Source: Schmidtea nova (lineage: Eukaryota). From it: 64,000 nt of DNA. A model generated the notes under the pieces. That model saw only the letters and a program-made list of their open reading frames with translations. It was not told the origin of the DNA and did no database searches. Shown in pieces: positions 1-64,000 of this stretch. Both the position numbers and the translations under genes were made by a program. Numbering within the stretch: position 1 is the first letter of the stretch; every line of letters begins with the position of its first letter. The stretch is taken from assembly GCA_044892505.1 (NCBI GenBank), contig CM097883.1, positions 338,520,001 to 338,584,000 on the forward strand, written 5' to 3'.

Positions 1-7
1 CATAATG

Positions 8-149
8 ACTATAGATCAAAATTTTTTTTTATAAACAATAACACAATATTTCGGCACAGCCTTTATCAAGTGTGTATATATACACACTTGATAAAGGCTG
101 TGCCGAAATATTGTGTTATTGTTTATAAAAAAAAATTTTGATCTATAGT
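8..149. mobile_element. Penelope-like (PLE)-derived fold-back insertion, near-perfect 142-bp palindrome cut off by the window start and a gap
   Basis: 8-78 is the reverse complement of 79-149. Nearly identical to the core of the element at 24552-24786. Carries a hammerhead motif on each strand. Confidence 0.8.
84..116 (+). ncRNA. Minimal type I hammerhead ribozyme motif, U3-A8 core variant
   Basis: ACAC-TTGATAA-A-GGC-TGT-GCC-GAAA-TAT-T-GTGT: stem I ACAC/GTGT, stem II GGC/GCC, palindromic stem III ATAT, AUU cleavage triplet. Mirror copy at 41-73 on the minus strand. Confidence 0.65.
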
Positions 150-1001
150 NNNNNNNNNNNNNNNNNNNNNNNNNNNNNNNNNNNNNNNNNNNNNNNNNNN
201 NNNNNNNNNNNNNNNNNNNNNNNNNNNNNNNNNNNNNNNNNNNNNNNNNNNNNNNNNNNNNNNNNNNNNNNNNNNNNNNNNNNNNNNNNNNNNNNNNNNN
301 NNNNNNNNNNNNNNNNNNNNNNNNNNNNNNNNNNNNNNNNNNNNNNNNNNNNNNNNNNNNNNNNNNNNNNNNNNNNNNNNNNNNNNNNNNNNNNNNNNNN
401 NNNNNNNNNNNNNNNNNNNNNNNNNNNNNNNNNNNNNNNNNNNNNNNNNNNNNNNNNNNNNNNNNNNNNNNNNNNNNNNNNNNNNNNNNNNNNNNNNNNN
501 NNGATTGTTTCCAATTGATTTATTTTCTGGAGAAAATGGTTTTTGTCAGAAGTACTTGTTTAAGCGAGAAGCGAAAAGCCAGAAATGATGATACAGATTA
601 TTGACAAAAATTTGAATAACTTGAAAAGTCACTGACAAATGTTTAATGTAGTTAATGAAGAATTCAAACAATAGTATTTTCAATAATAAACAAATAATTT
701 CAATTTATGAGAAGCCTAATATTAAATTTATTAATGGAAATATTGTTTTTTCTTCATTATTTGTTTTTTAATATTTTCATGATGTAACAAGATATTTGTA
801 ATTTTGTATTCAATAGTGGATAAGTATTTCTTATATTACTTTTTATCATTGTTTATCCTGCAAGCAGTTTTGTTTATTTTTATATTTTTCCATTTATGTT
901 ATTTATTGTGTCAGTGCAATATATATTTTTTCATTTATTAATTTCCAAATATTTTACATAATGTTAAGATTTGGATACATCTCTTGTTACTTATTAATCG
1001 A

Positions 1002-1032
<31 letters not shown>

Positions 1033-1050
1033 AGTGTGTGTATGTGTGTA
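1002..1050. repeat. Compound (AT)n(GT)n microsatellite
   Basis: Directly visible dinucleotide runs. Confidence 0.95.
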
Positions 1051-1379
1051 TAATTCACTAGGTCTGTGAGTGAATCTGTATCATTATCTACTGATTATAA
1101 TAACTAATATATAAATTTTATAAATATAATAAATAATTATAATAAATAATATTGAATTAAAATAAGTTGGATTTAAAAAACCAATTTATGCCGATCATTG
1201 ACAGTAAAAAACACTTCGTACGGACTTTTGTTTCCTATATTGATATTATTATTGGGAGTAATTGAATATGAATTATAACAATAAAATAAGCAAAATTAAT
1301 TTTAAATGCATGAAAGAATTATATATTTGTAATATCTTTAGACAGTTTTATCAAAATTCATTTAATTCTTGGATTAAAT

Positions 1380-2000
1380 CTTGAATTCTTAAATTCTAAA
1401 TAGTTGGTACAGTATCAACGTCACCTAGAGACGGATATCATCAAGAAGGAATAAGCTATGTGGTTTGTGGTAGTCATAGAAGTAAGATCATTAATAAAAT
1501 TATCAACCTAACAAAACTTTGCATGACCTTTAAAGCTTATTCTCTCTGTAATAGTTTTATATAAATAATGAAAGTCTTAGACACTTCAGACAAAGCAATT
1601 AAAGACTATTGGCCATTTACTGATATTTCGAAAGGCATGTAAAACATCAAGTCGGCTTGAAATGAAGTGTCTGTAAAATGTTTAAATCAAGTCTGTCGCA
1701 TACGTCTGTCATTATTTGTTCACGATTTTGAAGAAGGAGCATGTGAAGAGAATATAGTTGAAGAAATTAGCGGTTTTGTGAGTGACGTATGATAGAACAA
1801 TGTTATAGCTGAAAATGTAAAAGGAAATTTGAAGTCCATGATCAGTAACTCTCAAATGAAGACGTAGAAGAATCAAACAGAGAATTAGGCGAAAACTGTC
1901 AGAGGAGAAAGAGAAAGAAAGCGAAGAAGAAACTTTTAAAGCTATGAAACTGACCGACCTAAAGTATATCTTTTTAACCATGGAAAGCGTATTATTCACT
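1380..2000 (-). pseudogene. Possible highly degenerate non-LTR (CR1/L2-like) endonuclease-to-RT linker remnant
   Basis: Broken minus-strand peptides (VTDHGLQI, FKHFTDTSFQADL, ERISFK) loosely resemble CR1/L2 ORF2. Many stops; weak call. Confidence 0.25.
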
Positions 2001-2178
2001 TACGTAAAACCTAACTCTATACCTCGAATTATATCTGGGTTTAGTTTATGTAAATTGGATTTGCGTTGGCTTTTGTAGTTACAGAACTGTGGCGTCAACC
2101 AAGGTCTACTTGTATTGTCGACATGGTATATCAGGAAATACTTGTTCTTAGTACTTTAATTGTATAATATTTATATTA

Positions 2179-2354
2179 CTGTATTTTTACAAATAATTCA
2201 TGACTTATATTAGAAAAAAGTTGAATTTTCGAAAAACGTAGGAGTTGGATTATACATGTATTAGCTTATCCATTTATAAGTCGCACCCTTTCGTTTTTCG
2301 AAAATTCAACTTTTTTTCTTATGTAAGCCGCGGCTTATATTCACGAAAATACGG
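2179..2354. mobile_element. Tc1/mariner-superfamily (Tc2/pogo-like) MITE
   Basis: Imperfect long TIRs (CTGTATTTT... and ...AAAATACGG), internal inverted match AAAAGTTGAATTTTCGAAAAACG, and TA on both sides. Confidence 0.7.
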
Positions 2355-2428
2355 TATTTACTGTAAAAAATTTATTCTTATAAAAAACATATATGAATAA
2401 AGAATATTAGTTAATTCATAGAATAAAG

Positions 2429-2775
2429 TAGCATTTCCCAAAGTGTGTTCCACGGAACCCTGGGGTTCCGTGGACTGAGAGCAGGGGTTCCGCGAACTTT
2501 TTGTAAATAAATAAGTTATAAAAAAAAGATTTATAAAAAAAGATTAATAAATAATTCTCGATTTTATTCGATCCAATTTAAAATTCTTTTTCAATTCCAT
2601 TGATATTGCCTTCAAAAATGCATTTCCATTCTATTTCATATGTGCCAATTCCATTTCATTCACTATATAAAGACTAGATCTGGCAATATTTTCATTTGAT
2701 TTTTGTAAATAGGGTTCCGTTAAAAATTTGAAATCAAAAAGGGTGCCGTGTTGAAAAAAACTTTGGAAAACGCTG
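2429..2775. mobile_element. hAT (Charlie-like) MITE
   Basis: Ends TAGCATTTCCCAAAGT and ACTTTGGAAAACGCTG. Perfect 8-bp TSD GAATAAAG at 2421-2428 and 2776-2783. Confidence 0.9.
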
Positions 2776-3074
2776 GAATAAAGGATTATTCACTCAAGTA
2801 ATTACAATTATATAATTATGCTCAATATTACACCTGCTTTCAATCATTAAGGTTTACCAGGTCGTTTTCCTGAAGTTGAATAATATTTTAGTAGTATTTT
2901 GTATTGCTTGTGTTACTTTATTCTACGTGACTAATGGAGGGTTAAGTAATTAAAGTAACAACTTTACCATTTTAAATTTAATATAAGATTTTTGAGAATG
3001 ATTTAAAATTTTATGTATATTTATCAGTAGAGGATAGTGAGCGCTCGGTACCACTTTTTTCACATTGCAACGGT

Positions 3075-3530
3075 TGCTCAGGTTAGTACACACACATCAA
3101 TATATAATCCCCGAAGAACACGTTGCCAGGGTAAATACACACACATATATATCAATTTATAGTCCTAGTGAAATATGTTGCTAGGGTAAACACACATTAA
3201 TGTATTTTCTTCGAGGAAACTGTTTCCAGGGTAAATACACACAATAGGGTGACTTCCCTGAGGAACTTGTTGCCTGGGTAAACATACATACATACACATC
3301 AATATATAACTCTTAATGATAGATGTAGTTAAGGTAACTACACACAGCAATATATAGTCCCCGAGGAAGATGATGTCAAGGAAAATACACACAACAATAT
3401 ATAATCCCCGAGGAACCTGTTGCCAGGGTAAACACATATCAATATATAATCATCGAGGAACCTTTTGCTAGAGTAGACACACACATTAAAGTTTTGTCTC
3501 CTTGGAACCTGTTGCTAAGGTAAATATGCC
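3075..3530. repeat. Subterminal degenerate tandem repeats of the Polinton (mirror at ~13200-13660)
   Basis: Recurrent motif GTTGCCAGGGTAAACACACA...CAATATATAATCCCCGAGGAAC. Confidence 0.8.
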
Positions 3531-6500
3531 ATTGTGTAACGGCAGTGACTACTGTTGGTAACATCAAAACATACAACACATTAATTATTACCCTTAACAC
3601 ACACGATAACATGTTTTTACTTAATCGAATGACGTTTATGTTTTAATGTACTGACTAACATTTCGAGTAGTTGTTTATTAATTGATAATTTTTTGATATA
3701 TTATATAATTTTTGTAAAATGATCTTTAGAAAATCGAATATGAGAACTTTGAAAACGGATGAAATGAATGCGAGAATTGTGACAATAGTCGAAATTTTAA
3801 AGACGATTCTACAGAGTGCAACTAGAAGAGCAGATGAAATTTAATAATAATATTTGTAAACAGAAACAATTATTTTTACATTAAATAAAAATATTGACAC
3901 AAAAAAATGAAAACCCTGAACAATAAAACCGTTTGAAATCTTGTCAATACATAAAAACTTTAAAAATAATTAAACATAATAAACTAAAGAAATATAAAAC
4001 TAAATATAATGAAACCAATTATTTTTTAACAAAGTTTTATTCAATACAAATCTGAATTGGATATTTTATTTGAATTGAGAGCTGGATCTGAAACTGGAAC
4101 ACCAACCTGATCTTTTGATTGGTCTATAAACGAGCCACATCTCTTATAATGTCCGTATGCAAGACTTTCATTTTATCAACCCAAAGTCTTTTATCATCAA
4201 GATTAGTCAAGGCAATTTTCGAATATTTATTAGTAAAGAGTTGATTCTTACTAACTATTCTCGATTGATCAACAGAAACTATTGAATTATTATTATAACA
4301 ATCCAGATACGACTGATGATTCAGTTTAGTATCCTTCAATGTTATACCCTTAGCCTTAATGCACTCTTCATCACCTAAAAGACTGTAACACTTTGGCCTA
4401 AGGAATACCCACTCATCATACTTGAATCCTTTATTCTCGTCTTTGAATTTACCAATGACGGAATCTAGGTTCCTACTGTATAATGGGTGATTCGGATCAT
4501 AATTAGAAGTGTCAAGTAAGTTATCTCTTATCATGGCCGGTAAAAGAATATCAAGCTTACAATTTCTAATCTCCAAGAAGAAAGAATCTAAATCACCAGC
4601 AACGATGTTAATTTCGCAGTTGAATTCATTACGATATTTTTGTAATTCTTCATACTGCAGCTGGTACATCCTAAGTTTTGATAAATCCAGTACAGTTTGA
4701 CCAATGTAGCTGGGTCTATCTAAACACACAGAGTCTTTATTAAGCAACACAGAAACTAGGTCATCGTCAATTCTATAAGTTTTTCTAAAGGTAGGTTTTG
4801 AAGTATATGTAATCAGTTTTGATGCTGAATTACATAGTCGTAAATTAAGTCGTTTTTTAAGATTTTCAACCGTTTTCCCAAAAAGACTATTATTCAAGAG
4901 TTTGTAATAGTTTTTATCTAAAGCCGTAGAAGAAGCTGCCCTAAGTTCAGTGTTTGTATATATGTATTTTTTAAAGATAGGTTTCTGATTGTACTGAACA
5001 GCCCGATGAACTCGTGTTATTTTAACACCCAAATAAACAAAAAGCTTGAGAAGTCTCCAATGAACAACATAGTTGAACTTTGGATAATGCATAAGCATTA
5101 ACTTCTGAACTTTTGAACCCGGAGCACACATTTTCTCTGATGCAACCGGAAAATCATTTAATTTATCGTGAATTTCTGAAGGGATTTCAAGATCCACTTC
5201 AAAAGTCACGCCATAAGTTAAAATAGCCAAATCAGCATCCATTAATTTAATTTATTTATTTAATTTATTTTGATCTGTGTTCCAACTAAATTCACCATAA
5301 GGTAATTTTTGACTTAAAGCCCACCCGTATAAATTATTTATGTCAATATATAAAAGTTCAATCGTTTCGGAGAATACTACATGGTGCTTGTTGACAAATG
5401 TCAATCCACCACGGATCCCCCCTTCGAAAAAATTATAAATCTCCATATCCTGGAGCAACTCAATAGGTTCTTCCAAGGTAATAAGCGCAGAAGCCCACGA
5501 CATACCTGGAATCCCCAAGAAATTCAAAGGCTCAAGTCTATTGTGAGCTATAGATTTAGCCCTAAACTGTTGAAAGAAATCAGCAAGAAGAAAAACATCC
5601 AGTTTAAGGTAGACCATCATATAGTCACAAAGAGTTTGACACTGGGATTCCCTCCAAATCACCAATGCCTTGTCATATTCATCTTGTTTAACACCTTTCC
5701 AGATTGGTGGCAACTCATAAGTGTTGTTAAGAATGTTAAGATGTTGCAAAATCATAAGGAAAAATACCCTTACAGTCAACAATAGTCCCGGCGAATTCAG
5801 ATCTAGTCAAAGGCAAACAAGTAAGAGTCTTAACAGCGTCATTTAAACTAAAATTTACAAACTGACAAGAATCGATGAATTTAATGGTTAAATCACTAAC
5901 CCTTGCAGACAATGTCAAGAACTTTTCACTAGTTGTAGGAATACAAGAAATTTTCCAAGTTGAAAAATTAACCAAACCATATTTAAGAATATGGTGCAAG
6001 TCATAGCCCTTTAAATTATGAAAAATAATGGGTAAAAACTTGTATAAACGACGGGATTGATTACAAGAATTACAAGCAGCTCCCAAAAATTCACCAGTGT
6101 AATGATCATGGTCTCTGACTGGTTGTACTAAAGTTTTCCTACAAAGATAACAAATAGTAGCAGAATCAAAAGATTGTTGATTAGCCGATGTCATAAAAAG
6201 AGGTTTCTTGTAATTAGTTCTATAAAAGGGATAAACAATAGTTTCAGAAATATTACTAATTTCAGTAAGAAAATTAGTAACGCAATCAAGACCTAAGAAA
6301 CTCTTGTAAATCTTTTCTCCAGTAAAGTTATTTACAAGTAAAAGACCGGCAGATATTGGGACATGTCTTTGAAAGTACTTATCATCAGCAGGTAAGATTG
6401 CCTCAAAATCGGCGTAAACAACAAAAGGTGGGGTAATTGTTTTGCCCCAATTACTAAATTGTAAATCTTTATTTCTAGGCAGAGTATAAAGAGTTTTGCC

Positions 6501-6809
6501 TAATTTATTTTTAGCACACAACTGTTGATGACAATCGAATGCTTCCTGTTTTCGAAATCCATTCAAGCATCGATGACACCATATACTTTGTACGCGAGCT
6601 ACAGAAAGAGATCTATTGTCGTAATTTAAAAGCTTATCAAGATCGGTGACTGCAATATAATGATATGCATCACAACTTTCCAACAAAATCAAGTTAATAG
6701 GAGTACCGTCAATAACTTTCGACCTATGAATTATATCGACACAAGGATGTTTAAAAACTTCAGGGTCTTCCAAGGTATCAAGAAGAGCATCTTCATCATA
6801 AGATAAAAC

Positions 6810-7038
6810 GGTGCTAGGACAAAATGTCAAGTGACATTTTGTCCGTGACATTTTGTCCGTGACATTTTGTCCGTGACATTTTGTCCGTGACATTTTGTCC
6901 GTGACATTTTGTCCGTGACATTTTGTCCGCGGACATTTTGTCCCGTGCCATTTTGTCCTCATGACATTTTGTCCGTGACATTTTGTCCGTGACATTTTGT
7001 CCGTGATATTTTGTCCGCGGACATTTTGTCCGGCCACC
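6810..7038. mobile_element. Short MULE-like non-autonomous element made of 14-bp GGACAAAATGTCAC repeats
   Basis: Starts GGTGCTAGG and ends CCGGCCACC. Same termini as 7204-7890 but in inverted orientation. Flanked by the reverse complement of GTTTTATC at 6802-6809. Confidence 0.75.
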
Positions 7039-7203
7039 CATTTTAGCTATTTTGAAATATGATGATGTAGATGGACACAGATATAGGACAAGTAATTATA
7101 ATCTTTCGGATCTTGTCTTTGACCCTTCAGAAATGCCCATGAGACTCTGTAATATTCCAAAATTTGAGGCTAAAAATCCCGGACTTGCTATTAATGTTTT
7201 ATC
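7039..7203 (+). pseudogene. polB: Inverted internal segment of the polB gene
   Basis: The plus strand reads ILAILKYDDVDGHRYRTSNY...KNPGLAINVLS. This bridges the minus-strand ends CFIYSI (7891) and VLSYDEDALL (6809). Confidence 0.85.
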
Positions 7204-7890
7204 GGTGGCCGGACAAAATGTCCGCGGACAAAATGTCATGAGGACAAAATGGCACGGGACAAAATGTCCGCGGACAAAATGTCACGGACAAAATGTCACG
7301 GACAAAATGTCACGGACAAAATGTCACGGACAAAATGTCATGAGGACAATCAAACTTCTTCGCCGTCAATTGGAACTGGGAACAACGGCTGGGAGGAAAA
7401 AGAAAACATACATCCGCGTCAACGAGGCATTGCATGTCATGGTGACCGACTACAACAACCGAGATCCAATCACATATTTAGGAGACATTGCACGTGTTTT
7501 AAACATTAATGTTGTTTGACTTCATTAGTTATTTTCATTGATAAAAGACTCGATTATTTATTTTTAAAAGCGTTTTTAAAATAAGCTAATAATGTTATAA
7601 GACTAAGCTATTTTATTAACTGAATATCTAACACTAAATTAATATAGGCTAGATATAATTATTATAATAAAGTTAGACTAAATTTGATAAATGCATTATT
7701 GAAATATTTTCATTGTTTTTCTGTCTTATATTTTTTTCCACAATTTTTGTCTGTGAGTCCGTGACATTTTGTCCTCATGACATTTTGTCCCGTGCCATTT
7801 TGTCCTCATGACATTTTGTCCGTGACATTTTGTCCGTGACATTTTGTCCGTGACATTTTGTCCGCGGACATTTTGTCCGCGGACATTTTG
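7204..7890 (+). mobile_element. MULE-like deletion derivative with tandem-repeat subterminal inverted repeats and a transposase C-terminal scrap
   Basis: Ends GGTGGCCGG and CCTAGCACC. 14-bp repeats in opposite orientation at each end. RKKKTYIRVNEALHVMVTDYNNRDPITYLGDIARVL resembles animal MULE transposase C-termini. 8-bp GTTTTATC at 7196-7203. Confidence 0.65.
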
Positions 7891-10515
7891 TCCTAGCACC
7901 TATATAATGCTATAAATAAAACACAAGTCGTCAGAATTTCTTACATTTACTGTACAATATTTTAACTGTAAGGATTGAGGGGTTTGAATGTGACTACGTC
8001 CACTTAATCGACTAATTTGAGCAAATTTAGTTACAACGAAATGGATTTCATTAACTTTGTTAATAACCCAATTACTTCCCTTTTCATTAATTAATGCTAT
8101 TTTTTCATTTAAAAGAGCAATACCCTCGTCAAAAAAGGTGTCACTCATAGGTCTCGCAGAATTTGAAATGATGAAGGATTGAATTTCCGCATCTTTTTCA
8201 AACTCTACGTCAATACAAAATTGTATTTTCACTGAACCCATCTCATTAATAACATTATTTAATTTATTAATTAAAATATCAGGTAAAATTAAAGTTTTCA
8301 AAACCAAGTGAGAAACATCCATTTTTACAACAGCGTGAGATTTTCTCAAATCAAATTTAACGTTAGGAAGAAGGGACCCACCATATTGAACATCTATGGT
8401 GTTAATGTCATTATTAAAACTTGTGTCAGAGTCGGAAAGAATTTTCATATCAGACATTACCTCGTCAACTATATTACTTAATTTTCTAACTTTTGTAGGT
8501 AGTGGATTATCGATAAGGATTTTTCTTTTATTATTAATAACATTGATATCACTATTATTTATTGTTAAATTAAAAAGAGATTTTTTCGAAGATCTAAATT
8601 TCCTTAAATGATCCTTATGGTCATCATAAAAGTTCAAAAAAGTCGAATTTTGGGTGGTCTTACATACGGGACATATAAAAAACGTGACTCCTTTATACGA
8701 ATATCGGTAATATTTTCCCATTAATTCAATACATTTATTATCATGAATTGATGATCGGCAAAATTTCGGAAAAAGTTTACCTGAAATATAAAAAATAATT
8801 AAAAATATGAACAATAAATGACAAGTATTTTAATATTAAAATTAATGTCATTATACAATAATTAATTAATAATTACAATAATAAAAATTTAATTAAATAA
8901 TTTAAATATTATGAAAAATAATATTAATTAATTTCAATTATTATATTCTTAATTATAATTGTTTTAATAATAAGTTTTACTCAAAGATGTGAAATTTAAA
9001 TTATTTACAAGTAATTTAAAAATATTAATTTAATATAATAATTTTCATATAGAACACATTATTTACTATGATAGAAAATAAATTATTTATTAATAATTAA
9101 TTTACAAAAACTTTAATTACTAAAACATTATTAAAAAAAAAATTAATAAATAAATAAATAAAACAATAAGTAATAATAATCAATATTCAAATTAATTTTA
9201 TATTCAAGTTAATTAATTAATTATTATAAAAAATTAGAATAATTATAATTAAAACTAGAATTGTTTTAATAATTAGTTATAAAATAAAAATTCAAATTCA
9301 AAAATTGTAAATAATTTTCAAAAATTAGTAAACACTACAAAACTAATTAAAAAAATAATTATTAATTTAAATAATATAGTTAATTATTTTAAGTTCTCAT
9401 TAGTATTTATTAACTTATCAATGATAAATATTACAAATCTCTTTGAATAATAAATAAAGATTATCCGTTAAATTACAAAATTGATAAAGAAAACTAATTA
9501 TTAAATAATTTAAATTAATATTTATATACAAAGGTAATTAATTATAAATTGCAATCATTAAATAAATCGATACTTACAGTTATTTTCTTCTCTTTTCATC
9601 GTTAAGTTTATTTTTCATTAAACTATCCATTCTTTCAGATGCTTCAACATTGTTACCAATAACGTTGTTCATATTGTTGTCGACATCGTTGTTGTAATCG
9701 TTGTTCTTGGTAATATCCATATTATTGTTGGTATTGTTCATTTTATCTAAAATAAGTTGATTATTTAAAAACTTTAAAACAAAAATAACTTACCAAATTT
9801 AGGTTGCAGTAAAAAGTGATTCTTAAATGAAAAACTATTGCTTATATACTAAATTCAAAAACTTTTAACCAATCAAATTCGAGCAAACATACACACACGT
9901 TTGTAAATACCACAATGTAATTTATGTTTACAATTAAATTTTGTAAAATTATTGAACACATAATTTATTGTTATAAATATATGTCATCAATTAATGTTAA
10001 ATATAAATTATTATTAAAATACAATTTAATAAATAAAGATTAATTTTAAAATTAAATTTTACTAATAAATTATAAAAATTATTACAAGTAGTTAAAATTA
10101 ATTATTAGATAAATTGTAAATTAATTGAAATAAAAATTAATTAACTAAAATAAAAATTAATTAATTAAAAGTAAACTAATTATTCACAAAGTTATTAGTT
10201 TTTACATAATGATTATTGTAGAGAATTAGAATATAAATTGTTACAGTGAAAACACAATTAAAGTATCAAATAAAATCAATTATTTACAACAAAACCCATA
10301 TGTAACACCATAATTTTTAAATTTCTAATCAAACAATTTATTGGAAAATTTATACATATAATGAAAACTCTAAAAAATTATTTTAAAATTACAAAAATAA
10401 CAATAAAAAATGTGTGCAACAAGAAAAATGACTAATTTTATATTTTAATTTAAGTCATTTTATAGGAAATTAAATTCTACATATACACTGTTAATGTGAA
10501 AACTCATTATCTTTA

Positions 10516-12693
10516 TTACTAATTTTCTTACTGAAATTAGTAATATTTCTGAAACTATTGTTTATCCCTTTTATAGAACTAATTACAAGAAACCTCTTTT
10601 TATGACATCGGCTAATCAACAATCTTTTGATTCTGCTACTATTTGTTATCTTTGTAGGAAAACTTTAGTACAACCAGTCAGAGACCATGATCATTACACT
10701 GGTGAATTTTTGGGAGCTGCTTGTAATTCTTGTAATCAATCCCGTCGTTTATACAAGTTTTTACCCATTATTTTTCATAATTTAAAGGGCTATGACTTGC
10801 ACCATATTCTTAAATATGGTTTGGTTAATTTTTCAACTTGGAAAATTTCTTGTATTCCTACAACTAGTGAAAAGTTCTTGACATTGTCTGCAAGGGTTAG
10901 TGATTTAACCATTAAATTCATCGATTCTTGTCAGTTTGTAAATTCTAGTTTAAATGACGCTGTTAAGACTCTTACTTGTTTGCCTTTGACTAGATCTGAA
11001 TTCGCCGGGACTATTGTTGACTGTAAGGGTATTTTTCCTTATGATTTTGCAACATCTTTAGAAATTCTTAACAACACTTATGAGTTGCCACCAATCTGGA
11101 AAGGTGTTAAACAAGATGAATATGACAAGGCATTGGTGATTTGGAGGGAATCCCAGTGTCAAACTCTTTGTGACTATATGATGGTCTACCTTAAACTGGA
11201 TGTTTTTCTTCTTGCTGATTTCTTTCAACAGTTTAGGGCTAAATCTATAGCTCACAATAGACTTGAGCCTTTGAATTTCTTGGGGATTCCAGGTATGTCG
11301 TGGGCTTCTGCGCTTATTACCTTGGAAGAACCTATTGAGTTGCTCCAGGATATGGAGATTTATATATTTTTAGAAGGGGGGATCCGTGGTGGATTGACAT
11401 TTGTCAACAAGCATCACGTAGTATCCTCCGAAACGATTGAACTTTTATATATTGACATAAATAATTTATACGGGTGGGCTTTAAGTCAAAAATTACCTTA
11501 TGGTGAATTTAGTTGGAACACAGATCAAAATAAATTAAATAAATAAATTAAATTAATGGATGCTGATTTGGCTATTTTGACTTATGGCGTGACTTTTGAA
11601 GTGGATCTTGAAATACCTTCAGAAATTCACGAAAAATTAAATGATTTTCCGGTTGCATCAGAGAAAATGTGTGCTCCGGGTTCAAAAGTTCAGACGTTAA
11701 TGCTTACGCATTATCCAAAGTTCAACTATGTTGTTCATTGGAGACTTCTCAAGCTTTTTGTTTATTTGGGTGTTAAAATAACACGAGTTCATCGGGCTGT
11801 TCAGTACAATCAGAAACCTATCTTTAAAAAATACATAGATACAAACACTGAACTTAGGGCAGCTTCTTCTACGGCTTTAGATAAAAACTATTACAAACTC
11901 TTGAATAATAGTCTTTATGGGAAAACGGTTGAAAATCTTAAAAAACGACTTAATTTACGACTATGTAATTCAGCATCAAAACTGATTACATATACTTCAA
12001 AACCTACCTTTAGAAAAACTTATAGAATTGACGATGACCTAGTTTCTGTGTTGCTTAATAAAGACTCTGTGTGTTTAGATAGACCCAGCTACATTGGTCA
12101 AACTGTACTGGATTTATCAAAACTTAGGATGTACCAGCTGCAGTATGAAGAATTACAAAAATATCGTAATGAATTCAACTGCGAAATTAACATCGTTGCT
12201 GGTGATTTAGATTCTTTCTTCTTGGAGATTAGAAATTGTAAGCTTGATATTCTTTTACCGGCCATGATAAGAGATAACTTACTTGACACTTCTAATTATG
12301 ATCCGAATCACCCATTATACAGTAGGAACTTAGATTCCGTCATTGGTAAATTCAAAGACGAGAATAAAGGATTCAAGTATGATGAGTGGGAATTCCTTAG
12401 GCCAAAGTGTTACAGTCTTTTAGGTGGATTGTTATAATAATAATTCAATAGTTTCTGTTGATCAATCGAGAATAGTTAGTAAGAATCATCGACTCTATAC
12501 TAATAAATATTTGAAAATTGCCTTGACTAATCTTGATGATAAAAGACTTTGGGTTGATAAAAATGAAAGTCTTGCATACGGACATTATAAGAGATGTGGC
12601 TCGTTTATAGACCAATCAAAAGATCAGGTTGGTGTTCCAGTTTCAGATCCAGCTCTCAATTCAAATAAAATATCCAATTCAGATTTGTATTGA
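10516..12693 (+). pseudogene. polB: 5'-truncated second copy of polB (right arm)
   Basis: ORFs 10602-11546, 11556-12437 and 12424-12693. Shares the in-frame TAA at 11544-11546. Has a private ~64-bp deletion near 12425 and an intact C-terminal SLAYGHYK. Confidence 0.9.
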
Positions 12694-13743
12694 ATAAAAC
12701 TTTGTTAAAAATAATTGGTTTCATTATATTTAGTTTTATATTTCTTTAGTTTATTATGTTTAATTATTTTTAAAGTTTTTATGTATTGACAAGATTTCAA
12801 ACGGTTTTATTGTTCAGGGTTTTCATTTTTTTGTGTCAATATTTTTATTTAATGTAAAAATAATTGTTTCTGTTTACAAATATTATTATTAAATTTCATC
12901 TGCTCTTGTAGTTGCACTCTGTAGAATCGTCTTTAAAATTTCGACTATTGTCACAATTCTCGCATTCATTTCATCCGTTTTCAAAGTTCTCATATTCGAT
13001 TTTCTAAAGATCATTTTACAAAAATTATATAATATATCAAAAAATTATCAATTAATAAACAACTACTCGAAATGTTAGTCAGTACATTAAAACATAAACG
13101 TCATTCGATTAAGTAAAAACATGTTATCGTGTGTGTTAAGGGTAATAGTTAATGTGTTGTATGTTTTGATGTTACCAACAGTAGTCACTGCCGTTACACA
13201 ATGGCATATTTACCTTAGCAACAGGTTCCAAGGAGACAATACTTTAATGTGTGTGTCTACTCTAGCAAAAGGTTCCTCGATGATTATATATTGATATGTG
13301 TTTACCCTGGCAACAGGTTCCTCGGGGATTATATATTGTTGTGTGTATTTTCCTTGACATCATCTTCCTCGGGGACTATATATTGCTGTGTGTAGTTACC
13401 TTAACTACATCTATCATTAAGAGTTATATATTGATGTGTATGTATGTATGTTTATCCAGGCAACAAGTTCCTCAGGGAAGTCACCCTATTGTGTGTATTT
13501 ACCCTGGAAACAGTTTCCTCGAAGAAAATACATTAATGTGTGTTTACCCTAGCAACATATTTCACTAGGACTATAAATTGATATATATGTGTGTGTATTT
13601 ACCCTGGCAACGTGTTCTTCGGGGATTATATATTGATGTGTGTGTACTAACCTGAGCAACCGTTGCAATGTGAAAAAAGTGGTACCGAGCGCTCACTATC
13701 CCCTACTTTTATCGATTTATTTCATATTTAAAATAAACTGTTT

Positions 13744-14040
13744 CAGTGGATTGCCAACCGACTTAAGGTGGGTCATCAAAGATTGTAATATTTAGATGTT
13801 CGTATTAATTGTGTAAATATTAATTTGCAACAATAAAAAAGTAGATGTTGAAGATGTTATTGCAAAAAATAGAAAGTAAGCTCATTCATATCATGCATCC
13901 TCTTTATTGTGTTTAAATATGTGCTTTTAATAAATATATAAATTAAAGCTTTTACTTTTCTCCTATTTTTTACAGGTGGGTAGCGAAAACTTTACAGTTT
14001 TAATAGTGTGTCTCGACTGGTAAAAGTTCGGGAACCACTG
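13744..14040. mobile_element. Old hAT (Charlie-like) MITE
   Basis: Ends CAGTGGATTGCCAACC and GTTCGGGAACCACTG. Degenerate 8-bp TSD AACTGTTT/AGCTATTT (6 of 8). Confidence 0.55.
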
Positions 14041-16889
14041 AGCTATTTAAATTTAAATAGAAAAATATTTTTTTCCATAACTATTTTATGACTTTTATAG
14101 TAAATAGTACATGTAGTGCCTCCGTTATTTATATATAAGTACAATATTTATATATACAGTAATTTAATTAAATATTATATCTTTATATTTATATATTAAA
14201 ATCATATATTGATTTATTTATAAAAAACAAAATTGTTTAAATCGTCAAAAAACATTCTCTTTAGCAGGATTCAAAAATAAAGCAAGCAAGAAATAAACAC
14301 TCAATCATCTAAAAGAAGAAATAATCACTCAATCATTTAAAGGAAGACATAATCAATCGACAATTACATTTGAATAATAATAAAATGTTTTACTATGTTA
14401 TAGCCTTATTCTATCTTATTTCAGCAGCTAAAGTACACTTGATTGTCAAGTTAACATATAAGAATATTCTCTATTTTCCATGGTTGGATCAATCTTGCTT
14501 TCTCTATAAGAGAAGTTATTGAAAAGACTGTACATTTAAATTTAAAATTGCAAACAGTAAACATTTTCAACTATAATATTTTTAATATGAATGTCGACGA
14601 CGTCAGGGCATTATAGAAATATTTTCATTTCCCTCCATTTCGAATATTTTTGTTTTTTTAAATGGACCTTATAATTTGAAAGTTGTTTTACTCTATTGCT
14701 CTATTTGGGCATTTTTATTAAAGAACACTGACCTACCTCCCATTATAGAAATTTTCTACGTACCTTAGTGATTTAAAATAACTCTCGTTCTCAGTAAGTC
14801 CGTGTACTTCATTTATACTATTGGAGTACCCTAATTATTGAATTAAATTATTTAATATTAAAAAGTTATAATATAAAAATAGGAGCTTTATAAAAATTAA
14901 CATAAATCTTCTGTATAACATATTTCAAATATGGGAATTTATTAGTTTCATGCAGTAAAATTAAAATTAAAATAATATTTTATTAATAAAAATGGAAAAC
15001 AAATGTAACATTTAAAAATTGTAATATTTTTAATATAATTATTAAATAAAATACTTATTTTAAAAAAAATCATTGTATATTTAAAATAAATTTGATGAGA
15101 AATTTGATGATAAATTTGATGATTAAAATAAATTAAAGAATTGTGTTCATGTTTGTTTGCCTAGCTGTAATTCCGGAAGATGGCTTTTAATGTCTCATAA
15201 CCAACTGTTATGATGCCTTAAATTAACATTATTTGAATATGAAATTTAATATTATATATTAATCTTATAATTTTTCAATACATATTTACTCATTTAAAAA
15301 TAAATTTTGAAAATAAATTTAACTTTTTGAATCATTTTCATTCCTTGTGAAACGAGAAAAATTCATTAAAATTTAGTTAAAAAATTTATTTTATAAACAA
15401 TTTTCAATATTTTTAAAAAGACTAGATCAATATTTTTTTAAAGTTACATGAATTTTTCACACTGCCTTTTTTCAAATGCATTTTTGAAAAATGTACCGAA
15501 AATTCGTGTAACTTTAAAAAATATTGATATTGTTGGGCTGGCGAAATCGAAAATAAATTTTGTTTACATTCATCAAAAATAAAATATATACAAATGGAAA
15601 CAAATTCAAAACGCACGATAAAGCATTAGGTAATAAAATAACACAAAGGATTATTAAATATTCTAATATAAATAGTAGTCATACGAACCCCATTTTATAA
15701 GTAATAATTAAATAATAATGAAGTTTAAATAGTTATAAGTAGGTAGATGCGTGGAGCCGGGAACAAAGACATTCCGTGGGCGTGGGTGGGTGTAAAAAAA
15801 GAACAAAGGCATACTACCCCGCCACCGGAGAGGATATTTTTCTCAAATTTTTTTTCACAAAATTTTTTTTTCACAAATTTTTTTTCCCAAAATTTTTCCC
15901 CAAAATTTTTTTCCCAAAATATTTTTTCCTAAAATTTTTTTCCAAATTTTTTCCCAAATTTTTTATTCGAAATTGTTTTTCCAAATTTTTTTCTAATTTT
16001 TTTTCTCAAATTTTTTTTCCAAATTTTTTATTTCACAAATTTTTTTTAAAGTTTTTTTCAATAAATTTTTTTATGACGCATCGATGACTCATCATTATTT
16101 TCGAAAAATAATGTTTTTTTAACCAAAAAATTATTTTAAACAACTTTTTTTTTAAAATTATTTATATGACTCATCGATGACTCCCTAAATTTTTTTTTAA
16201 ATTTTTTTATTTGACCAATTGATTCTTTATTGACGACTCATCCAAAGTTTTTATGACTCATCCAAAAATAAGAATATTTTTTTTGAACTTTCACAATTTT
16301 GATTATTTTCAAATTATTTTTGGTTTGTATGACTCATCACTGACTCAGCTATTTTCTGACAAGTTTTTTTTTAATTTTTAAAATTTTAAAACGATGACTC
16401 ATTGATGACTCATCACATTGGTGACTCATCCTCATGACTTAAAGATGACTCACACGATGACGCATCGATGAAATTATTTCAAATTTGAATTAAGTGACGT
16501 CATCGATAACACATTTAAAATTTAAATAATTTTTTAAAAATTTTAAAAGTACAAATTTCAAGGTCAAATTTGAATCGTTTGCAAGGCATTTCAGTGATGC
16601 ACACGATGGTACTATTTTTGAAGGTGTCCGATCAAAAAACAAAAATTTGAAACAAAAACAAACATACTTAAAGTACTAAGGTTAAAAGTGGTATCGGTCG
16701 CTCTGCATTTCAGTGACGCACACGGTGATACCATTTTTAAGTTGTCCGATCTAAAAAATTAAATTTGGACCAAAAATTAAAAATTTCAAAAGTTTTAAGT
16801 ACCAATGGTATCATTCGAACCGCCGCCGCTATATGAACACGATACTATATAATTTCATACTTAGTTTTAAACAACGACGTAATTAACAA

Positions 16890-18490
16890 ACACATTGCCA
16901 AAATAATTAAACAAAGACATGTTAATGCTAAAAACCTTAACAAAGACATTTAATGCCAAAATCCTTAACAAAGATATTTCAAATTACTTAACAAAGAATA
17001 TTCAATGCCAAATTACTTAACAAAGACATTTCAATGCCAAAATAATTAAAAAGACATTTCAATGCCAAAATAACTAAACAAAGACATTTTAATACCAAAA
17101 TCCTTAACAAAGACATTTCAATGCCAAAATAACTAACAAAGACATTTCATTGCCAAATACCTCAACAAAGACAATTCATTACCAAATTCCTTAACAAAGA
17201 CATTTCAATGCCACAATAATTAACCAAAGACATTTCATTGCAAAAACACCTAAACAAAGACATAGCAATGCTAAAAAACCTTAACAATGACATTTCAATG
17301 CTAAAATAACTAAACAGAGACACGAACAAAACATTTACTAGCAAAACCCTAGTAGCAGAATATCTTTTGTGATGGTTTTTATCTGCCAAAGCTTATTACT
17401 CGAACATTAATTACAATTCATTTTCATTCAGCATAATTTGATAAAACAAAGACATTTCAATACCAAAATCCTTAACAAAGGCATTTCAAAAAACTAAACA
17501 AAGACAATTCATTGCCAAATTGCTTAACAAAGGCAATTCAGGGCCAAATTACTTAACAAAGACAATTCATTGCCAAAAACCTTAACAAAAACATTTCATT
17601 GGTTAAATAATTAAACAAAGACATTTCAATGCCAAAAAACTAAACAAAGACAATTCAATGGAAAAATCCTAAACAAAGACTTTGCAATGCCAAAAAAAAG
17701 CTTAACAAAAACAATTTAATGGTTAAATTATTAAACAAAGACACATGACTCATGTTACGAAAATAGATTATATATGTACTTTTAAACATAGAATCTTTTC
17801 AAAGCAAAGACATTTCAATGCCAAAATAATTAAACAAAGACATTTCATTGCCAAAGCACCTAAACAAAGACATTTCATTGCCAAAATCCTTAACAAAGAC
17901 ATTGCAATACGCGTACATTGTAAGCAACATGACTAACAAAGGCATTGCAATACATATGCAAGTTAACAAAGACATTTCAATGCAGATACTAGTTAACNNN
18001 NNNNNNNNNNNNNNNNNNNNNNNNNNNNNNNNNNNNNNNNNNNNNNNNNNNNNNNNNNNNNNNNNNNNNNNNNNNNNNNNNNNNNNNNNNNNNNNNNNNN
18101 NNNNNNNNNNNNNNNNNNNNNNNNNNNNNNNNNNNNNNNNNNNNNNNNNNNNNNNNNNNNNNNNNNNNNNNNNNNNNNNNNNNNNNNNNNNNNNNNNNNN
18201 NNNNNNNNNNNNNNNNNNNNNNNNNNNNNNNNNNNNNNNNNNNNNNNNNNNNNNNAAGTTTTTAAAACTATATAAATATCATGCAAAAGATATTTGAGAT
18301 GTGGGTATGGTGGTTATATTCTCAAACATTCAAGATGTCAAAATGTGTAATATTATGTGTAATGTTATGTCATGTGCAATATTAACAAAGACATTGTAAT
18401 ACAGATGCAAGTTAACAAAGACATGTATTATTAGCAAGCCAGATTAACAAAGACATTGTAGTTGCAAGCCAAGTTAACAAAGACAAGATC
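16890..18490. repeat. Minisatellite, ~29-bp unit AACAAAGACATTTCAATGCCAAAA(T/A)...
   Basis: Dozens of AACAAAGAC-anchored units, interrupted by a spacer at ~17330-17440 and a gap. Confidence 0.9.
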
Positions 18491-18589
18491 TAAAAAAATT
18501 AAATTTAAAGACTAATAATTAATCACAAAATGTTTGCTCTTAGCCAATGATAAAAAAATTAAATGAAAATACATATATTTTGTACGACA

Positions 18590-18850
18590 CTATATGTATA
18601 TCACATGATATTCATCAATATTAATACCACAAGATTCACACTTATTAATATTTTTTAAACATTTTGAACAAATAATGACATGTCTACAAGGTAAATATAA
18701 AATGCCAACTCTATTGATATTACATATTGAACATGTGAGAAATCTTTGTTTGGTTTCTTCCAATTTCTTGGTTACATTTACCTCTAAAATATCCACATTT
18801 AGCATGAAAGTTCGAATAATAGTACGATATTTTCCAAGTCGAAATTCCAT
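18590..18850 (-). CDS. Small protein with an IAP-type C3HC4 RING finger (86 aa; possibly a fragment)
   Basis: CSIC-x11-C-R-H-x3-C-SK-C-x6-C-ES-C spacing preceded by KKLEETKQRFL, like the C-terminal RING of IAP-family proteins. No BIR domain seen. Confidence 0.7.
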   Translation of the reverse strand: MEFRLGKYRTIIRTFMLNVDILEVNVTKKLEETKQRFLTCSICNINRVGILYLPCRHVIICSKCLKNINKCESCGINIDEYHVIYI

Positions 18851-19959
18851 ACATGATCAGAAAATGGTACATACATACAAAAATAATCATAAAAATAATA
18901 TTATCACACCATTGCAAAATTATCACATTACACAAAAGCTTATCACATATATGAAATATTATTATACTTTTATGTAAAATACAAAGAAAAATACAAACAT
19001 ATACACAAAATATTATCACATTATAGTGCCTAAACAATAGAAATACTCACAAAATATATGAAAAAATGATCAAAGATTCACAAAGAAAATACACAAAAGA
19101 TTATCATATTATTGTTTAATAATATAAAAATACACTGAAATACATAGAAAATTATTAAAATGCATACAAGTATCATTACATACATGAAATATCATTACAC
19201 AAAAGGTTATAACATACATGAAATATCTAAATACAAAATATCAAAAGTACATAGAGATAAATCCTATACTCAAAGGATATCATTACATATATGAAATATC
19301 ATCACAAAATATCTTTACATACATGAAATATCATCATACTTTAATGCAAATATAGACAAAATATTATCATGCTATATTGCAAATATACTTAATATTTTAA
19401 AGAAAAAGAAATATCATAACCTTTGTCATTGTCCAAGAATTTTCGTATAAAATATTTTTTTTGTGACATCAGGTATGTGAAATCTAACTAAAAATTGAAT
19501 AAAATATTGCAAAAAAAATTAGGTCCCAACTAGCTTCCGAAGATATGCTTAAATTTATTGATAACCCCAATTACAATTAGGTTTATACCTTCACAGTAAC
19601 AATTTGTAATTTTTCGATTCTCCTCAAAATTGTTATAATTAACATTTTGAAATTTAATTTTGGTTATCGAAATTATTGGCTTCTTCTTTTATTTTTCAAC
19701 AAAATAGTACTTCACTAATTCTTAATTTCAATCAAAAAATTTAAAATACACCAATAACTTCGTAAAATATTTTTTACTAATTTTCACTAAATTTTTCACA
19801 AGAATTCTTCGTTCAAATGCTCTGTAGTCGTTCTTTTCATAAAGTTCTGGTATAAAAACACAATGAGAAAGCTGTTGTTTTTCTGTCTTCGTGTTACTAT
19901 GAAAATATTTTATGAGAAGAAATTCAGTTTTCCTTGAGTTTTTTCACATTCGTTGCTTT

Positions 19960-20836
19960 TGTTGGGGTTTGGCAGAAGTTACTCAAAAGTAAAGTGAAAA
20001 TTTAAAAAATTAAATAGAAATTAATAAAAACACAAAAATCTACAAATTAATTAAAATACAAAAACATTAATTAAAAATTAATAAAATTGAAAATCAACAC
20101 ATGGTCGGAGAAATTTGAGACGAATTCAAATATATGAAAATAAAATCGATGGGTCCTCCCCAGAAAGAAATAATTCAAATATTAATTAAAAATTAATTGG
20201 CTAACGGAAAGCCCGAGCTAACGTAAAACCCGAGCCAATGGAGAACCCGAGTGATGAGGAAAACCTGAGCCAATGAAGAACCCTAGCGATGAGGAAAACC
20301 CGATGTGACAAGTTAATTGCCTTGAAAATTAATGTTCCAGGCAGAAGGCAAATGGCGATAAATATGAATTAGCAATTTAATTGCCTCAGAATGGAGACTG
20401 GCATTTTGGTATTAAAAACTGACGGTTAATTGGCCTTAAAGGGCAATTTACCGAAAAGCAAATAAATCAGTTCTCAAAAATTTTACATAAAGAGAGTCAA
20501 AATAGCAGAATTGCCATTTACGGTCGAAAAAAAAGAAACGCATCTTGTTCAAAGGAAATATTGAGAAAAGTAAGGAGAAGCACGAATTCAGTGATCATCA
20601 AATTTAAATTAATTTGTTAACACTCGTACCAGAAAGGGACATCTGCCGTTTGGAGATGTATCCCTGCGCGTTAGCGAATAATCTGAAAAGCAGTTGAACA
20701 TAAAATAATTTGTAAAGATAATTGTGTAGTAGATTGATTATTAATAAAGGTTATTGTGTTGGGTCTTACTCATTGATCTTAATAAGAACACTGAGGAGTC
20801 AGATAAAAACCGACTTAACCAAATAAATACCCAACA
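19960..20836 (+). mobile_element. Probable solo LTR
   Basis: TGTTGGG...CCCAACA termini, imperfect 4-bp TSD CTTT/CTAT, internal ~18-bp repeats (AAAACCCGAGC), and AATAAA near 20742. Confidence 0.6.
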
Positions 20837-20926
20837 CTATTAATTCTCAAAAAAAAGAAAGTTCATTTTTTATTTTAATTTTGCACTCACTAATTAATAA
20901 TGATTCTTTCATTCATTGTATATTAA

Positions 20927-21126
20927 CACATTGCGTACTCATTACGTCCTGGACAAGTTGCATCACTCTTTGGCGTAACTCACTCCGTCCTGGGATGGGC
21001 AAGTTAGTTCTGTTAAGTAGCGGTAAACCCTCTGAACAGATCCCTTTAGTTGGTTAGTCATCATTTAATATCTTCACAACTCAAATTATTTGTTATAAAT
21101 TGTAAATCTTTGCAAAACGCAATGGG
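20927..21126. mobile_element. piggyBac-type MITE
   Basis: TTAA on both sides; TIR C(A/C)CATTGCGT. Confidence 0.7.
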
Positions 21127-21320
21127 TTAATTGATTTTCTGCTATTCACTCATAATTTTTTGATTGTTTTCTTAGAAAAAGATTTCTTTTCAAATTCACT
21201 TATTTCTCAGCAATTTATTTAATAATTATTTTATATTTTACTTTGGACATTTCAGCACATTTGAAAAAATTAAATTCTCTAATTTCTACGTCTATAGGTT
21301 GGACTGGCCTTAATCTTTAA

Positions 21321-21550
21321 CCCTTTCTAAGGCAAAGGAAACTAAAAGTGATGTAAAACTCAAAGTTTATTAATAATAATTATAGTTACAAACACATCTA
21401 TGGTTTCAAATACTATAAATTTGTTCTCTTGTGGCTCAATATATGTCAGTAGTTGTACCAAAAGTCAAAATGATTACCGACAGCGTTACACTTAGATATT
21501 TTTATTAGTTTAAAATGCTGTACAGAATATTGCCACCACCTTAGAAAGGG
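21321..21550. mobile_element. piggyBac-type MITE
   Basis: TTAA TSDs and a perfect 12-bp TIR CCCTTTCTAAGG. Confidence 0.9.
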
Positions 21551-21950
21551 TTAAAGAAAATGCAATTCCCTGACTAAATTTAATGTCCAAATTAGAATAA
21601 GATGAACTAAAGTAAGAAGCTTGCATAAATTGTTTGCCAATTACCTAAAAATGAAGATAAAGAAAATTAGAAAAAGATCAGCGGTGCGAAAGAAAAAAGA
21701 TTTTCTGTAATTATCAACTTACCGATTACGTAATAGTTTAAAGGTTGTAATGGTGGAAACATTTAGCAGAAAGCATCGACGGTTGATTACATTGCTCTCT
21801 AGAAGTTCTCAAATCTGTGTAATTGTGCTAATCAATAAAAAACTCATTTTTGTTAGAATAAATGTATTTAATTATCAACATTTGAGTAAATTAAGCGTAA
21901 ATAATACAAATAAATAAATTTCAAAAACGAAAAATAAAGTCAAATTCAGA

Positions 21951-22189
21951 TCATGATAAACACTGTAAAACTGCGTCATAGAGATCCTCAATTGCATCGT
22001 CAATATCAAGCTTGGACGTTTCCCTTCCGACACTGAGTCGAATGGCTGAACGGCATAAAGCAACCGAATAACCGCATTGCATTAATATTTCACTCCCTTC
22101 ATACGATTGTATTCTATTTGTGTCAATTGAATGACAAGCGGCTCCTACACTAGCTTGAACTCTTTGACATTTTGCAAGAATTTCTGGAC
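21951..22189 (-). CDS. SCLY: Selenocysteine lyase, last coding exon
   Basis: AG acceptor, then (G)PEILAKCQRVQASVGAACHS...AIRLSVGRETSKLDIDDAIEDL...CLS*. Contains the catalytic Cys motif GAACHS; phase matches the previous exon. Confidence 0.9.
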
Positions 22190-22399
22190 CTAATTTATGT
22201 CATTTCAATTTTTTTATTTCAAATAGCAATTCTTTAAAGTTTTAAGAAGAAATTGTAACTACTCTAGCGACATCCTCATATATTTATCCTGTATAAATTA
22301 GCCTAGAAAAAGAAAATTCAACTCGAAATAAGCTTTGTCGTATGCATTCTTTTAATTACGTTGATTTGTCTCAATTAGAATAATTATTTATCATTACTA

Positions 22400-22825
22400 C
22401 GTTGTGCGTTCAATAAGTACCCGACCAAAGGTAAAAAAATGTAATGACAAATTTTAGTTTTTTTGTGTAAATAAATAAATAAATATAGGTTTTGATTTCA
22501 GTTATTGTTTTATTTTATCAAACGCATTAAAATTTCTATTGTGACATTTTGAATTTTCGTCGGTGTAATGATTTTAGACGTTGAGTATCGCAGCGTTATC
22601 AAGTTCTTTGTGTTGCAGAAGAAGACGTACAGTGAAATCTACCTACATGACTCCCCATCTCTGACAACTGTTAAATATTGGGTCAGAGAGTTTAAAGGTG
22701 GTCGCACCTCCGTTTTTGATCAAGAAAAATCAGGTCGGCCACAAGAAATTTTTGACACAGTTGATGAAAAATTGGAGAAGATTGTCCAAGAAGAGCGTCG
22801 AATCACCATGAAAATGCTGTCAACG
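22400..22825 (+). pseudogene. Truncated mariner (left TIR plus N-terminal HTH region)
   Basis: TA-CGTTGTGCGTTCAATAAGTACC end. ORF 22568-22843 reads EYRSVIKFF...WVREFKGGRTSVFDQEKSGRP. Confidence 0.8.
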
Positions 22826-23342
22826 AATTTTATATTTTTTTAAAGTGTAATTTTTTAAAAAATAAAATGAAAAATTCTCGAAACGAAAAAATCTAAGGTG
22901 AATAAGAGATAACAATGATATTATTACTAGCTGGTGTTGAGTTTTTGTGTTCGATGTTATTAACTGAATTTTGGTCACTAATATATAAATAAAATAATAT
23001 AACTGTTTAAAAAACTTTATTTACTTTACCCTTTACCACCAAAGTTCTCTCGAGTTTATAAATTTGTATCAATTAAATATCAATGTCCGCTTGCAAATGC
23101 CTAAGCTGGGCTTGGTTTTGTACGCTTTATTTTGATTTTTCTAGTTTATTTCAAACTTAGAAATTTAGGCGCAAAACCCTTTTTTGGGTGCTTAGAGTGA
23201 AAAATCAGTCAGTATTTATACCTTTTTGTGTTGTGTTTTTTACAGAGACAAAGGTATTTATCCTGTCAATAGTTTCTTTTTTGTAAACAATTTTATTTTT
23301 AACTTTACATCATCGCCATCATTTTACTCTAATAATTAGAGA

Positions 23343-23915
23343 GTGGTATTTGTCATAAAAAAACTATGTAGTCGTGGATTACCACTTCGAGGACACTGTG
23401 AAAAATTTTATAACAATCTTAATGGAAATTTTATAATGACATTAGAAATAGTCGCAGAATATAATCCCTTTCTGAAAGATCATATACTGAAGTATGGAAA
23501 CTGTGGTTCTGGAAACACATCATACATGTCAAAAACAATACGTGATGAATTTATTCGAATAATGGGAGCAGAAGTTAGAAACAAAATAATCCATGATATC
23601 AAAAACGCAAAATATTTTTCATTAATTGTTGATTCGACTCCCGATATTTCTCATGCTGATCAATTATCAGTAATAATTCGACATGTAGATATTTCTGATG
23701 GCAAAACAGTGGAACGTTTTTTGATTTTTTTCGACAATGCAGGCCATAAAGCACACGAAATGTTTGAAATGATTTTGAGATTTTTTGATGAATTCAAATT
23801 AAATTTAACCGATTGCAGAGGACAACCCTATGACAATGCCAATAATATGTCGGGAATCAACAATGGCTACAATTATTTGGTATTTACATTCACGAAATAT
23901 TTTCCAATATTTTAG
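23343..23915 (+). pseudogene. hAT transposase fragment (ZMYM1/DUF4371-like)
   Basis: GLPLRGH...GNF...YMSKTIRDEFI...YFSLIVDSTPDISHADQLSVIIRHVD...CRGQPYDNANNMSG. Confidence 0.85.
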
Positions 23916-24551
23916 TCCGTGTTAAAATACTTTTAAATTTTGTTTTAAAAAATTTTAAAAAATATAAATTATTTATTTAAATTTTAACAATTTTAACTAA
24001 TAACTGCAATTTAACTTTTTATTAATTTTTAAATATTAAAAATGTACGTGTTCACAGCATTTTGCACATTAATTTACGGACCAAGCGATTTATCAACACG
24101 CTTCACAGTTAACACACTCAAAGGATACACCGGTTTTCATCGTTTAAAAGTAACTATGATACACGTAGGTGTGTACATAGGCTTGCCAGGTGTACGTGAA
24201 TTAGTGAAAACGTACCTAAAGGTAAGTTTAATTACTGATTATATTTTAAGTCGCACACATTTTTAAAAAATTGTTGTAATTTAAATCAAATAGTATAAAA
24301 ATACGCGAAAAAGAAAACAAAAATCAACCATTTACACATTAAAAATATGGTTTCGTTTATATTATGCTGCGTTTTTGTTTAAAGGGGAAAATTTACCATT
24401 TGTTTAAATTTTTAACAAGTGCCAGCGATCAGTGTGCTGTTATGTTTCATTATTCAAATATTTGTTCAAATTCAAATATTTGATTATAAAATACAATTCT
24501 GTGAATTTTGTGAATTTGTGTGTTTTTGGAATTTGTGTTATAAAATTAAAT

Positions 24552-24786
24552 TATTATTATCAATGATTCTCATAATGACTATAGATCAAATTTTTTTTTT
24601 ATAAACAATAACACAATATTTCGGCACAGCCTTTATCAAGTGTGTATTTCTGAATACACACTTGATAAAGGCTGTGCCGAAATATTGTGTTATTGTTTAT
24701 AAAAAAAAAATTTGATCTATAGTCATTATGAGAATTATTGATAATAATAATAAAAAAAGATCAAAGGTGAAAAAAGATAATTATGA
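24552..24786 (+). mobile_element. PLE-derived fold-back insertion with a 3' tail and 13-bp TSD
   Basis: ~200-bp palindrome plus unpaired tail AAAAAAGATCAAAGGTGAAAAAAGATAATTATGA. Direct repeat TATAAAATTAAAT at 24539-24551 and 24787-24799. Confidence 0.8.
24658..24690 (+). ncRNA. Minimal type I hammerhead motif, U3-A8 variant (mirror at 24611-24643, minus strand)
   Basis: Identical to the motif at 84-116. Confidence 0.65.
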
Positions 24787-26936
24787 TATAAAATTAAATA
24801 TTTAAATTTTTTGATTTGTTTTGTTATAATATAATTTTTGTCCAGTTCAACTTTAATAAGAATACAAAAACGCTGCTTCATTAAAGTTGAACTGGACAAA
24901 AATTATATTATAACAAAACAAATCAAAAAATTTAAATATTTAATTTTATAACACAAATTCCAAAAAGTACAAAGCTCTAAATGTTTTTAAATTGGTAGAA
25001 GTTCCTGTTTTTGAAGATTTATTAAATGTACTGAAGGTATTTCCTATAAAAAATATTGACGTAGATGGTTTATTTGGAGAGTACATAAGATTTAAAGAAA
25101 TTATACCAGATCCAGATATACAGAAATTAACATATGAAGAAAAATGGTTAAAAATATTTAAAACATTTAATTCTCCAAATATGCTTAAAATTGTAGAATT
25201 TATTTTTGCGTTACCTCATTCCAGCGCGATGAGTGAACGCATGTTTAGTTTAATGTTTTATGCTTGGAGATCAGATAGAAGTCGTCTCCTTATAAAAATA
25301 TAGAAGCTGAAATCCTCGTGAAGCATAATTTTAATATGAATTGCAAAGAGTTTTACAAATATGTGATTCAGAAAGATAAAATATTAAAAAAACTTAAAGG
25401 AAATGAAAAATATACCTAATCAAATTATAATTAAATGAAGTCCTTGTTATTTGTTTTTTAAATTGTGATACTATCATATAATTAATTTTAATATTTTATT
25501 GAAGTGATATAATTAATTTTTTGTTAAGGCAGAATTAAATACCTTGTGATTTATTTTTTAAATTATTTTATTTTTTAAAATAATTTAATAATTTTATATA
25601 TAACATATTTACTGATAATTAAAATAATAAAAAAAATTACATAACATGTATCTTTAATTGTTTTCTTTTTTATGCTGATCAATTTTTGTATGTACGTTTT
25701 TTTCGAAATTTTTATCTGGCAAGCCTATGTGTACATCTACTTGTTACTCACAGTTACTTTGTTAATATTTTGTGTTACATTTTTATTTAGCCATTTATTT
25801 TTCATTTAGCCATTTTTTTAAAATGGCTATCAGGTAATTTTATTTATCTAGATATCTTTTAATGCTTCTATTTTGATCTTACAATGATATAAGATCACTA
25901 TAGAAGCTTTGAAAGTTTTTCTATATTCTTCAATATTATTTTATTTTATATTTATTAGCTTTTTATGAAAATATGATTTTTTATGAAATTTTTTGGAAGT
26001 ATTTTACAATAAACGTAAGTAAAAATATTTTTTAACAATAGTTTATAAATGAAATTCCATTATATTTGTTCTTCACTTAATTTTGTTTATTTTTAAATAC
26101 TTTCTAGGAAATCATGATTTTTTAACATTTTTTGGGGAATTATTTTCATTTAACGTAAGTTAAAAATCATTTTTAATTAATAATTATTATAATTATTTCT
26201 ATTTTTGAAATAGTTTTTTGGATATTCCAAGAAATAATTTAATTAAGCTTAATTTTTTATTTCAAGAATTGCCAAATTTTATCGTCCTGTATTATATGAG
26301 ACTTCAAAATGATCCAAATTGCAGAGTAAATATGCTTAATTGTCTATAATTTTAAAATAATTAGACGGAATTATTTTTTGGTTACTGAAAAAAGGAAAAT
26401 TTTGTCAAATAATTTTTGGAAATATATGTAATTTTATATTAAAATAAAACTTACGATGTTATTTATCCATTTCCTAGACAACTCCCCTAGAAAATATTCC
26501 AAATATTTACCTAAAAATCATATTTTAAAAATAAATAAATTTATTATAGGACTTTTAAACGCGTAAAAAAGTGCCGGTGAAAGTTTGCATGCAATTTTCA
26601 CTGTGTGTTGTGCTTGTGTGCATAATTTATTTTTTCTCATAGATTGTTTACCACATACTAAAACTTTTAAACGACATAAAATCAACTGTTAACATCAACG
26701 TAAGTTATCATTTTCTATTGGTTATTTATTTTTTATATTATAGATAGTTTTATCGAACGAAAACAAGTGTAATCAAAATTTTTGTTAGACAATCGATCAA
26801 ATTTTTGATTTATATTTTTATGTTAAGAATTTTATGTAATATCAATTCCAAATATTAATTGATCAATATTCAAGAACCACATTATAAGAACAAAATCGAT
26901 AAAATAATTATATATCGAGTTTGTTGCGAATATTAC

Positions 26937-27129
26937 CTGTAATATCGAAATTAGTAACTAGAGCGACATTGCAAGTGTTAGGCAATCGGCTGGTAGATTC
27001 AGGAAATCGAGAAAGCATCTTACATCCGTACAGAGAAAATTTCATTAAAAGACTTGTTTCTAAATAATCTCTAATTTTCTTCATGTGAAAGTAATATTTA
27101 TCGAGATTTATTGACACCAACTCTGCTGC
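26937..27129 (-). CDS. SCLY: Selenocysteine lyase internal exon
   Basis: AAELVSINLDKYYFHMKKIRDYLE...RLPNTCNV...ITG with AG/GT boundaries; 193 nt. Confidence 0.9.
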
Positions 27130-27172
27130 CTATTATTATCAGTTTGTATAAAAAAAGTTGACTAAAAAATAC

Positions 27173-27209
27173 TTTTCCCAATCCAACAATCATTGGAGTG
27201 TTTTCTGTT
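27173..27209 (-). CDS. SCLY: Selenocysteine lyase micro-exon (37 nt)
   Basis: TENTPMIVGLGK between 45-nt and 43-nt GT-AG introns. Confidence 0.9.
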
Positions 27210-27254
27210 CTAAAAATCGTTTTTTCTAAATATTTATATAATAAATTAAGTTAC

Positions 27255-27388
27255 CCAGAACGAAGATTGCCTTCTTGGCCGCCTCCATAAAACATACTTT
27301 TAATGGGTATTCGGCAATCACAAATTTTTTGCTTTCCATTTATATGCAAATTTCGAACGTACAGTGCTCCTATTCGAGGACCATAAAA
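27255..27388 (-). CDS. SCLY: Selenocysteine lyase internal exon
   Basis: FYGPRIGALYVRN...MFYGGGQEGNLRSG with AG/GT boundaries. FYGPRIGALY matches the SCLY form of the motif. Confidence 0.9.
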
Positions 27389-29171
27389 CTAGATATTAAA
27401 ATTAACAATAAAATTTATTTTAATAAATACAGAAGCATTTTTATTTTAATTCTTGAAAAATTTATTTAAAATATATTTTACTGTCAAATTTCTCCTTAAT
27501 ATTTCTAGAATTGGGATTTCAAATATAAATTTTTATAAGCTTAATCGTTATTTAATTTAATACATAAATTTGTTATTACCTAACACCCTGGTACTCTTGA
27601 AACTAATTTCTCTTTCAAAAAATTGCTCTTTAATAATGTCATACAAAACTCTTTCTAATACCATTTACTAGACAATCTAAGGGCGGCTCCGGAAAGTAGA
27701 ACCGCCTATTTAGAAAATATTTATTTATTTTAATAAACAAATTCAAAATCATCATCAAATTTGTAACTTTTAAATATTTTAATTTAAGTGCAAAGATGTA
27801 CCAAAATGACAGCAAACAATAGTAAAAGAATTATTTTCTAATTAAATAATTTGCATATATTTTGCATCACATAATTGTCGTATGGCATTGAAACAGGTGG
27901 TTAATTGCAATAACTTTATGACAGCTGAAAATTTGATTGGAAATAGTTTTGAAAATCAGGAAAATTCATTTATAGAATAATTTTTATAATTACAAATTTT
28001 AATTCGTGTATTTGCAATCAAATAATAACATTATCAGTGAGGTAATAAATATATTCTGATCCCAGCTTTCAGCGTGATATTTGATACTGTTTTTTCGCGT
28101 TATTTTTTCGAACCGTGAATGTAATTGTGTTTAAACAAGACGCAGTTCGATACCAGAATCCGTTTAGAAACAATTTGTATATATTATCGCTAAGTTTCTG
28201 ATATAGGAAAATACATTTTTACGCACAGAAACGCTGTGTAGAAAGTTAAAATTAACACTTTAAATGATTCGTAATATAATTTTTTTCTTAAATTTATATT
28301 TGTGTGTGTGTGTATTGTAAAGGTTTTGACCTTAACGTCTAGTACGTACACGAAAAACGTTCAGAGCACCTTGTATGTATTTTAAAATAAAAAATTATTT
28401 GCAAAATCTCCAAAACATTTATTTTTAAACGAATTTTTGAGGTCCACACATTTTTTTAATACAAACAGTTTGATCTCTAAATTTTGATCTAGTCTTAAAA
28501 TAAAATAAAATCTTCGTTAGCAAATTTAAATAAACTATCTATGTAGTAGTATAAGGTTAATAAATTAAAAATCCAAATTTTCTTGGTGTTACTGAAGAGC
28601 AGACAGAATTAGGGATTTTATACATATAATGTGCATGACTGCATCCGCTTGTCTAAACGTAACCCGATTTCCACGGAATGTCGGTTATTATAATTTTCAA
28701 ATAAAATTTAACTCCCAATGCTTTACAGCGATATGTTTTTTTGTTTGAAACTGGTGTTGATTTCCTAATGCCCAAAGATGTAAGTGATATATCGACCAAC
28801 AACTGCAGTAGGGGATTGGGGGAGTGATCATAAAGACAACGTACACCCTCACCTTCCCTCCCACTAGTGTAAGACAATTTGTCTAAATATTTTTGTTTCA
28901 TATATTATGCATGTATAAAAGTTTCCTCGGCCCTATCCATCCAAAAAATGTGGCTATTTCCAACTAAAAAAAACCATAAAAATATACAGCGAAAATATAC
29001 NNNNNNNNNNNNNNNNNNNNNNNNNNNNNNNNNNNNNNNNNNNNNNNNNNNNNNNNNNNNNNNNNNNNNNNNNNNNNNNNNNNNNNNNNNNNNNNNNNNN
29101 NNNNNNNNNNNNNNNNNNNNNNNNNNNNNNNNNNNNNNNNNNNNNNNNNNNNNNNNNNNNNNNNNNNNNNN

Positions 29172-30159
29172 CAAATATATATATATTTTGCACAATATAT
29201 TTCGAGAACTTCATCAGGTGCTACCAATGTTACATCCAAATATAAATCAAATAAATCGATTTTTTCGAAAAAATTAGTAATAATTTTTAAAATAAAATAT
29301 ATATTTTAAATTTTATTATAGTCAAAAAATTTAAATCGAAATAAAATTTTTAAATTTAAATAAATTAATCTTAAAAATATAATATTCTTTTATTTTTATA
29401 CAAAAAAATATTTTTTTTAAGAATATATTATAAATATTTTCATATTTATAAACAACAGAATGATTGAAAACGAAATCCATAATCCCCAATTGAAAATGCT
29501 CTAAAACTCGACTACAGAAAAGACGGTCAGTCTTGTCCAAAGTATGTGGCATTACGCCCATGACATTTGAAAAATTAAACGAGTATAGAACACAAATCAA
29601 AAGAAGAAAATAAACATCATCAACAACCACATCAGTTAATTTACTTAAACCGCAAAAAATGAGGCAACACACGGACTCAAAACTCTCACACTCACATATT
29701 CACAAACAACGATACGACTGAAAACAACGCTAAATCCTAATAATTGACTTCGCTCTGAAACTCGAATACAGAGAAGACTGCACTCGAGTTTTAGAACATT
29801 TTCAATTGGGGATTATGGATTTCGTTTTCAATCATTCTGTTGTTTATAAATATGAAAATATTTATAATATATTCCTAAAAAAAATATTTTTTTGTATAAA
29901 AATAAAAGAATATTATATTTTTAAGATTAATTTATTTAAATTAAAAACTTTTAAATTCGATATAAATTTTTTGACTATAATAAAATTTAAAATATATATT
30001 TTATTTTAAAAATTATTACTAATTTGTTCGAAAAAATCGATTTATTTGATTTATATTTGGATGTAACATTGGTAGCACCTGATGATGAGTATTAAGTTCT
30101 CGAAATATATTGTGCAAAATATATATTTGGATTGGCGTTTGTTGTTAATTATATTAATG
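29172..30159. mobile_element. Penelope-like element remnant: degenerate GIY-YIG 3' end plus pLTR, with an inverted partial copy
   Basis: The minus strand near 29500-29600 reads C..NATYFG/KTDR.FCSRVLEH across a frameshift. 29172-29510 is inverted against 29783-30130. Hammerhead in the pLTR; flanked by gaps. Confidence 0.75.
30075..30115 (+). ncRNA. Minimal type I hammerhead ribozyme with canonical CUGAUGA/GAAA core
   Basis: GCAC-CTGATGA-T-GAG-TATTAAGTT-CTC-GAAA-TATAT-T-GTGC: stem I GCAC/GTGC, stem II GAG/CTC, palindromic stem III. Confidence 0.8.
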
Positions 30160-30628
30160 NNNNNNNNNNNNNNNNNNNNNNNNNNNNNNNNNNNNNNNNN
30201 NNNNNNNNNNNNNNNNNNNNNNNNNNNNNNNNNNNNNNNNNNNNNNNNNNNNNNNNNNNNNNNNNNNNNNNNNNNNNNNNNNNNNNNNNNTGACACAGAT
30301 AAAACACTACTGAACACATAAACATTATTTATTGAGAGTTTTTGAGTTTTTGACATTTTAAGTTCGATGGACATATTGCACAATTTTTTTTTGAAAAACA
30401 TATTAGCAATCAATGAGTTATTAGCATTAAAATATTTTAAATAAATAGAATCAATCATTGTAACTTAGTATATACCACCTGAATCCGTGCAACCAACCCT
30501 GTGTAGAACACGAGCATTAAGTGTTCTTCCTTACCATTGCATCATTGAAATATTGAACACCATTTCTAACAACATTTATATGGATAACAAGTTAAATTTA
30601 TAAAGGTAAAAATTTCAAATCGAATCTA

Positions 30629-31924
30629 CGTGGTTGGTTCATTAAGTACCTGCAGTCGGTATCAAAAACAAAAGATATTGACAAAACACATTTATTTTTA
30701 GAATCTACGACATGTCTAGGCTTATTTTTCAATGTAAGAGCCATTGTTCTCAATACACTTTTTCCAACGAACAAGAAGTTCTAAAAACCCGTTATTGTAG
30801 AACGATTTTGGTTTTTCGTCGAAGAATTTTGTTACTTCCTCCTTTAGTGAATCACTAGAAACAAAGAATTTACCAGCCAAGTGTTTCTTCAAATGTCTAA
30901 ATAAATAGAAATCACTTGGAGCCAGATCAGGACTATAAGCAGGATGTTCCAATGTTGAAAAGCCACATCGAACAATTTTCTCCGACACAAGTTTTGATGC
31001 ATGAATTGGAGCATTGTCGTGATGCAGCCACAAATTTGTGTTTTTCTTTTTTCGTCGAAGCTTCCGAGTTTGTTCAATGAGATTAGAATAATAAACACTG
31101 TTAATTTTAACTTGTTTATCTGCGAAATCAATATTGATTATTCCATCACTATCCCAAAAAATCGAGAGCATCAAATTTCGACGGTGAATGGTTCCAGATT
31201 TCAGCTTCTTTGTCGGCTTTTCATCTAGAAACTTCCATTCTGCTGAAGATCTTTTACTTTCTGGAATATAAAGACTTAGTGGTGTCTCGTCTTCCGTTAT
31301 AATGTTTTTCAAAAATGACTCACCATGTTCCTCGAACAGTGCAAAATTGTGTTCACAAATCATTAGCCTTTTTTCACACAATTCAGCGGATAAAAAATAA
31401 GGAACAAACCTGCTGCACAACTTCCGCACACCCATCTCTTTTATCGTTTCATGACACTTACCGACACTGACATTGACCTCCTTCGCCAAATTTTTTACTG
31501 TAATCCTTCGTTCGTCTTTAATTAACGATTCAATCTGATTTTTCTTTCTGTCTTCATCAATTTCAATCGGTCTTCCTTGCTTTGATTCATCAATAACTGA
31601 CATTCTTCCACTTTTGAATTCACTAATCCAATAATAAATAGTTCTATCACATGGACAGTCTTCTTTATACGTCTCTTGGAGCATTGCTAAAATCTCTAAT
31701 CTTGAAGCCTCGCGCATTACAAAAAACTGAATCACCGACCGATATTCAATGCTTAAAATTGCCATATTTTGAATGATTAAATATTTGCTCTAAACAAATA
31801 TTGGTTAAATAAAACAAAATGAAGATTTCTAACCTTTTATAAATTCTCTACAACGGAAACATAAATTTGTTATAATATCTCTTATTTTTGATATCGAGTG
31901 CAAGTACTTCGTGAACCAACCACG
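30629..31924 (-). mobile_element. Full-length mariner transposon (1296 bp)
   Basis: TA TSDs and ~35-bp imperfect TIRs starting CGTGGTTGGTTCA. Confidence 0.95.
30722..31765 (-). CDS. Mariner D,D34D transposase, uninterrupted 347 aa
   Basis: ITEDET, HHDNAPIH and YSPDLAPSDFYLF motifs; FVPYFL in place of WVPHEL. Confidence 0.95.
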   Translation of the reverse strand: MAILSIEYRSVIQFFVMREASRLEILAMLQETYKEDCPCDRTIYYWISEFKSGRMSVIDESKQGRPIEIDEDRKKNQIESLIKDERRITVKNLAKEVNVSVGKCHETIKEMGVRKLCSRFVPYFLSAELCEKRLMICEHNFALFEEHGESFLKNIITEDETPLSLYIPESKRSSAEWKFLDEKPTKKLKSGTIHRRNLMLSIFWDSDGIINIDFADKQVKINSVYYSNLIEQTRKLRRKKKNTNLWLHHDNAPIHASKLVSEKIVRCGFSTLEHPAYSPDLAPSDFYLFRHLKKHLAGKFFVSSDSLKEEVTKFFDEKPKSFYNNGFLELLVRWKKCIENNGSYIEK

Positions 31925-33958
31925 TATCATTGTGTTTATTATTAACCTTTAGATGTCAGTTGTGGTATATACAGGGTGGCCCAATAGTCACTCGATCATT
32001 TTAAATATAATTTTATAATATCATAGTATAATTTCATCAAGTTTTGATAAATACCAGTAATACTTAATTTTTATCGTTGCTTGTACATCTTTGAAATTGA
32101 AAAAAAAGATTTTCACTCCTCCCAAGAAATTTGTAAATAAAAATAATGATTTTTATTACTGTATTAATTTAAAAGCTACAAAATTAATTATCATAATCAT
32201 CCATATTTTCCAGTCTGGAGTTAAAGTGGTCTTTTATTCATATATTTATAATGGGTAACTTTCTGCACGAGAAAAGGATAATTTTTAAACACAAAAACTT
32301 AGAAGTCATATTTAATACTATATTAAAGAATGAAAGTCAAGTGCCTTTTCTAGTAAGCCTTAGGAAGTCGGCGTACACCACCAGTTAAGAACCGCTGGTA
32401 TAGACACAAATGTGATATGATTCAATGATGTTGGTATAATTAGCATATAGAAAATCCTTTTTACCCATCGAGCGAGACCTTGAATTGGCAATAATTTGGA
32501 AATGCTTTGACACATCCTATCGATGTGCTGCAGATTTTATATATCTTTCTAGACACAGTACTGTTGCAGTTTTTGTAAAGCATTAAAAGCAAAAAGTAAA
32601 TAGAAAATAAACTTTGAAAAAATAATAAAAAATTTTTTGTGAAGAGATTACTGAATTGGTTCGCAAAAAAAGTACAATGTTATGAAAGCTTCTCGTTCAC
32701 CATTCAATTAGATAATTATTAGATAATTAAATTCCACGATTGACCTGATAAAATATTAACTATTTACCAGTACAATTATTTAAATACAGAATGACAAAAA
32801 AATGCATATTTGTCAATAAATGCAAAAGTATAGAAAAATGATCGATATAAAACAAATAAACAGAGGGACGAGCGAATTTTGTGCAAACAAGAATCAACTG
32901 CCCAATTGACGTTCAGGATAATCAATACGCAAAAAACGCGCTGCGCTAGTGACCATCTGGGTACACTGTTAACTGGTTATCAATAAAAAACTGACACAAT
33001 AAATGCAGAATTTTTTGCACCAAAATTTTCGCATTATTACTTCAGATTAAAAAAAAGTAAAGTTTGTAAATTTAAATAATTAAGTTGTCAAAGAATTCCA
33101 ACGAATTCCGTAACCTGATTTTACGATAATCATTGAGAAATCCTCATACACGACGCACCGCAAAGGTTTCATAGAAAACTAATTAAAGTATGCAAGTTAA
33201 ACCAAGCATTAATTAATTATTTAAAAATAATGGAAAAAAATACTGAAATTTTATCCAGAAAAAATATATTCGGAAAAGAAGTTAATTAAAATGATATCAT
33301 GTAGATTTGAGAAATGAAATCATAATCAAGCTACAAATGGAAATTGGCAATAAATAAGCAAAATTTCCATCTATTTAAAACAAAATTAATTCGAAAGTAA
33401 ACTGAATTGTTTATAATTTACATTTCTAAAAATTAATGCATTTAAAAAGAAAAAAAATCTATTGACAAAATTAAAACTTAGAAACATTAATAAAGTAATT
33501 CTGTTCCAGTAAATATTTTTATTCGATTTCTTTGAAGTTATATCATAAAATTGTATTACACAGCTACATAGAATTTGTGAATAGTAGACTATTGTTAGAG
33601 TTATTTATTTGATAATCGAGAATTTACAACCAATAAAACTTTGCTGCACACGACTTCTATTGTTATTTATTAATTATTTAGTATTTAATTAATGATGCTA
33701 CCAAGAAACCGTAATTTGATATTGTAAGAGTTGTACAAAATTAGGATCAATTGTAATATTTCATACTTCATCATAAATGGATAATTTGTGATCTTTTTTC
33801 ATAATACAAGTTCAGATAAATGTTTTTATACAAATAGATTTAATATATTAGCAGGAGAATAAAAAACAAAATATGAAATTATCTTTTATTCATCATCTAC
33901 TATATTATCATATTCAACAAACAGTTCAATTATTTTATAGAAAGCTTTTTCTCTAATT

Positions 33959-35021
33959 TAGTGATTACAAAACCGGTAAACGGTTAACCGGTTTTACCGG
34001 CCAATTTGATTACCGAAATTACCGGTAAATTTAAAAAGAAATTACCGGTTCTTTCGGTAATTTTTTAAAAATTATTTCAATATTATCCTTGAAAAATAAC
34101 TGAACAATATTTTAAATTCATATCCGTTATCCAAATTCACCAATTAAAATTGTATGTCCTGAAAATTGTGTTAATTTTTAAATATTATTTTAAATATTTG
34201 TTTAAGTATTTCTTAATTCTGTTAATTTAAATGCTTGATGAATTGTCTGCACAAAGTAGTACTCTAAGCAGAGAATTAAAATATGAATTAATTTTACGAG
34301 TACAAGAGAGTAGCACAAGTTCTTCCAATGTTATCCAGTTTTTACATAATCCGCTTGAATTTAGGAATATTCATCTAGACTCTAGTGGTGTTGATCCAAC
34401 GACTTCAAATACATTATCAGATGACTGAGTCATTATGACTGATTCATTGGGTTCATTATTCTATTCACTGTCATTTATAACGTTTAAGAGTTCTATAAAA
34501 GACACAATACTTTATGTAATTTCAGGTTTATTAAATTTAATTTAATTTAATAAACCTGAAATTACAAAAAATATTGTGTCTTTTATAGAACTCTTAAACG
34601 TTATAAATGACAGTGAATAGAATAATAAATCCAATGAATCAGTCATAATGACTCAGTCATCTGATGATCGTGTATCTGAAGTCGTTGGATCAACACCACT
34701 ATCCATGAAAGGCAAGTTGCAATTGGTTATGAAACAAAAAATTGACTTAAAATTAAATAAAATTCCCCGCGCTCCAATAACAAAAAACGCCACAACCTTA
34801 ACAAAACTGGTTTAAAAGAAATCGCTGTGTTTGAAGAGGAACAAAGCCGTGGTAAATATTTAACGCTGGCGTTCAACCATCTTTCATCAATTAAACCAAC
34901 GAGTGTTGAATCCGAGCGAGCTTTTTCATCAGCGGGGGTAATATGTACAAAAATAAGATCCAGACTTAGAGATACCACAATAGATATGATCTGTTTGCTC
35001 TGTGCATATTTCAACGCATAA
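33959..35021 (+). pseudogene. hAT element remnant (left end with ACCGG subterminal repeats; transposase C-terminal fragments)
   Basis: TAGTGATTACAAAACCGG start. Peptides QFLHNP and IKPTSVESERAFSSAG...RSRLRDTTIDMIC. Right end not identified. Confidence 0.75.
34383..34701. repeat. ~150-bp-arm imperfect fold-back inversion inside the hAT coding remnant
   Basis: TAGTGGTGTTGATCCAACGACTTC...GAAGTCGTTGGATCAACACCACTA, centred near 34542. Confidence 0.85.
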
Positions 35022-35384
35022 AAAGATGTTCTAAAAGATATTTAAATGATTTTTTATTATTGAATAAATTATTGTATATTATTAGGATTTTCATCTTTTG
35101 AAAAGTGACAATTAATTGAGTCGCATAATAAGTCCATAAAATTTATTTCAATACAATTATTAAAAACTTAACTGGTTTTAATTTGTTTCGATATTTAAAC
35201 AAATTAACCATTTTTATTTTTTTTTATTTTAAATTTTTCAATTTGAAATATTTTTCAATTTTAACTTTTAAATTTAAAATATTTTCTAAATTTTAATTAT
35301 ACATTTTCAATATTTTGTAACCAATAACTTAAAAAATTTTGATTTATTTTTCCGTTAATCTATATAAAATAAGAATTCAATTAA

Positions 35385-35574
35385 CACATTGAGTGCAATG
35401 AGAAGCATAGCATGTCTCTCAAGTACTGTAGACATTCAGGCCACATGAAACCGGGTTTGTCTCATACCATTTCTCAACTGAGGCCACAAACATTGCTTCT
35501 CAATTATATGCAAATTAAAAGGATATTTGGCCTGGAGAGTCAAAGATTTCTGTAGTATTGCGGAGTCCAATGTG
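35385..35574. mobile_element. piggyBac-type MITE
   Basis: TTAA-CACATTG...CAATGTG-TTAA. Confidence 0.7.
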
Positions 35575-37014
35575 TTAATATAAACGTTCTATAAAATATA
35601 GAAAGTAATGCAAATGGAAAAAGATTTCAGTTTTCACAAATTTCAAATACAGATTTCCTTTCTTATTCCCTTCCTTTACATTCCAAATATATCGGAGGGA
35701 TTTATAAATATTTCGATACAAATATATGAATAATATGGACATATGTGAAGGATGATAATAAAAGTGACGACTAAAAAATTATGAAATTGAGTCAAAAATA
35801 GTTACTTATAGACAAAAAATTTATTTCATTGGCAAATTAATGTAAATGTGCCAAAAAATAAAGGAATTTTAGAACAAATTAACCGTTTATGCAAAGTAAT
35901 AAAAGTACAGACACATGACGGCAGTCCTTAAAGGCCGCTATCACTGTTAGAAATTTTTCTTGGCGCTGAACTTGTTAATCATATTATTTGATCAATCTTG
36001 ATGGGAAATAAAGATCCATTGTCTTTTCCAAGGACGATAAAGATGTTACTAATCAAGATTGTTTAATTCCTACATCTATTTTGCACAGTTTTAATTACTA
36101 TGAAAATTTGCTTTTTTATATTGTTATTTTAGAGATTTAAAAACAACTTTATATTTTTAAATTATTTTTGAAAAAACCATCATTTGGCCTTATTAATTAG
36201 TTTTTTTTTTGAAAGACTGAGATTAATTCAAGTCTTTACTTTCCACAGCTTTGTATTACTGTAACACAGAATTCCGAATAAGAATTTATTTCTAAAATTG
36301 AACAAGAACTCATTAGACTTTATCTTTTATAATTAATCGAAATGCGTATTTTCAAAACAGACGTTGAGGAGACAATAATTCTACATAAGTCAACTTTATT
36401 AATGTCGACGAATAATAACATAATTAAAATTGTATCATGGCATTTAATCAACAAGTTTATTGTACAGGATTATAAACAAAAAATCATTGTTTACTATCGG
36501 AACGGAAATAATTTCGTTACATATGTAAATATTTAGCCTATAAATTTAATAAAAAGGCGCATAAAATCAACACGGATAAAAGACATAAAAGTTGAAATAA
36601 TATCATATATATTTACAGATAATATAGTGCATTTATTATGAAATATATAAATAATACTTTTGTAAACAATATACCTTTGTTATTTTTCGGCATTTTTATT
36701 AAATTTTATTCGCTTTAATTCGACACTTACGACAAATATCGTCTTAATAAAAATTAGGATTTGCTGTACTTATGTAGAATTATATATTTACTGTTGAAGG
36801 TTCAAGATGAAATGTAAAATGAAAATATGCATGTAATGTGTCAATGAAGAGAGGGGTTTATCTTATAACATACATCTTTGTCTGTCTGTTATTATTTAAA
36901 TTACACTTATTGTTCTGTGTATTACTTTATATAATCAGTAGATAAAATCTTGGACATAAAATAATAGCATTATCATCTTTTATTTTGTTCATCTATGACC
37001 TATTCTTGTATTAA

Positions 37015-37222
37015 CTTTCATCCGTGTCTCGGATCTATTTCGACCCAAACGAAAATTTTTCATATTGAATTTATGTGGAATATTTTATTCTCTTCTATTT
37101 CAATTTATTAACATTAAATTACCAAAAATATAAAATATATTGTTTTTTAATATAAATCCATATATGGGTCTATATTGACCCAAGGAACTTTAATGTTACT
37201 TATTTTGAGGAATGGGCGAAGG
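37015..37222. mobile_element. Degenerate piggyBac-type MITE
   Basis: TTAA flanks, imperfect TIR CTTTCATCC/CCTTCGCCC, and internal GGGTC..TTGACCC motifs. Confidence 0.55.
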
Positions 37223-37504
37223 TTAATTGTTTTGTTAATTTTTTCCAAAGGGATTATAATATAAGTATTTTACAAAATAAAAGTAAAGAATAAAATTTAA
37301 TAAATTTCATTTATAACTATCTCGTCTTCTTCAGAGACATTTATGTCATTTTGATCGTTTACTGAGTTAAGCATTTTTTTCTAAATTGAAGTTCTAATCT
37401 TTCGTGTCGAAAAAATATAACTTTATTCAAATGTATGATTTGGAAATGCGCAATTTAAGGCAGACGTGATCATTTCATGTGTTATTTTATCCCAAGATCG
37501 TTTC

Positions 37505-37572
37505 AGTAAGGATAAGAAAGCGCACTGAACCACTTTTTTACATAGCAACGGTTGCCAATGTAAACAAACACA

Positions 37573-37607
<35 letters not shown>

Positions 37608-37970
37608 CTTGTTACAGCTGTCACTAAGGTATATATATTCCCTGTTACAGCTGTCACTAAGGTAAACACACACTCTGTTTTTCCGTAACTACTGTTGGTA
37701 ACGTCAAAACACACAAAATTATTATTATTTGTAAATTATTATTTGTAAACAAAAATAATTATTTTTACATTAAATAAAAACTATTGAAACAAATCATAAA
37801 AATATTACACTAATCAAGATGAAAACCATAACGATAAAACCGATTCAAATTTTTGACAACTCATAAAATTTTGAAAATGATTAAACATAATAAACTAAAG
37901 AAATATAAAACTAAATACAATGAAACCAATTATTTGTGACAAAGTTTTATTCATTACAAATCCTTATCTT
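37505..37970 (+). mobile_element. Diverged terminal fragment of a related Polinton
   Basis: AGTAAGGATAAGAAAGCGCACTGAACCACTTTTTTACATAGCAACGGTTGC aligns to 3026-3080. Further collinear matches to ~3550-4050. Confidence 0.75.
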
Positions 37971-38666
37971 ACATATAATCCTTATCTTCAAATTTGTGTG
38001 TAGACCAACTTTTGCGGGAATTAACTGCGTATAAGGTAACTTTGGCGGTAATTAAGTGTGTGTAAATGAACTTTCGTTGGAATAAATCGTGTGGGTTAAC
38101 GAATATTAGCTTGACCTTAAGGTGTGTGTAAATAAATTTTGACTAAAATTTAGTGTTTAAAAAATTATTTTGTTTAGATAAAATTTGGCGGGGATTTCTA
38201 AATAACTTTTATTTTCAATTGCTTTGCGGATATNNNNNNNNNNNNNNNNNNNNNNNNNNNNNNNNNNNNNNNNNNNNNNNNNNNNNNNNNNNNNNNNNNN
38301 NNNNNNNNNNNNNNNNNNNNNNNNNNNNNNNNNNNNNNNNNNNNNNNNNNNNNNNNNNNNNNNNNNNNNNNNNNNNNNNNNNNNNNNNNNNNNNNNNNNN
38401 NNNNNNNNNNNNNNNNNNNNNNNTTTGGTACATTNNNNNNNNNNNNNNNNNNNNNNNNNNNNNNNNNNNNNNNNNNNNNNNNNNNNNNNNNNNNNNNNNN
38501 NNNNNNNNNNNNNNNNNNNNNNNNNNNNNNNNNNNNNNNNNNNNNNNNNNNNNNNNNNNNNNNNNNNNNNNNNNNNNNNNNNNNNNNNNNNNNNNNNNNN
38601 NNNNNNNNNNNNNNNNNNNNNNNNNNNNNNNNNNNNNNNNNNNNNNNNNNNNNNNNNNNNNNNNNN

Positions 38667-39330
38667 TTACTAATGTCTTTGTTAACTTGCATATGCATTG
38701 TATTGTCTTTGTTTAGTTATTTTGGCATTAAATTGTCTTTGTTAAGGGTTTTGTCATGTAATGTCGCTGTTTAAAAAGGGTATAAAATTATATTTCGATC
38801 ATAGCATCGTGTTCATATAGCGAAGACGGTTCAAATGATAAAAAATTTGACCTGGGTACTTGAAATCTTTAAAATTTTTAATTTTGGTACATGAAGTTTT
38901 TTTATTTTTGTTTCAAAATTTTATTTTTCGATCAGACACCTAAAGATAATACCATCGTGTGCGTCTGGCGAAGGCCTTTCTTACGATACCAAATTTGACC
39001 TTGATACTTGTACTTTTTAAATTTTTAAAAAATTATTTAAATTTGAAATGAGTCATCGATTACGTTATATAACTCAAATTTGAAATGAGTCTTCAATGCG
39101 TCGTCGGGTGAGTCGTCGATGAGTCATCAATTTAAACTTTTTTAATTTTTAAAAAAAAATTTTAAATAACTTCTCAAAAAATAGCTGAGTCATCGATGAC
39201 TCCGAAAAACCAAAAAAATTTTCAAAATAATCAAAATTGAGAAAGATTGCTTATTTTTCGATGAGTCATAAAAAATTTTGATGAGTAATCGATGACTAAT
39301 CGATTGGTTAAATAAAAAAATTTTTAAAAA
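38667..39330 (-). mobile_element. Inverted diverged copy of the composite repeat at ~16050-17000
   Basis: Reverse-complement matches to the AACAAAGAC array, the CTATATGAACACGAT block, the GGTGTC..ATC block and the TGACTCA cluster. Confidence 0.75.
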
Positions 39331-41439
39331 ACAGAAAACTGTGAAAAAAAATGAAATAAAAAATAAATAAAAAAAATTTTTAAAAAACAGAAAATGTTTC
39401 GAAAAGAAGGTTAAAAACAGAAAACATTTTGGCATGGTTATTTCCGAGAATAACGAAAGCATATATATTAAAAAACAATTCGAAATGAGATTTTATTTTA
39501 TTAAAGATGACAATAAATCAAAATTTAACTCTTTCTGTTCGGATCATATTTTGGATATATGCGCCCCTACATAATTATTTATTTGGTTCTTATCTGAACC
39601 ATGTAAGAAACTTAATTCCCATGGAATCCAATGTGACCCACTATTACAGTTTACAATTTTATCGCTCTCAATTCTTATCGATACAAATTTATACAATAGA
39701 ATTTTGAATAATTGATAAAGCAGCTTATCTTGTTAGGGCGAAACCCGGTGATGAGATGGAGTCATTTCAATAATCCCCATTTTTTTATATTTATGTAAGC
39801 AGTTCGATATGTCACATGTAGTTTTTTTAATATCAAATGTAGAAAACTCTAATTCTACATTGCTGAATCAATATAGAAGTTTTAATATTGACATTTAATT
39901 AATATATCTAATGCACAATTTGCACTGCCGAAGAAACAATAAAAAATATATTGATATTTAGCTGATAAGGTGTGATTTAACCAGCACAAACGATGCTATT
40001 GTGGATTTGTTTTAATGTTTTGTTATATTATACTATAACATAAATTCTTATTAAATTTTGAATCTTTTTTAGCGGAACAGATTTTGGAAAATAGATGATT
40101 TTATATTATCAACTCTGCGAGGCAAAACTAAATTGTATGAAATATGTATCCCTCATTCTAAATCTATTATATTCCTTAATAATCATTTCAAATTGGTCGA
40201 GATTTTTTTTTATTTAACTCATATTGTTGATAAAGCCTCCTTTCAAATACTTGAAAAGGGATTGAAATAAAAATAAAAGGATAATTTAATAAATTTTCGA
40301 TATAAAATTTTAATTTTAATAAATATTATATTATATTTAAGATATTTTCATTTTGTTTTCAAGATCTTTTTTATTGGTTCACTTGAAAAAGGCAGTGCTG
40401 AAAATTCATATATAATTTATAATATATAAAAAATTGGAAAAGTGGACAGAATAAAAGCTGTTTAATGATAAATATTATATGTGTAACTAAAAATAAAACG
40501 ACTGAAAAAATTTTTTAATTTATAAATCTGATAATAATAAACGAATTCAATAAATTGTATCTTTGTTAGAAAACTAATTATATGAAAATTTAAATTGTTA
40601 TCAATTTCATAATTCGTTTCATAAATTTTCGTCACAGAGACAGTCACTTGTCAAGCTGCCAGGAAATGATATTAGGTTGAGGTTGAATTATGCACTGTCC
40701 AACACCAAAGAGACCAATTCGCTTGCTTGATTAAGTCAACAAGGGAAAGTGGAACGTAATTTTAATTTGCAATAAATTATAACTTCGAATGAAAATATAA
40801 AACATGAAAAATATTTCACTATCGAAATAATTATTTTATTTGAAATTTGTTACAGATATGACATTTCTGAACAAGGACAGGAAGCAAATAATTATATTGC
40901 TACCTGGGAATCTAGATCTGTTTTGAATTATTTGGAATTGCCTTGAAAATCCCGGAATTTTTGAAAATGTTATTTTACTTTATGTGATAAGAATAAAAAT
41001 ATTTAAAATATTATTATAAACTAGTTTGTTACTAACCGCTTTATGGTTGTTAAATACATTTATGATCTGATTTTTAATGATTCGACTACAATATATTAAA
41101 CAATAATAATAAATCACTTGAAAGGAATAATTAAATAGAAATTAAAATAGAACTTATTAATTGGCTTGACTGTAAATTTTATATTTAATAACGATTGAAA
41201 ATTAAAATATAAAATATTTATTGAATGCTTGTGTGTGAATGTTCCTTATTCAATTATTAATTCATCCTTGTAAAAAAATGCTCACAAAAAATAGATATTG
41301 TTTGAATAATATCAAAAATTTGTATTGTGTTTAAAAATATAGTTTTTAGAAATTATGGATTTTCTTAATTTAAGAAACCAAACAAATAATAACCATCAAA
41401 ATTATTCATTTAAAAACTCGGAGAATAATAATTAAAATA

Positions 41440-42275
41440 CAGTAAACCCTCCAACTGCGCAGTTTTTCATTGCGCGGTTTCGCAATTGCGCGGCCAAACC
41501 TTTAATACCAAAATTTCGATCTGCGCGCTAAAAATTTCGTAGCTGCGCGGTTCTTTTTTTTGACGATATTTTACTGTTGACGATATTTTGACACAGTTCG
41601 GCGGTAATAATGATGAAAATGATGAAAGTGAAGAAGATGTACAGATAACAGAAGAGAAAAAGTTTACTACCGAAAAACTATCAAGTTTTTTAAAACTTGG
41701 TAGTCAACTTGAACAGCAAGCTCTTAATATGGACCCTGATATGGAGCGTGCCTTAAAATTTCGGAGAAATCTGACAGCAGCTTTAGCACCATATGCTGAA
41801 ATTTATAAAGAAAAACAAAAAGCTGGTAAGCAATCAGTGTTAACAAGCTTTTTTCCAAAAAATATACAATCACAGCCAATATAATCAAGCTCATCAGCAT
41901 GTAGCAGTGATTAATATAACGTTACTTATGTTAATTTTTATTTATGTTTAGTCGTTGAATTGAAACTGTTTTTTAGTTCTTGTATTGTTTTTTATAATTT
42001 TTATTTATGTTAAATTTTTATTAATTTTTATAATAGTAATATTAATTATGTAAAAGCAATGAATTGAGACTGTTTTTATTAGTTTTTATGTTTATATAAA
42101 TGTAAATATGTATATTAGTCGTTGAATAAAGACTTTTTATTATATTTTTTAATATTTTTGTAATATCTGGAACCTAACCCCATAATTACATATAAAATCG
42201 GGTTCACAGTGCGCGGTTTCGGTTTGCGCGTTGTTTTTGTGGAACGTATCTACCGCGCAGTTGGAGGGTTTACTG
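41440..42275 (+). mobile_element. pogo/Tigger-type deletion derivative
   Basis: Perfect 21-bp TIR CAGTAAACCCTCCAACTGCGC and TA TSDs. ORF remnant 41588-41884 ends YKEKQKAGKQSVLTSFF, like Tigger C-termini. Confidence 0.9.
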
Positions 42276-42284
42276 TATCCCATT

Positions 42285-42461
42285 CTAATAATTTCCATAA
42301 AGACTAGATCACTTGTGTACTTATATTATTATTAAAATTATAATTAGAAATTAATATGTGTACTTATTTAAAGAAATTTTGATCTATAATCTTACCATTA
42401 TGGGAATTATTGATACTAATATTAAAAAAAGATCAAAGGTGAAACAAAAAGATAATTATGA
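42285..42461 (+). mobile_element. Degenerate member of the PLE-derived fold-back family, no hammerhead
   Basis: Right arm GATCTATAATCTTACCATTATGGGAATTATTGATA plus the same tail; degenerate left arm. Confidence 0.65.
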
Positions 42462-45400
42462 TATTATTATATATTTATATATTTATTTTTTAACGTTGTT
42501 TTAATTTACATTGTTACAAACAGACAGACATGCTTTTATCTTTATTATATAGTATTTATATCTATCAGTTTTGACCTTTCCTATTTTCGTCTTTTACATG
42601 CCATAGCTATGACACAGACTATTGCGAGATCTTGAGATCCTGTATTATATGTGAAATAGGACATTAGTTTTGCTGTTGCTTATTGAGTACAATGCAATAA
42701 CAACAACGCTGTAAATAATGTAGGGCCTTGTTCATAATTATTTTTCTTTGTATTTTAAGTGCATTTTAAACGTATATTTTATCTAATTAACATAAATGTG
42801 GATCGTAAGCTTTTGATACAGTCAGTGATTCTCAGTCATTTTTCTTTTATTGGACACTTTTAATGATTCACACATTTGGTTGCACGCCAAGTGTCAAATG
42901 ACGTTCTACTGCAAATAAGACTGTTTATATAGATTATGTCGGAAACCAGTGGGCCGCAAGAGGCCCATAAATATATACTGATTAAGATAAGACAATAATT
43001 TCCATTTAATATTAAAAAATGTTTTTTATTTTAATATGTATGTGATTGACAAATTATTGGACTGTAGTAATTCCAGGCAGTCCTCAGTTTGAAGATGACG
43101 CTTTGATGTAATGATGTCACATTTTTACCTTAGTTCCCACCATACATACCCGTTTAACATGGTACCGGTTTAAAGTTCGTAATACACAATTTTTTAATAT
43201 CAAATATTAATAAGAGTATTTGTCATTATCCTTTATTATACTTTGTATCAGTAACTAGACATTCATTCGCAAAATCTGGGGTCACACTGCAGTGCTTATT
43301 GAGGCATAGTAATTGAGAATGGCTGAACTGTATTTTTAAAAATTTTATTTTCAAAATTTTTGACTTGTCTATATTTGTTAATTATATTACCAACTTAAAC
43401 AAAATATATTTTATGTAATCCGTGAATATGTAGAAGTGAGCCATCGATGAATCATCTTTAAAGAACTAACATCCAGTCATACATGTTGTGACTCGTCGTT
43501 TTCTCTTTGAAATTTTTCAAAGTCACGTCATCCGAACAAGGTTTTGTGAGTCCTATTGTAGGCCAAGGTCATGTAAAAAAGGCTTGGTCATCCCATGAGT
43601 CATAATATAGGTCAAGATCATTAAAATGAAGGAATCTGCAGTTTTTTAAATTTTCGAAAAATTTTGACGATTTTTTTCGCACTTTCTCTTTTATTACACA
43701 CATGTATCTAATCCAGCATTATTGTATGTAAGCGTCTAAACCAATAAAAAGTTTTCTAAGTCAAGACAAAGAGTTTGACCTCTTACTGCTCAAACTAAAG
43801 GTCATATGAAAGATATCTTCAGTGTTTTGGAATCAGGAAAAAATTCTAAGAATATATTTTTTCATATTTAATACTGCAGCTGCAATACTGTAGTCTTTTG
43901 TTAATCACACATTAGTATTGCATTTGCTTTGCACTTGGATTGCATTAATTAAAACAATATACATTTATTTAAACTAAAAACGAATTTAAAATAAAAATTG
44001 GGAATTTAAATATTGATGATTTATTTGCCAAATTTTGATTGAACTTTGACTTAAGATCCTATTTTAGATTTCTAACTTCATTCATTATTAGATTGGGCTG
44101 ATCAATTAAGTATGTTTTTATGGATTTGTGGAATTTTTGAACATGATTATTTAATTTTCATTGTTTTTTTCTTATTTCAAACAATATAAGATTCAAATCA
44201 TTTTTTCTTGTAGCAAGGCTTTGGTTGAATTGTTTTATCTTTATATAATTTCACACGAACTTATCCAGAGTTTCATATGCTATTTCAAATCTATTTTTCA
44301 AATTATTCATTCTTCCTGATAATCTTACTGTAGGAGCTTTCAGTCATTTAGGTCTAGCTACTATATCCAAAACATCTAAAAGCACAGCTGTATTAGGCCA
44401 AACACACCCGGTTTTATTTTGCCCTTGAAGAAAAACAATTATTTTGTTTCCCTTATAATATATTATGAGAAATTAGCTTATTATTAAAATTTTTATTAAT
44501 ATTTTTTGATTTAGCTTATGTTTTAAATTTAGTTTATACTAAAATTACCACATGACTTTGTTAGTCGTGCACTTGTATTGTGATGTTTGTTAACCAATCA
44601 GGTTTATTCATTTGTATTGCATATCAACTGTATGAATATTGTCTTCTAGTAATTATTTTTATTAAAATGAATTAATCTAATTTTATTGTAACATAGCTTA
44701 ATGGGTTAATGTCAAATGAAAAAGAAAATGACATTGTAACAAGTTTACAAACCCTGGTATCTTATGCTGATAAGATAAGAAAGATAATTTAAGCACGAAA
44801 TAATTTCATTTTTAATTATTAATTTTAAAATACTGAAACGTTATATATTTATATTTATATATAATCTTAATTTTGATTGGTTCGTAACTCTGTGAAAGGT
44901 AATTATGTATCCGATACGTGAAATACTAAACATTAGCGGGTTTTATGAGAAAAGAATGATTATAGGAAAAATTAAGCTTTGTTTTTATAAATATGTAATT
45001 ATAATAAATAAAGATATAGTAAAATTAATGTGAATGATGACTATCCTTGAGAGTCAAGCTCATAAATGTATGGCTAAATTGCGTTAACTTTCATTTTCTT
45101 ATGAGGCTCCATGTTTAGCATATTGCTACATTTTGACTTTTGCCTGCTAGAAATTATGTTCCTGCAAATAACTATTAACAAAAAGGATTAAATGATTCAG
45201 CACCTTGTTTGATAATAAATGTAACCAAAAATCAATAAAAGTTTTGAGCATAAAATTTATTAATTTCTTACTCTGATCATTCGAGGATCATTAATCTTCA
45301 TTTCTTTCCTATAGTATCAATAAATATTTTTAGTTAAATTAGACTCATTCTTTAAAAACTTATTAATTATAATAAACTACCGAAAAGTATAAATATATAC

Positions 45401-46477
45401 AAAATAATCATTAAACCATTTAGCTGAAAAAATAATCACGCCACATTTGCTGGATTATTTTTTTCAACAAAAAATATATATTTTGCCTTTTTTATAGATG
45501 AAATTATCATGCAACTGATGTCCAAATATCATACGTATTACTAATATTACAAAAAATCCATTTGTCAATGAAACAGACTATATGAGGTAAGTCACGTGCT
45601 CAAATCGGCATATTGACATTTACCGGCTAGTCTTTGAATAATTATATATTTGAAAATTTTCTTCATTTCAAACGGCAGAAAACTGTTTTATCTATAAAAT
45701 GATTGACGATTTTATAACGAATTCAACTCATAGATGTCACTGATAGCATGAAAAAAATCAAAAACATTTATGTAATCGTCATGACTCTCCTTTTAAAATC
45801 TTTGCCATTTCTTATCTATGTCTTTCACTTGCCATTTCATCAGTCTGTTCCGTCTCATTTTGAGATTATATTTCAATTCAATATAGAGATAGAAATATGT
45901 TTTTATAATTATTATTTAGTGATTAATTTAGTAATGCCTTTCCTACTGCATTCAGTATTTTTCTATTTTCTGTGGTTCCTTGCGTACTTTGGCAATCCTT
46001 CCATAAAGGATTTGGTTATCTTTGAGAGCAAGTATTAATAATCTGATTTTAGATAAGCCCGTCAGTTAAATTAGTTTCATTCTTTAAAAAACTTTAATTC
46101 CAAAATTGATTTTATAATAAATGATACTAAGAAATAATATTTAAGCAAACAAATTATTTAAATAATACAATTAACTTTTTGTTTTATATTTAATAGGAAT
46201 GTTCCCTCGTAATATTGATTATTAGTCAAAAAGAAATGAAAATTAAAAAATTGAAAAAAGATCAATNNNNNNNNNNNNNNNNNNNNNNNNNNNNNNNNNN
46301 NNNNNNNNNNNNNNNNNNNNNNNNNNNNNNNNNNNNNNNNNNNNNNNNNNNNNNNNNNNNNNNNNNNNNNNNNNNNNNNNNNNNNNNNNNNNNNNNNNNN
46401 NNNNNNNNNNNNNNNNNNNNNCCTTTAATTTGAACTGATTAATACAATAAATAGTTGTTTAAAAATGTAAATTTCAC

Positions 46478-46636
46478 CTTATGGCCTACAATTGTCAGAT
46501 AATCAACTCCAAGATCATCAACCGAGATATCAATTTTGCCTAGAGCCTGTCCTGCATCAGAATGCAAAAGAATTTTGTTTTGAAATTGATGCTTATCAGC
46601 ATATTCTCGTAGTGCTTTTGAAATAGATCGAATGGG
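46478..46636 (-). CDS. SCLY: Selenocysteine lyase exon carrying the PLP-binding lysine
   Basis: PIRSISKAL...[32 protein letters not shown]; 159 nt, AG/GT boundaries, joins in phase to FYGPRIG. Confidence 0.9.
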
Positions 46637-46754
46637 CTGATTATATATGAAAATAAAATTACCTATACAAAACTACAAATTTATATCTAAGTAGTAATTC
46701 CAAAAAATAAATAGTTTATTATAGGTATATAGTGTATATAGGTATATATAATTG

Positions 46755-46919
46755 TCATAATTATCTTTTTGTTACACTTTGATCTTTTTTAATATTAATC
46801 TCAATAATTCCCATAATGCTAAGACTATAGATCAAAATTTTTTTGAAAATTTTTTTTGAAAAACTTGTTTGAAAAGATTTTGATCTATAGTCTTACCATT
46901 ATGGGAATTATTGATATTA
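46755..46919 (-). mobile_element. Member of the PLE-derived fold-back family, no hammerhead, 11-bp TSD
   Basis: Tail on the left, ~45-bp inverted arms, and direct repeat ATATATAATTG at 46744-46754 and 46920-46930. Confidence 0.75.
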
Positions 46920-46984
46920 ATATATAATTGTATTTGTTTTAATCAGTTATTACTTACTTAAGAAATCTTTCCACTTACTTTTAA

Positions 46985-47250
46985 ATGTCCATAGGAAGCG
47001 TGCTATATCGCAGTGTCATTCGTTTTCTCTTTATGAATGTCAAGAGTAGAGAAGAAGTCAATACAGAGCGGAGTGTTGTGAGTGTTCATCAGAAGCAACA
47101 ATTTACCATTGGTACAATTACAGCCAAAGTAGCAGAATATTAGTTTATGAAAGCCTTGTGATATCAGGAAAAGCTGGTTAATTCCTGGTTGGTTAATGAA
47201 GGAACAACAAAACTTTAACTATAAAAAAGATGAAGTGCAGTGTGCTAAAA
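46985..47250 (+). pseudogene. Degenerate mariner N-terminal remnant
   Basis: LYRSVIRFLFMNVKSREEV resembles the starts of the other two mariner ORFs in the window. Confidence 0.5.
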
Positions 47251-47484
47251 ATCAAAATCTATATTATATCAAAAATACATCATCTATAAATTAATTTTCA
47301 AGTAAAATAATTTCGAGTACCTATAAAAAGATTTGTGCATTGTGTAAAAAAAACAATTCTTTTTACCAAAATTTTCATATCATCAGAACGAAAACTTGAT
47401 CATCATGTATTGTTATCGAAATTAAATTGTTAGTATGTTTCAGTTAATAGAAAAATCGAAATATTTGAATATCAATAATTTCCT

Positions 47485-47810
47485 AATTTTTTTGACCAAA
47501 AGATTTAGCATTTGTTTTTTAGTCTAGTGGTATTAAGCATATTGAAATTGGTCGAGTAGATTACTCAGAATTTTGAAATTAGTGAAGATCGATAATTGAC
47601 CAATTAGTAATAAAAATTTGAAATTTTTTCTTGAAGAAAAATTGTGAGAAATTATGTTTTAAATAATTTTTCAATCGAGAACCATACCAGAGTTTATCAG
47701 TCCACATCCTTAGAACATCATACAACAAAAATCCACGAAAATCTCAGTATCTCTGTGAAAAACGAATTCAGGTGAAAAAAGCCATGGAAAAAAGCCAAAA
47801 ACAATTTAGA
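47485..47810 (+). repeat. Unclassified repeat, second copy at 63693-64000
   Basis: Collinear direct match, visibly more diverged than the LTR pair. Confidence 0.85.
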
Positions 47811-47859
47811 TAATGTTACAATTATAAATTCATTTAACTCTCCCTTTAAATTTAAGGTC

Positions 47860-49532
47860 AAAATTTATTTTAAAAAATAAAGAGAAACGAACGACAAGAC
47901 GTTAAGCAGTAAAATAACGCAAGGGAAAATAAAAACAGTTAAGTACAATAGTAGTCATACGAACTGCATCTTATAAGTCTGTCGAGATAGGGTTAAAGCG
48001 ATAAAAAGAGGCATCTCAAAGGAGAGCACACAATTTGAGTGCAGGTCGGATTTACACACGAAGGACCGCATGAGAATTGAATGGAGAAGATCAGTGCTTG
48101 TAAAGTGATTATGAAAAGCATGATCAAAGAATAAAATCAGTATCAGAATAAAGAAAATAATTTATTAAAAATTATAGAATAAATTCCTATTGAAATATCG
48201 CAAAAATTAAGAGAGATAGGAATGAAAATAGATTTAAAATTAAATTGTTTTAATCAATAAATGCACAATAAAACAATGGATACACACCTAATTTAATAGA
48301 ATTAAAAACAAATATTTTCGAAATAAATAAATCAAATTATAAAGTTAAATTTATGAAAGATAAATAAATGCTCACTTATTAAAACTAATAAGTAAGTTTA
48401 AATTGTTAATAAATTATGTAAATAACAAATTATGTAAGCGTCAGAAAAATTAGTATAAATAGAGGCTGAAAAATCACAATCTAAACTTACTTGGCATTAA
48501 TTTACTGAGAGCAAAATTTTGGTTTTGATTTCGCCAGTCGTGTGGATCGATTTCGAGAGGGTATTTTTGAGTTATTTGAGTATTTTTGTGTGAGATGTGT
48601 TGGGTAATTTGTTATGTAGTGGTCATAGTAAAGTTTTGAGGCTAATTTTTCCGAAAATAAATATTCGAGGTTGAGTATTATTGTAGTCATTATATAAAAT
48701 TTTTATATAGATATGCTTCCTATGCTGCTAACGCGGCGGGGGAGACAGTCGTCATCGTGGAGCCTCGTTGTTTCACACGGCGGCTGTACCTTTTTATAAT
48801 TTATGTATCGGGGATTTTTTCGGATATTTTTTCGGTTGCACATAATGAATCGTTACACATAGAGAATAGTTTTGGTAATTGCGATAGATTTTGAGGGTTT
48901 CATATAGTGATAGGATTTTTGAGTGTTGAACGATAGGTTTTGAGGTTTGCGCATTTTTCAGCGATAATTTTGGAGTTTTACAGGAATTTTACATCTTAGG
49001 TAGTGATTTAATTTCAGAATTAAGATGTTAGCAAGACGAACTTGATCAATAGATTTTATTACGCATAGCGATGCAACGACATAGCGGTGATTTTGAGTAA
49101 AGGAGATTTTCGAGAGTTTTTATAAATAAATATAATTTTAAGGTGCAGCGCATTATTTTGGGTTTTATATAGCGTAAGGAGTTTCTAGCTAAATAAAATT
49201 TCTATTTAAAAAACGTTTGTTAATTTTTTAAGGAAGTTGAGCGTAGACATTGAGAGAATAACGCGTAAGACCTTCTAGCGGCAGCGGGAACCCGTGAAAA
49301 TAAATGGGGAGTAGTTCCAGCGATCGAGCTCACCTGCCCATCATTTTTCAACCACCGCGCGCAGTTCCAACCTAACTAGATAGGGAATAGTTAGGGGCGT
49401 GCGAGTGAGACGATTTGTTTTTATGTATGGTTATGGGTGAGGCATCCCTAGTATACTTATTTATGATTATTTGTTTAATTATTATTTATTTATTTATTAT
49501 TAATTATTTAAAACCCACCCATAAACCCAGCA
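47860..49532 (+). repeat. 5' LTR (5' end truncated or eroded)
   Basis: Matches 61960-63648 with about 15 substitutions and two small indels counted by eye. Lacks the TGTTGTTAAGCTGG start. Confidence 0.85.
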
Positions 49533-49538
49533 TAAATT

Positions 49539-49556
49539 TGGGGGCTCAGTCGGGAT
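49539..49556 (+). promoter_or_regulatory. Primer-binding site, tRNA-Pro type
   Basis: TGGGGGCTCAGTCGGGAT, close to the classical tRNA-Pro PBS TGGGGGCTCGTCCGGGAT; 6 nt after the LTR CA. Confidence 0.8.
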
Positions 49557-49716
49557 GAAAGTAGTTGTTTATGGGGAAAAGTGAAAAACAAACATAAAGA
49601 AAGAGTTTTGTCGTGCATCATCCACCGGAATTTAAAGCGATTTTTATAGGTAAAAATAAAAACAATAATAAAAAAAAAGAGTGCGTACACCCGCGTGATG
49701 AAAGTGATTGTATTAA

Positions 49717-52141
49717 CCCTTTCGCCCCTATTGGGACAATACGTCCCAGAAACTTTCATCATGATCCTACTGGGATATTTTCAAAGCAATTTGCGGTGTT
49801 AAAGTTTATTTTTAGTGTTTCATTGTTCTATTTGAATTTAAAATATTTACCGTTAGGATTTTTCTTATATTTCTGTCAATTTTAATATAACTCGTGGACG
49901 GTCTCTTTTAGTGCTGAAGTAAATTTACAAATTTTAAGTGTTTTCATAAAAATAAAAAAAAAATAACATAATATTTTATTTTCGGAGCATAAAAATAACC
50001 GAATTACATTATAAAAAGTAAGTATTAATAAAATTTGTAGAAGATATTCGTAGTTTTTACTTTTGGGATTATATATCCCAACAGTATTTTATGGATTTTT
50101 TAATTGGGATATATGGTCCCAATAGTATTTTACATTAATGATTTTCTATTTTTTTAAAAAAAAATAGAATGTCTAACAGAAAAAAACTACTGGATCACGA
50201 AATAGAAGCACTTATGAATGCTAGTAGCGATGATGATGATCCAGATTTTGCAGTTTTTTTTGATACAGATTCAGAATATTTACCGAGTGATGTTGAAGAA
50301 GCAAATGAAAATATGGATGGAATAGTAAATCAATCTAACATTGATGAAGAAGATATTCAAATTGAACAAAACATCATACAACATGATATTTGGGTTGCTA
50401 CTGCTGAAAATTTTCGTCCTCGTATGGAAATACCACCAGAAATTCGGCCCAGTATAATTGCTGAACTAGATAGGTCATCAAGTGAGTTAGAAACTTTATT
50501 GAAAATATTTCCTAGAAGTTTATTTATTCATATTGCCGATTGCACAAACAAACGGATTGATATATTAGAAGCTACAACCAAAAAAACATTTACTAAAACT
50601 AATTACTCTGAAATAATGATAGTTGTTGGTGTTACGCTTATCATGTCCTATAATCGCTTGCCAAATCTGAGTTGTTACTGGTCGCTAAAAAAAGTAAAGG
50701 AAATGAACTCATCAAATTAGCCATATCGAGAGACAGGTACGCATTTCTAATGAGCAAGATGTACTTCTCCGACCCAAAAAAACCAGATGATGCCACAAAA
50801 ACATATTATATTGATGACTTGGTGGCATGCTTGAAAAATAATTTTATAAATGCCAGAGAAGATAGTACTTTCCAAAGCATTGATGAAAGTATGGTGAAAT
50901 TCAAAGGAAGATCCAGCCTCAAACAATACCTTCCACTAAAACCTATAAAGAGAGGTATTAAAATTTGGGAACGTTGCGACTCACTAACCGGATATATATA
51001 CGACTTCAATATTTATTGCGGAAAGGAAACTTCTCCACAAGATGGTACATTAGGTGAGCGAGTGGTCAATAAGTTGTTGAAATCAGTAGTCAAGAAAAAT
51101 GTATGTTTTTGTTTTGATCGGTTTTTTACATCTGCCAAATTAATAAATGAAATTGAATATCCGGCTGTTGGCACATGCATGAAAAACAGAAAAAATATCC
51201 CGAAGTCTGTTAAAAAATTGAAGAGAGGTGAAAGCGTTGTGTTGAATAATCAATTTGGTACTTCTTGCATAGTATGGCAAGACACAAAAGAAGTACTCTG
51301 TTTGAGTAATTGTCATGGTAATCAAATTTCAACAACTCAACGTAAAGCCAAGACAGGTGAAAAACTAGATATTACTTGCCCGGAAGCTATAAAATTTTAT
51401 GGAAAATACATGGGTGGTGTAGATCTCTCCGATCAAATGGTATCTACTTATGATATAAACAGAAAATCTAATAAGTGGTGGAAGAAGGTATTTTATAAAT
51501 TGCTGCAATCGGCTTGCGTTAATTCTTGGATAATTTTCAAAGAAATACGTCATTAGGATAAGTTACCTTACTTTGAATTCCTTTTGGAAGTGGCTGAAGA
51601 TTTGATTGAAATCGGTCGAAAGAATGCACCCATAAAAAGGATGCGGAGTTATGGTCGTCCTTCAAAATCGGTGCAAAGTTTGGTAAATATTGGTGGTCAT
51701 CTTCCTGTTGAATGTAAAGAAAGACGTAGATGTGTAAGATGCGCCAATCAAAAAACAGGGAAACCAAAGGAGAAAAGAACTCGTTTTGTATGCAAAAGCT
51801 GTAATATTGCTCTATGTTTTGAATGTTTTACGCCATACCATACATAAATATAAAAACAAATGTATTTAATATGTAATTTATATATAAAATACAAAATAAA
51901 ACTATATTTTTTTAATCTTTTTCAAAAATTACTTTTTATATTTTTATATAAATTACCGCAACATTTATGATTTTGAATGGTCCATAAAAGCCTATTGGGA
52001 CTTATTATCCCAGGACTTTCTAGGATATTCAGAAGCGCCACGATTACAAAAATGAGAATATTTCATATTTAGGTCAATATTAACAAGTTCCAATATATAA
52101 ATTTAGCATAGTGTCATTAGCGGAAAGTCGGTGCGAAAGGG
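49717..52141 (+). mobile_element. Full-length piggyBac (PGBD4-like), 2425 bp
   Basis: TTAA TSDs and TIR CCCTTTCGC/GCGAAAGGG. Confidence 0.95.
50169..51847 (+). pseudogene. piggyBac transposase with one frameshift (A-run near 50690) and one in-frame TAG (51554-51556)
   Basis: SIDESMVKFKGR, CFDRFFTS, YMGGVDLSDQM, and C-terminal Cys-rich CVRC...CKSCNIALCFEC..YH. Confidence 0.9.
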
Positions 52142-52159
52142 TTAAGGAAAGCGAAACAA

Positions 52160-53720
52160 TAGTTGATGGGGAGTGACTAGGCAAGTGATAACATCGTAAG
52201 GACAATGAATAGCATTCAGATTGATAGTTGAATAGGTTAGCAGTAAATTACAGTACAAAACGAATATTAAGAGCTGTATGGTATGAATGTCGTTGAATTT
52301 AGTAGGATGATTCGTATTACAGTGAATAGCACCTAAAGTTATGGTAGAACGAGCAGACATTGAATTACATCTAAAAACGGATGGTTAGATTGCAGAGAAT
52401 AACAGCAAATTCTGTAAAATAAGTAGTAGTACAATGATTAATATCACAATAGATAAAATAGGTTATAGGACAATGAATAACTTCAAAATAGGTAAAATAG
52501 TTAATATGACGATGAATAACATAAAAATAGGTAAAATGTGTGATATGACAATGAATAATATCAAAATATTTAATATGCGTAATATGACAGTGAACAACAT
52601 CAAAATAGGTTAAATATATTATAGGACAATGAATAACACCGGAATAGGTAAAAATGTGTTGTAGGTCAATGTATAACATCAAAATACGAAAGATATGTCC
52701 AATGGCAGTGAACCACATCAAATTGGACATAATAAACTGTGTTGCAGTTAATAACATCAATAGTGTTGAGATAAGTAGTTTTCAGTAAATCATAACAATA
52801 AGGTAAAATTAAGTGGTATTTCAGTGAATAACATAAATAACGTAAAAATATGTTATATTTCAGCAAATCACATTAATAGCGTAGAAATAAATCATATTTC
52901 AGTGAATAAGATCAACAACGTTAAAAAAGTTAAGTTGCAGCGAATAGCCTCAATAGTGTGAAAATAAATTATAAATCAATGAACAATATCAATAGCGTTA
53001 AAATATGTTGTGTTTTAATGAATAAGATCGATAGCATTAAAATAAGTTGCATTCCAATGAATAAGACAAATGGCGTAAAAAAAGTTGTATTTCAATGAAT
53101 AAGAGTAATAGTGATAAAATAAGCTGCATTTCAGTAAATAACATCAATAGCGGTAAAATAAATTGTAAATCGGTGAATACATACCAAAGCGGGGAAAGGT
53201 GCCGTGATTCAATGAATAACATCAAAATCAAAAAGAATATGTTGTGTTTCAATGAATAACATCAAAACTGACGGGAAAAAATGTACTGCATCGAAAGTAA
53301 TGAGAACGAACATATTTCAGTGATTAACATCAAAAGTTGGAAAAGGATTGTATATCAGCCAATAACATCGAAATATAATGAAGCGCTTCAACAATAACAC
53401 CAAAGGCGAAAATGTGTATTGCGTGTCAATGAATAGCATCGAAATCGAAAAGATATGTGACATATCGGTGAATAACATTAAAGGCGAAAGTAAATGCAAT
53501 ATTTCAGTGAACAACATCAACATTAAAAGTATGTATTGCAGTACAGTGAATAACACCAAAATCGTAAATATAGGAAATATTGCAGTAATTAACGTCAAAA
53601 GTGAAATTATGCATTGACTAACAATGAATAATGCCCGAAATTGGAAAATACTCATTTTGTTACAATGAATAGCACCCGCAGAAAATTTAAGCGAAAAGAC
53701 AATGATTAACGTCCAAAGCC
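52160..53720 (+). repeat. Degenerate ~39-bp tandem array in the LTR element leader
   Basis: The (A/G)TGAATAACATCAA core recurs every 38-40 bp. Confidence 0.75.
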
Positions 53721-55534
53721 ATAATGAAACGAAAAACAAGGAATAAATAAAATTTAGTAGTTGCAAGAGCAAATTTGGGAAAAAGAAATACAGCGTCTTT
53801 ACAGAAACTATGTCGAAAGTAACAAATGGAATACAATTAGAGCAAAGTATTGTTTTGATCTGACTTTAGTGAGAAATATCATGAGCAGATAGTAAAATGT
53901 GAGGGAATAAAGGATAAGTACTTAGAATCTGTTGGAAAATTCGCATAGAGGAACGTTTGAATAGAGAAAGGTGGGAAAGGAAGTATGATTGAATAAAACA
54001 AAAGAAATAACCGCTTTAAAGCCGAAAGTAAAGGATATGTAAAAACAACTAATGTAAATGAATAAAAACGTTTTTGCGAAAGATATGAAAGTTATAAGGA
54101 AGTTAGTAGTGAATCAAGAGGTAACTAAAAGACAATCCGAGCTGGTATCAGGAAGGATGATGGGCAAAAGTCGAACCAAGCAAAAGTAAAAGTAAAAGCA
54201 CTAAAAGTAGTAAATAACCAGAGAAAAATACACAAACTGAAAACTTATCGGACGAGAACTACGTTACTCAAAGAGAAAAAGTCAATATCAAAGATAAATT
54301 GCAAACAACATATACGACGTTAACAAATACAAAACGAACATTATGTCGAGGACGACATTTGGAGGAAACCGCGGAGAGAACAGCACAGAAAATATTAAAA
54401 GAAAACGCTAACCGGAAATTAAAACTATAAAAAACGGATGACATGCCTACTTGAAAGATAAATTCGACGAGAAGGAAAGCAGGTCTAATAAAGTAAGACC
54501 GGGGAATCGGGGGAAACAAACAACAGTAAACATTATGAACAGAGACGAATAATAAAAATTAAACGAAATGAACGGAAGCAAAAGTAAAATCGTGTAAAAG
54601 GACAATTAAAACAAATGAGCTAAACTCAAAACAGAATCCAGATATAACGGGGAAGAGACAAAATAAAGTAAAAAGAGGGGAAAAAATTTAAGATAGACGA
54701 TAGTAGATCACAAAGTAACCGAATAAAGACTGGCTGGTAGGGAAATCAAACTAAAAGATGGGTAAATTAAAAAGGAAAAGATTTAGAACCAAATCATTCG
54801 AATAGAACCAATTATTTTCAATTTAGTGTATGTTGAATAGCTTGTTAGTAATAGTAAAATGAATTTTTGAGCTACCACAAAGGTAGTACGATATAAAAAA
54901 TTTGGAAATTACCGATCATCCTCGATGAAGGATGAGAGACTGGGTACCATCGCAGATTCTGGAAAATTCTTGCGTGTGACTGATCACCACACGATTCTGG
55001 AATGGACTAGCGCGATTGTCTCTTATCTGGAGTCAGGAAGTGAGGGAAATCCCATAACGAATATAAATTATAAAAAGAGTACAATAAGAATAGGTAATAA
55101 AAAATACACCGTGAATAGTTAAATCATAAAAGCAAGAGAGAAAATCTGTAAGCTTACAAGGAATAAAATTAAACTAATAAAACATCACGAGAATTTGAAA
55201 CATAGTAGAAACAGCGCTGTCAGAACCAAGAAAGCAAGGGAAACAATTGAAACAAAGCAGGTAAATATAGCGAATAAGGAAAGTGAAATAAAAGCTAGCT
55301 AGGAAGAATAACAATTAAGTAACGATAAAAGACTATAGCATAAAAACGAGAATACCCAAAAATCAGAATAAAACGACGTTGTAGAAGTAAGAATGAATAG
55401 AGGTAGTAGGAATTAATCAACTGAGATTAGTAAATAGAGTTGCCAATAATTAGCGGCCATGAATAGACCGGTCTAGAATAAGATAAATTGGAAATCAACT
55501 CAGAATAGGATAAATAGGGCCAGTGTGCCATGTG

Positions 55535-56085
55535 AGAAACATAAAATAAAATTGAGGCCAAGGGACATATAGAGCCATGAATATATTAAAAGGGACATAA
55601 AATAAAATTGAGGCCAAGGGACATATAGAGCCATGAATATATTAAAAGGGACATAAAATAAAATTAAGGCCAAGGGACATATAGAGCCATGAATATATTA
55701 AAAGGGACATAAAATAAAATTGAGGCCAAGGGACATGTAGAGCCATGAATATATTAAAAGGGACATAAAATAAAATTGAGGCCAAGGGACATATAGAGCC
55801 ATGAATATATTAAAGGGGACATAAAATAAAATTGAGGCCAAGGGACATATAGAGCCATGAATATATTAAAAGGGACATATAGAGCCATGAATATATTAAA
55901 AGGGACATAAAATAAAATTAAGGCCAAGGGACATATAGAGCCATGAATATATTAAAAGGTACATAAAATAAAATTGAGGCCAAGGGACATATAGAGCCAT
56001 GAATATATTAAAAGGGACATAAAATAAAATTGAGGCCAAGGGACATATAGAGCCTTCAATATATTAAAAGGGGCATAAAATAATT
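55535..56085 (+). repeat. Homogeneous 56-bp tandem array (about 9-10 units)
   Basis: Unit AAAAGGGACATAAAATAAAATTGAGGCCAAGGGACATATAGAGCCATGAATATATT; one internal partial unit. Confidence 0.95.
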
Positions 56086-57376
56086 TGAAAGAGGTCAAGG
56101 GTTTATTATAGAAATTATTAGATTAAAGAGTCATATTAAAAACTATCCGGATAGCAGAAATAGTAATAGCGATTAAGGAAAATAAAGTCGTCAACGATTA
56201 GAGTTTCATAGAGTTAAAAGGTGCGCACCAGAGGATTAAAAGGATACGAGAGACAAGCTGATGATGTAGTCTAAATATTGACTGAAAAAATCAGCATACA
56301 TAGTTAAAGTAAAATAACAAAGGATAGAACGAAGTAAAAAACGAACAAGTAAAAGGGGTATAAACAAGTAAAATAAAAGTGTTATAAACAATTAAAACAA
56401 TAGCTGTACGATCAAGTAAAAGTTGTAGGAACGAGTAGATAATAATTGTGTGAAATAAAACCTAAGACAAATAAACTAAGAATCATAGACTAGAGAAAAT
56501 AGTGAAGACGACGAGAGTAAAACAACTAAATTTGAGAAATTCGAGATATCATAAGAAAGGACACAAAGACCACAAGAAGCAAGGATATAGAATAATTAAA
56601 AAGAATTACATCGATTTAGAGAATTAAGTGTCAAGAAACATAATTACCAAAATAATAAAAGCAACAAAACACTGAAAAATTCAAAGTGATGAAGTTAATA
56701 AAATAATTGTCTAAGATGAATTACGACGAGGTAAAGTACAATTAATATTGCAATACAGATAGAATAGACTAAAATCAAGGAAGAAAGATAACCGAGCCCT
56801 AAAATACCCATAAATATTCGAAAAAACTAAAGAGCAGAATTTATTTATTAATAATTATTTGAAGGAACTGGGTGAGCGGTGAAAGCCACCCAAATGGTTA
56901 AAAGTGTATTTTATTTTGTAGATTTCAATCAAACAACGAACCAAGCAACCAATTCAAGTCAACAACAACCAACAAGTCAAACGGACAGAAAGCTACAGAT
57001 ACAGAACAAGTAAAACATAATTCAAGAGGACAAACCCAAGCCAAAAAGAAGCCAACAGTAAATTGAATAACCGTATAAAAATCGGAATCCAAATCAGGAA
57101 AGAAATTCGCCATCATTGAGAATCATTACAGAGAAAAATTCAAACCCAGTTCCAAATTTAACCAATTATTAGACAAATCCGTAGTGGAAAAAATTAGAAG
57201 AGCACGATCAGTATCAATAAAAAGAACCTGTCAAATAACAGACTATATATACATCCAGAATACAAACAGTGAAACAAGCATCAAAGAAAACAGAGAAATT
57301 TCAATAAACACCCAATTCTATCAAAAGACAGCAATAACAAGCATCGAAGATAACTCTAGGAAACGCCAAGCACAAA

Positions 57377-59125
57377 TTGAACAACCAGAAAAGTAAACGG
57401 AGAAAAAAAACAACAAATACGGAAACAAGAAACAGGAAAATGAATATCGAAAGAAACGGAAATGAGTCAGATACACCACCAACGTCAAAAACACAAAAGA
57501 GAAAAGAATATCGAGAAAGATTTCAAGGCGAACCATTCAACGGAGACGCTAGTAGATTAGAAACGTTTTTAAAAGAATTTGGTGTATTCGTCGAGGTATA
57601 TAGATGGGATCCAGAAACAATAATCGGTCGAATCCCACTATACCTTAGAGACAGTGCGTTAGACTTGTACCTAGAAGCCCAAGGAGGAACCAAACTATTT
57701 AAAAATTGGGACGAAATAAAAGAATTCTTCCGACAAACATTCGGAATAAACAAAGTATTAAGCCAGGCATTCGATGATTTTTCAGCAAGAAGGCAGATGA
57801 AGAACGAGTCAAATGCGGTATACGCAAGCGAACTAAGGAAATTATCCAAACTAGCATTCAACAGAGAAAACCCGATAAACAAAGAATTGATGACAGCAAT
57901 ATTTGTGAGAGGGTTGAGAAGGCCAGATATTCGAGCTCAAGTGGGATGTAAAGGATGCCTAACAATTGACGATGCCCTAGAAATTGCAAATAGATATGAG
58001 TTACACATAGGAGTAAACGACATCAGAATAGTAACAGAAACACCAAACGAATCGGAAGACGAAGGGAATCAAGTTAAGCCAAAGAAATCAAACCAAGGAA
58101 CTGGGAACAGACAAACGAGGAAAGAAAATAACGACGATACAGGCAACAACAAGAATAACCCCAGAAACAATAACACCGTGAACAACACCAAACAATGCCA
58201 AACATGTTGGAAATCCGGACATTTGAGTAGTGAGTGTTATAAAAATCAATTTTGCGAGAAGTGCAAGATGTGGGGACATTCTGAGAAAATATGTGGAATA
58301 CGGGGATGCTATAGTTGTGGCGAATTAGGACATATAGCACGAAAATGTGGGACAAAAAATAATCTACAAGGAAACCAGCAGACCAATGGAAACGGAGTAA
58401 ACAGCTATAATCAAAACACTAGTCTGAGCAACAACCCGAATGACAGAGAAATAAGACTAATGCAAGAAATCTTAGGGCTAAATGAGGTAATCAAAAAGAG
58501 GACAAGAATAACGCAACAACCAAAAATCAACAAACTTACATTCATCGAACTAACACTAACAGAAGAAACACCACAAGAGAAACAACGTCGAGAATGGCTA
58601 GAGTTGCAATTAGATGAGGCAAGAATAGGAGAAGAACGTGGTAGCAAACTAAATGGGGATGAAGCTCGTATATTACAAGGAAGATTCCAAGAACGAAAGG
58701 AGCAATTTGAAGAAGTACTCAAACAGATAACAGTCACAAGTGAAAAGGACGAAACCGCGAAATTCAAAGAAAATGGAAATGAACTAGCAAGTAAAATAGG
58801 GAGAATCAACATGATGACCTTTTGCCAATCAGAACTACAAAAGCCAACAATCAAAGAAGCCCGTCAAAAAGAATTCACATGGAGTAAATTAGGAGGATTG
58901 CAGGCCTGTGACAACGAGGAACATTGCAGGAAGATAAAGGAAGAACTACTAAAAGCAGATATGTTGAAAATGGCGAATAGAAGTAATAGTGCACAAAAGG
59001 TAAAAGAATTATGGAAACAACAAGAAAAGAATAAACCAAGAATCAATATGCTAAGAAAAATAGAAACTAGGAATCAAACAGAACAGGACAGAAAAACCAT
59101 AATTGAAAGCGAAATAATCGAATAA
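57377..59125 (+). CDS. gag: Gag ORF1: Ty3/Gypsy capsid-like domain plus three CCHC knuckles (first ATG at 57440)
   Basis: EPFNGDASRLETFL...LYLRDSALDLY...IFVRGL. Knuckles CQTCWKSGHLSSEC, CEKCKMWGHSEKIC, CYSCGELGHIARKC. Confidence 0.85.
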   Translation: MNNQKSKRRKKTTNTETRNRKMNIERNGNESDTPPTSKTQKRKEYRERFQGEPFNGDASRLETFLKEFGVFVEVYRWDPETIIGRIPLYLRDSALDLYLEAQGGTKLFKNWDEIKEFFRQTFGINKVLSQAFDDFSARRQMKNESNAVYASELRKLSKLAFNRENPINKELMTAIFVRGLRRPDIRAQVGCKGCLTIDDALEIANRYELHIGVNDIRIVTETPNESEDEGNQVKPKKSNQGTGNRQTRKENNDDTGNNKNNPRNNNTVNNTKQCQTCWKSGHLSSECYKNQFCEKCKMWGHSEKICGIRGCYSCGELGHIARKCGTKNNLQGNQQTNGNGVNSYNQNTSLSNNPNDREIRLMQEILGLNEVIKKRTRITQQPKINKLTFIELTLTEETPQEKQRREWLELQLDEARIGEERGSKLNGDEARILQGRFQERKEQFEEVLKQITVTSEKDETAKFKENGNELASKIGRINMMTFCQSELQKPTIKEARQKEFTWSKLGGLQACDNEEHCRKIKEELLKADMLKMANRSNSAQKVKELWKQQEKNKPRINMLRKIETRNQTEQDRKTIIESEIIE

Positions 59126-60142
59126 ATGGGAAAGATAACAATAGATCAACTTGTCACGGGAAATAAACACAGCAAGCAGTCAGTAATAAACGATATGACA
59201 GAAGTCGAAAAGAGAAAAGAACAAACCAGAAACGCAGAAGGAAACAAAAATGAAAAAAAGGAAAAGAAAGGCCAACAAGAACTAAAAGAAGAGTATCTAT
59301 ACAAAAAGGACAAATGGTGTAAATGCTGCCAAAGACAAGGACACTTAGAAAGCAGCTGTTTCAAGAACAAAATATGTACCAAATGTGGAAGGAAAGGACA
59401 TGGAAAGAAAGTTTGTGGTATTCAAGGATGTTACAACTGTGGGAAAAAAGGGCACATTTCAAGAAATTGCCGGAATCGCAAGAAACAAAAGGAAAACCAA
59501 AATCAGCTGGACAAAATCAGTAACAAAATTATGTCAAAGACAACCAAAGAAACGAAGCAATACGAATTCATAAATAATAATAACAAGCATGTAGAAGGGT
59601 ATTACGAAAATCGAATTGTTCAAAACGATCACAAGAAGGAACGAAACAAAGTGACTCATGAGTATGTACAAATATGTTACCAATGCAGACAAAGAGGACA
59701 TTTAGCATTCCAGTGTACCATAGCAAGGAATCAGGCGAAAATTAATCAAAACAACAAGGAATACGCAAATCAAGGAAACCAAAAGCAGTTGAGGAACATA
59801 AACAAATGGGAAAATGATAGAGTCCACATGTTTCCACAAATTCACAAAAAGCAAGTAAACAATCTCAGTATAATACAAAAAATCTTGATGGAAGAAAATA
59901 AAAGTCAAGAGACACAATTTACTAATATTATGCAATTAGCTCTCATTTATCAACAAGAAATTATTATACAAAAAGAAATAATAACCAGATCTCAAAACCA
60001 ACTAATGTCAGTAATAACTCGATTAGAAGAGAAGGAAAATCGAAACTATCAAGAGTCGGCATCAGAATACGTTGAAATTGCAAAAAATGTAGAAACCGTA
60101 AAAGCTCTCACCTCAAACAATGAGCAAATTCAATGTATATAG
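59126..60142 (+). CDS. Gag-like ORF2 with four CCHC knuckles, in frame with ORF1 after a single TAA
   Basis: Knuckles CKCCQRQGHLESSC, CTKCGRKGHGKKVC, CYNCGKKGHISRNC, CYQCRQRGHLAFQC. Confidence 0.75.
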   Translation: MGKITIDQLVTGNKHSKQSVINDMTEVEKRKEQTRNAEGNKNEKKEKKGQQELKEEYLYKKDKWCKCCQRQGHLESSCFKNKICTKCGRKGHGKKVCGIQGCYNCGKKGHISRNCRNRKKQKENQNQLDKISNKIMSKTTKETKQYEFINNNNKHVEGYYENRIVQNDHKKERNKVTHEYVQICYQCRQRGHLAFQCTIARNQAKINQNNKEYANQGNQKQLRNINKWENDRVHMFPQIHKKQVNNLSIIQKILMEENKSQETQFTNIMQLALIYQQEIIIQKEIITRSQNQLMSVITRLEEKENRNYQESASEYVEIAKNVETVKALTSNNEQIQCI

Positions 60143-61923
60143 CAAATTCAATGTATACGTATCAATATGATATTACTATTTGAAGAAATCAAAGAAATTT
60201 AAATACCAGTAATGAAACAGAAACCCAATGTATATGTATTTCAAAAATCAATAAGCAAAAAAAATCAAGAAATCATCAAGCTAGTTCACTGTAAACCCAG
60301 ACAACAAAAATTAAAAAAAAACTAAAAACAAAAAAACAAAAAAAACAAAAAAAACAAAAAAAACAAGGTCACAAAGAAAATCAGAAAGGAAAATGGGTAA
60401 ATCAGGCCAGAAAAGAGATCTAGAAAAGAAAACCTAAAATTAGACTATATTAAACTAATCAATACAACGGAATACGAAGGTAGATTAAACCTCATCAGAC
60501 GCGATAAGAGTAAAGCAAAAAACCAATATGACAGACAAAACGAAAGTATTTGAAATGGTGGATCAATTGAGCTAATTGAAAATGAAGCCAAACGAAATTT
60601 GATACGAAAAGAAATGAAAGGAATTAAGAAACGCTAGTCAATACGAAGTAAAAAGAACAGTCGTGGTATCGAGGTTGGGATATGACTATATATAGATAGT
60701 GAAAATCAAATGCATAACCATATTATTACCTCCAGGGGTATGTATATTATAGAACTTTAAAGAAATAAAGAAAGACATAAAGAGTACATCAAGAGACCAG
60801 AAAATTACCGAAACCTACAAGAACCTGATGAACATGACTTAAACAAAATTGAGAAAAGAAAACAAAAAGAAGAAAGAATCGACAAGAAGCTTCAGCCAGG
60901 AAATGGGGTCAGAATAGACAGAAATGCGTCAAAGAACAAAAGAACGAAAGCAATAATTAACCACCTTGAGAAAATAAAACAAGAATGTGAATTTTAACAG
61001 AGGAATGCAGGATGAAAGACTGGGTTCAGGAACATCTGTATAAAATAATGGAAAATTGCTTATGTGAATAAAACCGTAATGGTAAATGAACGGACAAAGT
61101 ATCAAGGTATATGTATCAAAGAGAATCAAGGAGAATCGACTCGTTATCCAAACAATCCTTAATATAGAATTAATAGTAAAAACACCGAATTCAACCCAAT
61201 CAAAATAAGAAACCAATGAGCAATCACAAATCAAACGAAGACTTACCGAATCAATGACAAAGACCCAAGAGAGATCAATCCCAAACGAAGGCGATAAAAC
61301 CCAACACCTACAAATTCAAGAAACCTAAAGATTATCGAAGGAGAACAAAGAGACTATTAAAAGATCTATCAAATCCAAAGAAGCCAAATGAAAGGATGGA
61401 GCATCGTCATCATCATAATCATTTCCTCAGCATACTATTAATCTACACCCGAATCACCAGGATTTCATTCCAAGCAAAAACATTAAAGAGAATACAATCA
61501 ACAACCCAACAATTCGTCCGACTAAGAAAAAAAAGAAAACCCCGAAATCATTCAAGTCAATCTACAATTCGATACACCCGAGAAAGGAGAAACCCAAAAT
61601 CAATACCACGCAAACTCAGGAATCAAATCAAATATGAAATTGGAAACCATCAACGAAATAAACCCATTAGATGAAAACAAACCCACAACGAGTCGAAGGA
61701 TCCAACAAATGAACTAACAGCTGCATTAAACAATAACAATTATTGTGATTGTATGTATAAACCAAACACCTTAAATGATTCTTGTATGCTTATAATTTTG
61801 ATATTTATTGGTGTAATCTAATTTATTTTCCTTCAATGTAAAGAGTAATGACAGAATGATGAAATAGATTTTATGTTGTATAATTAATCACATTGCGGGA
61901 CGCAATTTAAACGGGCCTCGGAG

Positions 61924-63648
61924 TGTTGTTAAGCTGGTGAAATCAAAAATAAAATTTTATTAAAATTTATTAAAAAAAATAAATACATACAAAGAGAAAC
62001 AAAGAGAAACGAACGACAAGACGTTAAGCAGTAAAATAACGCAAGGGAAAATAAAAACAGTTAAGTACAATAGTAGTCATACGAACTGCATCTTATAAGT
62101 CTGTCGAGATAGGGTTAAAGCGATAAAAAGAGGCATCTCAAAGGAGAGCACACAATTTGAGTGCAGGTCGGATTTACACACGAAGGACCGCATGAGAATT
62201 GAATGGGGAAGATCAGTGCTTGTAAAGTGATTATGAAAAGCATGATCAAAGAATAAAATCAGTATCAGAATAAAGAAAATAATTTATTAAAAATTATAGA
62301 ATAAATTCCTATTGAAATATCGCAAAAATTAAGAGATAGGAATGAAAATAGATTTAAAATTAAATTGTTTTAATCAATAAATGCACAATAAAACAATGGA
62401 TACACACCTAATTTAATAGAATTAAAAACAAATATTTTCGAAATAAATAAATCAAATTATAAAGTTAAATTTATGAAAGATAAATAAATTCTCACTTATT
62501 AAAACTAATAAATAAGTTTAAATTGTTAATAAATTATGTAAATAACAAATTATGTAAGCGTCAGAAAAATTAGTATAAATAGAGGCTGAAAAATCACAAT
62601 CTAAACTTACTTGGCATTAATTTACTGAGAGCAAAATTTTGGTTTTGATTTCGCCAGTCGTGTGGATCGATTTCGAGAGGGTATTTTTGTGTTATTTGAG
62701 TATTTTTGTGTGAGATGTGTTGGGTAATTTGTTATGTAGTGGTCATAGTAAAGTTTTGAGGCTAATTTTTCCGAAAATAAATATTCGAGGATGAGTATTA
62801 TTGTAGTCATTATATAAAATTTTTATATAGATATGCTTCCTATGCTGCTAACGCGGCGGGGGAGACAGTCGTCATCGTGGAGCCTCGTTGTTTCACACGG
62901 CGGCTGTACCTTTTTATAATTTATGTATCGGGGATTTTTTCGGATATTTTTTCGGTTGCACATAATGAATCGTTACACATAGAGAATAGTTTTGGTAATT
63001 GCGATAGATTTTGAGGGTTTCATATAGTGATAGGATTTTTGAGTGTTGAACGATAGGTTTTGAGGTTTGCGCATTTTTCAGCGATAATTTTGGAGTTTTA
63101 CAGGAATTTAACATCTTAGGTAGTGATTTAATTTCAGAATTAAGATGTTAGCAAGACGAACTTGATCAATAGATTTTGTTACGCATAGCGATGCAACGAC
63201 ATAGCGGTGATTTTGAGTAAAGGAGATTTTCGAGAGTTTTTATAAATCAATATAATTTTAAGGTGCAGCGCATTATTTTGGGTTTTATATAGCGTAAGGA
63301 GTTTGTAGCTAAATAAAATTTCTATTTAAAAGACGTTTGTTAATTTTTTAAGGAAATTGAGCGTAGACATTAAGAGAATAACGCGTAAGACCTTCTAGCG
63401 GCAGCGGGAACCCGTGAAAATAAATGGGGAGTAGTTCCAGCGATGGAGCTCACCTGCCCATCATTTTTCAACCACCGCGCGCAGTTCCAACCTAACAAGA
63501 TAGGGAATAGTTAGGGGCGTGCGAGACGATTTGTTTTTATGTATGGTTATGGGTGAGGCATCCCTAGTATACTTATTTATGATTATTTGTTTAATTATTA
63601 TTTATTTATTTATTATTAATTATTTAAAACCCACTCATAAACCCAGCA
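61924..63648 (+). repeat. 3' LTR
   Basis: Starts TGTTGTTAAGCTGG and ends CCCAGCA (identity with the 5' copy runs 4 nt further, TAAA). Confidence 0.85.
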
Positions 63649-64000
63649 TAAAGGAAGAGTTAATAAATATTAAGTTTAGCAAAACCATAAAGAATTTTTT
63701 GACCAAAAGATTGAGCATTTGTTTTTGAGTCTAGTGGTATTAAGCATATTGAAATCGGTCGAGTAGATTACTCAGAATTTTGAAATTAGTAAAGATCGAT
63801 AATTGACCAATTTCGTAATAAAAATTTGAAATTTTTTCTTGAGGAAAAATTGTAAAAAATTATTTTTTTTCATAATTTTTCAGTCGAGAACCATACCAGA
63901 GTTTACCGGGCCACATCCTTAGAACATTATACAACAAAAATCCTCGAAAATCTCGGTATCCCTGTGAAAAACGAATCCAGGTGAAAAAAGACATGGAAAA

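Follow-up and report, generated by a model that had tools for sequence, protein, structure and literature searches.

A dead Polinton derivative in Schmidtea nova whose right end is an inverted copy of its left end

Polintons and other elements with rebuilt ends

Polintons are bounded by terminal inverted repeats (TIRs) of 100–1,500 bp (bioRxiv 2023.08.22.554363), and a set of 134 intact Mavericks from vertebrates has repeats of 46–1,447 bp (PMC8097293); a target-site duplication (TSD) of 5–8 bp is given in these sources. Expansion of the repeats has also been reported for Polintons, according to PMC3573991, which cites three references including Jurka et al. 2007. Here we describe a Polinton/Maverick derivative found in a window of 64,000 nucleotides of Schmidtea nova DNA, the whole stretch that was analyzed. 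It resembles Polintons/Mavericks of the adintovirus type in having a pPolB with an endonuclease VII insert, a 6-bp TSD and terminal inverted repeats, and its AG-rich termini recall the (AGT)2 motif found in vertebrate Mavericks (PMC8097293). Unlike Polintons/Mavericks, which measure 13–25 kb, the element is 10.7 kb long, has repeats of 3.2 kb, is devoid of integrase and virion genes, and contains a dead polB. Its arms therefore lie outside the published TIR ranges, and the original prediction was right in stating that Polinton TIRs are usually well under this size.

In the linear replicons of Streptomyces, which are likewise terminal-protein replicons, a TIR grows when one arm replaces the other. 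Such arm replacement occurs at the scale of a bacterial chromosome and, unlike the present case, not in an integrating element. A second parallel among protein-primed replicons is a hairpin derivative of the kalilo plasmid (cited in PMC11161782). Copy-back defective viral genomes share the geometry of the element, in that one terminus has been copied onto the other to give a panhandle, and they depend on a helper, as the element would in the model favored below; they are known mostly from negative-strand RNA viruses and are defined by helper replication and often by interference (PMC13506859).

Rebuilt ends have been described in two further groups of mobile elements. Among the virophage elements (EMALEs) of Cafeteria burkhardae, three of 33 complete copies (Cflag_215, RCC970_122 and BVI_005) are truncated and their TIRs 'must have regenerated', with a TSD given for two of the three (PMC8547959). 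Like the element, these are integrating elements that have lost part of their genome and are flanked by TIRs; in contrast to it, their TIRs reach at most 2.3 kb, and the relevant part of that report gives no mechanism and does not mention genes within the repeat (PMC8547959). In Drosophila mojavensis, 38 of 170 Galileo copies have extended or recombinant TIRs, which were explained by break repair templated by the opposite end (PMC3573991). The 2RT copies of Galileo are similar to the element in being non-autonomous and in that internal sequence adjacent to one end reappears as an inverted copy at the opposite end. However, Galileo is a cut-and-paste element of the P superfamily with no replicating intermediate, its longest TIR measures 1,260 bp, and its extensions recruited spacer DNA and not coding sequence (PMC3573991). 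A literature search covering mainly open papers, by titles and the opening lines of abstracts, returned no description of polB inside multi-kilobase Polinton arms, and nothing on such a structure came from PMC11662393, PMC6431247, PMC12747079 and PMC8502044. With virophages carrying regenerated TIRs and long PLV TIRs already published, the novelty of the element is less than had been implied.

Inverted duplication of the left end in place of the right end

The element extends from position 3026 to position 13707 of the window (10,682 bp) and has AGTAG at both termini. It is flanked by a perfect direct duplication of TTTATC, located at 3020–3025 on the left and at 13708–13713 on the right; at a fixed site this 6-mer is expected by chance with a probability of ~8e-4. 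Alignment confirmed both the termini and the TSD, as well as the coordinates that had been predicted for two near-identical inverted copies. These are the left arm of 3,255 bp (3026–6280, plus strand), the donor of the copy, and the right arm of 3,192 bp (10516–13707, minus strand), which is its inverted copy. The arms are 99% identical; five indels separate them, along with 25 substitutions (0.8%) over an alignment of 3,184 columns. The right arm contains a private deletion near 12426, which had been noticed near 12425 and spans 68 bp in the alignment, not ~64 bp. Inverted similarity ends exactly at 6280 and 10516 on the inner sides and at the element termini on the outer sides, and the two flanks do not match each other. 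An artefact of allelic arms was rejected because the flanks are not part of the inverted match, and none of the seven N-gaps of the window lies inside the element.

The element shares TIRs, an AG-type end motif and a TSD within the 5–8 bp range with Polintons, while arms of 3.2 kb and a length of 10,682 bp set it apart from autonomous members (TIRs of 100–1,500 bp, length 13–25 kb). Polinton ends, a TSD and a polB remnant are combined with the absence of integration and virion genes, as in non-autonomous Polintons. The structure also has the geometry of a copy-back product, with one terminal region reversed onto the other end and a single non-homologous junction. Our results show that an inverted copy of the left end has taken the place of the right end, and the element is a dead non-autonomous Polinton derivative. 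One copy of this fold-back element was seen in the 64-kb window.

Frames in the arms match DNA_pol_B_2 (PF03175) and Endonuclease_7 (PF02945), with four of ten frames matching DNA_pol_B_2 or both in Pfam. A homologue search returned 202 proteins, the best 120 of which were listed, and the closest among the matches listed is an unnamed protein with ~60% identity. Pfam and homologue mapping placed a whole protein-primed family B polymerase pseudogene at 4041–8721 on the minus strand, pointing to the left end, and all of it tiles against homologues. Position 8721 corresponds to residue 1 in three of eight homologues tested, and all eight extend to 4139–4178. The right-hand copy of the gene (10516–12693, plus strand) is 5'-truncated and holds ~60% of the element's own gene, followed directly after the polB tail frame by AATAAA at 12693. 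As predicted, the arms contain the C-terminal part of polB; the share is not about two thirds, as had been proposed, but the last 55–61% of the length of eight homologues. The left arm does not include the exonuclease I motif, which maps to 6416, and the copy begins 136 nt past this motif. Since the right-hand copy thus starts within the exonuclease domain, it is neither a domain-bounded gene nor a designed coding repeat.

In the pseudogene at 4041–8721, the reading frame is disrupted by one in-frame stop codon, two frameshifts and nested insertions. The frameshifts of the left arm, predicted near 5737 and 4170, were recovered near 5737 and 4172 as frame changes relative to homologues. While the arms do have private lesions, these are not complementary, as had been suggested, because two defects are common to both arms. 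One is the in-frame stop, at 5252–5254 in the left arm and 11544–11546 in the right. The other is a departure in polymerase motif C (12207 in the right arm), where the residue present in the window occurs in none of 41 homologues and 40 of the 41 agree on one other residue. An origin of the stop by local tandem duplication was rejected, as the region is 41 residues long in the element and 41–43 residues long in 31 of 41 homologues, which indicates a point lesion. A non-standard genetic code was likewise discarded, given that polB frames of 296–436 codons and a mariner frame of 355 aa are open under the standard code.

In agreement with the original prediction, no integrase, ATPase, protease, or major or minor capsid gene was detected: none of the 42 non-polB frames of at least 28 aa reached the curated Pfam cut-off, a threshold that short or decayed remnants could escape. 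The only match among these frames was a weak one to XRN_M (E 0.042), the longest unassigned frame in the element does not exceed 94 aa, and Rfam yielded no family matches. These results support the conclusion that the element could not have integrated by means of its present genes. No helper element is visible in the window.

The region between the arms is not empty: besides an AT-rich stretch, it contains the N-terminal 40% of polB and a pair of Mutator-derived insertions, which the prediction had missed. The first nested copy (6810–7038, plus strand) has 14-bp tandem arrays and GGTG ends, and the second (7204–7900, minus strand) is inverted relative to it. Between them lies a 165-bp piece of polB (7039–7203, plus strand) in inverted orientation, with an 8-bp duplication, GTTTTATC, at one breakpoint of the inversion and an imperfect one at the other; Mutator (MULE) elements generate TSDs of ~9 bp. 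Within the second copy, a C-terminal transposase remnant (7352–7516, plus strand) shares 89% identity over 55 aa with a named MULE protein of the mussel Sinanodonta woodiana, in keeping with an animal host, three of its 14 matches carry PF10551, and this homology to MULE transposases marks the nested insertion as a Mutator derivative; a search of Atlas gave no usable match for the peptide. The three central polB pieces tile a single gene. The Mutator insertions probably reflect later decay in the host genome, and an origin of the large duplication through Mutator activity was rejected, because there is no Mutator end at 10516.

The AT-rich spacer (8722–10515) lies upstream of the polB start, has 9–24% GC per 200 nt, and is joined at 10515/10516 to the copy of position 6280 with 0 nt of extra homology. 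The right arm had been described as abutting unrelated AT-rich DNA. The AT-richness is evident, but unrelatedness is unproven, as this 1.8-kb stretch runs on from the polB start. No protein-family or RNA-family matches were obtained in the spacer, which may be a promoter or leader of the element or captured host DNA. Its polB strand contains two donor-like sites (GTAAGT) and several acceptor-like sites, one of them 59 nt before the start codon. A spliced N-terminal extension of polB was nevertheless rejected, because all three reading frames of the 169-nt exon-like piece contain stops and the number of GTAAGT donors is not above chance (P = 0.06). A scan for bacterial promoters found 10, compared with 11.8 expected.

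Divergence of the arms and length of the native repeat

To reconstruct the history of the arms, we compared their coding parts and their tips. The arms differ at 15 of 633 codons, five synonymously and ten non-synonymously, which is compatible with the synonymous share of 20.6% expected under neutrality (p = 0.21). At the ten non-synonymous sites, better agreement with homologues is split evenly, five in favor of the left and five in favor of the right arm. Our results show that both arms decayed neutrally and evenly since the duplication, and such neutral, evenly split differences imply one sequence that was duplicated and not two functional lineages. At 179 near-invariant columns, the arms share seven departures, compared with 1–12 (median 4) in the 15 closest homologues. 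General decay before the duplication was rejected on this basis, and the lack of a clear excess of shared departures indicates that the phase of polB decay before copying was short. The stop and the motif C change common to both arms imply either that polB was dead before it was copied or that the arms were homogenized afterwards.

A relative elsewhere in the window bears on the length of the native repeat. At 37505–37962 (plus strand) lies a diverged terminus of the same family (~80%) that matches the tip of the element and the 3' non-coding region of polB, the match ending near the polB stop codon. The 271 nt that follow do not encode polB, as none of 120 homologues aligns to them, whereas 64 of 120 align to the corresponding stretch of the element (in both cases the best 120 of 202). 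A second terminus of this relative was not found, and an N-gap follows at 38234. Judging by this one incomplete relative, the native repeat would measure ~1 kb and the extension 2.2 kb; the relative could instead be a deletion product. Accordingly, the probable native repeat of ~1.03 kb is placed at 3026–4052 (plus strand), with a boundary taken from that single relative, and comprises the AGTAG end, subterminal repeats of 45–47 bp at 3090–3540 and the polB 3' non-coding region, with its right-hand counterpart at 12682–13707 (minus strand).

The distal 1,027 nt of the arms contain five differences (0.49%) and the 2,157-nt extension contains 20 (0.93%), which is no significant difference (p = 0.28). 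The arm tips are no older than the extension. If the distal part were 1.5 or two times as old, 14 or 19 differences would be expected, and the probability of observing five or fewer is 0.004 or 0.0001, respectively; the test is weaker near the tip, where the outer 250 nt give P = 0.054 even under an assumed twofold age. The difference events are clustered, with nine of 22 falling within 350 nt (p = 0.015), which may point to subsequent conversion or mutagenic repair within the chromosome.

Origin and meaning of the fold-back structure

Replacement of the end by a template switch in a free protein-primed replicon, with subsequent integration in trans, is slightly favored, since the extension is at least as old as the tips; we assign it a probability of about 0.45. 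Synthesis would have started at the polB-side end and passed through polB and a further 1.8 kb. At 10515 the strand would then have come off its template, primed anew at 6280 on the polB-side strand with no homology to guide it, and been extended back as far as the terminus, yielding a 3.2-kb panhandle with two valid ends in a molecule lacking integrase, ATPase, protease and capsid genes. An intact relative would have supplied polB and integrase as helper enzymes to replicate this molecule and insert it, creating the 6-bp duplication. The extrachromosomal site of the switch, the involvement of a helper and the sequence of these events are inferences. The intact state of both termini and the TSD, the absence of extra homology at the junction, the copy-back geometry and the existence of truncated EMALEs with regenerated TIRs speak for this copy-back route, and tips that are not older than the extension fit a molecule that was already long-armed at integration. 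Against it, the common stop and motif C change are simply explained by decay in place before chromosomal repair, so that a copy-back origin needs either a dead copy mobilized in trans or correction from arm to arm; moreover, one copy is known and no helper is visible in the window. Of the original copy-back interpretation, the replacement of one end by the inverted copy of the other therefore stands, whereas an origin in a free replicon does not follow from it, because break repair gives the same product. The analogy with defective-interfering genomes is likewise borne out in its geometry, and interference or repeated mobility is unsupported by a single copy.

Break repair after insertion is a serious possibility, though one we would put at clearly below even odds. 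A normal Polinton would have inserted, decayed and suffered a break or deletion on its right side, and 3.2 kb would have been copied from the left arm by one-ended strand invasion or a template switch at a fork, with a homology-free join to the spacer and most of the right repeat overwritten. This directly accounts for the shared lesions, keeps the TSD by construction, requires no helper after the rearrangement and has been proposed as the model for the extended TIRs of Galileo (TIR1-F1-F1-TIR2; PMC3573991). It predicts an older, unconverted tip, which was not seen, unless nearly the whole native repeat was overwritten, and the extended repeats of Galileo do not exceed 1,260 bp and are without transposase sequence in the part of that study describing them (PMC3573991). 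The same geometry, a single TSD and equal arm ages would also result if a long palindromic head-to-head dimer had inserted whole and later lost part of its center asymmetrically, leaving the 4.2-kb spacer, and a hairpin derivative arising by deletion has been recorded for kalilo, a protein-primed plasmid (cited in PMC11161782). We consider this very unlikely, as two rare events would be required and the spacer bears no trace of a former center of symmetry beyond low-complexity AT matches. Long palindromes are, in addition, unstable.

There is only a slim chance that near-identical copies or haplotypes were mis-joined during assembly: seven N-gaps in the window show that the assembly is fragmentary and assembly problems at EMALEs are documented (PMC8547959), but the element is gap-free, the inverted match stops at both termini between unrelated flanks with a direct TSD, the junction offers an assembler no overlap, and the central polB pieces tile one gene. 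Highly improbable, too, is a polB-only family whose long repeats normally hold most of polB. TIRs of PLVs reach maxima of 4,435, 7,179 and 8,386 bp (PMC12220804, Table S3), and polB with TIRs and no integrase occurs at ten loci in C. elegans (bioRxiv 2024.01.15.575659); however, the medians of PLV TIRs are 320–620 bp in 11 rows of that survey (PMC12220804), the copy in the element begins within the exonuclease domain, and the relative at 37505 loses homology near the polB stop. The fusion of two separate opposite insertions by a deletion has a precedent of sorts in clustered Polintons with ectopic recombination at eri-6/7 of C. elegans (bioRxiv 2024.01.15.575659), yet its probability is close to nil, given that matching direct 6-bp flanks would then arise only at ~8e-4 and that the shared lesions and neutral differences indicate one template.

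We regard the element as an unusually large example of the regeneration of ends already seen in related mobile elements, with published precedents in truncated virophage elements with regenerated repeats and in the extended repeats of Galileo. Should the junction occur at this locus alone and an intact allele be present, the element would be an ordinary decaying transposon repaired from the opposite arm and notable only for the size of its extension, and also a warning that such copies can inflate TIR lengths in automated surveys. It is unlikely that the fold-back form represents a mobile, helper-dependent Polinton lineage, a copy-back defective DNA genome that became fossilized in the chromosome. 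If it did, it would provide direct evidence of extrachromosomal Polinton replication with strand displacement through a panhandle, of the transfer of lesions from one arm to the other by correction, and of a possible dampening of Polinton activity by defective-interfering forms in an animal germline. To our knowledge, the replication cycle of Polintons has been deduced from gene content and never observed. A rearrangement possible only in a free replicon would thus be a rare physical trace of this cycle, and a free-replicon origin would mean that the ends alone suffice for integration in trans.

Clustered differences between the arms and a diverged relative

The differences between the two inverted, near-identical arms of the Polinton derivative were found to be bunched at 5091-5433 in the left arm and 11365-11707 in the right arm, where nine of the 22 events fall within 350 nt (p = 0.015). 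Four of the five synonymous arm-to-arm changes lie in this same cluster, which is possibly a conversion patch with a third copy as its source. A diverged terminus of the same Polinton family was identified at 37505-37962. This terminus is much shorter than that of the main element (∼460 versus ∼1,030 bp), and the gap at 38234 either conceals the second end of this relative or marks where that end was lost.

Splice-like sites upstream of polB

Within 8722-9900, splice-like donors (9793 and 9577) and acceptors (9747 and 8781) are present on the polB strand, together with a small Asn-rich frame (9580-9741). No excess of splice-like sites over chance expectation was observed in this region. Vertebrate Maverick genes are described as intronless in PMC8097293.

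Other repeats and frames in the window

An open mariner transposase frame of 355 aa is located at 30722-31789 (Transposase_1 match). A piggyBac-like transposase (DDE_Tnp_1_7) and 300-nt direct repeats were found at 47488-48511, 50142-51556, and 61997-64000. The direct repeats are 99% identical and spaced 14.1 kb apart, and between them lies a region that shows strong strand skew and contains two gag/zinc-knuckle frames (57338-60142); repeats and region possibly constitute an LTR element without a visible pol. Near-perfect short palindromes or fold-back elements with arms of 71-176 nt occur at 1-149, 24550-24751, 34413-34668, and 29211-30085, the first two belonging to one family, with hAT remnants nearby. 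An isolated C3HC4 RING frame (18590-18856) adjoins a 29-bp tandem array (16896-18485).

Nested Mutator copies inside polB

At 6810-7900, two mutually inverted Mutator-derived copies bracket a 165-bp inverted piece of polB, with an 8-bp duplication at one inversion breakpoint and an imperfect one at the other. This arrangement looks like the product of intramolecular or alternative transposition. The Mutator transposase tail shares 89-96% identity with proteins of other sources, a freshwater mussel among them, and this similarity may reflect horizontal transfer.

What the first reader, a model, noticed from the sequence alone, without database searches (positions are those of the whole stretch)
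24552..24786. Family of tiny fold-back retro-insertions carrying back-to-back hammerheads with a compensatory U3-A8 core
Seen: four related elements (8-149, 24552-24786, 42285-42461, 46755-46919). They share conserved outer inverted arms, a variable centre and, where the ends are visible, an unpaired ~35-40-nt tail. Two have TSDs of different length (13 and 11 bp). Two carry ACAC-TTGATAA-A-GGC-TGT-GCC-GAAA-TATT-GTGT on both strands. Established: variable-length TSDs indicate target-primed reverse transcription. Penelope-like elements show inverted pLTR fragments, a short 3' tail and minimal type I hammerheads with a palindromic stem III. Hammerhead positions 3 and 8 base-pair, so C3U plus G8A is a compensatory change that CUGANGA pattern searches miss. 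Inference: a non-autonomous PLE-dependent family whose ribozyme sits inside a perfect hairpin, so either strand gives one ribozyme plus its own antisense.
Basis: partly seen in the sequence, partly recalled or inferred. Interest (0 to 1): 0.75.

Follow-up and report, generated by a model that had tools for sequence, protein, structure and literature searches.

The report
Penelope fold-backs record ribozyme cutting
This hairpin-shaped insertion is two short end pieces of a very abundant Penelope-like jumping gene joined head to head, likely a misfire rather than a mobile element of its own, and across the genome about 2% of such pieces begin right at the ribozyme's predicted cutting site, which likely shows that this ribozyme cuts its RNA in living cells.

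Summary
The element is not a separate non-autonomous family. Both arms are the 3' end (pLTR, minimal U3-A8 hammerhead, start of ORF) of an autonomous Penelope-like element (PLE) found in this genome: an intact 869-codon RT + GIY-YIG frame between hammerheads 2,767 nt apart. The core 21-mer has 43,926 exact matches. Inverted 5'-truncated copies, a one-sided tail, TSDs and the U3-A8 core are already described for PLEs, and this scan noted such fold-backs on other DNA.

What this genome adds: (1) 42 of 42 short fold-backs carry exactly one tail, and in 10 neither arm contains the other, pointing to two cDNAs started at the two known RT start sites; (2) arm lengths are coupled (1 mixed pair of 76, 13.5 expected); (3) short arms stop at a hard edge about 11 nt upstream of the hammerhead, likely the RNA 5' end; (4) a second sharp edge lies at the predicted cleavage site (+25/+26 about 3-6 times +22, +24, +27), and 28 of 31 partner arms also lack the ribozyme core. 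Point 4 is a likely genomic footprint of in vivo cleavage, not previously found in my searches; it is inferred, not assayed.

The parts
24539..24551 (+). Left target-site duplication (13 nt)
   Evidence: present once in the empty arm of the host inverted repeat
24552..24651 (-). Inverted arm: PLE 3' end from -12 to about +89, no tail (second RT start site, inferred)
24611..24643 (-). Minimal type I hammerhead, U3-A8 core, minus-strand copy
24653..24786 (+). Direct arm: PLE 3' end from -9 to about +125, 98.5% identical to the pLTR of an intact element
24658..24690 (+). Minimal type I hammerhead: stem I 4 bp, U3-A8 core, bulged A, stem II 3 bp, palindromic AUAU stem III, H17 = U at 24686 (predicted cut after 24686)
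24716..24787 (+). First 24 codons of the PLE reading frame (first Met at 24728)
   Evidence: tblastn 24 of 24 identical
24752..24786 (+). PLE 'tail' (about 35 nt, on one arm only)
24787..24799 (+). Right target-site duplication
24880..24965 (-). Intact arm of the older host inverted repeat = empty-site control (end approximate)
1..149 (.). Second young fold-back (arms both start at -8); its tail lies left of the window
42285..42461 (+). Decayed copy of an older subfamily, ribozyme core absent
46755..46919 (-). Older-subfamily fold-back, arms start about +41, 12-nt TSD, tail on the left

Best explanation
The element is a head-to-head pair of short 3'-end pieces of an autonomous Penelope-like retrotransposon present in this genome, likely made in one abortive insertion in which both nicked target strands primed reverse transcription on the same RNA. 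Shown: identity with the pLTR of intact RT + GIY-YIG copies, one tail per fold-back, a 12-13-nt TSD in AT-rich or microsatellite targets, and two sharp 5' edges (about -11 and +25/+26). Inferred: the element's endonuclease makes staggered nicks about 12 nt apart; one strand primes at the outer start site (about +125) and the other at the inner one (about +90); when the start hairpin lies near the RNA's 5' end both cDNAs run off at about -11 (likely the transcript start), or at +25 when the hammerhead has already cut; the two identical-sense cDNA ends are then trimmed and joined through 1-3-nt microhomologies or short templated inserts, giving a palindrome. Each copy is likely built anew and dead on arrival; its ribozyme would be masked by the hairpin.
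For: Intact 869-codon frame between hammerheads 2,767 nt apart, Pfam RVT_1 in 5 of 5 frames and GIY-YIG in 1 of 5; two copies differ at 1 of 2,610 nt. Counts: core 43,926, 21-mer at -33..-13 10,281, ORF 21-mer past the tail 1,030; at least 4,448 back-to-back pairs with a 0-15-nt gap. Of 139 arms, 101 start at -14..+5, none at -52..-15, 29 are longer, 9 start further 3'; 68 end at +84..92 and 62 at +125..132; the evenly spaced 800-kb sample gives 39 of 49 at -14..+5. One tail in 42 of 42 and 31 of 31 fold-backs. The tail-less arm is 5'-longer in 10 of 42. Mixed long/short pairs 1 of 76, 13.5 expected, p 6e-6. Contigs of 4 runs (1 study) step up in depth at -13..-6, with unrelated loose ends before -12..-7. 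Apparent starts after removing mutated intact ribozymes and correcting for letter bias: +22 82, +24 125, +25 536, +26 407, +27 107. Partner arms of +25 copies start at +21 or later in 28 of 31. In vitro, a PLE protein nicks and extends both strands, prefers ATT and starts RT at two sites that bound the tail (PMC11167929).
Against: No RNA data: the transcript start at about -11 and cleavage at +25 are read from DNA ends only. A TAG at -13..-11 could be a splice acceptor, as the D. virilis intron ends at helix I, though no shared upstream exon was seen. Junction fractions come from by-eye sorting of the first 100 listed matches per search; only five positions were counted (+23 and +28 were not). 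+26 is nearly as high as +25. Only 1 of 139 arms in the first sample started at +25/+26: the class is about 2% of arms. Simple junctions such as -8/-8 recur at unrelated loci, which microhomology explains but a master copy would too. Samples hold some tandem or segmental duplicates (2 of the 42), and long pairs were undercounted at locus edges. PAc work found cleavage unnecessary for insertion and no reads at the cut site. The predicted dimer energy (-6.4) was far weaker than an alternative cofold (-17.7).
Confidence: 0.72

Rival explanations
1. A self-propagating non-autonomous fold-back family: the hairpin is transcribed and re-inserted as a unit by the PLE protein.
For: Thousands of similar-sized copies; some simple junctions recur; cis ends (tail, start sites) are retained.
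Against: Junctions vary widely and complex ones were unique apart from tandem duplicates; short and long arms share the same sequence types; continuous size range up to 9.6 kb; the outer end of the inverted arm sits at the second RT start site rather than being randomly truncated.
Confidence: 0.07
2. Snap-back self-priming: one cDNA (or an antisense template) folds back on itself and is copied, as proposed for palindromic PLE junctions by Arkhipova et al. 2013.
For: Explains coupled arm lengths and perfect palindromic centres; the tail arm is 5'-longer or equal in 32 of 42; proposed in PMC3846280.
Against: A copy of one cDNA must be contained in it; in 10 of 42, and in many +25 copies, one arm has the tail and the other the longer 5' end. 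It does not explain why the second arm stops at about +90.
Confidence: 0.12
3. The +25/+26 edge is an RT stall at the folded ribozyme core, not cleavage (applies to that sub-claim only).
For: Stem III and the core lie just upstream of +25; PLE hammerheads cleave poorly in vitro.
Against: A stochastic stall would leave the partner arm free to read through, yet 28 of 31 partners also stop at +21 or later; the step is sharp between +24 and +25.
Confidence: 0.22
4. Short forms arise after insertion by central deletion of longer, unstable palindromes.
For: Would shorten both arms together; long fold-backs exist.
Against: Sharp edges at fixed positions; solo copies without a palindrome start at the same edges (5 solo +25 copies in microsatellites); no arms start at -52..-15.
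Confidence: 0.06
5. A DNA MITE or foldback transposon.
For: Long terminal inverted repeats.
Against: Asymmetric ends, 12-13-nt TSD, arms identical to a retroelement pLTR.
Confidence: 0.01

Closest known systems
Canonical endonuclease-positive Penelope-like insertion units (Arkhipova et al. 2013 PMC3846280; Craig et al. 2021 PMC8557442; passages read)
   Same: pLTR, adjacent inverted 5'-truncated copy, 30-40-nt tail at one end, TSD, partial tandems, palindromic junctions
   Different: Here most units are reduced to two ~100-135-nt arms with a fixed 5' edge; the one-tail rule, arm coupling and cleavage-site class are counted, which I did not see in the passages read
[quoted passage not shown]
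   Same: Short stem I, bulge between 9 and 10.1, G10.1-C11.1, palindromic 15.2-16.2, U3-A8 variant, pairs on opposite strands
   Different: Stem II is only 3 bp with a 3-nt loop; about 44,000 exact copies; genomic ends pile up at the cut site
PAc (Anolis Poseidon) in vitro mechanism (Frangieh et al. 2024 PMC11167929; parts 1-2 of 4 read)
   Same: Two RT start sites bounding the tail, both strands nicked and extended, AT-rich targets, hammerhead at the pLTR-ORF junction
   Different: They saw no link of start site to strand and no reads at the cut site; here each fold-back uses each site once and a cut-site class exists
Hydra / Nematis-type PLE clades (Craig et al. 2021)
   Same: DKT motif, CxCX5C linker, unit under 3 kb, (TA)n-type targets
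   Different: A CxxC..H..H motif is present in the endonuclease, which Hydra lacks; no tree was built
Non-LTR retrozymes (bioRxiv 10.64898/2026.07.22.740005; part 1 of 5 read)
   Same: Small, non-coding, type I hammerhead, PLE-derived
   Different: Retrozymes are head-to-tail tandem repeats; these are dispersed head-to-head pairs

Membership tests
EN+ Penelope-like element | Single ORF with RT | tested here: met
   RVT_1 above cut-off in 5 of 5 frames; 425 library proteins at E<=1e-30
EN+ Penelope-like element | C-terminal GIY-YIG endonuclease | tested here: met
   PF01541 at cut-off in 1 of 5 near-identical frames; NIVY..YIG motif in the translation
EN+ Penelope-like element | pLTRs from partial tandems, hammerhead in the pLTR | tested here: met
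EN+ Penelope-like element | Inverted 5'-truncated copy and 30-40-nt tail on one end | tested here: met
   42 of 42 and 31 of 31
EN+ Penelope-like element | Target-site duplication | tested here: met
   13 nt with empty-site control; 11-13 nt in 7 of 8 non-repetitive flanks
EN+ Penelope-like element | Retained intron / promoter in pLTR | not testable with these tools
   no RNA run listed
Hydra clade of PLEs | DKT motif and CxCX5C linker | tested here: met
   read from translation against definitions
Hydra clade of PLEs | CCHH motif absent from EN | tested here: not met
   CxxC and two later His present
Hydra clade of PLEs | Phylogenetic placement | not tested
   no named reference set at hand
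Minimal type I hammerhead | Core, 3-8 pair, bulge, G10.1-C11.1, palindromic stem III, NUH site | tested here: met
   H17 is U or C among copies
Minimal type I hammerhead | Two-sided covariation in stems among copies | tested here: inconclusive
   none within the family; a second family in the genome has C3-G8 and a G-C outer pair in stem I
Minimal type I hammerhead | Self-cleavage | not testable with these tools
   only the genomic end peak at +25/+26
Non-autonomous SINE/retrozyme-like family | Fixed master structure or head-to-tail units with own diagnostic sequence | tested here: not met
MITE / foldback DNA transposon | Symmetric termini, short fixed TSD, no retroelement origin | tested here: not met

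The most novel reading that the evidence does not exclude
The genome holds a fossil record of the Penelope insertion reaction: every fold-back is a twin-primed event in which a dimeric RT copies one RNA from both tail-bounding start sites, and roughly 900 arms beginning at the hammerhead cut site are the first genomic evidence that a minimal U3-A8 PLE hammerhead cleaves in vivo and that cleaved RNA is still inserted.
Probability: 0.55. Interest if true: 0.72.

Novelty: new member of a known kind. Interest (0 to 1): 0.5.

Why it matters
How PLEs build their inverted repeats and one-sided tail, and whether their minimal hammerheads ever cut in cells, are open questions: cleavage is weak in vitro and no cut-site reads were found for PAc. 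A young family with about 44,000 copies turns both into countable statistics. It gives a recipe usable in any PLE-rich genome (histogram of arm starts around the ribozyme; tails per fold-back; arm containment) and predicts the RNA 5' end. The element type itself is ordinary.

Tried and rejected
DNA similarity search of the genome returned nothing because common words are skipped; patterns were used instead. Rfam gave only sub-threshold hairpin (miRNA) matches and no hammerhead family. PDB sequence search: 0 hits. Sequencing runs: no RNA holder listed; contigs showed no intron-type joint among the rows shown, which is no evidence either way. Apparent 'two-tail' fold-backs in BLAST tables were over-extension into TAA repeats and vanished on base-level alignment. 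A spliced or trans-spliced leader upstream of -10 was looked for and not seen (loose-end agreement 0.39-0.55; junctions). A first local look found no peak at the cut site; it appeared only in genome-wide counts. Lunse et al. 2017 is not held: only its title was seen, and it may contain activity data on U3-A8 variants. Supplements of the papers were not read and may bear on clade placement and on known junction classes. Look-ups of earlier scan notes by place and by protein returned nothing.

Full report
Numbering. Positions are relative to U3 of the hammerhead (0 = window 24662 on +). H17 is +24, so a cleavage product would start at +25.

1. Observation. The 99-nt inverted repeat, the 35-nt unpaired tail and the 13-nt TSD are as described. 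The insertion interrupts one arm of an older inverted repeat; the other arm reads through with a single copy of the 13-mer, so the TSD and boundaries have an internal control. The hammerhead string is on both strands here and at 1-149. The copies at 42285 and 46755 are 84-85% related, belong to an older subfamily and lack the core.

2. What it belongs to. The core 21-mer has 43,926 exact matches in the 1.25-Gb genome, control 0. [quoted passage not shown] The window's direct arm is 98.5% identical to this element's 3' end from -9 to +126 and encodes the first 24 residues of the frame. The protein has DKT and CxCX5C motifs like the Hydra clade but keeps a CCHH-type motif; I built no tree.

3. 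Anatomy across copies. I examined loci around the first listed core matches and 80 evenly spaced 10-kb stretches. Of 139 arms, 68 end at +84..92 and 62 at +125..132; 101 start at -14..+5, none at -52..-15, 29 run further upstream and 9 start further 3'. Genome counts agree: 43,926 at the core, 10,281 at -33..-13, 1,030 in the ORF past the tail. At least 4,448 back-to-back pairs have a 0-15-nt gap, with varied junctions. All 42 short fold-backs aligned have exactly one tail (2 are tandem duplicates); the tail arm is 5'-longer in 23, equal in 9, shorter in 10. Junctions show 1-3-nt microhomology or short inserts copied from the neighbouring arm. The same head-to-head layout occurs at 0.4 to 9.6 kb. 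Long and short arms rarely mix: 68 short-short, 7 long-long, 1 mixed, 13.5 expected (long pairs undercounted, duplicates present). TSDs are 11-13 nt in 7 of 8 non-repetitive flanks (mismatched controls reach 11 or more in 3 of 56); 31 of 39 insertions are in simple AT repeats. Contigs from four coded runs of one study show a depth step at -13..-6 and unrelated loose ends before -12..-7.

4. The cut-site class. I counted arms whose match begins exactly at a given base: +22 129, +24 260, +25 514, +26 1,127, +27 114 with 18 by chance. Sorting the first 100 listed of each by eye, 83, 45, 78, 46 and 86 were true junctions rather than mutated intact ribozymes. Corrected for flank letter bias: 82, 125, 536, 407, 107. 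I fetched the first 40 junction-type, non-tandem +25 places: 31 are fold-backs, all with one tail; partners start at +21 or later in 28 (+25 or later in 23); the other 3 join through the stem I microhomology; 9 scored solo, 5 of them in microsatellites. When one arm reaches into the ribozyme the partner does too in 41 of 42. Both arms therefore behave as if copied from an RNA that began at +25. Against: +26 is nearly as high, +23 and +28 were not counted, the class is only about 2% of arms, and a shared stall at the folded core is not excluded.

5. Mechanism. Shown: items 2-4. From the literature: a PLE protein nicks and extends both strands, prefers ATT, is predicted to dimerise, and starts RT at two internal sites that bound the tail (PMC11167929). 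Inferred: staggered nicks about 12 nt apart each prime one cDNA, one from each start site, on one RNA; near the RNA 5' end both run off at about -11 (or +25 after cleavage); the ends are trimmed and joined by microhomology-mediated repair. Snap-back copying of one cDNA (PMC3846280) cannot give pairs in which neither arm contains the other. The -11 edge is most simply the transcript start; a splice acceptor there is possible, but no shared upstream exon was seen. In a read-through RNA the hairpin (-145 kcal/mol) removes the ribozyme stems (probability about 0, against 0.3-0.8 in a single arm), so the fold-back is likely inert as a ribozyme.

6. Comparison with what is known. U3-A8 cores, the bulged base, palindromic stem III and opposite-strand pairs are in PMC4209133. 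Inverted pLTR, one-sided tail and TSD are in PMC3846280 and PMC8557442. No C3-G8 form exists in this family. Four earlier notes of this scan describe such fold-backs in other genomes. I found no paper on cut-site-truncated PLE copies or on tail-per-fold-back counts in searches; Lunse et al. 2017 could not be read and subscription papers are not searched.

7. Verdict. Real, and a new member of a known kind. The value lies in the population signal: likely twin priming from one RNA and a likely footprint of ribozyme cleavage in vivo, both directly testable. Interest 0.5.

Noticed in passing
window 29172-30159, hammerhead at 30075-30120 (+): A second fold-back family with a canonical C3-G8 minimal hammerhead (stem I GCAC/GTGC, ATATAT stem III); the mirrored copy near 29190-29225 has a deletion in stem II. 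Related hammerheads occur in L012, L106, L143.
   Followed up: partly
window 3026-13707: Giant inverted repeat (about 3.2-kb arms, 99%) carrying protein-primed DNA polymerase B and endonuclease VII domains on both arms, Polinton/Maverick-like by recalled domain pattern.
   Followed up: partly
window 34413-34668: Unrelated 128-nt-arm palindrome without spacer, flanked by inverted sequence; no hammerhead found by my scan.
   Followed up: no
window 24523-24965: Older inverted-repeat element (22-nt loop at 24858-24879) that hosts the insertion; family unknown.
   Followed up: partly
window 30722-31789, 50142-51556, 57338-60142, 23340-23915: Mariner-type transposase, piggyBac-type DDE_Tnp_1_7, retrotransposon gag with zinc knuckles, DUF4371 frames.
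   Followed up: no
L025, L046, L098: A third hammerhead type with 6-bp stem I, no bulge and ACTAGT stem III, canonical retrozyme-like.
   Followed up: no
L031+L032 (G000:C1:1119184-1128900): A 9.6-kb fold-back made of two partial tandems, each with an intact ORF.
   Followed up: partly
L081, L145: Fold-back copies amplified inside larger tandem repeats (8 and 10 copies in 10 kb), which inflates genome counts.
   Followed up: no
runs X2, X4 on L032/L036: A contig joint from the tail end back to -8, i.e. a head-to-tail repeat of the short unit, retrozyme-like.
   Followed up: no
runs X1, X3; L006, L079, L080, L105: Sister subfamilies keep the same hammerhead with H17 = C while the downstream sequence differs.
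   Followed up: partly
L032 1964-1971: TATA-like TATTTA about 29 nt upstream of the -10/-11 edge; weak in an AT-rich genome.
   Followed up: no
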